Part shown: piece after piece, positions 1 through 64,000 of the stretch
Numbering within the stretch: the first letter of the stretch is position 1
How the letters are laid out: the number at the start of each line of letters is the position of its first letter
Source: Amphiscolops sp. MND2022
Taxonomy: Eukaryota
Direction: 5' to 3'
NCBI GenBank assembly: GCA_964187785.1
Contig: OZ076409.1
Coordinates: 62,746,001 to 62,810,000 of the forward strand
DNA: 64,000 nt
Notes under the pieces: model-generated
What the model was told of the DNA's origin: nothing
Database searches by the model: none
The model's input: only the letters and a program-made list of their open reading frames with translations
Program-made: the position numbers and the translations under genes

Positions 1-1
1 T

Positions 2-348
2 TCGCGTAATGACAATCGCAAAGGAAATTCAGAGAGAAAGAATTTCGGAAGAAGTAGCTCCGGCGATTGTTATGCAAGCAGAGGTTTTGGGGATCGGGAA
101 AGAAACGGAAGAGGTAGAGAGATGAATAGAAACCCTAGATTCAAGACCCTCACTCCAGGAAGCTCCCCGGGACTTTAGGGAAGATCGTATTCTCGAAGGA
201 GGTTTCCGGTAACTGATCGAGAGGTGGGATTCCGAGATAGATGTTGTCGTATCTGCGGGCATAATTGATACTGGGCGAGAGATTGCAAAAATTGTTTCAA
301 GTGTGGTAGTTCACAGAGTTTCAAAAAAGATTGTCTGTTTTCAAACTA
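2..348 (+). pseudogene. gag: Gag C-terminus with two degenerate zinc knuckles
   Basis: Frame 2 reads an R/G/S-rich region then CRICGHN*YWARDC-KN-CFKCGSSQSFKKDC; contains internal stops. Confidence 0.75.
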
Positions 349-439
349 AAACAGGCTAATGTAGAAATGTCCTCGCATTTGCCTAACTGTAACATGGCCA
401 TATTGGAAGTAACAGCCAACTAGAACACAGAGAAAACTC

Positions 440-2800
440 AAGTTTTTTACTTGACATTCCTCATACGAGGGAAATGACGAAGACACTAGTAGACAGTGGA
501 AGTAGCGTCTCAATAATCGATTGGTTGTTCCTAAACACACTGGGTTTCAAATGAAAAATGGAAAGTTACAGTGGAAAATTTTTAACAGCAAACAAAACAC
601 ACCTAACAGTGAAAAGAAAAGCAGAGCTGATTGTGCAGTTACAAAAGTTTTCGACCGAGTTTCGAGTTGGTTTTCTGATATCATCAATGGACATTTTTGA
701 TTGATTTTTGAGACTGGATTTTCTCACAGAACTAGATTGTATTTAGTATATTAAACGGAAACATTTTTTCTACGGGAAGCTTTTGAAGACATTGGAATTG
801 GAGTCAAGCATGCAAAACACTGGTACCATGTTTTTAATTGTCAGCTCAACACAAAGTATACCTTCGATAAGCCAAAAACTGCCCCAATGTGAAGTACGGG
901 ACGAACAAGGAAAACGTGTAAAAAGTTTCCAAGGATTAGTGAATCCAATAGAATCATACCAGGAGGCAACAGGGTTATGGGTAGCACAGTCACTGGTGAA
1001 AAACAGTGAAGGAATTTGTTGGGTACAACTTTTAAAAATCCACGACGAGGATATTGTAATGTACAAAAGCTCCCGGTTCGGGAATTTGTTGAAACGGAAC
1101 TTGAGCAACTAGTTTTTTCACTTCAAGCAAAAAAATGAAGTTTCATTTCACTGAAAGTTTCAACTTTGAAAAACACGTAAACCTTTACAGTATTCGTTTG
1201 ACATGAGATCAATTGGACGCGGTAAAAAGTCTGTGCCAAAAGTACGAGAAAAATTGTTCAAAAAACTTGAATGTTTTAGGATTCAACAAACAAATAAAAC
1301 ATCATATCAAGCTCAAACAAACGCTAAGCCGTATTGTTGAGCGTATGGAAACATGAGTTTGGACAAACAAAAGGATTAGCGGAAGCTGATCTAATAACAC
1401 CAACTCATTCGCACTGGGCAGCACCCAGTATTTTGGTTCCAAAAAAAAGACGTACTGTCGTAGACTACAGTGGACTCAACAAACAACTAGAGAAGACATG
1501 TTGGCCACTGTGTAGAATCAACGATGTGATTGGTTCCCTTGAAGGGAACATTTTTCCCGAGTATTGACATGACATAGGGATATTTTCAAATGGCTCTGAA
1601 AGGGGATGTTACAGTTGTTTTTTTTAAAGACAGTCAGAATCTTACCGTCTTCATCACGCCTGTCGCCCTCTACAAATGGAAAGGTTTTCCATGGGACTCG
1701 CTTCTGCGAAAAGGGGTTTTTCAACACTTGATGGAGCTGCTTTTCAGTGGTTTGCCCTACGAAGTAGCGCTTGTTTACAAAGATAACCTTATAAGGTTAG
1801 GTAAAAACTTTGAGGAGCATCTAGAAAGACTGGAGCTTGTTTTCGGAAGACTGGAGAAATAGGGATTGAAAATCGAAGGATCAAAATGCAATTTCTTTCA
1901 AAGAAGATTATGTTTTTGGGCCACGCCATCTCGGAGAAAGCTGTGGAGGTGGACCAAGAGTAAGTGAAAGCCGTAGAGGAAATGACAGCACCCACCAATT
2001 TGAAGGAAGTGAGGGCAGTCCTGGGATTAGTAGGGTTTTGAAGGAAGTTTATTCCGTGTTTTAGAAAATGTTCAGAACCCCTATATAAAAAGTTGAAAAA
2101 AGAGGAAAAGTTCGTCTGGACCAACGAATGTGAACGTGCTTTGAAAGAAATGAAAGCAAACTGTTGACCGCGGTTATACTGGGTTACCCCAACAACTCAG
2201 ATGATTTTACGCTAACTACAGACGCCTCTTTGCCAGGAGTTGGTGCCATTTTGACACAGAGACAAAACGGGGTGAATAGAGTAATTGCACATGCCAGCAA
2301 ACTTCTTTGAAAAACCCGAAAAAAATTACTCAGCAACAAATAGGGACAACAGCGTTTCATTGGAAATGCAATGATTGAGCGAACCAACGGGCTATTGGAG
2401 GAAAGCATTTCTACAGACGTTAGTGAACATCAGCATGACTGGAAAAACTACCTGCAATTGTTGATGATGTCCTACCATTCCCGATACACGCAGTAACAAA
2501 GTATAGTCCTACATACGTCATATTTGGGTCACAACTGAAACTGCCAGTTGATTGTATGTACGAGACGCGTCATACAGTCATCAGCAACACCTAGTGATTT
2601 CATTTTCAAAACAAGGCGTGAGCTACAGAAAGCACGTCATTGGATCAGGATTCAGATGGAAGTAGAACAAACTAGACAGAAAACCTACTACAACTACCAC
2701 GCATACGGGCCCAGGTACCGAGAAGGACAGCATGTTTTTGTATTTTTCTCATCAGTAAAAAAAGAGAGGAACAAAAAGTTCACATTTCTTCACGAAGGAT
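440..2800 (+). pseudogene. pol: Ty3/Gypsy pol (protease, RT, RNase H, partial integrase), heavily disrupted
   Basis: LVDSGSSVSII (~486); SHWAAPSILVPKK..VVDYSGLN (RT); VALVYKDN (degenerate YxDD); TDASLPGVGAILTQ (RNase H); GNAMIERTNG..DWKNYL (IN). Confidence 0.85.
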
Positions 2801-3318
2801 ATACACAATTGTTGAACTTGTTGTGTATAAGTTGTTGTGATACTTGTTGTGTTGAACAGAGAGAAGTGGAGGAAAAATCATCAGACGAAGAAGTTGACGA
2901 CGACTCCATTGAAACTGAGGTCGAGCAAACAAACGGACAGGAAAGGGACCTACAGAGAAAAAAGGTTTCAGAATGAAAACCCTGAGACAGTTGATCCAAA
3001 CAGTGATGCCATAACCGTTGAAGAATATGCTAACGAGCGACCGTGTAGCGAGTCTTCAAAAAAGGACGGAAGTAGCAGTCAAAGAGATAAATTCTTGACC
3101 GGAACACAAAACCAAAAACTCAAAGCGAAAAAAAAGAGAGAAATATTCCACCACCTCGCGGTAAAACACGAATATCCGATCCGTACCGCAACGGTTTGCT
3201 GACTACTTTGTGAATTACCCCGATGACGGCAATTTTGAAACAGATGACGTTTTTACTTCAGGAAAGAAGTGAAGAATAACGGGAAAAGGAAGCAAACGAA
3301 GAGGGTGAGCAGGTACTA

Positions 3319-6067
3319 GTGTTCTGCGCGTTCATGGCAGTCTGTTGGATTGTCACAATGAGCGAAGAAACAAGAACAGTGGGATATTACTTCGGGCAAA
3401 TGTTGACAACATCAGTGCTTTCGCTTTCTGAACAATACCCTGGATGTTCTCGAGAATCGAGAGCTAGAAAGAATGTAACGAAGGCTACAATTCTTTTTCA
3501 TGAAAGCAACACGGAACTAGAGGATTTGTCACTATTAAGCGTCATATACATTACAACAAATATAAAAAACAATGTTTACGATGACGGATTATACTTACAC
3601 AAAGATTCGAAAATCTACCGACGTTTTACTTCTTGTCTGCAAACATGTCCGTCTGTATGGACTGGAGAGGTTTTCAAGTTACCGGGTTCCGGTAACCAAG
3701 ATATCAAACTTAGCACTGCCGAATTAAACAAGGTGATAAGTGACAGGACAAAATCCAGGGAAACGAGTAACTACTCAGCGATGTTTATGGAAAAAAAAGA
3801 GCCCGGAATTGGCTATGCACGTCAATGTGGAGTGGACCACACCTCTTGGAGAAACAATCGTTTGTTCTGTTATGATCGACGCTACGTCTACCAATAGGCA
3901 AAACTCAGGCTAGAAAAAGAATGCATATGAACGAGTTTCTATTCACTTGGAAAGACCCCTTCGGTAATGAACTTTCAAGGAGTTTCATTCTGGAGAATTT
4001 TGAACATGATTTTGTGGTTTGCCTGACGAAAATTACAACGGAATGTAAATGGTCAAAACTGGTTACCAAAGTGGAGGAGAATGAAGTAGTTGGATTCCGT
4101 GGGCTGAGGAGTACTTCAAAGGGAAACGTTGTTTGTACGGTTGACTTTGATGCTTTTCGCTACATTTTTCAGATTTTTATACCAATTGTTTTTCAAGATA
4201 CAACTCAAGAAGCTAGGAACAACCACCAGGTTCGCTTCACAACCTTTTTATCCATTTTACGAGTATGATAAGTACCTTGCTGATTTCAAAAATCTAAAGG
4301 GAGAGCATGCTGAAGAAGAGCAATCAAATGTAGATGAAAACGCAGTGTAAATTGGTAGCGTATATTTGTTCCAAAATAAAATTGAAAAATTCATGATACT
4401 TTGATTTTTTGTGTGTGTTCAGAGATTTGTCACTATTAAGCGTCATATACATTACAACAAATATAAAAAACAATGTTTACGATGACGGATTATACTTACA
4501 CAAAGATTCGAAAATCTACCGACGTTTTACTTCTTGTCTGCAAACATGTCCGTCTGTATGGACTGGAGAGGTTTTCAAGTTACCGGGTTCCGGTAACCAA
4601 GATATCAAACTTAGCACTGCCGAATTAAACAAGGTGATAAGTGACAGGACAAAATCCAGGGAAACGAGTAACTACTCAGCGATGTTTATGGAAAAAAAAG
4701 AGCCCGGAATTGGCTATGCACGTCAATGTGGAGTGGACCACACCTCTTGGAGAAACAATCGTTTGTTCTGTTATGATCGACGCTACGTCTACCAATAGGC
4801 AAAACTCAGGCTAGAAAAAGAATGCATATGAACGAGTTTCTATTCACTTGGAAAGACCCCTTCGGTAATGAACTTTCAAGGAGTTTCATTCTGGAGAATT
4901 TTGAACATGATTTTGTGGTTTGCCTGACGAAAATTACAACGGAATGTAAATGGTCAAAACTGGTTACCAAAGTGGAGGAGAATGAAGTAGTTGGATTCCG
5001 TGGGCTGAGGAGTACTTCATTGGCGGGGTTCTATAACACTGACAAACAAACGATTCGCACTCGAAATGGATAATTCGCCCACGATGATATGCAACAAAAC
5101 CGTATATCCTACAATAATACAAAACGTTTATGTCAGTCTTGAAAACTGGGATTTAGAATTTCATGAAGCCAACAGTCGATGCTTTTATGCGTTTCCAAAG
5201 TCGATTGGAAATAGTATATACGCGCGGAGTACAAGAGACGTAGGATTGAAATTGTCACTCTTTTTTATTATGGAGAGTGTCGTGTTAGGAGTGGGAGCTG
5301 TAGGGTTGCACGTGGAGAAAGCAAGCGGAGTGTTTTACCAGCATCGATGCGCAAAAATGGAAGTAATTGTGATCGAAAAACACTTTTTGCTCTGAGGAAG
5401 TGCCAGTACGGCTAGGTTGAGACGGAAACTTTGAAAAAAGATACTAGCATCCAGGTACCAGAGTTTTCTTTACTAATTACACAAAGATAGAATGCAATCT
5501 TATTTATCTCACTTTACTGAAGATGGCAAACGGTACGTGGATGACATACGGGAAAAGACTAGAAAGAACCAGAGTGGAACCAACACCATTTTTCAATAAT
5601 ACTAGACGTGAAATGAGACCCCACAAGTTCGTACGGCTCAAAGAAAATGGATTCTTTACATTGTGAAGGAGTAGTCGAGCAAGGGCATTCAAGCAAAGTC
5701 GAGCTACAGTCACAATACGTGAGGTTTCCTTAGACCACGCGGAGAATACAGCCATGAAGAATACTTTCATCTAAATTTGCCAAGTAGACAGGTGGGTTTC
5801 AGCGGGAGCGTTCTCCAGTGTTTTGAGGGTGTAAAAAGGGAAACGTTGTTTGTACGGTTGACTTTGATGCTTTTCGCTACATTTTTCAGATTTTTATACC
5901 AATTGTTTTTCAAGATACAACTCAAGAAGCTAGGAACAACCACCAGGTTCGCTTCACAACCTTTTTATCCATTTTACGAGTATGATAAGTACCTTGCTGA
6001 TTTCAAAAATCTAAAGGGAGAGCATGCTGAAGAAGAGCAATCAAATGTAGATGAAAACGCAGTGTAA
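3319..6067 (+). pseudogene. env: Env-like glycoprotein resembling chuvirus-type (class III-like) G; frameshifted and internally duplicated
   Basis: Hydrophobic N-terminus. Joining frames gives MICNKTVYPTIIQNVYV...GVFYQHRCAKMEV..FCSEEVPV..HPGTRVFFTNYTKIECNL..MANGTWM. C-terminal hydrophobic segment LFVRLTLMLFATFFRFLYQLFF. Confidence 0.65.
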
Positions 6068-8503
6068 ATTGGTAGCGTATATTTGTTCCAAAATAAAATT
6101 GAAAAATTCATGATACTTTGATTTTTTGTGTGTGTTCAGAGATGAACCAACGACGAGTAAATGAATACGTCTACTTCTTTCCTGAACTATGTCAAATTAA
6201 ATCGGAGGTATCTCCGAGACTTTACAGAGTGCAGGGATGTCTTCCCGGGCATCGGAAAGTTCCACCAGAGACACGCTTGCTTCCGCTAACATCAAAAACA
6301 GGGCAGATATTACTAATCCACAACTGATCGGGTTTCGACATAAATTGGACACAGCGAAAGAAAAATTTGAATTGTTGGAGGTAAAACTCCAGTTAGGAGA
6401 GAAGCATATCAATTGGAAGCGAGAATAGCAGCGGAGGAAAAATTTCGAAGGAAACTTGAGTGCGACAACAGATTGCAGCAAGAAAAAATACGATTGACGG
6501 ATTATACTTACACAAAGATTCGAAAATCTACCGACGTTTTACTTCTTGTCTGCAAACATGTCCGTCTGTATGGACTGGAGAGGTTTTCAAGTTACCGGGT
6601 TCCGGTAACCAAGATATCAAACTTAGCACTGCCGAATTAAACAAGGTGATAAGTGACAGGACAAAATCCAGGGAAACGAGTAACTACTCAGCGATGTTTA
6701 TGGAAAAAAAGAGCCCGGAATTGGCTATGCACGTCAATGTGGAGTGGACCACACCTCTTGGAGAAACAATCGTTTGTTCTGTTATGATCGACGCTACGTC
6801 TACCAATAGGCAAAACTCAGGCTAGAAAAAGAATGCATATGAACGAGTTTCTATTCACTTGGAAAGACCCCTTCGGTAATGAACTTTCAAGGAGTTTCAT
6901 TCTGGAGAATTTTGAACATGATTTTGTGGTTTGCCTGACGAAAATTACAACGGAATGTAAATGGTCAAAACTGGTTACCAAAGTGGAGGAGAATGAAGTA
7001 GTTGGATTCCGTGGGCTGAGGAGTACTTCATTGGCGGGGTTCTATAACACTGACAAACAAACGATTCGCACTCGAAATGGATAATTCGCCCACGATGATA
7101 TGCAACAAAACCGTATATCCTACAATAATACAAAACGTTTATGTCAGTCTTGAAAACTGGGATTTAGAATTTCATGAAGCCAACAGTCGATGCTTTTATG
7201 CGTTTCCAAAGTCGATTGGAAATAGTATATACGCGCGGAGTACAAGAGACGTAGGATTGAAATTGTCACTCTTTTTTATTTTGGAGAGTGTCGTGTTAGG
7301 AGTGGGAGCTGTAGGGTTGCACGTGGAGAAAGCAAGCGGAGTGTTTTACCAGCATCGATGCGCAAAAATGGAAGTAATTGTGATCGAAAAACACTTTTTG
7401 CTCTGAGGAAGTGCCAGTACGGCTAGGTTGAGACGGAAACTTTGAAAAAAGATACTAGCATCCAGGTACCAGAGTTTTCTTTACTAATTACACAAAGATA
7501 GAATGCAATCTTATTTATCTCACTTTACTGAAGATGGCAAACGGTTCGTGGATGACATACGGGAAAAGACTAGAAAGAACCAGAGTGGAACCAACACCAT
7601 TTTTCAATAATACTAGACGTGAAATGAGACCCCACAAGTTCGTACGGCTCAAAGAAAATGGATTCTTTACATTGTGAAGGAGTAGTCGAGCAAGGGCATT
7701 CAAGCAAAGTCGAGCTACAGTCACAATACGTGAGGTTTCCTTAGACCACGCGGAGAATACAGCCATGAAGAATACTTTCATCTAAATTTGCCAAGTAGAC
7801 AGGTGGGTTTCAGCGGGAGCGTTCTCCAGTGTTTTGAGGGTGTAAAAAGGGAAACGTTGTTTGTACGGTTGACTTTGATGCTTTTCGCTACATTTTTCAG
7901 ATTTTTATACCAATTGTTTTTCAAGATACAACTCAAGAAGCTAGGAACAACCACCAGGTTCGCTTCACAACCTTTTTATCCATTTTACGAGTATGATAAG
8001 TACCTTGCTGATTTCAAAAATCTTAAGGGAGAGCATGCTGAAGAAGAGCAATCAAATGTAGATGAAAACGCAGTGTAAATTGGTAGCGTATATTTGTTCC
8101 AAAATAAAATTGAAAAATTCATGATACTTTGATTTTTTGTGTGTGTTCAGAGATGAACCAACGACGAGTAAATGAATACGTCTACTTCTTTCCTGAACTA
8201 TGTCAAATTAAATCGGAGGTATCTCCGAGACTTTACAGAGTGCAGGGATGTCTTCCCGGGCATCGGAAAGTTCCACCAGAGACACGCTTGCTTCCGCTAA
8301 CATCAAAAACAGGGCAGATATTACTAATCCACAACTGATCGGGTTTCGACATAAATTGGACACAGCGAAAGAAAAATTTGAATTGTTGGAGGTAAAACTC
8401 CAGTTAGGAGAGAAGCATATCAATTGGAAGCGAGAATAGCAGCGGAGGAAAAATTTCGAAGGAAACTTGAGTGCGACAACAGATTGCAGCAAGAAAAAAT
8501 ACG
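3523..8503 (+). repeat. Near-identical tandem duplications within env and the downstream region
   Basis: ~4483-6493 recurs at ~6494-8503 (ORF offsets 2011 bp). A 901-bp-period, internally deleted copy lies at ~3523-4423. Only a few SNPs separate copies. Confidence 0.95.
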
Positions 8504-8637
8504 AAGGCTGGGGGAAGTTCTCGAGCGGAAATGATACTTGTGAAGATAAGCGAAACAAAGCCAGAGTAACAGAAAAACTTATCAGGGAGTTATATCACGA
8601 ATGTTTTTTCCAACGTACATTCACACCCTATGCAATT
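8248..8637 (+). pseudogene. 5' part of coiled-coil + J-domain ORF 1 (split by the BEL insertion)
   Basis: Coiled-coil-like KLDTAKEKFELLEVKLQL, then ...FFQRTFTPYAI ending at the BEL 5' LTR. Confidence 0.7.
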
Positions 8638-9586
8638 TGTTGGCGCCAGTCAATTGCGAGATCAGAAACTCAAATTCGAACGTGACTGATGAAACTTACA
8701 ACTCAAAACACTTAGAAGCATTGTCAAGATTTGAGATGGAAAATTACAAGTTTCAGCAGAAATATGCCTGAGAGAAAAAAAAACACCACCCCCTTTTTGA
8801 GAAGCACTTGTCCAATGACCATGAAACTTAGCATGCATATACTAGAGCTGCTAACTCAACTTTTCACTCGAACCACCTTACCTCGTATCTCCCCTGGGTT
8901 CAGAACAATTAACACCCAAAGTGACCTAGGTCGGACCCCATGAAAACCCAATTTTGATGTATTAATTATTATGTGATTTTCTCATAAGACCTTGAAGGAA
9001 ATGTAACTCTGTTAAAATTTATTATATTTACGTTGTGTAAACACACTTTCTAGCCCACCCAACCAACATGCCAAAACCACCACATAGTTTGTTTACTTAG
9101 CCAATAACTTCATTTTACGCTTTAAATGTCCTTAATTTATACAAATTTTTTCAACTGATATTTGCCTATATTTACTGTAGAATTGTAAACCTTATTTATA
9201 CCATTATTAGAGATAGATTTTCTTCACTGATTAGCTACAGTTAAGTTGGGTCTTAGGACCAAAAGATTAGTTAAACAACTTCTCAATCTTCACAACTTTT
9301 CGCTAGAGTAAGAGCGACTAAGTAGCTACTCTCATAGTTGGAGAGCCGGAGCGCGTGATGATACAGAGAAGGAAGTTTGTACTGGATCACATCGGATCCA
9401 CCTTAGTGCAAAGAGGAATCGTAGGCGATTCCACGGGTCATACCGGACCCACCAGTTAAAAGATACAGTCCTTTAAAAAACGAAACCAGGATTTGTTTAG
9501 TGACGGTCCACAGCACTAAGCAACGGATCAGGGCGGCGTAAAGCTTGTCAAGCCTCAGCGCAGGATAAGGGCAAGCAGCCGTTACA
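8638..9586 (+). repeat. BEL 5' LTR
   Basis: TGTTGGCGCC...GCCGTTACA, matches 16306-17252 with scattered mismatches. Followed by PBS-like TAGTCCGCCGGCCCGGA. Confidence 0.95.
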
Positions 9587-9687
9587 TTTAGTCCGCCGGC
9601 CCGGACTAGAAGAAGAAGACGAAGACGTCTGTTGGTGGACAACTGAGAAATTGCCCAAGAAAAACAAGTGTCTGGATTCTCTGACTT

Positions 9688-9907
9688 TGTGTCTCTGGGA
9701 GATTAGGCTACTGTGTCTCTGTGAGATTGGGCTACTGTGTCTCTGGGAGATTGGGCTACTGTGTCTCTGGGAGATTGGGCTACTGTGTCTCTGGGAGATT
9801 GGGCTACTGTGTCTCCAGGAGATCGGGCTACTGTGTCTCTGGAAGACTGGGCTACTGTGTCTCTGGGAGATTGGGCTACCGTGTTTCTGGGAGATTGGGC
9901 TATTGTG
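9688..9907 (+). repeat. 24-bp minisatellite (~9 copies) in the BEL 5' leader
   Basis: Unit CTACTGTGTCTCTGGGAGATTGGG, head to tail, no spacers. Confidence 0.95.
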
Positions 9908-9942
9908 ACTTTTGGAACTGAGTTTAATCAAAAAGAAAAGAG

Positions 9943-12400
9943 ATGACTGAACCAAAGAGAATTGATCACAAAAAATTTAGTCATTTGAAGAGCTCTATGG
10001 ACAAGCCACAATGGGAGAGCAACATGAAAGCAATTCAAATGTTTGAGGCAAAAGTGGATACAATACATGCTGAGCTGCGCAAAAACTACGTGACAAAAGA
10101 GCACCTTGCAGATCTTCTGCCAAACCGGCAAGACCTACTGACCAGCTTGGAGAAACTCTTCGAGGCGAACAAAGTGGTCCTGAAAGCCAAGTATCAGCCA
10201 GAATGTACAAATACTAAAAGCGACAGGTTATCCAGGTATCGTGATGAATTAACGTCCTTGGAAGGAAGAGGTAAAAACATTGGTCAGATGATCACAATGA
10301 TGCAAAGCCTGAAATATGAAGGACAGTTGAAGCAGTTCCTACAGCTTCAAAACGCCAAAGAGAAATGTGATGAAATGATTGAGAAAAACGAAAATGAAAT
10401 CGAAAAAAATCGAGATGCGTTTTGCAATTCAGATGATTACAAAGCATTGCTTGAAAGCAATGAAGAAACTCTCAAAAAGAGAGGTGAAATTGTGGTTGAA
10501 ATGAATGGGATGCTGAAACCTGGTGGGGATACTTCAATCTACCGTGAACTGCATCGCATGGACGGATTATTAGCCCGTGCCCAATTGAATTGGAAAGAGC
10601 AACAACTAAAGTCCCGCGACACTTCACCACAAAAAGAGCCACAACCAGATGATGAGCAAAAAGATGACAGTGGTAAAAACGTGGATGAAAGCGAAAACCA
10701 AGAGCCACAGAATGGGGCCAGTTCATTGCTAATAGAAGAATTGACCGTACATTCGCGAAGTAAAAGAACCAAAAGCAACAAAACGTCTGTGATTTCAAAA
10801 CATCAAGTGTAAGACGAGTTCTCGATTTGTAGTTGAAAGCTTTGAAAGAGCAACAAGAACTTCAAATCCGCCTAGAGAAACTGAGACGTGAAGCAAACGA
10901 AGCTAAGATAGCTAGCTTGCAAGATGATAAGGTTGGCTTGCAAGAGGAGATGGCCCGCAAAGCCAAAATTGCTGAAAAGGAACTACAAATCGCGCAAGTG
11001 TCGAGTAGTAGTGGGTCTAGCTTCGGAAGTATCTCACCGGTTGGGACTCCGGATGACAACCTGACGAAAGTTTCAGGATGGATGGACAAGACAGAAGAAG
11101 CTGAAAACGTGGCTCAGACCATTAACGTGCCAACAGTATACAAGCAAACGTCTGTCTCAGCACCAGTTTTACAGTACGATCAACTCATGGAGGACAATGC
11201 TCCGCGCAAGTAAGTGACTTGAAACCCTCAGTGAAACCGACCACAACCACAGAAGCAGCTATTCGAGGTATTGGAATGGACACCACAAAGACTGTCATAG
11301 GTACTGGCAGTCAAAGAGCAACAGCACAACCAGAAGTGAAATTCGCCACATCGAAGCGCCAATGACGCTTATGGCAGGCCAACGCTGGGTACCACCTACG
11401 AATGGAGGCAACCCGAGTAGTGCGTTTCATGTGCCACAGCTTGCGAACACACAGAAGCAGTATATGCCAAGTCAAGGGCCAAACATAGCGTCCAATACGA
11501 GAGAAGACTATTTCATCAGATCAAGCTTGCCAAAACTGAAGCTGGCAGAGTTTTCAGGTGACCTATTGGAATGGCCAGAGTGGTCACAACTATTTCAAGC
11601 AACCGTCCACGCAGCCCATGTGGACGACAGTGTAAAGATGGATCACTTGAAAACAATGGTAACAGGCAAAGCCAAAGAGGCGATTGCTGGCCTCGGGTTG
11701 ATACAGGTTCATTTGTTTCACATGAGTGAGCCACTTCGTTTTCATGTCCAGTGGTAACTTCATTTTGTGGCACTGCCCAGAATTCCTCCTAAGTTTAGGT
11801 CCTCCACATAGTTGAATTGTGTCAAAACATTCACGCAACTCGACACTATTCTCGCAAACTTGATCAATGCGGCTCCCTCATAAGGTTTCATAGGAGGAAA
11901 AGAATAGATTCGTTTCAACTGAGCGTTCACGACCATCTGAGGTTTTCCAAAGTTTTGAACTAGCACGTTCCACGCCACATTGTACATCTCAGCGGTATGG
12001 ACTCGCTGTGTTCAGTGAATGGCTCAATGATATAGCAGAAGTACAAGATGAACTGCTTCTATCTTCAAACCCGAATGCTGATCGCGCGAAGTCGAGCTAC
12101 AAAGAAAAGGCAAAAGGTTCCACGTTTGCAACTTCAGCCACAAACACAGCCAGTGACAACTCAAAATACCAGCGAGAGTGTGTGCTGAAAGATGGCAAAT
12201 ATCCAATATGGAAATGTGAGAAGTTCCAGAAAATGAATGTCGAAGAGAGAGGACAAGAGGCGAAAGAACTGAAGCTGTGCTTCAAATGCTTGTCAGACGC
12301 ACATCAGATGCGAAATTGCTCTGGTAGACTCTGCGATGTGAAAGGTTGCGGAAAACTTCATCACAGATTGCTACACAGACCATACAAGAACGTGGAACAG
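9943..12400 (+). pseudogene. gag: BEL gag with stops and a ~300-bp internal inversion
   Basis: Coiled-coil N-terminus; LPKLKLAEFSGDLLEWPEW; LCFKCLSDAHQMRNC..CDVKGCGKLHHRLLH. Segment 11696-11997 reads on the minus strand. Confidence 0.9.
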
Positions 12401-15400
12401 AAGAAAATTGTTGAAAATGTCGATGAGGTCTCCAACCTGTCATCAATGAAAAGCAGTGGTGTGCTTCCAGTCATTCCAGTAATGATAGGGAGTGGGAGCA
12501 AAAGTCTGAAAACGTTTGCTTTGTGTGACGCTGGAGCAAGCCTATCCTTTGTGGACGAGAGCTTGATGAAAACGCTAAATCTGACGGGACAGCCAGTAGA
12601 TTTGAATGTTGCCGGGATTCACGGTACATCAGATATCAGTAGTAAACGACTTCGAGTAAAGATTGGAGATCAAAACGGAAGGATCAAAGAAGATATCATG
12701 GCCTATAGTCATCCCAACGTGAATGCAGGAAATCGAACGTACAACCTCAAGAAATTGGAAGAAACATATCCTCACTTGTCAGTTTTGAAGGATCCTACCA
12801 TCAACTCGGGAGAAGTGAAAGTCATCTTGGGCCAAGTTTGCTACCACTTGCATAGAGCAATCGACTATAGAAAGTGCGGAAACGCAAAGCCCTGAGCCGT
12901 GCGAACGAAATTGGGATGGATGCTCAGTGGACCGTTGCCCCAACATGAGACAGCAAAACTTGCCACTGAAAGCTTGGTTGCTGCAGATGTGGATCCATTA
13001 GCGGATCAAGTGAAAATTTGGTGGAGCATGGAATCGTATGCTCCCAACTGCAGCGCATCCGGAAGGTACAAGGAGGACGACAAGACGACAAGGCCCTCGA
13101 AATGCTCAAGGCAACCACAAAGTTCGATGGAGAGAGGTATGAGGTCGGACTACTTTGGAAAAATGCAAAGCCGCATTTGCAAATAACTACAGTTCAGCAG
13201 TAAGTCAACTGAAGTCTCTCGAGCGCCGACTGGAAAAGGATAAAAACTTGAAAGAACGCTACAAAGAGACAATTGATGTGGACGTACAAAAGGGATTTGT
13301 AAGAGTTCTGGACGAAGCAGAGCTTGAAAACACTAAATCAGACCTTCAGTGGTACCTTCCGCATATCCCTGTGCTGAACCCGAACAAGCCGGACAAAGTG
13401 AGACGAGTATGCAACGCTGCCTCAAAGTTCGGAGGCGTTTCACTAAACGATAATTTGATGGCCGGTCCAGACATCCTACAATCGCTCATTGGAATTATCT
13501 TCAGATTCAGGGAGAAACAAATTGCCTTGACAGCAGATGTCGAAGCGATGTTTCTCCAAGTGAAAGTACCCCCTGCGGATTGCAAAGTGCTCAAATTTTT
13601 GTGGAGAGAACACAACACCAAACCTATTTCCGTGTATGAATATGGAAGACACATTTTTGGAGCTAAGAGTTCGCCAACATGTGTCAACTATGCTTTGCAA
13701 CAAGTCGGACGAGACTGCAGAGATGAAAACGGGATGGTTGCAAATTTGATCAACAGAAAGTTCTATATGGACGATTTTGTGAAGTCAATTGCTTCAGAGG
13801 AAGAAGCTGGTGACGTGTACCGAAACTTGCGAAAATCCTTAGCGCATCGTGGATTTCAACTAATGAAATGTATTTCCAACTCCGAGAAAGTAATGCAAGA
13901 AATTTCTTCTGAAGATAGATCAGTCGCGCTCGGTAAAACTTTAGAAGCTGAACCCTTGGCGTCCTCTATATTAGGACTTCAATGGAATGTGAAGTCAGAT
14001 AGTCTTGAGATCTTCTGCGGTATGGGAAAAGAGGTGCCTGTCAAGATCACTCAGAGAATTGTTATAACACAAGTATCCTCTGTGTTTGACGCGTTGGGAT
14101 TGTTTTCCCCCTTCACAGTGAGAATGAGATTGTTGCTCAAAGGAATTTGGAAAAAGCATGGACAAGCGTGGAACGAAGAGTTATCTCCAGAAGACGAGAT
14201 GGCATTCAAGGATTGGACATCGGAGCTGAATCACATGAACGAAATGACTATCAGAAGAAAATATTTGTCGAAAATGCTGAAGTAATGGAATTGCATATTT
14301 TCTCCGATGCATCCCTGGACGTCATGTGCATAGTTGATTACCTTCGAGATCAACAAACCGGAGAGCTTGTCTATGTGGTAGGGAAATGCCGAGTAGCGCC
14401 AATGAAGCAACAATCAAAACCAAGATTAGAGCGTCAAGCAGCTATGTATGGGACCCGATTGAAACAGCTGATCGTAGATGAACACGACGTTGAAATTGAA
14501 CAAACCTTCTTTTGGACTGATTCGACAATTATGTTGCAATGGTTGCATGGAGCTGACAAGAAACAACCGGTGTTTGTTGCAAACAGAGTCGCTGAAATCC
14601 TTGACAGTTCAACCATTGATCAATGGAGACACGTCGAAGGAACCAAAAACCCTGCCGACATTGGAACAAGAGGGAAATCTGTTCTTGAACTAGAAAAGAG
14701 TGAGTGGTTCACAGGGCCGGCGTGGCTTCAACAGAAAGAAGATGATTGGCCACAAACCTCACCACAGTTGTTTCAGCAAAAAACAGAAGACATAGATCAA
14801 GTCTTTGAAGTCGTGTCAGAAGAAAAGGACATTGATTGGGAGAAATTCAGTTCGTTCAGACGAATGACCCGGATCTTCGCATATTGCCTTCGATTCAGTT
14901 CAAAAATCAAAGGAAGTGTAGTAAAGCCAGAAAAAATGCAGCAAGTGATCCGACTGTTACTAAGGAAAAGCCAGATGGAAAGCTTCGGTCAAACTTATCA
15001 AGCATTGGCCGCAGGTAAACCCATGGCTGCGTCTGATCACTTGAACAAACTGTCACCATTTATGGACGATCAGAACCTAATGCGATTAAAAGGACGTCTA
15101 CCTCATGCTGATGCGAGTTATGAAATGAAACATCCAATTTTGCTATCTGCGAAGCATCCTATAGTGAGGAAATTGATTGAAGATGCGCATGAAAGTAACT
15201 ACCATGAAGGAACGGAGTATGTCCGCAGCATTTTGCAGCAAAAATATTGGGTAATTGGACTCCGAAACGCGCTCAGAAATGTGAAGTGGAAGTGTGTTAA
15301 GTGCAGAAAGCAACAAGTTGGAGGAGTTCAACCTTTCATGGCAGACCTACCTAAAGAAAGATTGGAAGAAAGAGTTTTCCCTTTTGCCAACACTGGAGTA

Positions 15401-16284
15401 GACTACTTTGGACCATTCGAAGTGAGATTCATGAGGAAATCAATGAAACGATGGTGTTGCCTGTTCACGTGTTTAACAACAAGAACTGTGCATATTGAAG
15501 TCGTGCCCATCCTGGAAGCCGACGCATGTCTTGCTGCAATTACGAAATTCATCGCTCGAAGAGGAAAACCGAATATCATTCTAAGTGATAATGGAATAAA
15601 TTTCGTGGGCGCAGCTAGAGAAACGCGAGAATGGATAGAAGCTTGGAATCAATCAGATATTGAGCAGTCTTTGGCTCAAAAGCAAATAAAATGGAAGTTC
15701 AACCCCCAGGTGCGCCGCATTTTGGAGGTGATTGGGAGCGAATGGTCAGAAGCTGCAAGAAAGCTATGATGGCAATAGTGGGAAACAGAACACTGACAGG
15801 TGATGTATTATCCACAACAATGTATCTAGTTCAGCAGATATTGAATTCGAGACCTCTGACTAGTGTCAGTGATGATCCTGAAGATTTGGAAGCTTTGACT
15901 CCAAATCACTTCCTGCTAGGACGTGCAAGTCCAGCAACCCCATTCATTCCTGACGCTCAGCGTTATACCGATCTGAGAAAAGTATTCAGAGTATCACAAG
16001 CATACACAGACATAATTTGGAGCAGATGGAATAGAGAGTATTTGTCACAATGGAATGAGAAATCTAAATGGAATAAAGAAGAAGTTCGACAACTGGAAGT
16101 CAATGATTTGGTTTGGATAGTGGATGAAAATGTCGAAAGAGCACAATACAAGATAGGCGGAGTGTTCGAAACCTATCATGGATGGCGATGGGCGAGTGAG
16201 ATCAGCGCTTGTGAAAAGTGAAGATGGAAAACTGAAACAACCAGTAGTGAAACTGGCACCCATGTTCTACGAAAGTGTTTTTCA
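12401..16284 (+). pseudogene. pol: BEL pol (PR-RT-RNase H-IN), frameshifted
   Basis: ALCDAGAS; WYLPHIPVLNPNKPDKVRRV; FYMDD; LHIFSDAS..VAPMK; WTDS; GVDYFGP; SDNG; GGDWERMV; LTPNHFLLG. Confidence 0.95.
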
Positions 16285-16305
16285 GGAGAAAAACAGGGCC
16301 GGCAA

Positions 16306-17252
16306 TGTTGGCGCCAGTCAATTGCGAGATCAGAAACTCAAATTCGAACGTGACTGATGAAACTTACAACTCAAAACACTTAGAAACTTTGTCAAGATTT
16401 GAGTTGGAAAATTCCAAGTTTCAGCAGAAATATGCCTGAGGGAAAAACACCACACCCCTTTTTTGAGAAGCACTTGTCCAATGACCCTGAAACTTAGCAT
16501 GCATATACTAGAGCTGCTAACTAAAGTTTTCACTCGAACCACCCTACCTCGTATCTCCCCTGGGTTCAGAACAATTACCACCCAAAGTGACCTAGGTCGG
16601 ACCCCATGAAAACCCAATTTTGATGTATTAATTATTATGTGATTTTCTCATAAGACCTTGAAGGAAATGTAACTGTGTTAAAATTTATTATATTTAAATT
16701 GTGTAAACACACTTTCAAGCCCACCTAACCAACATGCCAAAACCGCCACATAGTTTGTTTACTTAGCCAATAACTTCATTTTACGCTTTAAATGTCATTA
16801 ATTTATACAAATTATTTCAACTGATATTTGCCTATATTTACTGTAGAATTGTAAACCACATTTATACCATTATTAGAGATAGGTTTTCTTCACGGATTAG
16901 CTACAGTTAAGCTGGGTCTTAGGACCAAAAGATTAGTTAATCAACTTCTCAATCTTCACAACTTTTCGCTAGAGTTAGAGCGACTAAGTACCTACTCTCG
17001 TAGTTGGATAGCCGGAGCGCGTGATGATACAGAGAAGGAAGTTTGTACTGGATCACATCGGATCCACCCTAGTGCAAAGAGGAATCGCAGGCGATTCCAC
17101 GGGTCATACCGGACCCACTAGCTAAAATATACAGTCCTTTAAAACACGAAACCAGGACTTGTTTAGTGACTGTCCACAGCACTAAGCAACGGATCAGGGC
17201 GGCGTAAAGCTTGTCAAGACTCAGCGCAGGATAAGGGCAAGCAGCCGTTACA
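16306..17252 (+). repeat. BEL 3' LTR
   Basis: Copy of 8638-9586, preceded by purine-rich GGAGAAAAACAGGGCCGGCAA. Confidence 0.95.
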
Positions 17253-17479
17253 AAATTCTTAGCGTGAAGGATGACGCAGTAGTGGAGGATATCAAGCGTT
17301 TTTACAAAAAATTAGCTACCTTAACTCACCCTGACGCTGGCGGTTGTGAGGATTACTTCAAAACAATTCGTAGAGCCTATCTCGTTCTGAGTAACCAGAA
17401 AGCAAGAAACATATACAACACATTCAGGTTAGAGAGGGCAGAAGAAAAGTCAACCCTGGGGGCTAATTGGAGAGACTAA
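17253..17479 (+). pseudogene. 3' part of J-domain ORF 1
   Basis: LSVKDDAVVEDIKRFYKKLATLTHPDAGGCEDYFKTIRRAYLVLSNQKARNIYN: J-domain helices with the HPD motif. Confidence 0.85.
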
Positions 17480-17829
17480 CTGAATACTGCTAATTTTATG
17501 ATACATTATACTTTTGATTTTTTTAAAAAATGAAAAGGACTCAGACAAAGTTGTCTAGATGGGAGTCACCTAGAAAGGGGGTAATTAAAGTGTGATTACT
17601 TTAAAAAACTAAAGACACGGTGAGAGTCACCTGTTAATTGCATCATCAATTGATGATGAACATGTCGATTTTGACAAAGTCCAGTTCTAGCGGGTATCGC
17701 TTGGCACCGTCTCAGTTGCTTGCGGTGGTGCAGTAACTATACTTCTATACTCAATTGTAGTGCCGATTTTGGTGTTTAGGCACGCGTTTTTTAGTTGCGG
17801 ACATCGTCTATTACCTGCCTGAGGTTTGT

Positions 17830-18543
17830 GTGGTGAAGCCTCAGATGCCTTCTGGATGGTTCCGGGTGGAAGGCCTAGTCAGCAAAACTCGGAAAGTTGC
17901 GACAGCTGACACCCTCTATCCAGTGGCGCTCGTTAGGAGAGCTGAGATTGACGAGGAAGGACTGCCAGTACTGCGAAACAAAAATGCTGAACTGATGACG
18001 GAACGGCAACCTCTTGTTTTTATGCTGGATGCTCTAATATCTGGGATCCTCAGTTTGCAGAAGGAAGCAGACATCCTTGACGGCCAACCACAGTTCTGAA
18101 ACAAGAGAGCAAATCAGTGGCAACAATTTTTGACTGGGTACAAGGCAACTTCGAAGAAATTGAGGCGACAAGTGGACAGCATAGAGGCTGACTATGCCGC
18201 ACCGATAACGGAATTAGAGGAGAGGCGCAGTCGAGAACATAACTAGTGGAGCTGCAGTTGCAAGGCGAAGCTATCAGTGGTCTCAAGTTGAAGCTGGAAG
18301 CCTTCAAAAAAAGGCGACAAGCTGTTGCTGTACAATTATTTTATGGTGTCGTCCAATGTTTCAGTCAAAGCCATTGCAAAACGATTCATAAAACTAAGCC
18401 TGCTCTGCCACCCAGACCATGGAGGCTCCCACGACGTGTTTGTTTGGCTTCAGAGGGCCCACTGGATAGTAAGTGACACCGAGGCAAGACTCCGCTACGA
18501 AGCTGAGGAATGTGAGGCAGCTGAGGAGTTTCTCAGTTGTTAA
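17830..18543 (+). pseudogene. Coiled-coil + J-domain ORF 2 (disrupted)
   Basis: Heptad-like segments, then VSVKAIAKRFIKLSLLCHPDHGGSHDVFVWLQRAHWIVSDTEARLRYE. Confidence 0.8.
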
Positions 18544-18630
18544 AACAACAGTAAAGACTAAGGTTTTGCGTGAATTTGATGTTTGTTCGTTTCTTTGTCT
18601 GCGAATAACTTTTAATATAGAGGGGGGCAA

Positions 18631-19071
18631 TATAGGAAACCTATATAAAGACTTTTCGAAACTTTTAAAATGACAAAACGTCAAACGTTCGACCAGATTT
18701 ACGATGAGAAACAAATAATTGTTATCAGACACAACAAAACAAGGCTTGTCGGGGTTTGACAATCCTAGGTCAACCGACTGTCGGGGTTCGACAGTAAAAT
18801 ATCCAAAGTAAATAAGCAACTGTCGGGTTTCGACGGATCGCATTGAGAAATATAAAAACTCTCAGATAACAGCGGGCTTCGCCAGACTATCACAAAGATA
18901 AAGCGTATATAAGCGATATGAGAATTTGGCCATTTGATTTTGGCCTTCTATCAAGTTCACTGAGCTATATCATATCTCACACTGATAACGTTTACAAATT
19001 AAAATAAACACATCTTCTAAACATTGAATTGATTCTTTTCGAATCTACGTTTTCATACAGAGGACGTTACA
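18631..19071 (+). repeat. Probable 3' LTR of Gypsy-A
   Basis: PPT AGAGGGGGGCAA at 18619-18630; starts TATAG (possibly TG mutated); TATATAA ~18906; AATAAA ~19003; ends GTTACA. The partner LTR is not in the window. Confidence 0.6.
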
Positions 19072-19078
19072 GTACTAT

Positions 19079-19480
19079 TTGTTTCATAATGACACTGTTG
19101 CAGAAAACGTTTCGTTAACCGCATCAGGTCCACGGGTGTCCATGGTGCGCTTGAATGGTTTGGCGAATGTGTACAAGGAGGGTACACCACTGAGACATGT
19201 ATTTTCATTACCAAGTAGCTGCTATGAAGGAATCACACGATGTGCAAATCCATTGAAATAGCAGCTGATAATTTGTCTTATGTCGATCCACCACCGGTTG
19301 ACAAAATCATATAACACCTTCATCAAATTGGCCTTCACAAACGAGTTTTCCCTGTGTGATGGTAGATGGTTTAGACATATTGATGGGGTTGCAATGAATC
19401 CAATGGATCCAACGCATACCCTCATTCTCGCTAAAATGTGGAAGTACAGTTCTGAGAAAGCGATTGCCGTAGACGTGCCC
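19079..19480 (+). pseudogene. Penelope-like element RT fragment
   Basis: RLNGLANVYKEGTPLRHVFSLPSSCY and KLAFTNEFSLCDGRWFRHIDGVAM resemble PLE RT motifs (LYGLPKVHK..PLRPI; Q.DGLAMG). Confidence 0.7.
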
Positions 19481-19567
19481 ATGGACAACGAGAAAAATGC
19501 CCTGTGTTCATTTTCACTTGAAGTACCGTACAGATAACATATCACATGGGTATGTTTTCAGGAATTA

Positions 19568-20543
19568 GGTCCAGTTTGTAGTATGCCAATGCAGAAATCT
19601 ACAAACTGGTCCTAGACGTTCCAGTTTGCAGAATTTTACAAAACTGATAGTTAAAATCTACAAACTGGACATTCTTCAAACAAGATCCTTAGAGCTCCAC
19701 CGCCTAAGATCCTGCACCTAAGATCTAAAGGAATAAAATCTAAAAACTGAAATGTGGGGCATATCCGGTGTATGCTCGCTCGCCCTCACCGTCGCAAAGA
19801 CCATCTCCCACTACGATCGCTTCGCGATCTCCATTCCCGCTAGGTCTTTGCTCCTGTTGGACCTCACTCATTGAGAAGGGAACAAAAGCGGCCCCAAGGG
19901 GCCGCAGGGCACTAGAGGAACTGAGGACATATCCGAGGCTCGTTTTATACTTTGCATCATTTCTACATTGTTGGTCTTATTGTTTTTTTCAATTCTTGAA
20001 ATTTACAAACTGGTAATCTACAAACTGGTTTTTTGAAAACTCTTTTGAAAATCGTGAAGATTGTGACAACAAAAGTCATCGATATGTGTCTCGATTCCAA
20101 AAAACCAGTAGTTGTGTGAAGATAAGATTTTACAACACATACAAGAAACCTAAGACTCAAAACGGACTCTTGATATGTGTGAGCACGAGGAAATATTTAT
20201 TGAATGGTCTTTTTCTTGTTCTCTTTTAAAACAAAAGATACTCTTCTGATGAATTGTTGAAATGAAGTCACATTTTTTCGGCCTTTACGTGTTTGAAGAG
20301 GCACGTTTTGTACTTTCCATCAATCCTACATTTTGGTCTTATTTTTTTTATTCCATTCCAGAAATCTACAAACTGGTATTCTGCAAAGTGGACCTAACAA
20401 GTTTGTAGAAAACCAGTTTGTAGCAACCAGTTTGAAGAAAACAATTCTACCAACCACCGTTTCTACAATTTACTAAAATTCAAAATACCGTTACCTCACG
20501 TTTCTACAAACTCGATTTTACAAATTGATTTTCAACAAACTGT
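19568..20543 (+). mobile_element. Non-autonomous repeat family rich in CCAGTTTGTAG/CTACAAACTGG inverted motifs (copy 1)
   Basis: Homologous to ~21934-23040 (+) and ~31013-32725 (-). Shares the ~100-bp CGCTCGCCCTCACCGTCGCAAAGACC module. Confidence 0.75.
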
Positions 20544-21933
20544 TTACAGGGTGCCATAATACGGTCGAATTCCTATCGTCGATTTTGAAGCTTTGTCGTA
20601 GCAACGAAGTCCCATTTTTGAAAGACTTTTTTGTCGAAGCAATTGCGTCGATGTAAGTGGTAAGTCACCAAAAATACATTTGAGTCGCAAATACCAATGT
20701 TTTTGGTCCTCGGATATGCCCCCATTTCTTGTAGTGCCCCGCGGCCCATTGGAGCCGCTTATATTCCCATCGTGATAGGAGAGGTCGAACAGGAGCAAAG
20801 ATCTAGCGGGATAGGAGATCGCGAAGCAATCGTAGATGGAGCTGGTCCTTGAGGCGGTGAAGGCGAGCGTTCATACACCGTATCTGACCTCATATTAGGT
20901 GGGAATGGCTTGTTTGGTGTAGTTAGTAGCGGTCATATCAGTCATTTTAATCTGAAACAAACAGTAAAATTTCGACTGAAATTCGACATAATTTCAACAT
21001 TATTTCGACATTGGTTGTTCGACTAGATTCGACTTTGTTCTTCGACTCTAATAATTTGACGTTAGGAATTCGACATGTCGAAATTCGACGCTATTGACGC
21101 AAGCCACGGACTCATTCCGTTATCTAATGCGAATTCTCAGATAATGATTACTTTGAGCTATTTGGGCATGGACAGCAGTCAGGTGAAAGAAGAGGAGGGA
21201 GATGTTCGTACATGTGGTTGCAGTGAAAGCCCCCCACAAAATAAAAAGTCTTCCCGAGGTACGTGGACGACCTGATTTGACCTGTAAAGATAGAAAATGA
21301 TACTTTGTTGATAACAATTGCAAACAAATTGCACACGAATTTGCTGTTCCCGTTTGAGAAAGATGAGGAGCAGTACATTTTCCCCCGAAAATGCTTGAAG
21401 ACAACAGACAGCAGTCTCGTGTTGTCTTTCCATAGCTGTGCCTCTACGATTTTTAAACGCGATATCTTCGACAGCATTATCCAACGCATTTACTAGGCAT
21501 CATAACATCCATTTGAAGTGCCTTCACAAGGGGCATTGAGAAACACTGTCAGTAAGATCTTGGCAGGCGACAATCGTAATGAGCCAATGCAGCCTCATCA
21601 AAAGAGGCAATGTGATGTGAAGAAGCCTGTTTTCACGCTACAATACTGAGGACGCGTGAGTAGAAGATTTGGAATAAAGCAAGCTTCGAATTTTTGAAGT
21701 TACAGCCAAAGTCACAACTAGAAAGCGACGCAGATGTCACTTTTCCTCGAAGTACAGATTTCCAGAAAAGTTCAAAAGTAATGTGGAGTTCCGTATCGAT
21801 TGTCCAGGATGTACATCCTGCTACGTCGGGCAAGTCACCCGCCTTTTAACCACAAGGGCTAGTTAAAATATTCGGGGATCTGCTCCTCTCGGTCAATGTT
21901 TTGCGTAGTGGGCGCGAACGTGATGAGAATTAG

Positions 21934-23040
21934 ATCCAGTTTGCAGAATACCAGTTTGTAGAATTTAACAAACTGGTCCTAGGTGGTCCAGTTTGTAGAT
22001 TTGTTTTTACAAACTGGATCATTAAGTTCAACCAACTGGACATCCTTCACACAAGACCCTGAGAGATCCACCGCCTGTGATCCATCGCCTAAGATCTGAA
22101 GAAATAAGATCTAAAAACTGAAAAGTGGGGCATATCTGGTGTTTGCGCGCTCGCCCTCATCGTCGCAAAGACCACATTCGCGATCTCCATTCCAGCTAGG
22201 TCTTTGCTCCTGTTCGACCTCAGTTATTGAGATGGTAACATAAGCAGCTCTAAGGGGCCGCGGGGCACTAGAGCAAATGAAGACATATCCGAGGCACGTT
22301 TTATACTTTGCATCATTCTTACATTGTTCGTCTTGTTAATTTCATTCAGTTCCCGAATTTCACAAACTGGTAATCTACAAACGGATTTTTTATAAACTGG
22401 TTTGAAAATCGTGAAGTTTGTGACAACAAAAGTCTTCGATACGTGTCTCGATTTCAACAAAGAAGTAGTTCTGTGAAGATAAGCTTTTACAACACATACA
22501 TGGAATCTAATATCCCATACGGACTCTTGATATGTGTGTGCACAAAGAGATATTTACTGAACGATCTTTTTCTTGTTCAGAAAAAGTCTCCGTGTTTTTA
22601 GTCGGCGCCTTTTCCCTTAAGGAAAAAAGCCCGACTCTTACAGTGAGTAGTTTTTTTTTCAGTTGACAATCTCACTCTGAGTGGTCCACTTTTCTTACAA
22701 TTTTTGTTCATCTTTCGTATTTGTTCATCTTTCATCTTCGACCCAGCCGGAGAGCGTGGGTTCGAATCCCGCACTAAACCATAAATTTTTTAATGAGTTT
22801 TTCGGCATTGTGCGACCTAAAAAATACTTTTTTTCGAAAAAAAATCAAAAATTTTTTTTTGAAAAAAATTTTTTTTCCAAATTTTTCCAATAGTTGTTCC
22901 TTGAATATTTTTGAGCCTAAGATATGGCGCCGACTTGGGACGTTCCCGTCTTGTTTGTTGAAACAGAAGGTAATTTTCTAATGAATTGTTGAAATGAAGC
23001 CACATCACGAACGAATGTTTCCGACGTTTACGTGTTTGAA
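21934..23040 (+). mobile_element. Same repeat family, copy 2, interrupted by a Helentron-type element
   Basis: Colinear with 19568-20300; host sequence resumes after 22955. Confidence 0.75.
22579..22955 (+). mobile_element. Non-autonomous Helentron-type (HINE/DINE-1-like) element
   Basis: Sub-terminal inverted repeat AGTCGGCGCC (22600) with nearby partial IR GCCCGACT; GGCGCCGACT (22926), short hairpin and TTGTT end; no TSD. Confidence 0.7.
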
Positions 23041-23059
23041 CTATTGAAGTTCGCCGTGC

Positions 23060-24789
23060 ATACAAATAGAAAAAGTCAACTGTTTCCGTTCCGGAAGTCA
23101 ACGAAAAAATAACTCTGACTACGGAACAAACGTTTCGATCACTTCTGAAGGAGAAAAAGAACTTACATACCGTATTGAACACGAGTCTAGTCAAATGAAC
23201 TCTGTTTTCAATTCTTTATATGTGAAGGTCAAAATCGAGGATACTTTTCTCATTGGCAAGAGAAAAGATGACACTCGGCGCCTCCGATCAAATAGATCTT
23301 TTTAGAGCACATTTGAAACAAGGTTATTTCTTGCAAAGCATACCAGTTAAAGACGTTTAACATGCCCGTAGTCATCTCGAAATCGTTATCCACTGCAGAA
23401 CAAGTGCAAATGATAAAACTATTGAAAAACCGCAACGAAATTTCAACTAATGAAAGTATTGTTAAAAAACTTTTTCATGGACCCAATGAAATTAAAATCA
23501 ACGAACCACCATCCTATTTGCGTTTATTATTGCCTAAAGTCTAATATCTGCATAACAACGTTATACGCTGGACCTCTATCTTTAACAAACTCAACCTGCC
23601 GTAATATTTGTAACTGAAACCTGGCTTTACAACAATATTGAAGATGATGAGTTCTTTCAATTTTCGAAATATAGACTAATTGATAGAAATGATAGAAGTT
23701 CTGGTGCACATGGTGATATATTAGTTGCCCTTGTTAAAAACTTCCGACTAAAAGTCACCCACAAAGTTCAATACGACGATTTCAGTTGTGCTTGTATACT
23801 TCAACATGGATACAAATACGCATCTTTTTTTCTTATATACAACCAGTCAGCAACATCCGACTATTGCTTTGGTCTCGATCATATAATGTTCTCTTCTGAG
23901 TTTCACTTGGAGCAATTACGAACGAATGCACCCTCAAATCAGCTTGAACTTTTTGTGCTAGGAGATTTAAACACCTACAGCCTTCGACACTATCTCCAAC
24001 TATGAACATTCAATCTTCTCGTTTTTGAACAACTGATTAGCGATGATGGTCGAATTTCCTACACATAAGTCAGGTACATTGATCCTTCCTGTATTGGAAC
24101 TAATCTTCACAAACTCAACACTTATCCCTCGTCTTCGTTTTACTCGGATCATTATGCAATCGTTGGCGAGTTCGTTCGCCATAAAGACCCACAAAATGTT
24201 AGTCACCCTCCTTCTCACGTAGCAGTGTTAACAAGGAATTTTTCAGTTTCTTGATAAACTCTCTCTACAAAAGCTCGGTTTTTTAAAGTGAATAATAAAC
24301 CACATTCTATCCTGCCGTCCCCTCTGTTGCTGGAATGAGTCAAAACGACGCATGAAAGTTCCTTCTTATTGTTAGTCGCATTCAATACATATTTGTAACA
24401 AAATAAAAACAGTAAAATCCAAACCGAACATGCCACTTTATCTTTTGGCGAAGCTGAAAATGATCTCATCGTCAATGTAAGCCTAGACAGAACTTTGATG
24501 TTCAACGAAATGCAAACAAACTTCAACTCAGCATTTAAATAACTTCAAAGATTTCGAAGGAATGCAGATATTACCTCATCTGTCTCCTTCAAAAAAATTG
24601 CTCACTCAGGTAATGGCATCGCGAAATTATTCAATAAAGACTTCTTTATCTTTGCAACTCAGTCCATCTTGGTACCTACAGTTGAAAAGTCTTTTTTCGG
24701 CCTTGCAGACGTCGTCATCCTTCCTTCAACAGCTTTTGAACTTCCTGGTGAATGCAAAATCTTATTGCGTGCTGACCCTGTTCCACCAT
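23060..24789 (+). pseudogene. Decayed LINE: ORF1 end plus APE endonuclease region
   Basis: VISKSLSTAEQ..KLLKNR (like LINE-B ORF1 end); FVTETWL; FVLGDLN; EFPTHKSG; YSDHYAI. Confidence 0.7.
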
Positions 24790-25092
24790 TCATCCGGTCA
24801 ACTGGTCGGCTTCCAGCCATCTAAGTCTGACACCCCGCTCGGCTGAAAGTTCTTTCGTATGCTATATCGTCTTGAGTCTGCCCAGTCTTCTTGTGAATAA
24901 GTCCACCATGTTTTCAGCTGAAAAGAGTTCAAGTGAAATCTTTTCTCGCTGCACTTGTCCGTGTCCTTGAGGGACGCTAGGCGCTTGGCGAAGTGTTTCG
25001 CTTGTAGCTACCATCATTCTTGGAGCCCAGTGACAGGCACAATTTGCAGGCGCTAAGAATAGTTGTTTCTTTCGTCTCGCCAATGCACTCCA

Positions 25093-25590
25093 TTGTTAAT
25101 CGGCGCTTTTCTAGAGAAAAGTGCCCGACTCTTACAGTGGCTAGTTTTTTTTCTTCTTTTTTCGTCAGACTACAATCTCACTCTGATTGGGCCACTTTTC
25201 TTACAATCGAAACTACTAAAACTACTAGCATAAGGCCGAGTCCGGTCAGCGGAAATTAGTGCAAAAGGGTCCCCCTTTTCATGTTTCACTATTTTACCGT
25301 AGCCTACAAAACCGGACGAGACTAAAGGGTCCACCTTACAATTTTTTTCGGCATTGTGCGACTTTTTTTCAAAATTTTTTTATTGTATCAAAAGAGTCCC
25401 CCTTTCGAGTTTCTGATATTTTGCAACAAAATATATGTTGATGAAGCCCAAAGGGTCCCCCCTTTTACATTTATCGGCACTATGCCACTTTTTCTGAAAG
25501 AAAAAATAGTCAAAAAGTTTTTTGAAAAAAATTTTTTTGCGCTTCTTGAGCCTTAGATATAGCGCCGACTTTAGACGTTCCCGTCTTGTT
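25093..25590 (+). mobile_element. Helentron-type non-autonomous element inserted in Copia RNase H
   Basis: AATCGGCGC...GCGCCGACT, hairpin GACGTTCCCGTC and TTGTT end; internal AAAGGGTCCCCCTTT repeats. Confidence 0.7.
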
Positions 25591-28500
25591 CATTGTAAGT
25601 GAAGTGCTTCCTTGACCGCTTCGCTCAGTGCATGAACCTCTGTTTCTGTCGTTGATGTGGCCACACATGTCTGTTTCTTCGCTTACAACGAGATTGCTCC
25701 ACTCCCGTAGCTGAAACTGTATCCAGTCATGCTTTTGCGGTCGTCCTTGCAGCTCGCAAAGTCCGCGTCTGGTTACCCTGTTAACTATGCCTCGCAGTTC
25801 CGCCAGCTTGTGATGCCCACGTCTCCAGTGCCCCTGAGGTACAGCTACACATGTTTCGCCCTCTACCAGTGGACCAGACTAGGTTTGTTGAGGAACGTCG
25901 ACAAGAGTTGAGGTGCAAATCCCAGGTCAGGTCTCGTCATCATCGCCAGGTAGGCAATGCTTCCTACTAGTCCTCGGTAGTCGCATCCAGCTATCTTAGA
26001 AGCATCGTCTGAGCCGTCTTCCGGCCTGTCGTCTTTGCTGATTGCACATTTCCCCGGAAAGGGAGTTGTAGCGATCGTGCAGTTGTGCATTCCGAATTTC
26101 GTCAGCAAGCAAATTCCGTACCACGATCTCTTCAGTTTTTTTTAGTTTACAGACCCTGCTTGAACTCTCTGGCTGCTCCAGAAAAATCTCTTCGTCTATG
26201 GGTGCATTGAGGTATGCGTCATGATGTCCATTTGCCGGAACTTGATGTCCTCTGACGCGGCACGCAAGCACTGTCCCCGAGGTTCACAGTCTGACCGTTG
26301 GTGAGTGCGTTTCGTGGTAGTCTAAGCTAGGTGTCTGCGTGAGGCGCCGCGCCACAAAACGTGCCTTGTACTTTCTCATTTTGCCGTCCTCGTTGACTTT
26401 CAGCGCAAGTGCTACTTCCCAGTGATCGGCTGTTGCTCCTTTGGCCGTGAAACCAGAGACCACACCTCGTTCGTCATCAAAGAATCGTACCCTCGCTGTA
26501 TCCCTGCTTTTCAGTTAGGGTCCGTCAAAGCCTCGGGTATGGATCCTGGGACTGTCGATGCCACCAATGCCTCGCTCTGTAGCGCCAGATTCTAGAGCTC
26601 GTCGCCATTACGAAGGCATCGGGTCATCGAGGCTGTCTGACATTCCTCAACTGTCGCCCTGGTTCGCTCCTCTGCGGCTGTGTGTTTTCGTCCTCGTCAT
26701 CCAAGTGTCCAGTGTTTGGAATTGTTTCGTCGGGAACTTCTGCTTACTCAACATCTGGTGAACACTTCACGTCATATAGACCAGTGTCAAAATAGAGTGT
26801 CGTCTCCACGCATCTATCGTGAGTCATGTCTGTATTGACAGATGTAACGGCTCCTGGGAAGTAGTCCATGTTGATGGTCAATTTCCTTGAAGTCCACATC
26901 TTGCTCGGCATTTGCTCGGGAGTTCCATCTCCAGCGCACACGATGAAACATTTGCTCCAGCTCGAGTAGCCCAGAAAAATCCTTGTCTGTGCCTTGCTCT
27001 CTAGTTTCTGCCTCTCCTCTGTGAGTACAAACGCTCCACATCCAAAAGGTTGCATCTCACTCAGGTTTGGTCAGAGAACAATCCATACGACGTACTTTTT
27101 CACGCAGATTGGAAACATCTGTTTTTGACATCGAAAGATGTAGCCAAAGCATAATGCCAGAGTTGTTTGCACCTCGCCATTACGGAGACAGTGCCCCACA
27201 CGCGCTCGGTTTTGCCATCCTCCTGTGGGGTGTAAGGCGCTGGGTACTCCATGACGAATGCCCCATATCTACAATGAAGAGTTCCAACTTCTCAATGAAC
27301 TCGTCTCGTGTCCGCATCTGATACATGCAGGAAATCAAGAGTGGCTGTCAGTGCACCCGATTGCATATCGGAAACCCTAGTTTGACTCCTGGTATATTGG
27401 CCCGAACACATCAGTGTGAACATTGTCCAGCTTTTTTTCGCTCTGGTGCCCGATGCCTTAATCATAGGTGCACTCTTGGCCATTTCCTCCGCTTATGTGT
27501 CACAATGCCCTGCTGCTCCGTCCTTCCGGATATGCATGCCATCGACTAGCTTCGTTAGCCGTGCCACATCATTGAAGTTGTTTTGTCCAAGTGCCCTGTT
27601 CCAGTGCACCAGTGTTCTGCTTTGGGCTGCATGGCTGCCCAATCAGGGTGACCAAACCTTGCGCCCTCCACTTCCATGTGCAATGCCTGGGAGACGTTCC
27701 ACTGGGAGCGCTCTTAGTCCAAGGTTACATACAAAATGAAGAACACGAAGAGTGTATAGGTCATCACTGGTACAAACCGAAGAAAGAACGGTCCCGTCTT
27801 GTGTCCTGGCGTTAGATGTGCTGTGCATCTACTTTTCACTCGTGTTCGACTCCCGTTGGCATTGTCCACATCGGTGTTGAATGCCTCGTCGAGGTCCTTG
27901 AAAAGAGCACTGTCCTTCACCATGAACCCATTGCAACCCGAGTCCACCAATATTCTCGAGTCTTCCCTCCTTTGAAGCCCTGTCAAAGCGTCCGAAACTG
28001 AAGATGCATTGCTTTTCTCTACCCAGGCTGGTGGCACTGGACTGCCCCTTCTTGCTCTTGCAATCCCTTGCAAGAAGGCCATTCCTATTGCACTTGAAGC
28101 ACGCCCTGCTTTCCTTTGACCTGCAGTTTTCGCCATGTGCCATTCCCTTTGGCACTTGAAGCACGTGATCGTCCTGCTGCTGTTACTCCCGCTTGAGTGA
28201 AAGCAGTTGAAGCTACGTCAGTTCCAGGCTCTGCCCTCGTGTTGGCGAAGTTGATGAGGTTCTGCTTCGTCTCCTCGTAGCCCTTTCGTTGTCCGAAGTT
28301 GAGAACAGTAGCGATGCTCTCAAAAATTGGAGGTAGGCCCTCCAACACCACTACGCTGAACAACGCTTGGGGAGTCGTCTCGCCTGCTTCTTGAAAGTCC
28401 AGCTGTGTTCCCTTAGCCCTGGTGACGTAATCGGTCACCTTCTCCTCTTGTGACAAACAACTTCAACCCATCCAGCTAAGTGAGCAACGTCGGTCGGTAT

Positions 28501-28930
28501 GCGGAGCCTCTCGGTGCTGCTGTGCCTCCCCGCAATGGCTTTCCAGGCTTTCACGCATCTGGTTTGTGAAGGCCGATGAAGTTGATTGAAGCTTTGTCCA
28601 AGCACTGAAAAGCTCGCACCAGAGCATGAAGCGCTGCTTCTTCCGCTCGTCCTCTGGATTGACTCTGACAGTTTTTTCTACCCTTGTCTCGTTTTGTTTG
28701 TAGACAGGCACAGTCATCTTGTCCTCGAGGCACTTTCCCAGATTGATCATGTGCATTCTCGCCTCATACTGCTCGCTGAACGCCGCAAAATCCTCGTCCT
28801 TGCCAGAGAAGAAGAGATTCTCCACCTTCGAGAGGGTGGCTGTAATCTCGGCAGCTGAGTGCTTGGCTCCACGTCAACTCGTCTTTGTATGTCAGTTATG
28901 GTCTGGGCCCTATACCTCTCAAAAGTGATG

Positions 28931-29061
28931 TGGAAAGCAGAATAAGATCTAACGGAATAGGATTTAAACTAATCAAAAGTCTCAAACTGACACGGATGGG
29001 ATGTTCTCCACCAATCAGAAAGCGTTAGACTTTATTCCATTAGATCTTATTCCTGTCTCTC
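28931..29061. mobile_element. 131-bp MITE with a 9-bp TSD inside the Copia LTR
   Basis: TSD AAAGTGATG at 28922-28930 and 29062-29070; imperfect TIRs with a GAATAAGATCTAA.GGAATA core. Confidence 0.85.
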
Positions 29062-29245
29062 AAAGTGATGCAGTGAATGAAAATTGAATTGATTGTTGAG
29101 ATGACACAAATGGAATTGCGAGCAATATATAAACTAATGTTTACAGGTCACAGCAGGGTCAAAAAGTAAAATTCAGTTCACTGTCTAGCAGGTACCTGTC
29201 AAGTCTGCTATCCATTTCGACTCCAATAGTTTTATCGGCTGTTTC

Positions 29246-29675
29246 TCATCCGGTCAGCTGGTCGGCTTCCAGCCATCTAAACCTGACATCCCCGCTTTAC
29301 TGAAAGTCCTTTCGTATGCTGTGTAGTCTTGTGTCTGCCCTCTCTTTTTGTGAATAAGTCCGCCATGTTGTCAGCTGAAAAGAGTTCAGGAGAATTCTTT
29401 TCTCGTTGCACTTGTCCGTGTCCTTGAGGGACGCTAGGCGCTTGGCGAAGTGTTTCGCTTGTAGCTACCATCATTCTTGGAGCCCAGTGCCAGGCACAAT
29501 TTGCAGGCGCTAAGAATAGTTGTTTGTTTCGTCTCGCCAATGCACTCCATTGTTAGTCGGCGGTTTTCTAGAGAAAAGTGCCCGACTCTTACAGTGGCTA
29601 GTTTTTTTTCGTCAGACTACAAGCTCACTCTGATTGGGCCACTTTTCTTACAATCGAAACTACTGAAACTATTAA
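29246..29675. repeat. Duplicate of 24790-25228 (Copia LTR edge, PPT, RNase H end and 5' part of the Helentron-type insert)
   Basis: Same Copia-to-insert junction (CACTCCATTGTTA.TCGGCG) in both places. Confidence 0.85.
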
Positions 29676-29679
29676 CTTT

Positions 29680-30232
29680 GGAATAACCAGTGACGTTGAA
29701 AACTATCGCCACCTCCTTCCCCCTTTATCTCATATTCTTGAGAAAAACAGTTTTTCTTGTACCCGAAATTATCAATCCTCCTAAGCAACTGTCAACATGG
29801 TTTTGCAAACAGCGCTCGACTAGTACTCAAATGTTCACGACTTTGGAATGATTATTTGACAAAGAATTCGACACTGTAGCTATTGATATCCTTGTGCAAA
29901 AGCTTTCCAATTTTGGTCTAGACGGTGTTTTTCTGAAACTGTTCTTTTCATATTTACAAAATCGAGTACACAGAGCGAGAGTCAGAAATAGCGTCTCGTC
30001 TGCAAAAACAGTAGCAGTTGTTTTCACCCAAGGAAGCATTTTGATTCCTCGGCAGTTCCTAGTTTATTTTACCGGTTCACCAGAACATATTAAGTCTTCA
30101 GTCAATCTCTCTGCTGATGACTCCAGAATACTGAGTACTGTTCCGAACGAGTTTATTGCTGACATTGGCTACTTTACCGACTGGAGCAATTCAAACAAGC
30201 TGAATATCAACCTTCAGAAGTGTCAGTACTAT
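29680..30232 (+). pseudogene. LINE RT fragment, probably continuing 23060-24789
   Basis: KEFDTV..ILVQKLSNFGL..FFSYLQNR..TQGSILIP..SADDSR. Confidence 0.75.
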
Positions 30233-30237
30233 GTTGA

Positions 30238-30746
30238 TCTCAAAAGTGATGCAGTGATTATTAATTGAATTGGTTGTTGGGATGACCGGAATGAAAATGC
30301 AAGCGATGTATACTAATGTTTATAGGTCACAGCAGGTGCCACAAAAGTACAATTCAGTTCACTGTCTGGCAGATACCTGTCAAGTCTGTTATCCATTTCG
30401 ACTCCAATAGTTTTATCGGCTGTTTCTCATCCGGTCAGCTGGTCGGCTTCCAGCCATCTAAACCTGACATCCCCGCTTTACTGAAAGTCCTTTCGTATGC
30501 TGTGTCGTCTTGTGTCTGCCCACTCTTTTTGTGAATAAGTCCGCCATGTTGTCAGCTGAAGAGAGTTCAGGAGAATTCTTTTCTCGCTGCACTTGTCCGT
30601 GTCCTTGAGGGACGCTAGGCGCATGGCGAAGTGTTTCGCCTTGTAGCTACCATTGTTCTTGGAGACCAGTGCAATGCACACTTGGGAGTCGCTAAGAATA
30701 GTTGTTTGCTTCGTTTCGCCAATGCACTCCAGGATCCCATGTAAGG
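30238..30746 (-). mobile_element. Copia RNase H end, PPT and complete 232-bp LTR (30238-30469)
   Basis: LHGILECIGETKQTTILSDSQVCIAL..KHF; LTR TGTCAGG...TTTTGAGA matches 28917-29288 without the MITE. Confidence 0.85.
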
Positions 30747-31012
30747 GGGGTCAGATACTGTGCATGCACGCTCGCCCTCGCCGTCGCAACGACCAGCTCC
30801 CACTACGGTCACTTCGCGATCTCCGTTCGTTCCCGCTGGGTCTTTGCTCCTGTTCGACCTCGCTCAGCAAGATGGGAACATAAGCATCCACGTGACGCCT
30901 ACTTTTAAGTTCAAGAAATGGAAATTCAACAGTACATTCATCGTAAGGACAGCAAGATTATTGAATGTTTTTCCCAACCGATCGGAAACAAAACACTTTC
31001 TGTGAAGGTATG

Positions 31013-32725
31013 GAACCAGTTTATAGAAAACTAGTTCGTAGAATCCAGTTTGTACAAAAGTGAAATCCAGTTGGTAGAATTTTTTTCTACAATTTTTTTC
31101 TACAGACTGGATTCTACAAATTGGTATTCTACAAATTGGTTAGGTCCACTTATGGATTACCAGTTTGTAGATTTCTGGAATAAAAGAAAAACAAAAGACC
31201 AAAAATGTAGGATTGAGGCAAGGTACAAAACGTGCCCCTTCAAACACGTAAAGTTCGAAAACATTCATAATGTGGCTTCAAATTTAACAATTCATCAGAA
31301 GAAAATCTTTTGTTTTAAAACAGAACAAGAAAAATACCATTCAGTAATTATTTCCTAGTGCACACACATATCAAGAGTCCGTTTTGAATATTAGGTTTCA
31401 TGTATATGTTGTAATATCTTATCTATACAGAATTACTGGTTTGTTGGAATCGGGACACGTATCGATGACTTTTCTCGTCACAAACTTCACAATTTTGAAA
31501 CAAGTTTACAAAAAACCAGTCTGTAGATTACAAGTTTGTAAAATTCGAGAACTGAAAAAAATCAATAAGACCAATAATGTAGGAATGGTGCAAAAAATAA
31601 AAGGGTGGCTGTATATAGGTCGAATTGTTCTGGTCGAAAGGACAGAGGTCGAACCTTTTGATCGAATTGCAGGGATCGAATGGAATGCGGTCAAACTTTA
31701 TCGTATTTGTTAACGGGCTCGGTCGCTTCGCTCCCTTCGCCAAGTAGCAACATTGAGGCATGGCCATATGGCACGTCGCTCCGCTTCGCTTCGCTCCTGC
31801 ATTCAGGGCACTAGGGGTATGTGAACATATCTGACTACGTTATAAAAATTTAGATCCGAGTTGTTTCGATCCCATTCAAAAATTTGGTATGTCGAACTGA
31901 GGACTAACTCTGATTTTCGATCCCGTTCCTTCGACCTGTTTCCGCCCACCCAAAATAAAACGGGCCTCGGATGTGTCCCTATTTCCTCTAGTGCACCGCG
32001 GCCCCTTGCGGCCGCTTATATTCTCATCTTGCTAAGCCAAGTCGAACAGGAGCAATGACCTATCGGGAATGGAGATCGCGAAGCGATCGTAGTAGGAGCT
32101 GGTCTTTGCGACGGTGAGGGCGAGTGTGCATACACCGGATTTGCCCCACATGTCATACGAAACGTTTCGGCAAATGTTTTTTGCCTGAGACGTTTCGGCA
32201 TATTTTACTTTGCCGAATCGTCCGCTGCCATGTTTTTGCCGAAACGTCCGGATTCCTGCCATATAGCCTTGCCTCAATGTTGCTACTTGGCGAAGGGAGC
32301 GAAGCGACCGAGCCATACAACAAATATGCTAACCTCTTCAATTATAATCTGAAACCAATCGCTGCTATGGAATTCTTTCGACGCTTTGTATAGCTTTGAT
32401 TTTTTAGACGGTTTGAATATTCTACGATTTGAATAGTCACCATATCAGGTCACTTGCTATAATATTTTTGGTCACTTGCTATAATCTATATATGACTGTA
32501 GCCTTTGACTGTATCAAGTGACCTCTAGCCTTTGAAAACGCTAAGTGTTTGAAAACCTTGATTCGATCTCCCTATCGTTGACTTTTTTACTTCGATCTCA
32601 GTGACAGTATGCATATTCGCGCAACTTCATTCCATCCAAACGCCCACCGCCGAATTTAATGATCCAGTTTGTAGAAAAAATTCTACAAACTGGACCACCT
32701 AGGACCAGTTTGTAGAATTCTACAA
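31013..32725 (-). mobile_element. CCAGTTTGTAG repeat family copy 3 (inverted) with nested inserts
   Basis: Reverse complement of the 19568-20540 and 21934-22580 blocks. Confidence 0.7.
31603..31951. mobile_element. 349-bp MITE (Mutator-like TSD), copy 1
   Basis: Ends GGGTGG...CCACCC; perfect 9-bp TSD AAAATAAAA; rich in TCGA motifs; second copy at 37774-38122. Confidence 0.9.
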
Positions 32726-32726
32726 G

Positions 32727-32852
32727 TTGAAAACATATGCTCCTGGTTTATTCCTTGTAATTGTCCGAAATATCAGTGCTGAGTGCGGGTTATTATGTTC
32801 TTGATATAGCTTTTACATTTAAAAGGAATTAATTCACATACTACTACTATTA
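32727..32852 (+). mobile_element. 5'-truncated LINE 3' stub with a (CTA)n tail
   Basis: ENICSWFIPCNCPKYQC* resembles the Cys-rich ORF2 end of LINE-B (FLICTCKNC); followed by a short UTR and CTACTACTATTA. Confidence 0.55.
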
Positions 32853-32855
32853 CCT

Positions 32856-32880
32856 TTGTTGTGATAAACTTATTAAATAG
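32856..32880 (+). other. Spliced-leader-like sequence at the LINE-A 5' end
   Basis: TTGTTGTGATAAACTTATTAAATAG, 24/25 identical to 38620-38644, ending 11 nt before the ATG. Confidence 0.7.
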
Positions 32881-32891
32881 TTTCAGACGCG

Positions 32892-33644
32892 ATGCCGACT
32901 ACTAGAACTGGCTCTCAATCAGACGAAGAGGGGTCCACCCACCTAATCGAATGTACTGGCAAGGGTCCCGACAAGGGAAAGGGATGCCAATCCTGGGTCC
33001 CCACATGGCTCCCGAAAAAGATCCACAAGGGTTTCATGGACCGCCCCTTCCTATGTGGCTTCTGTGCAGCAGCTGAGGTGGCCGACTTGCAGTCCAAACT
33101 TGCCAAAATTACAGAAAAGCCTCAAATCAGCGGAGAGCTGTCCAGTCTTTTCAATGCCGATTCAAACCAGCAATAAGGAAGGCGGGACAATGTCCGCATA
33201 TTTGGGGTGGAGGAGGCACCAGATGAGGACGTGTATCAGGCTGTGATCGATGTGGCAGAAAAGGCGGGATGTCAGGTATCCAGAGCGGACATCAGCATCT
33301 GCCATAGGGTTCCCAGCAGAAATGTGAAGCCTGGCCAAGGGCGCCCTATCATTGCAAAATTTGTAAGGAGACAGACCAAAATCGGGCTGATGACCAACAA
33401 AAAGAAGCTCAAGGATAGTGAAAATAAAATTTATATCAACGATGATCTCACGCTACTACGAGCAAGGTTGGCTAAGGCATTGAGGCAAAGACAAGATGTA
33501 ACTTCTGTGAACATGATTAACGAAAAAAATGTGGTGTATCAACAAAATGATACAAAAACTGTCTTTGATAGCCTCTTCAAATTATATGAATGGGATCCTG
33601 ATTTTGTCTACTCTGTATGCAAAAGTAGTCTACATTTTTGTTAG
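32892..33644 (+). pseudogene. LINE-A ORF1 with one premature stop
   Basis: PHD-like C..CQSWV..FLCGFC; QQ*GRRDNVRIFGVEE (TAA at 33174); DISICHRV..RPIIAKF..IYINDDLT. Confidence 0.85.
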
Positions 33645-36583
33645 GGGGCCCTCTAGCTTACAAATTGAAACGTAAAAAATCAAAGCCTAAACATAAAAAC
33701 AACTTAAAAGAACAAAGTGTTGAGAACGAATGGATTTTTCATTTGAACATAAGGTCTATCGACTACAATTTTGAAGAACTAGAAACGCATATAGATACTT
33801 TTCGTGAAAACAAACCGTGTATTATTTGCTTGTCCGAAACATGGATGACTGAATCCTCTGACAAAAATGCCTACGCACTAGAATCCTATGCACCTATGGA
33901 ATTTGATCCTGGTTCAACAAGAAATGAAGGTGTTGCAATATATGTCCATGAATCGCTGGCATTTGAACTTTTGGAGCTTAACATACAGAAAGATTCTATT
34001 CCTGATCTAAACTATACTGGAGTCAATTGTACCGCTAGGAATAAGGAAAAATTTACCGTTGTATGCTTATACAATTCGCCTTCCGTAAATAAACATGATT
34101 TCTTGGATCAGTTTGAGTTACTTCTTGAGTCTCTTAGTCAAATTAAGAACTACTATCTAATAGGCGATATTAATATTGACCTCTTGGAATGCAACCCTGT
34201 TGCAGATAGGTATCTGAAATTGTTGGAAATTCATGGTTGCGCCCAAGGAATCGAAGAACCAACCCGTGTAACGCTTGACTCAGAATCGTTAATCGATCAT
34301 ATAATCCATAATGACTACCAAAGACCTCTGGAATTTGGAGTTATCAAGACGTATATTACAGACCATTTTGCAACCTACGTTGATTTGAATATAAGTAAGT
34401 CTAAATCCATTCGTTCTCAACATTTTTTTAAGGATAGACCGTTTCTCCGGGACGGTAATGCAACAAATCTCTATCTAAATTACTTAAAACATTGCCTGGA
34501 ACATGTAGACTTAGGACAGAACATCAATGCATCTACTGAATCGTTTGCCAATGCAATATCGGAAGCAGTTAATGCTTTCACAGTTGAAAAACAATCAGAA
34601 CACCAAGATGCCGTAAGACCTTGGTTCACAAAGGAAGTAAAAAAGGCCTTAATTCGAAGAAATTGTAGTTTCCACAGATACAAGCGCTGTAAAACCTATC
34701 AGAACAAGCTACGCTACACAAGAGCTAGAAATAATGTGCACCAGCAGCTTCGTAAAAGCAAGCGCGAATACTACGATTCACGTCTGAATGGGCTTATCAA
34801 TAATCCTAAATGTTTCTACAAAGAACTAAACAAAATCACTGGTAAAGCAACAAAAAATTCCAACTTTGTTATCAAGAATGATAAAAATGAATTGATTACG
34901 GATGATATTGATGTGGCCGAATCGTTCAATGAAAAATTTGTTTCCATCAGTAAAACCTTAGCTGCTTCAATTGATAATGTCCCATTCACGACTTATGGTA
35001 TAAAAACTAATGAAAAATCACTATTTTTTTATCCAGCTGATGGCACTGAGATTTCGAGGATTATAAAAAATCTTAAGAACCATAAATCACCTGGTCTAGA
35101 TGGACTGACTGCAGAAATACTAAAAGTGAGTCACGATGTAATAGTTGAAAAATTAACTCATCTCGTGAATGAATCGCTAAAAAGTGGAACATTTCCTCAG
35201 GTTTTGAAAGCTGCGAGAGTGGTACCGATATACAAATCCGGCAAAAAATCTATACGTGAAAATTACAGACCCATATCTGTTTTATCAGTATTGAGCAAAA
35301 TATTTGAACGTGTTGTGCATGAACGATTATATAATTTCATGGATGAAAATAAGCTATTATACCCAAGACAATTTGGATTCAGGTCAAAACTGAGCCCCAT
35401 CCACGCTCTTTCCGATATTACAGAAATGATTAGGGATAATTCTAACCTCGATATTTCTTGTATTTTGCTTGATTTACAAAAAGCCTTCGATACAATAAAC
35501 CATGAATTTCTCTTGTATAAACTCGAAGCATACGGTGTCAGAGGGGTTTGTTTGGATTGGTTCACATCATATCTAAGTAAACGAAGTCAATGTGTTTCAA
35601 TTAACGGTAAAGTCTCAAAACCATTACTTATTGACTCCGGCATTCCTCAAGGATCTATTCTTGGCCCACTGCTCTTTATAATTTATGTAAATGATTTCCC
35701 GAACTCGTGTAAAAACATTATTCCGTTTCTCTTTGCGGATGATGCTAATTGCGTTTACGCGAGACCCAAAAATGAAACATCTACATTACAGGATGAAGTT
35801 GAACACATTCCTGGATGGATGGCTATGAATAAACTCAGTCAAAATATTCCTAAAACTGAATTGGTCCATTTTTTAAACTGCAAAGATGAAAGCATAGTAT
35901 TGAAAAATACTGAAATAACATGTACTGAATACGTTAAATATCTGGGTATCTTACTTGATAAAATTTTAACTTATGGTTTCCACGTCAAACGAGTACTGAA
36001 TAAATTAGCTAAACATGTATCCATTATTAACCGTCTAAGGCATTTCACCAGTAGTTCGGTAGTGATACGATATTATAAAACATACATGAAACCAATTATC
36101 CAATACGGACTCTTGATATATGGGTGCACGAGGAAGAGTGTACTGAATGATATATTTCTTGTTCAGAAAAAAATCCTCCGTATTACATACTTTAAAAACA
36201 GACGATATCCATCGGATGAATTGTTCAAAAGAAGCGAAATTATGAATGTTTTTGATCCATACGTATTTGAACTATTAAAATTCGCCGTGCGTTCTAGTAG
36301 AGAAAGTCAACTGCATAATATCAAGAGCGTATTTATCCACAAAAATTCACTTGTTTTTACTCGGAGTGTTTCTTCCAATATGTTTTATGTACCTGAAGCA
36401 CGAACGCAAGTTAGCCGACAATCACTAAAATATCGTGGAACTGTCTTACTGAATCATCTACTAAAAACGAAGCTATTACCTCGCAATTATGAATCTATCG
36501 GTGAAAATGAGACTAAAAGATTGATATTAAAAATTAAAAACAAAATAAGTAGCGAACGTCTGGCAGACATAGTTTTTTGTTGA
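33638..36583 (+). CDS. LINE-A ORF2: APE endonuclease + reverse transcriptase (981 codons, open)
   Basis: HLNIRS, CLSETW, GDINID, SLIDHI, TDH; NYRPIS, DLQKAFD, PQGSILGP, FADD, YLG. Confidence 0.95.
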   Translation: MLGGPLAYKLKRKKSKPKHKNNLKEQSVENEWIFHLNIRSIDYNFEELETHIDTFRENKPCIICLSETWMTESSDKNAYALESYAPMEFDPGSTRNEGVAIYVHESLAFELLELNIQKDSIPDLNYTGVNCTARNKEKFTVVCLYNSPSVNKHDFLDQFELLLESLSQIKNYYLIGDINIDLLECNPVADRYLKLLEIHGCAQGIEEPTRVTLDSESLIDHIIHNDYQRPLEFGVIKTYITDHFATYVDLNISKSKSIRSQHFFKDRPFLRDGNATNLYLNYLKHCLEHVDLGQNINASTESFANAISEAVNAFTVEKQSEHQDAVRPWFTKEVKKALIRRNCSFHRYKRCKTYQNKLRYTRARNNVHQQLRKSKREYYDSRLNGLINNPKCFYKELNKITGKATKNSNFVIKNDKNELITDDIDVAESFNEKFVSISKTLAASIDNVPFTTYGIKTNEKSLFFYPADGTEISRIIKNLKNHKSPGLDGLTAEILKVSHDVIVEKLTHLVNESLKSGTFPQVLKAARVVPIYKSGKKSIRENYRPISVLSVLSKIFERVVHERLYNFMDENKLLYPRQFGFRSKLSPIHALSDITEMIRDNSNLDISCILLDLQKAFDTINHEFLLYKLEAYGVRGVCLDWFTSYLSKRSQCVSINGKVSKPLLIDSGIPQGSILGPLLFIIYVNDFPNSCKNIIPFLFADDANCVYARPKNETSTLQDEVEHIPGWMAMNKLSQNIPKTELVHFLNCKDESIVLKNTEITCTEYVKYLGILLDKILTYGFHVKRVLNKLAKHVSIINRLRHFTSSSVVIRYYKTYMKPIIQYGLLIYGCTRKSVLNDIFLVQKKILRITYFKNRRYPSDELFKRSEIMNVFDPYVFELLKFAVRSSRESQLHNIKSVFIHKNSLVFTRSVSSNMFYVPEARTQVSRQSLKYRGTVLLNHLLKTKLLPRNYESIGENETKRLILKIKNKISSERLADIVFC

Positions 36584-36742
36584 TGCCCTTGTGTTTGGAG
36601 GGTCCTCCCCCGTTTAGGAATAATAACCTTTGGAGGGTCCCCTCTGGTGCTATATTTTTAATTGAACTGACTGCATTGTACTTAACTTCTGTACTGGTAC
36701 TATTGTTCAATTTTTTAAACATAGCATCAGAGAAAATTTAAT

Positions 36743-36774
<32 letters not shown>

Positions 36775-36776
36775 TG

Positions 36777-36971
36777 AAGTGTCTCTGGAACTAAGGGTTT
36801 ATTTAGTTGTTTGAATTTTCTTTTGTATACGTTCTCACGAGTATCTCCCTTTTATACGACGTAATACCTTTGGAGGGTCCCCCTGGTACTGTGTGCTTAT
36901 TTGGTTGTTGAGTGTTATTTGTATACGTTCATTTCTTCAGAGACGCATCAGGCTAAATTCAAATTCCTCTT
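36777..36971 (+). mobile_element. 3'-UTR relic of a related LINE
   Basis: Shares ACCTTTGGAGGGTCCCC and GCATCAG..AAATT motifs with the LINE-A 3' UTR. Confidence 0.55.
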
Positions 36972-37166
36972 GTGATAATCTGGTCTGCGATAGACTGACG
37001 ATACGTTTTGCTCAGTCCCCTGTTAGATATCAGGCGTCAGGTCCCTGGGTAACCTATTGAATCAATCTGAAGATACGGTGACAATTTGTTTGATGGTGAC
37101 GACAAAAGCAAGATAATTCACGTTTCATTTTATATTGATTTGTCCAGCTCTTTTGAAATGACAAAT

Positions 37167-38613
37167 TTCTCGGAGAAATATGACAAAACCGTGCGCGACG
37201 GACTTTCCAAAGTGTGTAACGTGAACTTCGACGATATTTCGAGTACTTAGCTGGCTCTGCCTGCTGAGATGGGTGGTCTTCGGGTTTCATCCGCATCATT
37301 ATTAGCACTTCCCGGCTTTCTGGCCTCAGCTTTTAGTGCGAGTAACTTTCTCACGGCGATTTTCTCGGAAACATTCTAAGATGTTTCGTTTACAAAAGCG
37401 CTTGAGAAGTGGTTGAGTTTGACGAATGAACAGGAAAGTCCTTTCGATGGAACTCAGAAAAATTGGACACAACTTGTCTACGTCAAAACTGCCCAAGGTT
37501 TGATTTCTAGAAAGGATGTTAAACGTTCGAAAATTTCTAACGCTCATCATGGCAAATTCGGGTCTCAATGGCTGAACGCCGTTCCTTGCAAGAACCTAGG
37601 CCTGAAATTTGATGATCAGCAGCATCGGTATTCGATTGGTTTACGTCTCGAAGCCAACATCTGTGTTCCGCTTACGTGCCACTGTGGTAAACGAGTTGAA
37701 CGGGACGGTTTACACGGTCTTTCTTGCACCAGGAGTGCTGGTCGCTTCTCACGTCATGCTACTCCCAATTCTCGGGTGGCCGTAAATAGGTCGAATTTTT
37801 CTGGTCGAAAGGACAGAGGTAGAACCTTTTGATCGAATTGCAGGGATCGAATGGAATGCGGTCGAATTTTATCGTGTTTGTTGTATGGCTCGGTCGCTTC
37901 GCTCCCTTCGCCAAGTAGCAACATTGAGGCATGGCCATATGGCACGTCGCTCCGCTTCGCTTCGCTCCTGCATTCAAGGCACTAGGGGTATGTGAACATA
38001 TCTGTCTACGTTATAAATATTTCGATCCGAGTTGTTTCGATCCCATTCAAAAATTGGGTATGTCGACCTGAGGACTAACTCTGATTTTCGATCCCGTTTC
38101 TTCGACCTACTTCCGCCCACCTCCAATGCTCTCATAAAGCAGACGTTGGGATCTCTCGACTTGCCTTCAATGCTCAAACCGCGTGGATTGTACCGAACTG
38201 ATGGCAAACGCCCAGACGGTGTTACCATGATTCCTTGGGAAATGGTTAAACAGCTCTTGTGGGATGTCACGGTTGTGGATGCTCTTGCACCCAGTCGCCT
38301 GAATCAAGGCTCTTTATGCAACCCGGGAACCACCGCCACCGAGGCTGAAGCGCGTAAAATTGAGAAGTATCGCGAATTAATAGACAATGGATACATTTTT
38401 CAGCCGATGGCCTTGGAAGTACAGGGTTCTTTAGGCGAGAGCAGTGAAATTTTCATCACGATTCTCTGTAAAATGCTCTGTCGTTCGCACGACGATCAAC
38501 GAGCTGACAGCTTTTTGAAGCAACGGATTTCAATGGCTCTTCAGATCGGCAATGCGGCCTGTGTTCTAGGAACTGTGAGCGACAGAGATGCGTTCGAAGA
38601 AATTTATTACATA
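37167..38613 (+). mobile_element. 5'-truncated CRE-like non-LTR element (RLE endonuclease), split by a MITE
   Basis: LALPAEMGGL; WLNAVP..LGL; CHCG..DGLHGLSC..RH zinc finger; RPDG..PW..WDVTV; KIEKY..FQPMALEVQG; QRISMALQIGNA. Confidence 0.9.
37774..38122. mobile_element. 349-bp MITE, copy 2
   Basis: TSD CCAATTCTC / CCAATGCTC (8/9). Removing it restores the CRE frame RHATPNSLIKQTL. Confidence 0.9.
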
Positions 38614-38644
38614 GCCTAATTGTTGTGATAAACTCATTAAATAG
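38614..38644 (+). other. Spliced-leader-like sequence at the LINE-B 5' end
   Basis: GCCTAATTGTTGTGATAAACTCATTAAATAG, ending 11 nt before ATG 38656. Confidence 0.75.
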
Positions 38645-38655
38645 TTTCCGGTGAT

Positions 38656-39429
38656 ATGACTACTGACGTAGACCCTGAACAACGATCAAGACTGGGTTCC
38701 TGTGACACCAACTACTATCCCACAATCTCTGAGTTGCTGGAAAGCAGCGATCAAGATGTACAGAAGTTTCTAGCCAAAACCAAAAAAGACACTCTAGTGT
38801 GCATTCTACGAGAAGCAATCGCTCAACTCAGGAACAAATCACTATGTCTGATAGCAAATGACATTGCTGAGATCAAAGTTACCCTAGAAAAAGCTGTATC
38901 TGAACAAACACTGTCGTCCCCACAGCCCATGACAGATCTGGACAACGAATCTTCAATTGCCCCAACAGTTAAGATTAGTACAAATTCTCTGAAATCTTCT
39001 GATATTCCTTATAGAAACAAAATTCGTGTCTCTTGTGTACCAGAGCAGAACAGTGACCTTAAAAAATTTGAAAGATCAATGGCGGATAAAGTTAAAGTTG
39101 AACAAATTCTTGAGAACCTGGGCGAGCCCGTTGAAATACGGGACGTTTACCGGAAAGGTGCTTTCAGAACAGATCGCAAAAGAACAATAATTGTTGAACT
39201 TAGTAACCCTTGGGATGTCCGAAAAGTAGTTGGGGCTGCCACCAAAAATAAATTTTTCAAGCAGAGTGGTTTTCTAGTTACATATGATCTCTCTCCCAAA
39301 GATCAAGAAATTGAGCAGAAATTGCTCGCCAAACGTTTTGAATTTTTGAAATCTGGAACAGACAAGAAACGACTCAAAATCCGAGGATTGAAACTCTATA
39401 AAGACGATGTTGAAGTCAAACTGGAGTGA
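38656..39429 (+). CDS. LINE-B ORF1 (257 aa)
   Basis: IRVSCVPE..DVYRKG..RTIIVEL..VTYDLS, typical ORF1 RRM-like layout. Confidence 0.85.
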   Translation: MTTDVDPEQRSRLGSCDTNYYPTISELLESSDQDVQKFLAKTKKDTLVCILREAIAQLRNKSLCLIANDIAEIKVTLEKAVSEQTLSSPQPMTDLDNESSIAPTVKISTNSLKSSDIPYRNKIRVSCVPEQNSDLKKFERSMADKVKVEQILENLGEPVEIRDVYRKGAFRTDRKRTIIVELSNPWDVRKVVGAATKNKFFKQSGFLVTYDLSPKDQEIEQKLLAKRFEFLKSGTDKKRLKIRGLKLYKDDVEVKLE

Positions 39430-42242
39430 CAATCAATTGAACTTTCTATTCTATACGGCAACATGCGGAGTCTCCTATCAGTTCAAAGGCGTCTTCTCTT
39501 TTTAAACCTTGCATTCTTTTACAACGCTGATATCATCTGTGCATCTGAAACTTGGTTTGACTGTAACGTTAAAAATCCATTTCTCGATACCAATTACGTT
39601 GTGGTTGCAAGAGCCGACCGCCAATATGGTTCCCATGGAGGTGTTCTTATTTTGGCCAAAAACTACCTTATGTGCAAAGAAATAAACCTCAATGTGATTT
39701 CGCTACTGCTTGTAGAGTTTGCACCATATCCTCCTCCATACTAATAGCTGTATTCTACAACCCACCTGAGAAAAGCCCATACAGGCTAACAGAAGCATGT
39801 ATTCTGAAAGTTTTTGATGTGTTGAGATGCCATGCAAAAACCCTTGATCAAATGATAATTTTTGGAGATTTCAATTACCCGAATATAGATTGGGAAAGTC
39901 TCACCGCTCCCGAATATGACGGTTCCGATTTTTGCTCTTATCTCTTCAAACATTCATTACTGCAGCTTGTTAGTGAACCCACACATAAATCAGGATCCCT
40001 CTTGGACTTAGTGATTACAAACACAAATAAAAGCCAGATCCGTGAAGTGAACAACAATTATTTCTCTGATCATCGTTGTATCTGTGTGACAACCAATGCC
40101 TCCTTGCTAAAATCTATCTCACCTATCACTGGTAAAGTCCAACAATACAGTTTCGCTCAGGCAATTGTTGAATCTCTTCGTCTATCCTTCGCACAAAACT
40201 TCTTCTCTTACGTTCTTCCACAGAATGAAACTTTTATTCGAAACTGGCTTTTTAATTTCTTCTCTATTCTTAATCAATTCATTCCTAAAAAACGTTCCCG
40301 CAGGCAACAATACCCCCCTTACTATTCCTCCCACAGCATTCACCTATTGAACCAGCTTCGAACTCTACAAAAGAGAAAGGACATGAATCGAGTAGAATCC
40401 AGTCTTCGAGAAAAACTATCAATCTCACTTGAATTAGATACAGTCGTCTTCTTAGAGGCATTCACATCTCACAACAAAACTGGTCTCAACATGTGCTACA
40501 AGCTAATAAAAAGCCTTTCAAATTGTACTGCCATTCCCCTGGAGGTGACATGGGACGAGGCCACAGCCAGTGGATACGATCAAGTTGCAAATTTGTTCAA
40601 TCTGTATTTTGTTTCAGTTTATAACAAATCCAGCAAACAGAAAGTATTCGAGCAACCTGTTGAAAACGGCCTTGATTCTTTGGAATTCACCCAGGAAGAA
40701 GTCTCCTCTGCATTGAAAAATGCAAGTAGTGGGAACGGTCCAGACAATATTCCCGGTAAACTCCTCCAATGCCTGGCAAATGAGCTTTCGCCTCATGTGA
40801 CCGTTTTATTCAACCACATTTTAAAAACTGGCATTTTTCCTAAACAATGGAAACAATCGTATGTTACCCCGCTCTATAAAAAAGGAAATCGAAATTGTGT
40901 TTCCTCCTATCGTCCAATCAGTAATCTCAGCAAGCTTTCTCTAGTCCTGGAGCGCTTAGTGTTCGATAAATTATATCAATTTGTTAAAAAAGCAATATCT
41001 TCTCAACAGTATGGCTTCATGAAACGCAAATCAACTACTTTACAACTTCTCGACTTTGTGATGGATGCATACCGCTGTAATGATATTAAAGAAATCAAGT
41101 ACACACTATACGTGGATTTTGCAAAGGCATTTGACAAAGTCTCCCATCCTATCCTGCTTGAAAAACTCCATCGCTTCGGAGTCTGTGGACATTTGTTACA
41201 ATTCTTCAGGTCTTACTTATCCGAAAGATACCAATGTGTGAAAATACACGGTCTGTTATCCTCAGCTCTGCCAATAACAAGTGGTGTACCCCAGGGCTCC
41301 ATTTTGGGCCCGCTACTGTTTATCATTTTTATAAATGACCTTCCTGATTCAATTCAATCGAGTTATCTTAGAATGTTTGCTGACGATACTAAAATATCAA
41401 ACACCAACATTTTAGCTCTAGAACAAGACGGAAAAAATCTTGTACACTGGGCCTCAAAGAACGAAATGATGTTCAATACTGACAAAACAGTCATTTTCTC
41501 AGTTCCCTACTGCGAAGCGGAAACATCGTTCAATGATTTCAGGCTATCAACATCTAAAGTCTGTAAAGTTCTTGGTCTCTATCTCACACCAGAACTATCT
41601 TGGGATGAACATTTAAAAAGAAAACTGGGCCATCTGAACAGCCTGTTGATTCGGCTCAAACGTGAATTACCAGTCTCGGTTGGATCCCAAGTTAAAATGG
41701 TTCTTTTTAAATCTTATTTTCTGTCTAGTTTACTCTATAATTCACAGATATGGTATCCCAGTCAAAAAATGCTTGACAAATTAGAATTGTTTCAGAAACG
41801 AGCAACTCAATGGATACTTGATATCAAAGACTATCACCAACGCCTTAGAGCTTTGAAGCTGTTTCCCATCTCGTATCAACTTCAGGTGGCTGACCTCACG
41901 TTCCTCAACAAGCTTCTCAACGAGCGCTATGAAGTCGATGTCTCAACTATTATTAATACCAAACGGCCCTCAGCCTATGACTTACGAATAAACAATCTGA
42001 GTCTCTTTGAAAAACCTGAAACCCGGTTAAATAAAACTGATGAGCAATTCCGAATACGTGCCTGTATCATGGCTAATCGCTTAGAAAAGGTACATGGAAT
42101 ATCAGTCTTCGAACCAACATCGACATTCAAATTGAAACTTGACGTTTTAGTCTCTAATCTGCTTTCGTGCTATAATACATTATCAAAATGTAACCAATTT
42201 TTAATATGCACATGTAAAAATTGTTGCCTGCTGAATCTTTAA
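39430..42242 (+). pseudogene. LINE-B ORF2 (APE + RT) with a single frameshift near 39690
   Basis: YGNMRS, CASETW, HGGV, GDFNYP, LLDLV, SDH; SYRPIS, DFAKAFD, PQGSILGP, FADD; Cys-rich end. Confidence 0.92.
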
Positions 42243-43524
42243 TTCGTCTTACCACTGTATATCGTATGGTAATTAAAGTCTTTTAGTAGTAGTAGTAGTA
42301 GTAGTAATTTTTTTGACCTTCATATCATAGCAGCTTTAAAAAAATTCTACCGGTCGACTGCATAGTGGCTAGTTTGAGTAGTTTGTTGGTTGCATTGCAC
42401 TTGATTGATGACGAAGATCCATGATATCTGATAGATGAGAAAAAAATTGAAATGAACATTGAGTACCATCTGTAGTGTTTGATGTGATTCCGAGTCAATT
42501 CTGAATATGGCATAGGTTTTTCAGGTAGGGAATGAAATTTCCCACGACAGATATCCAATCTATCTTGGAGCCTGTGTCTCTTCAGGTAAGTTAAAAAAAA
42601 TTGGGGACGGTAAGTAACGTTCAAAGGAAGCAATCGCGATGTGTCACGATTACATGTCTCCAGTGCCCCGAATTCAGGAGCGAAGCAGCGTCACGTGTCA
42701 TTACCAATCTAGCGACTTTTTTGGAAGGACGCGAATTTTCCCGGAACGTCGAGTCATACAACAATTATTCAGCAGTTTTTTCTAGATTAATTCGGATTTT
42801 ACTTTCAATGAACAGTATTGGTCGCTTTTTCCAACTTGCTTTGGACGTTATTTCCTCCAACTGAAAATTTAGTCAAGATTGTGACTTATGAAAACTCGTC
42901 CAACGCCTGTTTCAGGTTCAAACGTTCGTCGAATTGCATTCATTTGGTGAAAAAGGACATTCCATTCCAGATATAACGGAGCCCTGTGATGATGTCAGGC
43001 GACATATTGGCAAGTTGATTGAAGTTAGTGACTTATGAATGAATTTATTGTGGAATTTGACGCGCGACTTTGGATGAACTCTCGACTTTAAGAACTCTCG
43101 ACTCGCAAAAAGGGATTTAAAATATCAAATTTTGCTTTTGTTTTTACAATTATCATCCAGGAGATTCGGAAAGTTTGACCACGTATTTTGAAAACTGACC
43201 ATAATGTAAATATCATTAAAAGCGTGATTTCTGAAATCACTGTTGGTTTTGACACCCTTGCATTCATTTGCCTCGCAATCTGTTTTGGAAAATTTTCAAT
43301 AGCAGTAAAAGTTAAGTACACTTGCTCCTGCCTTCGTTTTTAGTATAGTGCCTTCGTATAGTGCCTTCGTTTTTATTAGCAGTTTCCACACCAACAGAAA
43401 ATTATCTACGTATACAAGTTTTCGGAGTAGTTTTTCAAGAAATAACCCCAGTAGATGTTGAGACCAAGCTTTCTTCGATTACAGTGAAGTCAGAGTCAAA
43501 ATTCACATGTTGGTTGAAGTAGTT

Positions 43525-43670
43525 TTTAGCCGGCGCTCAGTCGGTCCATTTTTTGGGTTTTTCAGGTACTGTAGTCTCCTGTTTTCAGGAGAATACTTGG
43601 ACACTTTGAAGTCCTTTTGCTAGTTTTGAGCCTTAGATATGGCGCCGACTTGGGCCGGCTGCGGCTTGTT
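43525..43670 (+). mobile_element. Short Helentron-type element (3' end clear, 5' limit uncertain)
   Basis: AGCCGGCGC...GAGCCTTAGATATGGCGCCGACT, hairpin and TTGTT, as in the other copies. Confidence 0.6.
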
Positions 43671-45061
43671 CTTACATCATTTTTCGATACTTCAAATTCA
43701 GTTTTGAAGTTGGGGCTCCTCAGTTGGTGAAATCTCCGTCATCATAACAGCCAAAGCATTCAGAAAATTGAATGATCTGTTGTGATGAAAAGTTACCAAT
43801 TTTGATCCTTGTGGTGCACCACTTGCGACTGCTTTTAATAATGAGCATTGCATTCGAGGCGCACTCACCAGCCTTGTGGCATCCGAAAGCATTGAAGGTC
43901 ACACATCGGGAAGGAACTCATTAGTTACCTGAAGCCACGATAGACTGGTCGTTGCAGAGCACACTGAATTCCGTCTGATATCACAATTGGGTGGCAAGAA
44001 GGGACTGATAACTTAGTTAGGCTTCAGGAAGTTGCGAGATTTTGCAAATATTGTTGCGCTCCGTGCTTCTCCAGATCCGGAAACAGATTATCAGACTGCA
44101 TTTCATCGCTGGACTGCTTCAGCCTTTTCAATTTCAAACGCATAGAAATAATTCATTCACTCAGTCAGTCCGCCTAGAGTGTAGGTGTTACGTGCATAAC
44201 CGTGGTTTCAACTAACAAACAAGTGTGACCGGCAGGTGCCAGAGGAGTTCTCACGAAAACCATTCTGCTCACCCAATACCAGACGTGTCACAATTGTTCG
44301 GAGCAAGGACCCAACTCCAGGACGTGCATAGTCAAAAAGCTTCGCGAATCGAAGGAAAAACCCATCGAGAGCGCAACGCATCAGTCTACCATGCTTGTGA
44401 GGAACAGGAATCCGGAGACTTCTACGTTAACATGCAAAATCACACCGGTTCTTCAATGACGATTACTCAACTAAGATCTGGCAGCAAATCTCCAGCATTG
44501 AGCACGGTTCCCCGATTAGAGCTATGACTGTGGATACATTTTTCAGTATGTAAAATTATAATCCAAGCAAATGACATCTTTACTCATGGGACATCGTAAC
44601 AGCGCATATTGTCATATTGTACAGGATATTTTTCCAGGAGTACATAAATTGAATTAGATTCTGCTGCTACGATAAACTGTTCACTCTTGAAATTCTCCCA
44701 AAAATAGTAATGATTTTCCAATCAATGTTCTACTTTTATACGGATTTCAGAAGAATGCCCTGCCTGTCGAATCTACCCTATCGGCAAAGCGGATTGAGTC
44801 GATAATTTCCTTCAAACTTCAGATAAAATAAAAGACCCTTTACAGTATCTTTTCCAGTTTAGTCTCACGTTTCTCAACATTTCTGCAATTTTCTGAACCA
44901 ATGATCATCGTACTCATTGTCAATGTAATCGCAGTACATTTCATCACAAGAGCTACACCATAGGATACCTTCTTTGTTCATATGCAAGTAGTTTGATTGC
45001 ATACGGGTACATTCTACGCATGGGGGGTTTGATTCAAATAAAATTTTAGTTATACAAAAGA

Positions 45062-45124
45062 CAGTCCTCGAACCTCGTCACTTGAAATGATGGCCGAGTG
45101 ACCTAACCATTGTGCCATGAGACC
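45062..45124 (-). other. tRNA-derived Pol III head (SINE-like or pseudo-tRNA)
   Basis: Minus strand GGTCTCA-TGGCACAATGG (A box)...GGTTCGAG (B-box-like); no complete cloverleaf. Confidence 0.5.
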
Positions 45125-45212
45125 GTATCAGCCAATACATACATGTTTTTTTAAATAACGATCATTTATTCATCTCGTAAATGTTGTCTGTGACGGTTCA
45201 CCCTGTAGGAAC

Positions 45213-45471
45213 ATGAACGGGACGCAGTTGATTTGTGTAGTGCTTTTGACCTTCACGTTTATTGTCTCCATTCTCAACTCCAATAATAACTTCTAATTCT
45301 CAAAACGACACAACCATTACCAGTGGGAACACTACAAAATGTCCAGAAGAATTTGCAGGTTTTTGCATCGATGGTGGTTACTGCTTGTACCTAGAAGCGC
45401 AACAAACAGTCGCGTGTAAATGTACGGCACTTTACGGAGAAAGGTGTGCCAAATTTCTTTGGTTTACCTGA
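45213..45471 (+). pseudogene. Small secreted EGF-like protein (frameshift after the signal peptide)
   Basis: MNGTQLICVVLLTFTFIVS, then in the +1 frame CPEEFAGFCIDGGYCLYLEAQQTVACKCTALYGERC (six EGF cysteines). Confidence 0.75.
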
Positions 45472-46184
45472 AATGCAAATGGAAAATGTTTACATCAAAT
45501 GTAACAATTGAAAACTTGCAAAGACTCGAAGAAGGGCGTTCACTTTCAGCGAAAATTTTTAAAAGTGATGCCCGATTGATTTTTCGGAACTACGTTTACG
45601 TTTCGGCACCAAATGGCACCTTCAGGCAAGATTAACCAGCTCCAACCGAGAATTACTGTACCACAGATCAATTAAGTCTACAAAAAGTCAAGTATTTAGG
45701 CTAGCTATGATTATCCACGAATCGACTCGATTTATACCGACAATTACGAACGAGACTGTACAGGTCGCGCAGCTGAAGATTGTCCTCACAGTTATCATCA
45801 TCAAAAAATCCAATGCTTCCTTTTGACTTTGAATTGTAAACAATCATTTGCTGATGAATTCAGTTACTTCAGATGTTAACTTCATTTCGCATTGACTGTT
45901 TCGGAAAAAGAGTTGACAATGACACTTCTCACCGTGGACCTTTTCTGGAGATCTTCAAACATCGAAACTACTCTAGTCAAATTACATCTAGCTTCGAACA
46001 CAGAAGCAAGAATCTTTTTGCCTTTCTTTTGGTCCAATTGCTGTTGGTCTTGACTATCCTCAAATTTCTTTTCAGCACTCTTGCCAATGCGACAGTATCA
46101 ATTCTTATTTATTACCGTCAAATAGTGTCTGACCATTGAAGAATCACATTCTGGCGAAAAATTTCTCACTGATCACTCGCTCAA

Positions 46185-46385
46185 GTGATAAACTCTGAGT
46201 TCTTGGTTGCAGACTTTGAAAGTTTCCGTCACAAATCTCAACATTTTATACCCAGAGAGATTTGTCAGAGGAGCCAAATATCAGGACACTTTTCTTTTGC
46301 AACCGTCGGTGAAATTTTTTCTATTTGCAGAAGAAAGTTCAGACTCTTACCCCTAGTTAACAGGCAACCTTTAAAAAGAATATAG
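46185..46385 (+). pseudogene. Possible DEDD-exonuclease-like ORF fragment (Polinton/virus-like)
   Basis: FLVADFESFRHKSQHFIPREIC resembles ExoI hhhDhEgF....Fh.kEh motifs. Confidence 0.35.
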
Positions 46386-47159
46386 CATGCCTCGTTTGCC
46401 AAATAGTTGCAGAAAATGTCAACATGAATTAAACTGAGAGAAAAACAACAATGAATCATAACCCAAAAATTAATCCCGCAAGTAATTTTATAACGCATTA
46501 AAATTCATGAACAATTCATGACTCAAGATTTCGAGGTAGCAAAGATGATATTTGCCAAAATAATACTTAATTCGATCCTGTTGCGACGCAACATCCTCCG
46601 GGCCCAAGAAGATGTGAATGCAAAACGTTAGACTTTAATATAATAAATGTTACATAATTTTTTTAGAAAACGGTTTAATTGATTTTTTTTCGGAAAACGG
46701 TTTACATGAGTTTTTTTTTCAGAAAACGGTTTACATGAATTTTTGATATACATGTTACATTGTGCTTAATGTTAGGTACGCTTACAAGAGCAAACAAAAC
46801 TAAGGAAGATAATGGATTAAGTAAAATTGGGATAATCATCGGGCGGGACAACAGGTGCGAGTTTTGCAACCGGACGCACGAGAGCTCCAGTTGCTGTTTT
46901 CAATTCAGCCGAGCGGGCAACAGAGTCTTTACCGTAATTCAACCTAACCACACGAGCAAGTGGGTAATGTTCGCGTGGACTCGAAGGTTCGACAATCCAG
47001 ACGAGATCTCCGGTCTTGAGTTCTCGTTCTGATTGGTTCGACCACTTGGATCGGCGATCTTTTGATGCTGTAGAAAAATGTTTTCGACGAAATGAGTAGC
47101 AATTACATCGTAAAACACTGAGAACCCGTTACTCGAAAAAACATGTAACATTAAAACAA

Positions 47160-49823
47160 CACTTTAAGATTTTACCATCCAATTATCTTGCAAGCGGAGC
47201 AAAAAATTCTCCTGTGTTGTTCGTATAATTCTCCTTCCTTGAATAAATACAATTCCTTAAACGATATCGATGCAATCCCTAGTTGAACAATCATACCGAA
47301 AAAGCAATAATCCTTGGGAGTATGAATTTTTACCTTCTGAAGAACACGTCATCCAATTTGAAAAATACAAATGTCCTGATGAGCAATGGTTATGTTCAGT
47401 TGGTTAAAAAACCAACTAGAGATATTCAAGGGTTTGCTTCCCTGATCGATCATGTAGTAGAGAAAAACTTTGATTCAACCTTTTTTGAGAGTGAAGTTTT
47501 GAAAACAGGTATCACTGACCATTATGCGACTTTTGCAAAGTTTCCTATCATCGTTCCCAAAGAAAAACCGCTCCTGAGGAGAGATTTTAGTTTCATCAAG
47601 AAAGAAAGTCGTGGAGCTTTATTCCTTTCAGCTTTGGAGAAGAATTTCGAGAATTTCTCATTGACTTCAGATCTAAATGCAGGAATGGAGAACTTCATTT
47701 CAGTCACCATTGAGAGTATGGACTATTCCAGCAAGCTCAGGTGCATAAGTCGAAAACGTTTGAAACCTCCTTGGTATGACAATCATCTGAAAAATCAAAT
47801 ATCTAAACGGAACCTTTTTTAAACCGTTATCTTAGCAATCGTACGTGTGCAAATTTTGATGCCTACAGAAAATTTCGAAAGTCAAATTACTTTTGTCCAA
47901 CAAAAAACAATATTGTAATCAGATATTCTCCAGTTCCCTCTGGGATAAACAGTCTTTTTTCCGTAACTTGAATAACGTATTAGGTAGAAGATATAAGAAG
48001 TCACGGATTTCCTGTCTCGTCATAAAAGGAGAAGAAATAACAAACGACCAGATAGTTGCGAATAGTTTAAATCAACATTTTCTTCGTCGGTTAACAAGCT
48101 CTCACCAACGTCAATTCAGAACCCATTACTATCCTTAACCAGATCGAAGGGACCCCTTCTTATGCTACTTGAATCCAACTAATGTGGTCGAAATCAATAC
48201 AATCCTAAAAAACCTCAGGGATAAATAATCAACTGGCGTAGATGGCATGCCATCTGAAGTCTTGAAAGCCAGTAGCACTGTGATAAGTCCTATTTTAGTA
48301 AAATTGAATAAAATCATACCTTTATTCAAATCAGGGGATCCATGTGACTTGAACAATTTTTGGCCGATTTCAATTCTTAGTTATTTCTAAAGTAATCCAA
48401 CTTGTCTTCCACAATCGAATATACAGGTTCCTAGAAAAATTCGACCTCTGTGAGTCTCAATTCAGATACCGCTGTGAAAGGTCAACAGTTGGTGCAATTG
48501 CAAGCATAACGGAATTGCTTAGAGAGAAAAGTTTCAAATCTGGATCCAAATGTGTATTCCTAGTTTCAACTAAACCTTTTGACACTATTGACCATGGAAT
48601 TCTATTAGCGAAATGTATCGACTGGGAATGCGTCATAACGTTCTGAATTGGTTTAGATCATACCTCTCAGACAGAAAACAGTTCGTTGTAGTCAATGAAG
48701 TAGAATCAGCAATCAAGATTTTGAATGAAGGTGTCCCTCAAGGTTCATTAGTAGGCGCAGTCCTCTTTATCATATACATGAATGATTTAAGTGAGTTTTG
48801 TTTCCAATCAAAGCCGACGTTTTTTGCAGACGATACGACTCTTACTGGTTACTTCACCGAATAAAGATCTGAATAAAATCATGCTAAAGGAATTGAAAGT
48901 AGTGAACGAGTGGTTAGCTACCGATAAGCTATGCCTGAATGTGGGCAAAAAATGCGTATCTTTCAAAATCGAATCTCTCCAGAATCTTGTTCTAGATGAA
49001 ATGGAAATTCAAGAATGTAAAATTTTGAAATATCTAGGCGTTCACATCGATAAAGAACTGAAATTCGTAGATCACATCTATTCTCTCAAGAAGAAACTGT
49101 CTAAAGCTGTGGTCATTGCGTCGCAATTGCGGTGTTTTGTATCTTGTGATGTTTTACTCATATATTACAACTTCTATGTGAAACCAATTTTGCAATACGC
49201 TATCCTTGTTTATGGTTGTACGTACATTACACATCTCAAAAAAATTGCACTGATGCATAGAAAGCTCTTACGAATAATATTCTTCAAGCGAAAAACCATG
49301 AGTATAGAGTCGGAGGTGATAAATGCACATATTCTTAGCGTGCCTCAACTTTACGTTTATGAATTCATCAAATTCGCTTTTAGAAGCGTTAGAAAAGAGG
49401 TATCGAGTGATTATCTGAACAATCTTTACACAAAAGCAAACAGCAATCGTTGTTCTGAAATCTATGGATAAACCTTATTTTCAATTCCCTCATTCATCTA
49501 AGAACTGGGAAAAGCACTCATTACGCTATCGAGGTACAACGGTACTGAATTTTTTGATAGACGAAGGGTTGTTTCCGAACGATTTATTTGAAATGACTGA
49601 TTGGTCTCTTATTGATAAAATTCACTGCTTGAAATATTTCTTATTGCTAATACCTGATGATACATTGTTATTTTCCGACCCCACATTTTACAAATGGGGG
49701 AGGAAAATTATGATCTGTGATGCGTTTTTTTCCAAGTTTTACCAAATCTCCACAATCTCCATCTTTTGATTACTTGACTATTACTTGACTTGATGAAGAT
49801 AATTCAAGTCTTCTCTCTCTCTC
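47160..49823 (+). mobile_element. LINE-C: decayed, 5'-truncated relative of LINE-A
   Basis: YNSPS, SLIDHV, ITDHYAT, PQGSLVG, FADD, YLG, KPILQYAILVYGCT, SLRYRGT; (TC)n tail. Confidence 0.9.
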
Positions 49824-51706
49824 AAATTAAAAATGGGAATAAGATCTGAAGGGAATAAGATCTAAAATTTCAGGACGGGAATAATATCTAAAGGGAAGAA
49901 GATCTGATATCACTAGGTTTTAGATCTTATTCTTTAGATCCTCTTCCCCCTCCCAAAATAGCTATGGTTCAGTTTGTGAAGGCGGACAGGTCGGAAAATA
50001 TCCCGGTGCTTAGCGGGCTTCTTGTTTTCGATTATTAATTAACTGTTTCTAACTCCCCGTAACTTTTAGTAAGACTTGACCTCTCGTCGAAGGGATCAAG
50101 CTGAAAGTTACGTGGACGGGAGTTTGAAAAATTCCGTGTGTGGCTGGTTTTCCGGTGATGGTCACTGGACCCTCCATGCACTCGACATTGACGACGATTA
50201 CGATGTTCCCGAGCGCCATTGCGGAACCCAAGAAGTGGTAGAAGCAGCCGAACGAGGAAGTACCTTTGAATTTACTTTGTATTATTTTTATTTCTGAATT
50301 TAACTTTTTAAAACCGTTTTTCTCAACAAGCTGTAGGCTATTATAAGGTTTCCTAAGTTTACTTTTTTTTTCTTTTAAAGGAGCTGAGTTTTTTTTGACA
50401 CTGAATGTGTCGTTTCAGATCCTCTTTGACCTTGCTACTCCTTTCGTTAACCGATAAATACCGTTAATTGACAAATAAAAAATTGCACTGATGCATAGAA
50501 AGCTCTTACGAATAATATTCTTCAAGCGAAAAACCATGAGTATAGAGTCGGAGGTGATAAATGCACATATTCTTAGCGTGCCTCAACTTTACGTTTATGA
50601 ATTCATCAAATTCGCTTTTAGAAGCGTTAGAAAAGAGGTATCGAGTGATTATCTGAACAATCTTTACACAAAAGCAAACAGCAATCGTTGTTCTGAAATC
50701 TATGGATAAACCTTATTTTCAATTCCCTCATTCATCTAAGAACTGGGAAAAGCACTCATTACGCTATCGAGGTACAACGGTACTGAATTTTTTGATAGAC
50801 GAAGGGTTGTTTCCGAACGATTTATTTGAAATGACTGATTGGTCTCTTATTGATAAAATTCACTGCTTGAAATATTTCTTATTGCTAATACCTGATGATA
50901 CATTGTTATTTTCCGACCCCACATTTTACAAATGGGGGAGGAAAATTATGATCTGTGATGCGTTTTTTTCCAAGTTTTACCAAATCTCCACAATCTCCAT
51001 CTTTTGATTACTTGACTATTACTTGACTTGATGAAGATAATTCAAGTCTTCTCTCTCTCTCAAATTAAAAATGGGAATAAGATCTGAAGGGAATAAGATC
51101 TAAAATTTCAGGACGGGAATAATATCTAAAGGGAAGAAGATCTGATATCACTAGGTTTTAGATCTTATTCTTTAGATCCTCTTCCCCCCTCCCAAAATAG
51201 CTATGGTTCAGTTTGTGAAGGCGGACAGGTCGGAAAATATCCCGGTGCTTAGCGGGCTTCTTGTTTTCGATTATTAATTAACTGTTTCTAACTCCCCGTA
51301 ACTTTTAGTAAGACTTGACCTCTCGTCGAAGGGATCAAGCTGAAAGTTACGTGGACGGGAGTTTGAAAAATTCCGTGTGTGGCTGGTTTTCCGGTGATGG
51401 TCACTGGACCCTCCATGCACTCGACATTGACGACGATTACGATGTTCCCGAGCGCCATTGCGGAACCCAAGAAGTGGTAGAAGCAGCCGAACGAGGAAGT
51501 ACCTTTGAATTTACTTTGTATTATTTTTATTTCTGAATTTAACTTTTTAAAACCGTTTTTCTCAACAAGCTGTAGGCTATTATAAGGTTTCCTAAGTTTA
51601 CTTTTTTTTTCTTTTAAAGGAGCTGAGTTTTTTTTGACACTGAATGTGTCGTTTCAGATCCTCTTTGACCTTGCTACTCCTTTCGTTAACCGATAAATAC
51701 CGTTAA
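49239..51706 (+). repeat. 1.24-kb near-perfect tandem duplication
   Basis: 49239-50467 repeated at 50477-51706 with 9-nt filler TTGACAAAT; covers the LINE-C 3' end plus flank. Confidence 0.95.
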
Positions 51707-51765
51707 AGAAATTTTAATAATAATATTAATAATAAAAGTAGCATATCAAACGATAGCATACCAAA

Positions 51766-51999
51766 TCATCGACTTTGAACTTCCTTGTAAAAGTCCGGTA
51801 TTTCATACAGAGTGTTTGTATCACAAGTTTCCATATCATGTTCGACTAGGCACACAGCGCATCGTAATCCTCCATTGTCATTCGTAATTGTTTCCAAGTA
51901 TTCGCGTCGTGGCCCACAATAGGAATGACCGCAAAATAGTGGTCTGGGATTTATCAGGACCTCGTTGCAGGTAACACATTCTATCGACTCAGTATTCAT
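51766..51999 (-). pseudogene. TRIM-like C3HC4 RING finger fragment
   Basis: CVTC..NPRPLFCGHSYCGPRREYL..LRCAVC; one expected Cys is Tyr; no downstream domains seen. Confidence 0.65.
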
Positions 52000-53117
52000 T
52001 GCCTGGTGTCATGTGTTCCATGATGATCTTCTTGACCGAAAACAGAATATCAAAATTGAGAAGGAATATCTTGAATGCCTACCAATGACCTTTTATTTAT
52101 ATAAATATAAACATACAAGTTGAAACTATTTGACTTTGACATTTAAAACTATTTGACATTTATTGAATACTTCACCAACTGAGAAAAGTAATTTTATAAT
52201 CAGAAGAACGAATAATACAGATAAAGAACAGTTTAGTTTTCCTAACCAAAAAGTGGATTGCGTCCCAAGCATCTTAGACTACCGCTCGACATCTTCTGAG
52301 GAATCGTCTTGAGAGAAGTGACAAAACCAAGACTCTGAAAATAAGAGTTATGACTTGGTGACAGGAGTACAACAATCCACAAGAAAATGCTACATATTAC
52401 TAATCTTTTCTTCGTCGAAAAGGAAAACACAGGCCACGCCCAGACGACCACTGCTCAGCTGCACATCCACGTTCACATCCAGTTCCACCGATGATGAAAC
52501 TAAAACAACAGTGGCCGGCAGTATCTTGCTAACTACAAACACTACAAATTGCGTTTTTCTACAAGACGTTGTTTCAACTCCATTTTTCCATTCTACTGCC
52601 AAGTGTAAAGGCTTCAAGAACATGCGTTTGATGCTGATATTTGACAACAAACAATGATGTATTCCTTGGAACAACTTTTGGAATGGATGATGAAATCCAC
52701 TTTGGAATGGATGATGACTTCACAACTTTCAGCTCCAATTCGATTGGTGAGTTTAAAGCCATTTTGATGTGGTAAATTGATAATGATGTTCTTTTAACGC
52801 CTCACTGTCTGATCAGACTGATTTCATTTTACAAAATAGCACATTTTCATTTTCAAAAATTACAAAATTTGGCAAGGTACTGAAACTGCCAGTTCATTCA
52901 TTTCTGTTTGAAGCATCTGAACTCCCTTTCTTCTTCTAACACATTATAATCGTTACAAGACTTTCGGAAATTTTCATTTGATTCTACTGTTCTGAGATTC
53001 AACTTTGAATTTTCCTTTTCTCGAAATTTTGTTTTTTTTTCTTCTTTTGAAGAAATCCTACTTTCTTAATCTAAACCTTAACATATTGTTTTCTCTTATT
53101 GTCACTTCACGTAAATT

Positions 53118-54402
53118 ATGGCTCAACCTCAACTAACTCTCACTCCTTATTCAGGTACGGAAAAAGAATTTTCGCGAATTCGAGCATTTGCTCAGAAGCA
53201 TTCTTGCGGTCGCTGCGGTTCCAGCGAATCAACAGGCGAATTTTTTACAATTGCATCTTCGTGACGCAGCTCTACGTTATTTTCAAACTTTGCCCTTGGC
53301 AACCCGCCAAGATCTAGAACTTTCGATTGCTGCTTTACGAAATCATTTCTGTAATCCACAACTACAAGAAATTCACGTTTTGAAACTTGAAAATCTTAAA
53401 TTTGATGCCAAAACAGACAATCCGGAAAACTTCTTAGTTACATTACAAACTAAAGCGTTTAAAGCGTATCCGGATCCGAATCCACCAGCAGTCGCACCAA
53501 TTGATGCCGCAGCTCCCGACGCTGCTGTTGAACAAACACGCTTCGATCAGGATACTGCTCGACGTGCTGAACTAATACGATCCGCGCAAGAAGCTAGAGA
53601 ACATCAAATCCGACGACAATTTATAAAAAACATGCCGGGATGGCTACGGGCAAAGCTCCTAGAACAGCCGGAAAACACAACAGTGGACGATTTATGTATT
53701 TTCGCACGTAAACAATTGTCTATACATAATCTTTGCAAAACAGATGATTCTGTTATGGACGCCTTTAGTGAAATGGGTCCTTCAGTGACTGATACACTAG
53801 TAAATGCTTTAACAAAATTGAGTACAAGCCAAGAGGCAATGGACAGTCGATTAAATGAGATGTCCAAACAAATGGAAGAGCGTAATACTTCTTTTACGAA
53901 TCAGTTGGAAGCCTTTACTAAAAACCAAAACGAACAGTCTCAGAGAGGCTCGTATTCCCAAAACCGTGGTCAAAATTCTAACTACCGAGGCAATCGCGGT
54001 AATTACAGAGGTCGCTACCGAGGAAATAACAGAGGCTATCGTGGACGTTCAAATTATCGTGGAAACCGCGGTAATTATTACCAAAATTCCTCATCACAGT
54101 ACCAGTCGCCTCAAAATTTCAACAATAATTTCTCAAACACTCAGTTTGATACGAATTATAATCAGACGCAAACTTCGAATGCCCATTTTCAGAATCAAGG
54201 CCAACAAAATTCGAACTCTCAACAGCAAGCGACTTTTGAAGTATTCACTCCAGACTCTAACTATATGCCATATACGCAGCAGTCCTCGATTACGTGCCAC
54301 AAATGTGGTTATCCAAATCATCTGGCACCAAATTGCACTTTGAAAGGGCCAGCTCCACGTCGAGGGACACAAAATCCTTTCAATCAGACTCCAAAAAACT
54401 AA
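53118..54402 (+). CDS. gag: Gag (frameshift near 53170), RG/N/Q-rich region and CCHC knuckle
   Basis: MAQPQLTLTPYSGTEKE / FREFEHLLRSIL..LHLRDAALRYF; CHKCGYPNHLAPNC. Confidence 0.9.
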
Positions 54403-57400
54403 TAACGCAGCACAAGAATCCGCCCTCTGAACTTACAAACAATGTCCAGACTAAAAAGCCAGATACATGTAATGACGAACACTATAATGAATTGCCAGAA
54501 ATGTGCGCAGTACTCCCCTTAGAAGGAGAAAATTTGTTATATGTACGTTTAAAATTTACCTCTGACCTTAAGCGTAGAGCTTTAATTGATACGGGCTCTT
54601 GTGCTAATGCAATACCAGAATCAATTTTTTTAGAACTACAAACTAATATTCCAAACCAGATAGTCATGGAAGATCCTTCCTTCACCTCAGTACGGATGGC
54701 ATCAGGCCAGAAAGTTACTATCAAAAAACAAGCAAAAATATCTTTCAAAATTGGAACACATACGTTTCAAGATAGTTTTCTTATCTTGCCGACGATGAAT
54801 AGCGCTATCCTTGGAAATCCTTTTTTCAAGAAATATAACATAACAATTGATCCTCGGCACAACCTTTTACACTTGCCTGATTTAACGGTTCAACTTAACC
54901 AGATTCTTCCGGAAAAGGGACAAAAATCAAAATATACAAAAAAACTACCTAAACTACCGCTTTTACTCCAAAAAAAAGTATGCATCCCGCCTCAAACACA
55001 AGCACTTCTGGAGTGTCAGTTCGATGAAAACTTTGAAACTTATAAAAACTGCACGGGACTGGTAATTCCTAGTGATCGCTTAGAAGATAAAAGTGGCATT
55101 GTCCTCACGTCGTCACTCAGTACGATAAATGATGACGGAAAAGTCGTTCTTTCAGCAATCAATTTTTCTGATAACCCGATTACACTCAATAACAAAACAG
55201 AAATCGCTCATTTCGAAATTTTAAACGAAACCGAGGCAGATGACCTTATTGCCATTGATCCGACTTTGCTTTCGCTAGCAAAATTACGCAATCCGGATGA
55301 TTTTGCGGGAGAACTGAATCAATTGATTCAGGACTTCCATTTTCAGAAAATTGATACGCCAACAGGCCGCCCGCCGCCGGATTATTCAAAACTCTGGTTT
55401 CCAACGCCGGAGACTTGCACCGACTTTTCTACATTGACTCCTTTGCAACGCGAAATATATGATCAAATTTTACAGCTTCAACGGCTCGAAAAAATGAAAC
55501 CTACAGAAAATTCTCATGATCGGCGCGAATTTTTGAAAAAGTTTTCGTGGGACACTTGTGCCCTTAATAACGACCAAAAGGAGGAATTGGAAGAATTTTT
55601 GGTTGAATACCACGATGTGTTTGCCAAACACAGATTTGACGTGGGATATAATACCGAATTAAAGATCAAATTAACTCCTGAACACCCACTTCCTGTGCAT
55701 GTTCAAGGTCCGCCTACTCCAATCCACCTACGCGATGAACTCTTGGTTGAACTGGCATTATTACAATATTTTAACATTATAACAACTCTTTCACATTCCA
55801 AATATAGTAGTCCTATATTTGTTCATCGCAAAGCATCAGGAAAAATGAGAATTCTTATTGACTTGCGCCGTGTAAACCATTTGCTACGCCATGACTATGT
55901 AAATAGCAATTTTCCGATATCAAATATGACAGATGCCACAAATCATTTTGCGGGCAAGAAATTGTTTTGTAAATTGGATTGTTCACAAGCCTATCATTGT
56001 GTACAAATGGCTGATGACCTCTCAGTTCAGCTTTTGGCTTTTAACTTCGCCTCTCGTACTTTCGCCTACACATGCCTAGCACAAGGTCTCAACAAATCTG
56101 TCACGGGCTTTAGCTCTTTTGTCAAGCATTATTTAGATCCATGCTTAGCGGCAAATATCTGTACCCAATTCATGGATGATATTGCTGCAGGAGTTAATGA
56201 ATTTGATGAACTAATCCCAGTTTTACGAAAAATTTTTGATTGTCTTAGAACATCAGGCTTGAAACTTTCGGCACATAAATGTGAATTTGGAACGACCAAA
56301 ATTAATTACCTAGGCAGTACAATTACTCCGAAAGGTATCTCGCCGGAAAGTGAAAAAATTCAAAAATTTTTGGATCAGATTCGCATGCCAACCACAGTTA
56401 AACAAGTAAAACGTCTTATCGGATTTGTCCAGTTTTTTCGAAATTTTATGCCAAATCTTGGAGACAAATTGCTTCCTTTTTATCGCCTTCTTCGGAAAGA
56501 TACTACATTTACAATCACCAATGATCACCATGAATCGCTTGAAATTTTAAAATCTGACTTAAGTCGCGCTACTAATTTAACATTGAGATTGGCAAAACCG
56601 GGTCTCCAGTACGTAATTCTGTGTGATGCCAGCTACCATGGTACAGGTTTTGTACTCATGATTGAGGACTACCTTCAGGATCAGCATGGAAAAGAGAAAA
56701 AAACATACGCGCCGGTCTCTTTTGGCTCCCGCCTTTTTACGGCCACGCAATTGAAATTTTCTGTGTACTTCAAAGAATTTCTCGCCCTATATTTTGCCTT
56801 GGATCATTTCTCACATTTTATTTGGGGCGCCACTAAACCTGTCCTAATTCTTACAGATAACCGCAGTCTTACACAATTTTTCCAATCCAAAACTATACAT
56901 CCATCATTATGGAATTGTCTCGATCGAGTTCTGTCATTTAATATTCTTCTCGCGCATATTCCAGGTAAAGCTAACTCAGCGGCTGACTTTCTCTCCCGTA
57001 TGCAAACTGATCCTAGCCTGAGCATACAGATTAAACTAACGGATCATGTCCCTATACGCGAAATTGAAATTGAAACAGCTGCTAAAACTCCGGATGTTGC
57101 ATTATCAAATATTGAAGCCGTATCTTCTTTTCCCGATGAGCTGCCTGCCTTAGATCAAAATTTTCTTAATCAATTGAAAATACATGGTCTCTATGATCAA
57201 TTTTTAGCAAAACAGCCCGCGGATGTTCACGATGTCATAGTACATGGACTTTTTTCTTTGAAGCCAGTACCACAAATGAATTTGATCGCATCGAATGATT
57301 TCGAAGATGTTTTGAACGACCTACCAGATCGTATACATCCACTGAATTTGAAAGAAGAACAACGCAAAGATGAAGTAATTACGGAAGTTTTTACGTGGCT

Positions 57401-57848
57401 CCAGAATGGTAAACCAGATGAATCCCTTCATCTTCCGATTGCGCTACGTAAATACCGCAAACAATTCAATCGCCTAGAAGTTCGGGATGATATTCTATAT
57501 CGTCTTTTTTATGATGATTGCGGTAATGTCCAATATCGACAATTTTGCGTGCCAAAACATCTCTGGCGTGAAGTGGTTTTTCGTCTTCACAACTCGAAAA
57601 CTGTAGGCCATTTTGGAATAGCAAAGACTATAGCAGAATTTCGTAAAAGATTCTATTTTCCGAATTTTACTGAATTTTTACTGTCTACAGTCAAAAACTG
57701 CCTAAGCTGTCTCCAATTAAAGCGCGCGCCATCTAAATTTTTGAAACCTCCTTTGCAACCGCTATCGTCCGAAACGTCTTATCCGGGCGAAATGCTCCAG
57801 ATTGACTTGGTGGGGCCTCTTCAGTCCCCCATTATCGATATGTCTTAA
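54294..57848 (+). CDS. pol: Pol: protease, RT, RNase H, integrase zinc finger
   Basis: LIDTGS; YSSPIF..IDLRRVN; LDCSQAY; FMDD; CDASY..KEFLA..TDNRSL..ADFLSR; HNSKTVGHFG..CLSC. Frameshift near 57830. Confidence 0.95.
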   Translation: MPQMWLSKSSGTKLHFERASSTSRDTKSFQSDSKKLITQHKNPPSELTNNVQTKKPDTCNDEHYNELPEMCAVLPLEGENLLYVRLKFTSDLKRRALIDTGSCANAIPESIFLELQTNIPNQIVMEDPSFTSVRMASGQKVTIKKQAKISFKIGTHTFQDSFLILPTMNSAILGNPFFKKYNITIDPRHNLLHLPDLTVQLNQILPEKGQKSKYTKKLPKLPLLLQKKVCIPPQTQALLECQFDENFETYKNCTGLVIPSDRLEDKSGIVLTSSLSTINDDGKVVLSAINFSDNPITLNNKTEIAHFEILNETEADDLIAIDPTLLSLAKLRNPDDFAGELNQLIQDFHFQKIDTPTGRPPPDYSKLWFPTPETCTDFSTLTPLQREIYDQILQLQRLEKMKPTENSHDRREFLKKFSWDTCALNNDQKEELEEFLVEYHDVFAKHRFDVGYNTELKIKLTPEHPLPVHVQGPPTPIHLRDELLVELALLQYFNIITTLSHSKYSSPIFVHRKASGKMRILIDLRRVNHLLRHDYVNSNFPISNMTDATNHFAGKKLFCKLDCSQAYHCVQMADDLSVQLLAFNFASRTFAYTCLAQGLNKSVTGFSSFVKHYLDPCLAANICTQFMDDIAAGVNEFDELIPVLRKIFDCLRTSGLKLSAHKCEFGTTKINYLGSTITPKGISPESEKIQKFLDQIRMPTTVKQVKRLIGFVQFFRNFMPNLGDKLLPFYRLLRKDTTFTITNDHHESLEILKSDLSRATNLTLRLAKPGLQYVILCDASYHGTGFVLMIEDYLQDQHGKEKKTYAPVSFGSRLFTATQLKFSVYFKEFLALYFALDHFSHFIWGATKPVLILTDNRSLTQFFQSKTIHPSLWNCLDRVLSFNILLAHIPGKANSAADFLSRMQTDPSLSIQIKLTDHVPIREIEIETAAKTPDVALSNIEAVSSFPDELPALDQNFLNQLKIHGLYDQFLAKQPADVHDVIVHGLFSLKPVPQMNLIASNDFEDVLNDLPDRIHPLNLKEEQRKDEVITEVFTWLQNGKPDESLHLPIALRKYRKQFNRLEVRDDILYRLFYDDCGNVQYRQFCVPKHLWREVVFRLHNSKTVGHFGIAKTIAEFRKRFYFPNFTEFLLSTVKNCLSCLQLKRAPSKFLKPPLQPLSSETSYPGEMLQIDLVGPLQSPIIDMS
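54393..54399 (+). promoter_or_regulatory. -1 ribosomal frameshift slippery heptamer A AAA AAC
   Basis: Sits immediately before the gag TAA; pol is in the -1 frame. Confidence 0.8.
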
Positions 57849-59895
57849 CGGCGATCGATGTCTTTACAAAATATCTTTTTGCGGTACCACTAACAAATGT
57901 GCGAGCAGATACTATCGCCCGTGAACTCGTTGGAATCTTTTTTCGACACAGCTATATTCCGGAAACGATTCTTTCCGACTTAGGGACAACTTTTGTCTCT
58001 GAGTTGCTTCATGAATTAATGAAGCTACTAGAAGTCCAGCTAAAACACGCAAGCTTGAAACATCCACAAACTGTAGGGGTTGTTGAACGTTCTCATGGTG
58101 CGCTCAAGCGCATTCTCAAGCTTCAAACAAATGAACAATGGAATGATTGGTATACATACGTCCCTTTAGCCGCTTTCATTCACAATACATCTTTCCATTC
58201 GGCAATAGGATGTTGCCCTACAGTTCTTTTTCATGGACGCGAACTAACTAAACCGTTGGATGTTCGATTCAATAATCGCATGATAGAACGTTTTTCACCT
58301 AACAGTGAATATGTTTTCGCCTTACAGGATGCCATGCACAAGAAGTTTTCAGAAACGAAAGAGAAATTAATGACGATGTACAACAAATACCGCACTTATT
58401 ACGACTACAAAGCAGAGGCAAAACCACTTGGTGCTTTTTCGTACTGCCTCCTTCTCAATCCGCGACTAATGACACAATCTGATTTTGCCAGTAAATCACT
58501 TCCTATTTGGTTGCCGCTATATCGCGTAGAAAAAGTCCTAACCAATTCTAATTACATTATACGTAACGTTGGAACAAATTATACGCAATGTGTACACCGC
58601 ATTCGCCTACGACCGGTAGAACCTCAAGGCCGCGTTGATGACCTTCGAGTCATTGATTTCCAAAATTTCCAGCGCGACCCGTCACTCGGTCAATTCCGAG
58701 GTGAACCGTATATATTTGATGCAAGCATTCCATCACTGCTGGATAATCAACAACCAATACTTGTACCACAGGCTGAACCAGAGGTTCCAGCTCCCGTTAC
58801 GGTGAGCCTTATTTTCACGCCTGCCCCGGCGCTTGTGCCGGTGGCCCCTGTTGCTGGGCCCCCTCCTCCGCCTGTCGCAGCAGCGGGTCCAGTGGTCGTT
58901 TCACCTTCAGACAGTCCCAGCAGTGATAATGAAAATACACGGTCTGATTCGTCAAACGAAAATTTAGCGGTTGATCCAGTCACACCAAACGCATTTTCTG
59001 CCAGTCCAATAGAGCCAGTTGCGGCCGAAGCAGCGGCAACTCCAGATCAACCTACAACATCTCGTAATTTACGCCAACGCTTACATCCGATTTACTATGG
59101 TGAAACTCGTTTCAAAAATGCAAAACAAATACCACAAATGATGCGTTTTCAACCGACTACTACTACGAGTAGCGGCTTAACTCGAACACAGGAACAAAAA
59201 CGTCAATCAATTTTGGATTCTCTAGAGCGACATCGGCAAACAACCAGTCACTCTACTATGATGCAACCATCGGGTCCATCTCCGGCCCCTAGTTCAAGAC
59301 CATTTACGCACTCAGGGCAATCTGAAACGCCACCTGAGTACCTTCGGCGACAAAAGGAAGTAAAAGCACGCTACTCGCTAACGAATTTGAAAAAGCGCTT
59401 GTCAAATAATGATGTAAACGCAATTGTGGCGTCCACAAACTATCCAAAATTCCGTTTTTCTCAATCAAATATTCTATCTACAAATACATCCTTTGCGTAT
59501 TGCGGTTCCTCCGATTTGGCAAATCATACAGGCTTGGCGGCTGCTGTATCGCGACGCTATCCAGCGGTACAAAATCTTCACAAAGTGACTCTTACGAGAC
59601 CCCCACCGGGATCCTTGATTGCGTGTTATGATCATTCTACAAAAAAATTCATCTACAATTTAGTCACGAAACGAAAATTTTTTCATCGCTCTTCCTACGA
59701 TACTCTTCAAATGAGCCTTCTCGCCATGAAGCGCCATATGGAGCGCCATAATATTACAGAAATAGGCCTTCCACGACTTGGTAACGGCTATGATAAACTC
59801 CATTGGCCAACTGTTTTCTCGCTTTTATATCAAATTTTTTTAACTCAAACATTACAATCGTCATTTTTCAGCCTATTCGATCGTATTAAACATTT
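57830..59895 (+). CDS. Integrase core + Pro/Ser-rich linker + C-terminal TARG1/Poa1-like macrodomain
   Basis: AIDVFTKY..SDLG..GVVER..HNTSFHSAIG; from ~59450 FIYNLVTK..SYDTLQMSLLAMKRHM..IGLPRLGNGYDKLHWPTV..LYQIF. Confidence 0.9.
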
Positions 59896-60508
59896 CTCTT
59901 GCCTATCCCTATCGTTTAGCCGCCGCTCCGCCACAAAAACAACCAATTTTTCTTCTCACTTTGCATCAGCCAAATTAACTGCCTCAATGCGACCTTTAAA
60001 TCACAATTTCTCAAGGTCAAAATGTCAGATCGCCAAACCGTACGGGTGAAAGTCTTAGAATTTTATGTAGATTCGATTTCTGACGTCAAATTCTCACTCG
60101 GAGACAAAAAATTTTTTCCGCCTCTTAGTCCGCCATTTTGAATTTTCGCGAAATTGAGTAATTTTCACCAATTTTTTTACATTTTCACATGCTATCTTCT
60201 TTCTGTGCCCCCTACTTCGCTTCCAACACCTTTCCACATATCCAAGCAGCACAATTTCTCACTTCAAAGTGAATTATTTCTTTCTTTTGATGAAATATGT
60301 ACACAATTGATGACGATAATGATCCATTTTCTGTCCGATGAATGAGTTCTACTTTTGAAAGTCGTTTTTACGCCCATCGAGGACGGGCATTTTTCGCCAT
60401 TCGGTCCTCCGGTTCTCCCGGACGTTTATAGGACTTATCTTTCCTATCAACACGACTACAGTTTGACTTCCTCTGACAATTTTGCCCCATTGATTTAGTA
60501 AACAATAC

Positions 60509-61673
60509 TCACTCTTCAATAGGCCAATCACACAAAGGCTCGCAGTGAAAAGCCTTGTAAACTGCTGAGTGCATACACTGTACCAAAAAGGTCTCTCGAC
60601 TGAAGCACTCGGTCTGACCAGCTGAATATCTTATCCAGCCTCTGCCACTTTCATATTGCCAGAACACTAGCAGATCGCACTCTAAGTACATTGCCGTTCC
60701 CAACATCTGAAACTCATCCACATCATTTCATTACATGTTCCAATTTTTCCTGTTTGTTCGTGGCATACACTTACTTACCCACGGTTCTCCCACTGCCATT
60801 TTTGAGGCTTTTGTGGCTTCAATTTCCCAAGGCGATGGGGCATACCCAAGTCGTGTCACACACAACTTGTTGAATTCCTCCGTTCTCATTGTCTCACAAA
60901 TTGATTTTCGCAACCTTTTCAAGTCGTTGGCATTCTGTTTTTTATCTACAAACATCATCATTGCCATGTGTTTAAAGTCATTTCGTGCTTTTATCAGAAA
61001 CCACTATTCTTACCGCTCTTTTTTCCAACGAGCAAATAAAAAATGGTCGCAAACCAGCATTCACCTCCGCCTGCAGCTAGAACTGCTTTACAACTCTTCA
61101 CGGGCGGTTCTCCCAGCCCTATAAATTTACTTCCCACGTAATTGTCTGGAATTTTCACATGGGTGAGACTTAATTTTTCACATACTCGTACACGAGTAGC
61201 CTTTGTTACACATGAGACCTGTTGCCACTCATGCCCCTGGTGGTATGACCAAAAACAGTCAGGACAGTTATGAAGAAACCTAAACGAAACAACAATTGAA
61301 GTCTCAGTTCGTACACTCCATAAAACGACTATATGTCGCCATTCAGGTCGTTTTGCCATACTTACAGCGTGCACGCTCGCTTTAGACCACCTTCATATCT
61401 TGGTAGAGCAAAGCCGCGGTCACTTAACTCTTTTTGCAACACTTTTCTGTCTCTCACATGCCCCTTGCTGGTGATGTGTACAGGTTGCAACACCTGCTCG
61501 ATCTGTTCGAGGGTTGGAACCTTATACCCGTTCCATAACAGACCCCCGTCGGCGCGTACACTGTACTCCTTAATACGGGCTCTCCATATCACATTTTCTT
61601 TTTCAGTCAGCAGTTCGTCTTTTTCTCCGCTTTTGACCATTTTAAGGATGGCTGCATACATTAATGGCTCCAT
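60509..61673 (-). CDS. Predicted 4-exon antisense gene: HHCC zinc-binding domain + OTU-like cysteine protease (~312 aa)
   Basis: Exons 61673-61366, 61279-61014, 60945-60779, 60706-60509 with GT-AG introns that keep frame; motifs GGGECWF..YLL, LKRLRKSIC, W, FHCEPL. Confidence 0.75.
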
Positions 61674-62610
61674 ATTTCTGAAAACACATTTACTTCAATC
61701 TTTGTTGTATGCCAGTTTATGATTCTACCTTGATATTTGACCTTTCCTGAAAGCGAGTTTACAATTTTGACATTTTCCCTTTAGGTCAACTCTTTGATCA
61801 AATATCCTTTGCATTTGCTTACTAAGCAATTCTTTCTCATTTTATACCAACGTTCGACCGCAGTGGCAACCGATGGGCCTTAACAATATGGATTTTCCCA
61901 TTCAATTCACTTGGCTCTGCCTTAAATTCCAACGATCTTATGATATCATCCGTGTTCAGTTATCTGCGGACTCGTCTATTTTACTTACTTTAACCTCTGG
62001 AGAGGTCCTGTTGATGGCCTATTCTACTCCTCAATGGATTGAATTTACGCTTCTGCTCAATTCGCCGCACTTCGTGGTTCCCCGCTCTCACGGAATACGA
62101 GGAATCATCGCAATCTACAAACTCCGCCGTATTTTACGCACGTGCTACGAAGGACTTTAAAACACAACAATTCGAAGTGCTTATTCTTACATATCAGTAA
62201 CATGCTCTCTCTTATCATATTTTAATTAAGTCTGGTACTGCATGCGATTTTCTCTCTTCTCTCAACAGCGTTCTCGTTAGTTCAATTTTACCAAACAACA
62301 AAACTACTTTGTTTCACTCGTTTTTATGCTGAAATCGTCTTTGACTATTCGCATTCTACCTAAGTTTTTTACTGTGCTCTTTTCTACTTTTTGAGAAAAA
62401 AAAACAAAAAAAACAAAAAACTAAACACTTAAAACAAATTAAACGAGCAGCAAAATAACTCAAATTAACTTATGAGAAGTAACGTCTTTGGTTTTAGTTT
62501 GGGCCATTAACCATCTGAGTAACTGCCTTGGACGGTTTTTCTAGCATTAAGTTTGGCAAATTTTCTAGCTGTCGTGCTCGTTATCTCTCTAATTTTCACA
62601 CTGACGGGCT

Positions 62611-62919
62611 TTACTGTTCTTGAGCATTGCGGAGTCTCCGGTAACATTTATATCCAAAAAATGCACAGCCAAAGAGTATCAGGGGTAACACGACTGTCAA
62701 CCAGGCCAACTGGTCATTGTTCGAACTTTTAACTTTTTGCTTCTCCACTGGTTTTATTTCACATATCACAGGGACAGTAGCACTCCATATAACCTTTCCA
62801 CTGGTTGTCACAAATTTTGTTCCATTTGTGCAGCACCAAAACTTTTTGCCGCGCCACTGGTGCTCTTCACACGAAAAACAAACCATTATGTAAATGGCAA
62901 TCACAACGCACGTTTTCAT
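62611..62919 (-). CDS. Small type I membrane protein (102 aa)
   Basis: Signal-like N-terminus, Cys-containing ectodomain, TM LAWLTVVLPLILFGCAFFGY, basic tail KCYRRLR; TTTTCAG ends 7 nt before the ATG. Confidence 0.65.
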   Translation of the reverse strand: MKTCVVIAIYIMVCFSCEEHQWRGKKFWCCTNGTKFVTTSGKVIWSATVPVICEIKPVEKQKVKSSNNDQLAWLTVVLPLILFGCAFFGYKCYRRLRNAQEQ

Positions 62920-63041
62920 TTTTCAGCTGAAAATACTAGGTTTTCCTTGCAACTTTGTTCTACACACAAAAAAAACCGGTGTTCCGTTGACACACCATGA
63001 CTTTTCATTCATTTTTCGTTGACATTTTCTCTACAACGCCC

Positions 63042-63242
63042 CTAATAAGACCTGCATCGGTCAATATTCACATAACACTCTGTTGACATTCTTTCAAATG
63101 ACCGACAAACAAACATTTTTCTCAATAGATCGCGAAAAGTCAATAATTTTCTTTGGTGACTGAACTCTGTCAAATTCTTCCGTGGGTCGATTGATAAATG
63201 CCGACAGGCGTACACAAACAAAAACTGACAAACATTTGACAT
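63042..63242 (-). CDS. Small hypothetical protein (66 aa)
   Basis: ATG directly preceded by acceptor-like TTGTTTTAG-A; no recognisable domain. Confidence 0.3.
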   Translation of the reverse strand: MSNVCQFLFVYACRHLSIDPRKNLTEFSHQRKLLTFRDLLRKMFVCRSFERMSTECYVNIDRCRSY

Positions 63243-63308
63243 TCTAAAACAATTTTGCCATCTCTATCTTCAGGCTCATTTTCTGGTTTGAACCATAACT
63301 GAGCAATC

Positions 63309-64000
63309 ATGCTGTTCTTTCTTGCCTACCTTGCTTTCACTCCTGCTTCCGTTTCTAGTCAATGGTCATCTAACATTGAAGCCTCTAATAACCCTAATGA
63401 TCTTCTAGAAAAAGGGATACTATTTAACGAGCGCAATAAAATCTTGCTTACAGAAAAATTTATCAGTGTGGAATTTCTTGTTCCTTTTCCCACTTATGAA
63501 TTTTCCTTGAAACCGGATATCGAACAACTGCTTCACCGCCTTTCGCAAATGTGGGACTTGCCCTCTATTTTTTGTCCCCTGAACTTCTCTAGTCACTTTT
63601 TATCAAATTCTTCTGGATTCAACGTCAATTGGATGCTCTTTCAAATCAATCATGAGATACACGAATCGGAAACCGACCTAAACACTATCCGGAATGAAAC
63701 CTCAATGTTTTTACGACCACCTTCTGAACAACAACCGCGTAAACGACGAGGCGCTGGTGTAGGCCTCGCTGCCCTGGCAGCTGTTGGACTTTTTGGGGGT
63801 GGTATCGCTATGGGCAGTTCCGACTCTTGTGGTCTTCAAGGAATTTTTGGGGGCTGTCACGATCAAGCCCGAGCCAATGCAGCCAACATACGGAGCCTTT
63901 CAGATTACCAAGATGTTCTGACCCAATTTGTCACAGAATTTCAACTGAACACTGACGAAAAATTCTTCTTAGTGAAAAACGAACTCGCCGCTCTTAATGC
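63309..64000 (+). CDS. env: Env: class I viral fusion glycoprotein, open to the window end
   Basis: Manual translation: MLFFLAYLAFTPASVSS signal; N-glycosylation sequons; furin site RKRR (63738-63749); fusion peptide GAGVGLAALAAVGLFGGGIAMG; heptad-like ANAANIRSLSDYQDVLTQFV. Confidence 0.9.
   Translation, partial: MLFFLAYLAFTPASVSSQWSSNIEASNNPNDLLEKGILFNERNKILLTEKFISVEFLVPFPTYEFSLKPDIEQLLHRLSQMWDLPSIFCPLNFSSHFLSNSSGFNVNWMLFQINHEIHESETDLNTIRNETSMFLRPPSEQQPRKRRGAGVGLAALAAVGLFGGGIAMGSSDSCGLQGIFGGCHDQARANAANIRSLSDYQDVLTQFVTEFQLNTDEKFFLVKNELAALN

Follow-up and report, generated by a model that had tools for sequence, protein, structure and literature searches.

Why should an LTR retroelement carry two J-domain genes between its env gene and its 3' LTR? 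The question is raised by a stretch of 64,000 nucleotides from Amphiscolops sp. MND2022 (contig OZ076409.1, positions 62,746,001 to 62,810,000), called the window here, which holds a decayed copy of a multicopy Ty3/gypsy family with the order LTR-gag-pol-env-J1-J2-PPT-LTR. Our analysis of this copy and its relatives suggests that J1 and J2 are two paralogous accessory genes maintained by selection, and their products are probably cytosolic or nuclear adaptors that take host Hsc70 to a chosen target. The features of the window copy are as follows.

1..3270, + strand: protease-RT-RNase H-integrase region, Ty3/gypsy, decayed (blastn against copy L035/L036, 81-85%)
3280..8078, + strand: broken env for a chuvirus-like class III fusion glycoprotein (tblastn, natural env frames as queries)
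6142..6493, + strand: duplicated 5' piece of J1, within a 2011-bp tandem duplication (tblastn, repeats)
8125..8152, + strand: T-rich tract ending in AG, putative splice acceptor of J1 (sequence)
8153..8637, + strand: frameshifted 5' part of J1, with the coiled coil and, before it, the N-terminal beta domain (tblastn; open-copy model)
8638..17252, + strand: BEL/Pao LTR retrotransposon inserted in J1 (Pfam domains, paired LTRs)
17253..17479, + strand: 3' part of J1, J-domain with HPD (Pfam DnaJ)
17782..18543, + strand: J2, beta domain, coiled coil, and HPD J-domain, the last in frame 18292-18543 (Pfam DnaJ; tblastn)
18619..18627, + strand: polypurine tract (sequence)
18631..19071, + strand: Gypsy-family 3' LTR with TA...CA termini (genome matches; follows the purine tract)

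The window copy is a dead relic. Its pol region has many stops and frameshifts and one internal deletion, and tandem repeat analysis resolves its env into three partial copies (3280-4350, 4426-6067, and 6489-8078). J1 carries further frameshifts or stops besides the BEL/Pao insertion, and J2 has lost its start codon and has a stop at 18097-18099 as well as frameshifts, so that neither protein can be encoded here. The gag gene and the 5' LTR are outside the window, on its upstream side, where an LTR match (G000:C1:62735473-62735907) is identical to the 3' LTR at only 368 of 432 positions; the flanks of this LTR pair do not match as a target-site duplication.

The insertion interrupts J1 where the J-domain begins. 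It matches Pfam Peptidase_A17, RVT_1, rve, DUF1759, and DUF5641, its LTRs (8638-9586 and 16306-17252) have TG..CA ends and are identical at 906 of 947 positions, and its 5-bp flanks differ at one position. An earlier note on this DNA had proposed that excising the BEL element rejoins a complete J-domain, which is borne out by tblastn against naturally open J1 frames elsewhere: both flanking pieces are collinear with them (8245-8643 with residues 32-163 and 17234-17476 with residues 154-234).

The segment at 18631-19071 is indeed the LTR of this element, because a purine tract precedes it, it has at least 41 matches in the genome (86 candidates, of which 40 were scored), and at the 5' end of other copies a primer-binding-site motif follows the same LTR sequence. 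Four LTR pairs have identities of 0.85-0.97. Among nine pairs from other copies, three have perfect 4-bp target-site duplications, two have one mismatch, and four gave no clear result. Several other copies have gag followed by protease-RT-RNase H-integrase in consecutive frames (Pfam), which is the Ty3/gypsy order, and the family pol matches RT_RNaseH_2 and Integrase_p58_C, not Peptidase_A17. The earlier placement of the two J frames between env and 3' LTR also holds beyond the window: among the best 20 J1 loci, env lies upstream in 17, J2 downstream in 18, and an LTR downstream in 18. The J frames are thus multicopy and fixed in position. Together with the selection described below, this leads us to reject the reading that they are host pseudogenes.

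Between subfamilies A and B, synonymous sites are saturated (pS 0.73-0.87), and the J1-J2 spacer retains only a 12-nt chance match. J1 nevertheless remains 57% identical (range, 55-59%), above the 45-51% of env, which supports purifying selection on J1; J2 is 38-44% identical, and the comparisons support the maintenance of both genes by purifying selection. A captured but functionless host DNAJ gene, or host pseudogenes lying by chance beside an LTR, would fit the broken state seen in the window copy and in most of those examined, as well as dN/dS values near 1 within subfamilies (0.45-2.05, from copies that are decaying along with their env and RT). However, such passive cargo would hardly keep its position in 18 of 20 loci or its protein sequence while synonymous sites saturate and the spacer is lost, and none of the host-like J frames listed has the three-part build described below. 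The comparison with host DNAJ genes that the earlier note called for answers in part: the element clades contain no host DNAJ from the 19 host-like rows, but the base of the tree is not settled and names no donor (77 rows, including one in the wrong frame [L175_1487] and one truncated [L233], and 83 columns, with every third database J-domain used). We regard passive cargo as very improbable. Divergent relatives of the J genes, seen as sequence matches alone, occur in other samples (P0018, P0020, P0021, P0075, and P0115); a search of viral contigs found none, and the matches of a metagenome scan were mostly confined to the J-domain region and were taken as ordinary DnaJ genes.

J1 (about 234 amino acids) and J2 (248-263) are full-length paralogues, each built of a small N-terminal beta domain, a coiled coil, and a J-domain with HPD. 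In the Pfam DnaJ search suggested earlier, both window J-domains are above the cutoff (17258-17476, E = 4.9e-12; 18292-18540, E = 4.4e-8). The second value, with full-length J2 frames in other copies, confirms a second, divergent paralogue ahead of the polypurine tract; the window J2 matches an open J2 at 68% over 258 residues (tblastn). DnaJ (PF00226) also passes its cutoff in six of seven open J1/J2 frames of other copies. An AlphaFold model of an open J1 copy (mean pLDDT, 80) has strands at 9-42, a single helix at 59-153, and a four-helix J-domain; in Foldseek this J-domain is closest to other J-domains (E = 1e-4, with an rmsd near 2), and the best PDB sequence matches are J-domains of cytosolic DNAJA1 (E = 1e-15). 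HPD is intact in 17 of 20 J1 and 14 of 18 J2 genes, helix II has three to four Lys/Arg residues in all five proteins counted, and the chain ends about 15 residues past the J-domain. The class A/B parts (G/F region, zinc finger, and beta-sandwich substrate domains) are absent; only DnaJ passes the Pfam cutoff. By sequence, predicted fold, HPD, basic helix II, and the absence of class A/B parts, J1 and J2 are class C J-domain proteins. The earlier note rightly placed the J-domain C-terminal to the coiled coil, but its view of this arrangement as unlike canonical DnaJ made too much of it, since class C members can have the J-domain at any position in the chain (J-protein review PMC13254874).

With these features, both proteins are predicted with good confidence to recruit Hsp70. 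They could instead work without stimulating it, as decoys, dominant-negative forms, or scaffolds that retain the J fold for a different interaction. Pseudo-J proteins do exist (PMC13254874), the J-domains of J2 and of a second clade described below have moved away from the Pfam profile (E as high as 0.007), and that clade has added a conserved Cys-rich tail. However, loss of HPD defines pseudo-J proteins, and the motif persists across the two paralogues and two subfamilies as well as in the second clade and the divergent relatives at 26-39% identity, so that we consider action without Hsp70 stimulation improbable.

The start of J1, given earlier as 8248, is corrected to 8153, and that of J2 to about 17782, which places an N-terminal beta domain of about 50 residues, overlooked in the earlier note, before the coiled coil of each protein. 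It is as well conserved as the J-domain (71% versus 66-70% between subfamilies) and has invariant Tyr-Tyr and Arg/Lys residues. Its fold signal is weak (pLDDT of 58 in the model; VIA Z up to 4.2, with an rmsd of 1.6 across 40 residues; Foldseek E no better than 0.3), although nearly all of the structure matches listed, none above that Z, are Tudor, SH3, KOW, PWWP, or chromo domains. None of 11 members matched Pfam, and comparisons with PDB sequences and with Atlas gave no match and no usable match, respectively. The modeled fold weakly suggests an SH3/Tudor-like small barrel, and the domain is likely to be a targeting module.

A T-rich tract followed by an AG no more than 3 nt from the ATG is found in five of six J1 copies and all five J2 copies shown, and acceptor-like tracts are kept before J1, J2, and the J gene (ORF4) of the second clade. 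From these tracts we infer that J1 and J2 are each made from their own spliced RNA. No signal or membrane segment was found in either protein, which makes a role in ER folding of Env unlikely, and an ER co-chaperone function was rejected. Prediction of a J1-J2 complex gave a score of 0.00, which counts neither way.

All four long env frames of other copies match Pfam Monjiviricetes_fusion (PF24664; E = 4.6e-12 to 9.8e-19); the window env fragments, searched alone, gave no Pfam match. The label errantivirus was rejected, since it calls for a baculovirus F-type env (PMC12440569). A second Gypsy clade, which is probably the sister of the window family (RT tree support, 82/91), has an unrelated env, with a weak Baculo_F match in one of four frames (E = 1.7e-5) and none in a fifth, and a single J gene of similar build. 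This gene has dN/dS values of 0.16 and 0.27 in two unsaturated between-family pairs; three of eight ORF4 pairs were out of frame and were dropped. In profile comparisons the J-domains of the two clades align, and the N-domains give no significant match: the hhalign score was reached by 10 of 100 shuffles, and the other comparison gave no match. In the 9.9 kb taken at loci picked by RT, two of five clade-1 and three of three clade-2 loci had no J match.

The distribution of the J genes bears on their target. They might take Hsc70 to the Gag shell, RNA, or preintegration complex of the element itself, for assembly or uncoating. In keeping with this, J genes have so far been found only in env-bearing elements, the invariant Arg/Lys of the beta domain could bind nucleic acid, and a weak resemblance links this domain to the SH3-type C-terminal domain of integrase (hhalign P = 0.015; RSV integrase Z = 3.6, with many ties), although the resemblance is not significant. 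However, many env-bearing families of this genome, related ones among them, do without. No J or N-domain match was found in any of 30 chuvirus-env loci (env and a further 1.5 kb) or in any of six outgroup stretches. An accessory role fits this pattern better than one in core assembly, and the long divergence of the two paralogues, whose coiled coils differ, suggests two targets. Action on the element's own particle thus appears unlikely, though worth keeping in view. Other env-bearing families have a TRAF-like coiled coil plus MATH gene in the same slot (E = 1e-18 to 1e-22), which suggests that the slot tends to hold modules of the host-signaling type. Judged from such context, and given Hsp70 recruitment, the most likely target, held with modest confidence, would be a host complex in silencing, antiviral defense, or stress signaling; on the same premise, the element's own capsid or RNP is a less likely but still plausible one.

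Under the favored reading, that of adaptors for host Hsc70, each J protein would be translated from a spliced RNA formed via the acceptor-like tract before its start. The coiled coil would oligomerize the protein or space its ends, the barrel with its invariant Tyr-Tyr and Arg/Lys would bind the target, and the J-domain would trigger ATP hydrolysis by Hsc70, so that the target complex is remodeled or dismantled, by analogy with SV40 T antigen acting on Rb-E2F. Remodeling of host complexes by viral J-proteins is itself established (PMC13254874). A broader scenario can be offered only tentatively: an old enveloped lineage of invertebrate metaviruses may have become "complex" retroviruses after an ancestor captured one J-domain and joined to it a coiled coil and a reader of SH3/Tudor type. 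Expressed by splicing, the gene would have been kept through a swap of unrelated class III and class I env genes and duplicated in one branch, and would dismantle a host silencing or immune complex via Hsc70, as a retroelement counterpart of polyomavirus T antigen.

The retention of a small, soluble protein with three parts by enveloped Gypsy families that have diverged deeply gives a way to learn what accessory genes do in endogenous viruses of invertebrates. From the J-domain the enzyme partner can be predicted, HPD offers a control, and the host target should be within reach through the beta domain. The layout typical of complex vertebrate retroviruses, with several accessory ORFs behind env that are probably spliced, is now seen in a Ty3/gypsy lineage. 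Our literature search found no description of a J-protein encoded by an LTR retroelement.

Among known systems, Anakin is a BEL/Pao element, and the accessory genes of a vertebrate retrovirus with cyclin folds lie behind env and are paralogous. The window family differs from Anakin in its Ty3/gypsy pol and additional J genes and resembles it in having an env of the Monjiviricetes/chuvirus type; Anakin is described as an LTR retrotransposon that captured a chuvirus glycoprotein (PMC12440569, PMC7642597). The cyclin-fold retrovirus likewise has two accessory genes, one of them with a host-derived fold that manipulates host complexes; its genes are made from spliced subgenomic RNAs, whereas splicing is inferred here, and the folds are cyclins there and J-domains here. 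The bdelloid rotifer LTR retrotransposons Vesta, Juno, and TelKA have extra ORF3s with GDSL esterase, DEDDy exonuclease, and env (PMC5408684, a paper without the term "DnaJ"). They likewise carry a captured domain of host type, encoded by its own ORF after pol and ahead of the 3' LTR, but there the cargo replaces env, whereas the J genes are added behind a full env. The hijacking section of the J-protein review names no retroelement among its examples, with no occurrence of "transpos"; the virus-encoded J-proteins in it are the polyomavirus T antigens and Rki of the T4-like phages RB16, RB42, and RB43 (PMC13254874). As in those systems, a mobile genome encodes a class C HPD J-protein for host Hsp70, here as predicted from sequence; unlike them, the genes are borne by an LTR retroelement, the J-domain comes last, after a putative beta-barrel and a coiled coil, and there are two paralogues.

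Both J-domains that the earlier note described in the window exceed the Pfam DnaJ cutoff (17258 to 17476, E = 4.9e-12; 18292 to 18540, E = 4.4e-8). Positions 8638 to 17252 are occupied by a BEL/Pao element with Pfam matches to Peptidase_A17, RVT_1, rve, DUF1759, and DUF5641; its LTRs are identical at 906 of 947 positions, and its 5-bp flanks differ at one position. The proposal that removal of this element rejoins J1 is borne out by other copies with naturally open frames, with which the pieces on both sides are collinear. The start of J1, previously put at 8248, was placed too late and lies at 8153; J2 starts at about 17782. The window copy is a relic with tandem duplications of env and of gag-protease, in which stops and frameshifts break J1, J2, env, and pol. 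Its own upstream LTR is identical at 368 of 432 positions and the flanks do not match, so the LTR pairing is uncertain; the evidence for the family is independent of that pairing. The leader of the BEL element contains a 24-bp tandem array with nine copies in register (9640 to 9940). Upstream of the window, the leader of the window's element holds an insertion with 51-nt terminal repeats (genomic stretch L031, 1503 to 4895), the frames of which look Copia-like by their motifs. After it come a further partial LTR and primer site, then 2.55-kb tandem gag-protease copies. This arrangement and the 2,011-bp env duplications may represent real rearrangement or misassembly.

As the earlier note had held, the J open reading frames (ORFs) are carried by the element; they are not single-copy host pseudogenes, since the env-J1-J2-LTR context recurs among the 20 top-ranked J1 loci, which include the window and two pairs of tandem neighbors. 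An upstream env is present at 17 of these loci, and a downstream J2 and a downstream LTR are each present at 18; HPD is intact in 17/20 J1 and 14/18 J2 domains. In the 1.07-Gb genome, the J1 domain has 86 matches among 135 scored candidates, including matches to J2 and to one or more host DNAJ genes, and the LTR has 41 matches, from 40 scored of 86 candidates. Nine other copies, each read as two stretches, have a layout of approximately 10 kb: LTR, primer site, gag, protease/RT/RNase H/integrase, env, J1, J2, purine tract, and LTR. The 4-bp target duplication is perfect in three of the nine and has one mismatch in two; the remaining four are undecided. All four long env frames match Monjiviricetes_fusion (Pfam, E = 4.6e-12 to 9.8e-19), and hydrophobic segments lie close to both ends of this genuine, chuvirus-like env. 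It is not of the baculovirus F type, which PMC12440569 reports for errantiviruses.

J1 (234 aa) and J2 (248 to 263 aa) align end to end with about 30% identity, and neither contains a hydrophobic segment. Modeling of an open J1 (mean pLDDT 80) predicts four strands (residues 9 to 42), one 95-residue helix, and the J-domain; Foldseek searches with the model retrieve J-domains, and by sequence the top PDB matches are the J-domains of DNAJA1. The N-terminal domain has no match in Pfam or PDB and, folded alone, gives a poor model (pLDDT 58), whose structural neighbors are nearly all Tudor, SH3, KOW, PWWP, or chromo domains (Z ≤ 4.2; Foldseek E ≥ 0.3); the apparent likeness to Tudor/SH3-type folds is a lead, not a result. 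A T-rich tract and AG adjoin the start codon, at a distance of at most 3 nt, in 5/6 J1 and 5/5 J2 copies shown, from both subfamilies, which suggests that both proteins are made from spliced RNAs.

Between these subfamilies, A (which includes the window) and B, synonymous sites are saturated or nearly so (pS 0.73 to 0.87), the J1-J2 spacer shares only a 12-nt chance match, and similarity of the LTRs is limited to short motifs. Amino acid identity is nevertheless 55 to 59% for J1, 38 to 44% for J2, 45 to 51% for env, and 65 to 86% for RT; within J1, it is 65 to 71% in the beta domain, 41 to 47% in the coiled coil, and 64 to 70% in the J-domain. Inside subfamilies, dN/dS is 0.45 to 2.05 for the J genes and 0.6 to 1.6 for env and RT, as expected for copies decaying after insertion. 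Such decay argues against present activity of the examined copies but does not speak against a function while the lineage was active. J1 and J2 are real, element-encoded, and selected, with a predicted function.

A profile search over 1.84 billion representatives returned full-length relatives at 26 to 39% identity that possess all three parts (database proteins P0018, P0020, P0021, P0075, and P0115). Searches of this genome with three of these five gave nothing similar enough (best rows 40%, 27%, and 40%), so these three come from other samples. P0004 (J1 type) and P0021 (J2 type) lie on one 10,100-base contig, which hints that the same tandem pair is present elsewhere.

A genome-wide Pfam DnaJ scan (150 scored of 248) exposed a second, younger J-carrying Gypsy clade.

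Members of the second clade (genomic stretches)
L203, G000:C4:16667500-16677400
L205
L231
L233
L237
Relatives of these

The LTRs of both clades start with TA, not the usual TG (18631 in the window, and other copies). Second-clade pol has a weak macro domain match (E = 0.003), and the env-like ORF of about 800 aa, with a weak Baculo_F match in one frame (E = 1.7e-5), does not align with the window-family env. A single ORF4 (330 to 390 aa), directly 5' of the purine tract, encodes a beta domain, a Pro-rich linker, a coiled coil, an HPD J-domain, and a conserved Cys-rich tail, in that order, and is preceded by an acceptor-like tract in 6/6 copies shown. Its dN/dS is 0.16 and 0.27 in the two unsaturated between-family pairs, with three out-of-frame pairs left out. 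The N-domain has 76 matches among 80 candidates, and 9 of 16 further loci have an HPD J-domain. Tandem repeats of about 80 bp separate env and ORF4 (L203:6401-6607; L204:6248-6621), and a RelA/SpoT-region Pfam match lies outside the element (L203:8589-9305, minus strand; E = 4.8e-10). Elsewhere, stretch L211 (605 to 4723, minus strand) contains a 1,373-aa frame that lies in a single exon and is not element-like; it has a J-domain at its N terminus and a second HPD.

The closest full-length RT matches beyond the family's own copies are from the second clade (47 to 50%), which is sister to the window family in a 22-row RT tree (support 82/91, not starred). Neither J nor N-domain has a match in the six outgroup stretches of that tree or in 30/30 other chuvirus-env loci (env plus 1.5 kb). 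One capture followed by env exchange is the simplest reading and has perhaps an even chance of being correct. The N-domains of the two clades have no significant match to each other, and the base of the J-domain tree is unresolved; both points count against a single origin, although P0115 joins the second clade at 97/93 on a long branch.

Other families carry different frames behind env. Stretches L251, L253, L260, and L279 to L281 carry two ORFs behind an open chuvirus-like env: a short one with a beta-rich motif at its end and a TRAF-like one consisting of a coiled coil and MATH (Pfam E = 1e-18 to 1e-22); the stretches read upstream of env contain no long pol frame. Of the following three ORFs, the two searched against Pfam have no match.

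Unnamed accessory ORFs behind env (genomic stretches)
L276:526-2097, 524 aa
L278:1189-2481, element strand, 431 aa
L285:7498-8142, 215 aa

J1 and J2 are cytosolic in character and combine the J-domain fold and HPD motif with selection. The beta domain may provide targeting and the coiled coil oligomerization, and Hsc70 would then drive remodeling of the target. We favor a host target, since related enveloped families lack the J gene and others have the TRAF-like coiled coil and MATH gene in the same slot; the main rival is that the J proteins act on the element's own particle.

We found no paper describing a retrotransposon-encoded J protein, although Repbase or subscription journals could hold an earlier mention; "transpos" and "retro" are absent from PMC10410713, as is "DnaJ" from PMC5408684. 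The arrangement was not found in print, but its parts, a class C J protein and an accessory ORF of an LTR element, are known. According to PMC13254874, an HPD-bearing J-domain stimulates Hsp70, even conservative changes abolish the stimulation, and SV40 T antigen and phage Rki act on host complexes via their J-domains.

Follow-up and report, generated by a model that had tools for sequence, protein, structure and literature searches.

The window, by which we mean the whole 64,000-nucleotide stretch of Amphiscolops sp. MND2022 DNA that was analysed (assembly GCA_964187785.1, contig OZ076409.1, positions 62,746,001 to 62,810,000), carries two two-ORF retrotransposons with APE and RT domains on its forward strand, LINE-A at 32856-36775 and LINE-B at 38613-42304. 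Both are headed by the 25-mer TTGTTGTGATAAACTYATTAAATAG, found at 32856-32880 and 38620-38644; no further site in the window matches it when three or fewer differences (up to 3) are allowed, and none of 100 shuffled versions of the window contained any match to it. Together with the TTTC that follows, the two copies are identical at 28/29 nt, and in each the terminal AG is separated by 11 nt from the ORF1 ATG (32892 and 38656); the shared motif and its spacing, both reported in a preliminary description of this DNA, are real. With only 11 nt between the motif and ORF1, neither window element has a 5' UTR of its own that could hold a conventional promoter; some other families headed by the motif have longer leaders. 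The same description called the LINEs unrelated, which holds for the tails, (CTTT)8 in LINE-A and (TAG)7 in LINE-B, and for the ORF1s, where comparison found no similarity (E 0.39-2.5), but not for the ORF2s, which both encode APE and RT and are 28% identical, so that the two LINEs are, to judge from these alignments, distant relatives.

The motif in LINE-A (32856..32880) is a 5'-truncated copy of what is identified below as the host spliced leader (SL); it spans SL nt 8-32, has the proximal AG as its last two bases and is identical to the SL exon of the genomic SL arrays. It is followed by TTTCAG (32881..32886), the distal (downstream) acceptor, by ORF1 (32892..33644), by ORF2 (33629..36583, APE + RT, 984 aa stop to stop) and by a 3' UTR (36584..36775) whose terminal (CTTT)8 at 36744-36775 is the family 3' end. 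LINE-B begins with all 32 nt of the SL (38613..38644), with T23C at 38635, and its leader TTTCCGGTGAT (38645..38655), a form common to several related families, has acceptor-like pyrimidines and no downstream AG. ORF1 (38656..39429, 257 aa), ORF2 (39430..42242, APE + RT) and the (TAG)7 tail that forms the family 3' end (42284..42304) complete the element. Both window copies are damaged: ORF1 of LINE-A, 250 aa in sibling L051, has a premature TAA at 33174-33176, and ORF2 of LINE-B has a 1-nt frameshift near 39695 relative to copy L244.

An ORF1, an ORF2 with APE and RT, a simple-repeat 3' tail and dispersed 5'-truncated copies place both elements among APE-type non-LTR retrotransposons. Pfam finds a PHD-type ORF1 in relatives, which together with the microsatellite tails presumably fits the CR1 group (CR1/L2 and kin).

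LINE-B lies in the 3' end of a forward-strand remnant (37160..38612, resuming at about 42305) that carries a MITE-like insert and that appears from its motifs to be CRE-like (RLE-type). The first 9 nt of the LINE-B SL, AGCCTAATT, match the empty target site as well; LINE-B landed in the remnant through this microhomology, the nonamer being common to the remnant and the SL start. The remnant was also considered as an SL-targeting element and rejected, its own normal 3' end reading …ACATATAGCCTAATTTTTTTGACC. Elsewhere in the window, BEL/Pao-type and Gypsy-like LTR retrotransposon ORF sets lie at 9928-16221 and 53137-60049, a 24-nt tandem repeat at 9640-9940, and an abundant MITE-like repeat of about 350 nt at 37774-38120 (inside the CRE-like remnant) and 31603-31902.

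The shared motif and the SL RNA genes

The preliminary description had tentatively identified the motif as the SL of the acoel Symsagittifera, and it does match the published leader: passages of the S. roscoffensis G3 genome paper give the same sequence as the trans-splicing leader and report 30.2% of genes as trans-spliced (PMC9911081). The exact 25-mer occurs 1911 times in the present genome, many of these in 904-bp tandem units that alternate with 5S rRNA. Each unit reads SL exon|GTAAGT, followed by stem-loops and then by AATTTTTGA, which we take to be the Sm site. These units are SL RNA genes, in the arrangement (motif, GT, Sm site) that the preliminary description had foreseen. Identity to the S. 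roscoffensis leader and the presence of SL RNA genes strongly support the motif as the host SL. CTAAT occupies nt 4-8 of the SL, and no AG lies between nt 2 and the terminal one. Some array units (L293/L297, e.g. G000:C1:16256664) have an insert of about 115-130 nt in the SL intron after GTAAGTATTCCAACC.

Dispersed SL-headed LINEs

Searches for dispersed SL copies gave 518 matches followed by a non-G base and 43 followed by G plus non-T; both searches used a filter that dropped roughly a fifth, and we therefore put the number of dispersed copies at about 600-700. The association with LINEs, which the preliminary description had seen at two loci, extends across the genome. We sampled 82 copies, namely 80 regions from the first 100 listed, after omission of 14 large-family repeats and 4 tandem duplicates, plus the two window copies. 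The SL was complete in 63 of the 82, with a 5' boundary sharp at SL +1 and unrelated flanks. Because A precedes GCCTAA in 55 of these 63 (with mixed bases at -2 to -6) and also in the SL genes, the SL most likely starts at this A, one base earlier than read before. A sense ORF2 match lay within 2.5 kb in 63/82; Pfam finds further LINEs in the remainder, and five copies stayed unclassified as to carrier.

The 189 dispersed copies fetched in all fall into 52 leader clusters. RT identity across the SL-headed lineages is 23-48%, with the lowest value, 23%, among 13 representatives, and a wider RT tree of 37 rows resolves several deep lineages. One SL-carrying element is RLE-type, with a single ORF and apparently CRE-like motifs. 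The commonest SL version is identical across these lineages and in the RLE element.

Six family-anchored searches, with the anchor placed just behind the leader and thus blind to the SL, found it in 174/177 matches counted by eye (49/50, 41/41, 30/31, 22/22 with two degenerate, 7/7 and 25/26 per family). An SL-blind control used 40 of 150 APE-domain matches (Pfam), picked for long open frames and omitting eight already known SL-headed copies; of its 12 families, 9 are SL-headed, 2 have a common 5' end that lacks the SL, and 1 could not be assigned. SL heading of LINE families is common but not universal. The SL-less members of SL families are 5'-truncated, with breaks at scattered points. The two families with shared SL-less 5' ends, L225/L232 and L233/L234, have a C-terminal CCHC motif and offer a natural contrast group.

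Classical target-site duplications were looked for and no regular one was found, although some copies have short overlaps; empty sites were used instead to define insertions. Among 61 tail-defined full-length copies, empty sites were found for 11 in the fetched DNA. The SL was present in 0/11 empty sites, and an SL intron followed 0/61 LINE tails; the SL is therefore part of the insertion and not its target, and these LINEs do not behave as SL-gene-targeting elements of the NeSL or CRE/SLACS/CZAR type. Directly upstream of the full SL, the 5' junctions of many loci hold partial SL repeats in scrambled order, with GTGATA as a frequent end point; these are likely template jumps during integration.

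Trimmed copies and leader architecture

In 7/50 LINE-A family matches (6 loci) TTTCAG is exactly missing and the SL is joined straight to ACGCG. In a tree of 45 of the 52 LINE-A copies, short ones and same-flank duplicates having been dropped, the trimmed copies turn up in each of the three age classes and do not group together as a clade. A hairpin family lacks exactly 27 nt up to TTTTCAG in 6/31 matches (5 loci). In a third family 1/22 is trimmed, and this copy, L162, lies at branch length 0 from the unspliced L156/L169 over 1.5 kb; further trimmed and untrimmed pairs came from other searches. One TTTCCGG-less copy (1/41) was not counted as splicing, as it may be a microhomology deletion. 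A 6-nt removal is too short for cis-splicing, and the recurrence of exact joins after an AG is best explained by RNA that was first trans-spliced and then retrotransposed.

We regard it as virtually certain that the retrotransposed RNA includes the SL and that such RNAs undergo trans-splicing. The central proposal of the preliminary description, retrotransposition of SL-trans-spliced LINE RNA, is strongly supported by the position of the SL inside the insertion and by the exact joins behind TTTCAG. Trimmed RNAs are retrotransposed as a minority, and trimmed copies arose independently. The preliminary description had also named the TTTCAG of LINE-A as an alternative acceptor. The site is used (6 loci), but its use trims the element and cannot maintain the common form: splicing at TTTCAG only would erase that form in one round, yet most copies keep TTTCAG, which leaves either a start at SL +1 or re-splicing at the SL's own AG. 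Stacking in the dinoflagellate style, through the first AG of the SL, was considered and rejected, with one true tandem junction genome-wide. Contigs from four small-share metatranscriptomes were sparse, with six short ones that contained no joints; one contig, from another family, spans flank, SL and leader and could be DNA.

Pyrimidines are concentrated directly behind the AG. Of the 52 leader clusters, which are related and not fully independent, 32 begin with YYYY, against a background of 6.7%, and 25 have TTTC. Three leader types are seen: TTTC(A/C)N, a long pyrimidine tract, and an anti-SL stem followed by TTTCAG. Families without a downstream AG still have pyrimidines after the AG (TTTCCGG, TTTCAT, TTTCCT), and one SL-headed family is entirely without TTTC. 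An anti-SL stem is predicted in 8/44 leaders tested (p <=0.03), with the SL 3' half paired, mostly including the AG; the window leaders have none (p 0.77 and 0.66). The stems, of 12-19 bp, occur in L031, L055, L065, L074, L084, L086, L096 and L109 and resemble stem I of the SL RNA, and in one family the stem is capped by a C(UGCG)G tetraloop. At L109:632-4551 a 1013-aa single-ORF RLE-type (CRE-like) element has the SL, an anti-SL stem and TTCAG at its head, and its leader GCTGTTTAATAAGTCAACTTCAG is nearly equal to that of the APE element L086, a likeness that suggests leader swapping or convergence.

No family with at least 3 copies has a fixed SL substitution. A count by eye put the SL allele T25A at 13 SL-gene and 56 dispersed copies, compared with 9 for T25C and 5 for T25G; T25A is present also in intact tandem SL genes and is non-monophyletic within three families. 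By a rough calculation the highest context mutation rate would give about 3.5 cases, and 12 were seen (P ~3e-4). Its share is about 9% of dispersed copies versus about 1% of present SL genes, and it is commoner in older copies. The T>A rate in this context is raised threefold, and a mutation hot spot is a possible source of the excess. Slippage was rejected as a source, repeat-perfecting slippage being low in LINE bodies (3/1330). Family-fixed T25A, which would favour inheritance, was also rejected, as the two suspect families are polymorphic (4/22 and 4 or 5/26); in two small groups, L283/L284 and L286/L287, both known members have T25A. Two LINE-B copies of the older subfamily share a change of AG|T to AA|A over the junction, and neither is descended from the other as it stands.

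Maintenance of the SL and competing explanations

The preliminary description proposed that these LINEs have no promoter, ride on read-through transcription and receive their 5' end by trans-splicing. We infer that this is probably so: SL-headed LINEs would be promoterless, and read-through RNA would, in each cycle, undergo renewed trans-splicing at the terminal AG of the copied SL. The read-through transcript would include the copied SL, which could supply the branch-point-like CTAAT and, down to its last two bases, no competing AG; the spliceosome would then trans-splice a fresh leader at the proximal AG, replacing the old one every cycle. Use of the proximal AG would give back the complete element, capped and translatable and with its 5' end defined, whereas the distal AG yields a trimmed one. 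Because everything upstream of the AG would be discarded in each round, sequence that strengthens the acceptor could be inherited only downstream of it, which would explain the three leader types.

The acceptor-like sequence right after the AG, YYYY in 32/52 clusters, lends indirect support to re-splicing at the SL's own AG, as do the scatter of an SL-gene allele over families and the lack of fixed SL changes in multi-copy families. Part of the text of Ragle et al. 2015 (PMC4484395) describes a comparable choice in C. elegans, where germline splicing favours a weak AG that lies 6 nt ahead of TTTCAG; that case concerns cis-splicing of nematode host introns and not trans-splicing or acoels. Several observations weigh against re-splicing. 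The AG loss shared by the two LINE-B siblings suggests that, unless recurrent, a leader was inherited without its AG. The proximal AG has no upstream pyrimidine tract and must usually beat a perfect TTTCAG, the predicted anti-SL stems should hide it, and one family has no TTTC at all. Finally, T25A is rarer in present SL genes than in dispersed copies, and the hot spot may account for it.

A wider version of re-splicing, to which we give an even chance, is that most LINE lineages here, of both APE and RLE types, have given up promoters for a self-renewing cycle with the SL as its own acceptor. Exon-side signals (TTTC, pyrimidine tracts, and an anti-SL stem that mimics SL RNA and was swapped between unrelated clades) would direct the germline spliceosome towards the proximal AG and divide the RNA between full-length template and trimmed mRNA. 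Mixtures of re-splicing with the mechanisms that follow are possible.

The strongest competitor, which we regard as unlikely though worth keeping in view, is that LINEs acquired the SL on one or a few occasions and use it as an internal promoter or initiator, with transcription starting at SL +1 and trans-splicing at TTTCAG a secondary event that yields mRNA and trimmed copies. It accounts for the sharp +1 boundary, has no need of a weak acceptor that wins, and accommodates both the AG loss common to the two LINE-B siblings and the mimicry of SL RNA stem I by the anti-SL stems. Ascaris SL genes are reported to have an exon-internal promoter element, although the literature search found no such account. 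The SL as promoter has moreover been proposed for dinoflagellate retrogenes, in part of the text of PMC5585692. Inheritance of a captured SL is, however, hard to square with the lack of any fixed SL substitution in families of at least 3 copies over 23-48% RT identity, and with T25A being scattered and not inherited, and the acceptor-like pyrimidines that follow the AG in families without a downstream AG would go unexplained by a promoter.

It is improbable that read-through RNA is cut, or reverse transcription halted, at SL +1 by structure or a nuclease, with the SL inherited and neither promoter nor acceptor. A stable SL/anti-SL stem in some families and the shared AG loss in LINE-B are consistent with such processing, but most leaders, including both window ones, are stemless, the stem spans the SL 3' half and not +1, and SL invariance across clades is left unexplained. 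Largely refuted, and very improbable indeed, is the SL as target site or as the product of a template switch to SL RNA at integration: SL-exon-targeting elements do exist in the SL arrays of this genome and U6-L1 chimeras are a precedent for template switching, but the flanks are unrelated, empty sites and tails speak against a target as given above, and switching would join the SL to variable points, whereas 5'-truncated copies break at scattered places without SL and junctions fall exactly at the SL exon end.

Related systems

DinoSL-relict retrogenes in dinoflagellates were reportedly described by Slamovits & Keeling in 2008. Part of the text of Song et al. 2017 (PMC5585692) likewise places an SL at the 5' end of retroposed copies and proposes a relict-internal AG as the next-round acceptor; the relicts it describes are degenerate, sit on host genes and often number several per gene. 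The acoel copies have the SL at the retroposed 5' end and, one tandem junction aside, no stacked relicts: their carriers are mostly autonomous LINEs (63/82) with one exact SL, seemingly replaced and not stacked. SLs have also been noted with transposable elements in other animals, namely on CR1 Iso-Seq reads in Hydra (PMC12220107 and preprint) and with transcripts or loci in parasitic flatworms (Calvelo et al. 2025, PMC12582326) and Heterodera (PMC6362198). The relevant passages of these reports are brief; they give partial leaders beside LINE and LTR loci, with integrated trans-spliced RNA as the suggested origin, and describe no constant SL 5' terminus, two competing acceptors or leader architecture. 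NeSL-1 and CRE1/SLACS/CZAR, according to parts of PMC4640811, are non-LTR elements that likewise draw on the SL system to be expressed; their insertion sites are SL genes, whereas the acoel elements are dispersed, carry the SL along and, in the case of the two in the window, encode APE.

Full-text literature searches, which reach neither subscription journals nor Repbase reports, turned up no account of acoel LINE families with an SL at their head; an earlier note in those sources is possible. SL-tagged retrocopies in dinoflagellates and passing remarks in flatworms and Hydra were already known, and new here are the animal host, the breadth over LINE clades, replacement in place of stacking, dated second-acceptor products and the leader architecture.

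Every LINE has to regenerate its 5' end in each cycle, and the known means are an internal promoter, a ribozyme or site-specific insertion downstream of a host promoter. R2 is co-transcribed with rRNA and its 5' end is made by a ribozyme; R2 and Drosophila HeT-A are promoterless LINEs in which processing of read-through RNA defines the 5' end, a parallel to what is proposed for the acoel LINEs. For the acoel LINEs the processing would be host spliceosomal trans-splicing, with no specific target needed. If true, renewal of the SL by trans-splicing would be a further, target-independent means, adopted by dozens of LINE lineages in one animal. Selfish elements would then have trans-splicing at their disposal, a point of interest for the origin and persistence of SL systems. 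The copies in the genome would also form a fossil record of germline choice between proximal and distal AG and of SL allele turnover.

The SL arrays themselves hold a different set of elements. SL RNA genes in L291-L296 (G000:C1:16226001-16286000) are interrupted by site-specific insertions: 14/22 SL starts run into foreign sequence after SL nt 14-18, and each insert stops right before a complete SL. The literature search found no report of an SL-exon-specific family with companions of this kind, and the inserts possibly represent such an undescribed family with its non-autonomous companions. They include at least 2 APE+RT families, with an apparently L1/Tx1-like ORF2, and several RT-less elements of 2-3 kb with a single ORF of 390-550 aa and no Pfam match.

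Follow-up and report, generated by a model that had tools for sequence, protein, structure and literature searches.

Does the minus strand at positions 60509 to 61673 of the window, the 64,000-nt stretch of Amphiscolops sp. MND2022 DNA analyzed here, hold a genuine spliced gene inside an LTR retrotransposon, and what would such a gene encode? A preliminary description of the sequence had joined four short minus-strand open reading frames (ORFs) across three introns and had read the product as similar to an OTU deubiquitinase. We searched the 1.07-Gb genome, which its BEL and env-bearing elements suggest is that of an animal, for copies of the gene. A DNA search returned 30 matches, and protein searches returned at least 150 matches for exon 4 (150 of 254 candidates scored) and at least 126 for exon 1 (150 of 214 candidates scored). 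The three minus-strand introns had the ends proposed for them, and the four exons they separate lie in one frame. The gene in the window is laid out as follows, in the order of its transcription.

61366 to 61677, minus strand: exon 1, with the ATG at 61673, an integrase-like N-terminal extension, and H66 and H72 of an HHCC module
61280 to 61365, minus strand: intron 1, 86 nt, phase 2
61014 to 61279, minus strand: exon 2, with the C108/C111 CxxC, a helix common to transposon OTUs, and the OTU Cys loop (C177 codon at 61059-61057)
60946 to 61013, minus strand: intron 2, 68 nt, phase 1
60779 to 60945, minus strand: exon 3, the OTU helical lobe
60707 to 60778, minus strand: intron 3, 72 nt and so divisible by three, phase 0; other copies range over 62-104 nt
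60513 to 60706, minus strand: exon 4, OTU strands and His loop, with H301 at 60547-60545 and E303
60444 to 60512, minus strand: intron 4, newly found, 69 nt, phase 2, its donor overlapping a TGA
60368 to 60443, minus strand: exon 5, newly found, a 24-aa basic tail and then a stop

Comparison among copies indicated that the exons are fixed and the introns variable, as expected of the spliced antisense gene within an LTR element that had been described. All four exons could be placed in 22 of the 30 loci, the mapping being incomplete in the other eight. Exon 1 measured 308 or 311 nt and exons 2, 3, and 4 measured exactly 266, 167, and 195 nt in 18 of the 22 mapped loci; exon lengths were thus near-constant while introns ranged from 57 to 100 nt. 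GT..AG ends were conserved in most copies. Gaps were confined to introns in the 14 closest loci (L002-L015), apart from two at exon edges in L006. When 19 loci (L002-L020) were compared with the window, third codon positions were the most variable in 18, the first and third being equal in L004; in L011, for example, the differences were 142/313 at third positions and 54/313 and 31/313 at the other two. The dN/dS check that the preliminary description had called for gave 0.07-0.17 in six unsaturated pairs with the window copy, indicating purifying selection; two remoter pairs were saturated. Reading through intron 3 met stops in all 22 mapped loci, and the frame was open in three other loci. 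An alternative acceptor at 60721 had been thought better for the OTU fit; it is unnecessary, because copies conserve the 60707 acceptor and differ in the intron sequence preceding it. A sense-strand gene as the source of constraint was rejected: no sense ORF of at least 150 aa lies over the antisense gene, and stops interrupt the shorter sense frames in several relatives. Judged by these comparisons, from which we infer splicing, the antisense gene is genuine, spliced, and under purifying selection.

The gene had been proposed to end at 60509, with a product of about 312 aa. That TGA overlaps the intron 4 donor, and the gene very probably runs on through intron 4 and exon 5 to give a 336-aa product. 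A phase-2 GT was present at this donor in 41 of 44 distinct copies, and the unspliced frame past exon 4 continued for 7-58 residues, as against 3-4, in 12 of the 44. After an intron of 65-108 nt, a basic exon 5 of 24 residues with a penultimate Trp was found in 29 of the 44 copies, a count that was not blind, because the choice of acceptor favored such motifs; codon-position differences within exon 5 (116/97/225 in 15 copies) provide an independent check. Three divergent copies of the 44 had a 31-residue tail of another type. The pattern of the exon 5 tail, KRP...K-x-x-R/K-P-R-W, is one that we take to resemble a nuclear localization signal (NLS). At the other end of the gene, a splice acceptor lies 4 nt 5′ of the ATG in the window and 4-15 nt from it across copies, without a fixed phase, which points to a possible further intron in the 5′ untranslated region.

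The element that carries the gene is a Ty3/Gypsy retrotransposon of about 14.3 kb: LTRs, a target-site duplication, and the pol order of protease, reverse transcriptase (RT), RNase H, and integrase are all present. Its other features in the window are listed here.

52007 to 52355, plus strand: 5′ LTR, 349 bp, with a 5-bp target-site duplication
53137 to 54402, plus strand: gag, with a weak zinc knuckle (PF00098 E 0.009, under the cut-off)
54261 to 60049, plus strand: pol, with protease, dUTPase-like, RT, RNase H, integrase, and macro-like domain
61873 to 62160, plus strand: conserved 95-aa sense ORF, putative accessory gene, about 200 nt from the OTU gene and head-to-head with it
62611 to 62919, minus strand: conserved 102-aa ORF, by eye a small type-I membrane protein
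63303 to 64000, plus strand: env-like ORF, 786 aa from stop to stop, extending past the window

The 5′ LTR is within the window and the 3′ LTR just past its end, at the equivalent of 66000-66348 (L031 4000-4348); the two are identical (350/350, blastn). Since identical LTRs are flanked by a 5-bp duplication, the insertion is recent. A second copy of the element, on contig C5, has the same ends and a different 5-bp duplication. The LTR ends at 52007-52355 read TGTCAT...ATGACT, not TG...CA, with 5-bp duplications in two copies. In the window copy, pol is broken into two frames near 57.8 kb. The macro-like domain, at about 59410-59875 (plus strand), forms the C-terminus of pol behind a long low-complexity linker, and Pfam Macro matched it at E 0.002-0.13 in four copies, all under the cut-off. 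By eye, the env-like ORF has a furin-like site followed by a hydrophobic peptide. Errantivirus-like elements are recognized by an env of the F or gB type after pol; here the 786-aa ORF is present, with zero Pfam or PDB matches.

Two small ORFs accompany the OTU gene. The 95-aa ORF was matched in 21 of the 39 loci searched, in some lineages only, and was not found in L005, L008-L010, or divergent lineages; it had no Pfam match and no usable ESM Atlas match. The 102-aa ORF gave tblastn matches in 31 of 39 loci, with a shorter relative in divergent lineages and no match in Pfam. By eye, it has a hydrophobic N-terminus, a Cys-rich ectodomain in which the motif C-x4-W-R-G-x4-C-C-x-N-G-T is kept, a transmembrane helix, and a basic tail, and it loosely resembles the sORF2 membrane proteins of insect elements described in PMC11952523. 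Two extra antisense frames at 63042-63325 were rejected as genes, their matches being confined to near-identical copies. At L007 (G000:C6:31731224-31735239), which adjoins L006, the accessory block is tandemly duplicated, with two copies each of the membrane-protein ORF and the 95-aa ORF. Identity across the accessory region is patchy: L005 and L008 have intron 1 in common, L003 and L008 have intron 3 in common, and a near-identical env start stands alongside a diverged middle (L005 and L008-L010 compared with L003 and the window). This patchwork suggests that subfamilies recombine often.

The gene kept its place across copies of the element. The C-terminus of pol adjoined it in 29 of the 30 loci from the DNA search. 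We also inspected 20 ten-kb loci picked by hand over the score range. The gene was antisense to integrase in all 20 (one with exon 4 only), and env lay on its far side in 19; two additional loci had the same arrangement. The macro-like domain was present in 15 of the 20 ten-kb loci and missing from the five most divergent. These five, whose RT was mostly 46-60% identical, nevertheless retained the gene. No copy of the gene was seen outside such elements among the loci examined. In being conserved as coding sequence, opposite in strand to pol, and located between it and the 3′ LTR, the gene resembles the ORFs classed as aORF-3R.

The product had been described as an integrase-like HHCC finger followed by OTU-like Cys and His loops, and both parts held up. 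In a set of 25 proteins from stop-free splice models (33-100% identical; 8 of 24 loci tried were left out), H66, H72, and C111 were kept in 25 copies and C108 in 24. C177 was kept in 24 copies, and H301 and E303 in all 25; the HHCC module was conserved to the same degree as the OTU core. Pfam found neither OTU nor H2C2 in single Gypsy exons (four window frames and five divergent-copy frames), and the profiles of exons 2 and 4, searched against PDB sequences, returned no OTU. With hhalign, the Gypsy gene matched 21 OTU domains of other records at 98.5% (E 3.7e-15), a set that was collected using the BEL protein discussed below and so is not independent of it. The score was 103, as against at most 17 in 30 column shuffles, and the C-terminal half alone matched the OTU domains at 97.6%. 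In two alignments with 29 reference domains, C177 stood opposite a Cys in 26, H301 opposite a His in 26-27, and E303 opposite Asp, Glu, or Asn in 24-25. The C-terminal domain is therefore a probable OTU protease, with a predicted triad of Cys177, His301, and Glu303.

Two other features of OTU enzymes have changed. The Asp of the Cys-loop motif D-x-x-C is not kept, being Gly in 23 and Ala in 2 of the 25 Gypsy copies and Asn in 6 of 8 BEL rows, and the motif W-G/A-x-x-x-E, presumably a ubiquitin contact, is lost in the Gypsy protein. Because of these two changes, the substrate may not be ubiquitin. A search for homologues of exon 1 found none. The exon 4 profile retrieved only four short ENA proteins, 58-86% identical, and no relative among viral contigs.

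Further investigation revealed a related gene in a second superfamily. Searching the genome for Pfam OTU yielded nine loci, four of which were an ORF antisense to the integrase of BEL/Pao elements. This ORF had 113 genome matches, fragments counted; it lay antisense directly after integrase in 30 of 30 loci and within LTRs in the three copies checked. Its coding part, about 295 aa, occupies a single frame. A donor lies no more than 4 nt past the stop in six of six copies viewed, and an acceptor-like site precedes the ATG in four of four. The Gypsy and BEL gene profiles matched at 97.9% (E 3.4e-13, 248 columns), with a score of 96 as against 29 for the best of 30 shuffles, and the signal was present separately in the N-terminal, middle, and C-terminal parts. 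Only one of six BEL-borne proteins passed the Pfam OTU cut-off, and Integrase_H2C2 matched L119 at E 0.001. No basic fifth exon was seen in the BEL form, and the tail of the most divergent Gypsy lineage is acidic; nuclear targeting would therefore not be universal.

When the BEL protein was compared with 1.84 billion representatives, 40 matches were obtained. The distant ones were Helitron-like OTU domains, one protein labeled Ginger-like from a GPY/F-like motif seen by eye, and P0030. The latter, a public record of 318 aa, carries Integrase_H2C2 and OTU above the cut-off and has no DDE match; as a query it found only itself, metagenome contigs held no relative of it, and the ESM Atlas gave nothing usable. 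We made a predicted fold for P0008, a BEL-type homologue of the window protein, from an 18-row alignment that includes OTU fragments. The model had a pLDDT of 90 and matched OTUD1 at Z 12.8 (rmsd 3.2, 130 aligned) and, at Z 11-12.5, the OTUs of nairoviruses. For residues 2-105, the matches were to the integrase N-termini of foamy virus (Z 7.6, rmsd 3.0, 79 aligned) and Ty3 (Z 7.2, rmsd 4.0, 96 aligned), both in the weak range below Z 8. The model thus suggests that this protein consists of an OTU fold preceded by an integrase N-terminal module. Within the window, the remains of a BEL/Pao element with Peptidase_A17 and integrase occupy 8640-16740; its repeats are spaced by about 7.67 kb, and a tandem array of 24-nt units runs from 9640 to 9940.

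The N-terminal modules bear on where the gene came from. By hhalign, those of the Gypsy and BEL genes matched each other at 93.5-94.8%, and P0030 matched BEL at 94-95%, but neither carrier's integrase matched them at more than 7.8%. On this contrast we rejected an origin from the carrier's own integrase. Since the accessory N-termini match each other far better than they match the carriers' integrases, and since Gypsy and BEL/Pao share the module, one ancestral gene is likely. Ginger1 transposases, as presented in passages of PMC2836005, have in common with this gene a YPYY-type segment and H2C2 at the N-terminus, an OTU at the C-terminus, and spliceosomal introns, of which Ginger1 genes carry one to four. 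The antisense gene differs in being a separate gene in LTR elements, without DDE, GPY/F, or terminal inverted repeats. The absence of a DDE core had been noticed earlier and was borne out: no form gave an rve match, and only about 55 residues separate the CxxC from the OTU Cys loop. By eye, Y/F-P followed by aromatics occurs in seven of eight BEL rows (one row lacks the N-terminus), and the Y-P of YPYY is absent from the Gypsy form. Passages of the same source give Ginger1 terminal inverted repeats of 40-270 bp; none of the 19 inverted pairs of at least 40 nt in the window falls in 52-64 kb.

The earlier suggestion of capture from a Ginger element is plausible. In its favor, the layout is that of Ginger1 minus DDE and GPY/F, and passages of PMC12863088 offer a precedent for core loss from a Ginger1 derivative in the amphipod Imagin. 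Against it, no Ginger1-type locus with GPY/F plus OTU was found in the genome, in a weak search that scored 106 of 4691 candidates, and an OTU tree (49 rows, 201 columns), whose base was not settled, did not decide between Ginger-like and Helitron OTUs; the Gypsy OTU sat on a long branch. It is plausible that the ancestor was, most likely, a Ginger1-like transposase whose DDE core was lost. By its predicted domains, the present gene is OTU-protease-like and not a member of Ginger1. Several loci (L038, L153, L154) and other 2200-2800-aa ORFs of G000 are Helitron-like with OTU domains, and such ORFs are a possible alternative donor of the OTU part. An OTU ORF at L036 (G000:C1676) is on a small contig whose sequence appears unlike the host's and may come from a symbiont or contaminant.

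What might the protein do for the element? On balance, we favor a nuclear accessory deubiquitinase that acts against ubiquitin-based restriction by the host. An antisense promoter of its own would drive the gene, and the host would splice the transcript; because the genomic RNA would hold the introns in an orientation that is not spliceable, they could outlast retrotransposition. The basic exon 5 tail would mediate nuclear import, and the integrase-derived zinc module would bring the protein to DNA or chromatin or to the element's integration complex. In solved integrases, the N-terminal region contacts DNA and other subunits, which is the reason for assigning the module a targeting role. At its target, the OTU would strip ubiquitin or a ubiquitin-like tag, and removal of ubiquitin would lessen degradation or silencing of the element by the host. 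More tentatively, and with somewhat less than even confidence, we suggest that Gypsy and BEL elements share a nuclear counter-defense deubiquitinase aimed by an integrase module and kept as a spliced antisense gene, and that in the Gypsy clade this gene stands beside a macro-like domain fused to pol, in a block of three accessory genes resembling that of complex retroviruses. The retrotransposon would then possess the combination of deubiquitinase and macrodomain that RNA viruses have. For Helitron deubiquitinases, a comparable protective role has been proposed, namely that OTU protects transposition proteins from degradation (PMC9741609); passages of that paper and of PMC6431247 call transposon OTUs untested.

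Other readings explain part of the same evidence. The protein may be an active OTU-fold protease whose substrate is a different ubiquitin-like tag or one particular protein of the host or of the element. The triad is kept while the D-x-x-C Asp and the presumed ubiquitin-contact motif differ, and the OTU branch in the tree is long, as this reading would have it. We nonetheless consider it unlikely, if still worth serious attention, since the closest relatives are transposon OTUs above the Pfam OTU cut-off and polyprotein processing is already provided for: the Gypsy carrier has an aspartic protease region, and BEL elements have an aspartic protease of their own. Alternatively, the gene may be a self-regulator whose integrase-like module acts as a decoy: by binding integrase or LTR DNA it would restrict transposition or set its timing. 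The OTU would then be inactive or secondary, and the antisense RNA might supply a second layer of control. The equal conservation of the HHCC module and the OTU core fits such a role, and the head-to-tail antisense layout invites double-stranded RNA, as discussed for plant antisense ORFs in passages of PMC7264820. However, all three triad residues are conserved in both carrier families, and specific poisoning of the carrier's integrase is less likely because the module is distinct from that integrase's N-terminus; we regard self-regulation as quite unlikely.

Two further readings appear far less probable. A superficial likeness to OTU, with a different fold in the C-terminal domain, would accord with the lack of Pfam or PDB matches for single exons and with a fold model that depicts a homologue and not the window protein. 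The profile matches of 98.5% and 97.9% exceed their shuffle controls and the triad residues correspond, which makes this very improbable. The gene could also be a functionless passenger, an internally deleted Ginger1-like DNA transposon inserted in the element, given its Ginger1 layout minus DDE and the introns that Ginger1 genes also bear (passages of PMC2836005). A dN/dS of 0.07-0.17 largely refutes this through purifying selection; the gene also persists in lineages whose RT identity falls to about 50% and recurs in another superfamily, and 52-64 kb contains no inverted repeat of at least 40 nt. We consider the passenger reading extremely improbable.

Against known systems, the favored deubiquitinase has likenesses on several sides. 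OTUD1, OTUD3, and the nairovirus vOTU have the same OTU fold and triad order; here the Cys-loop Asp is changed and an integrase-derived targeting module is added. HTLV-1 HBZ is likewise an antisense accessory gene in a reverse-transcribing element, and is spliced, but it is a bZIP regulator and not an enzyme. The OTUs of Helitrons and Helentrons (P0031, P0036; passages of PMC9741609 and PMC6431247) have the same upstream helix, but the Helitron OTU sits in the giant RepHel of a DNA transposon, whereas here there is a small stand-alone gene with an integrase module. The antisense ORFs of Grande (gene23), RIRE2, Retand, PvRetro13, and Boty (brtn) also lie between pol and the 3′ end family-wide, according to passages of PMC7264820, which give Grande gene23 a promoter of its own and a nuclear location; brtn also appears in passages of PMC8365987 and PMC4227169. 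In PMC7264820 as excerpted, these ORFs come from plants or fungi and lack a clear function. By contrast, the present gene belongs to an env-bearing element of an animal and has four introns in its coding region and a recognizable catalytic domain.

Bdelloid LTR retrotransposons offer another parallel, with ORF3s shared with Terminons as enzymatic accessory ORFs across distant retroelements of one genome (passages of PMC5408684). They differ in encoding a GDSL esterase and a DEDDy nuclease from spliced messages, and those passages mention no OTU or antisense ORF. The env-carrying Ty3/gypsy “errantiviruses” (PMC13524379, in the text available) have the same gag-pol-env order and LTRs and likewise occur in many copies in an animal genome; neither that main text nor seven supplementary files use the words OTU, antisense, or macro. 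Antisense extra genes and transposon OTUs are thus each known. In the literature covered, which left Repbase Reports and most subscription journals outside its scope, we found no description of an OTU gene carried by an LTR element.

The gene encodes a small stand-alone enzyme candidate with a testable predicted active site, selected in more than 100 places and common to Gypsy and BEL. If it is active, its substrates would reveal a ubiquitin-dependent step in the restriction of LTR elements by an animal host. It also indicates that a multi-intron gene can survive reverse transcription if it is antisense, and that such antisense genes escape annotation by ORF length and Pfam.

Elsewhere in the window are two non-LTR-like elements, at 33177-36583 and 38641-42242, with long second ORFs (984 and 889 aa) that contain endonuclease and RT by eye. 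Near-identical direct repeats occur at 3582-8145, at spacings of 0.9-2.0 kb, and at 49239-51484, at a spacing of 1.24 kb; both sets are either recent tandem duplications or assembly duplicates.
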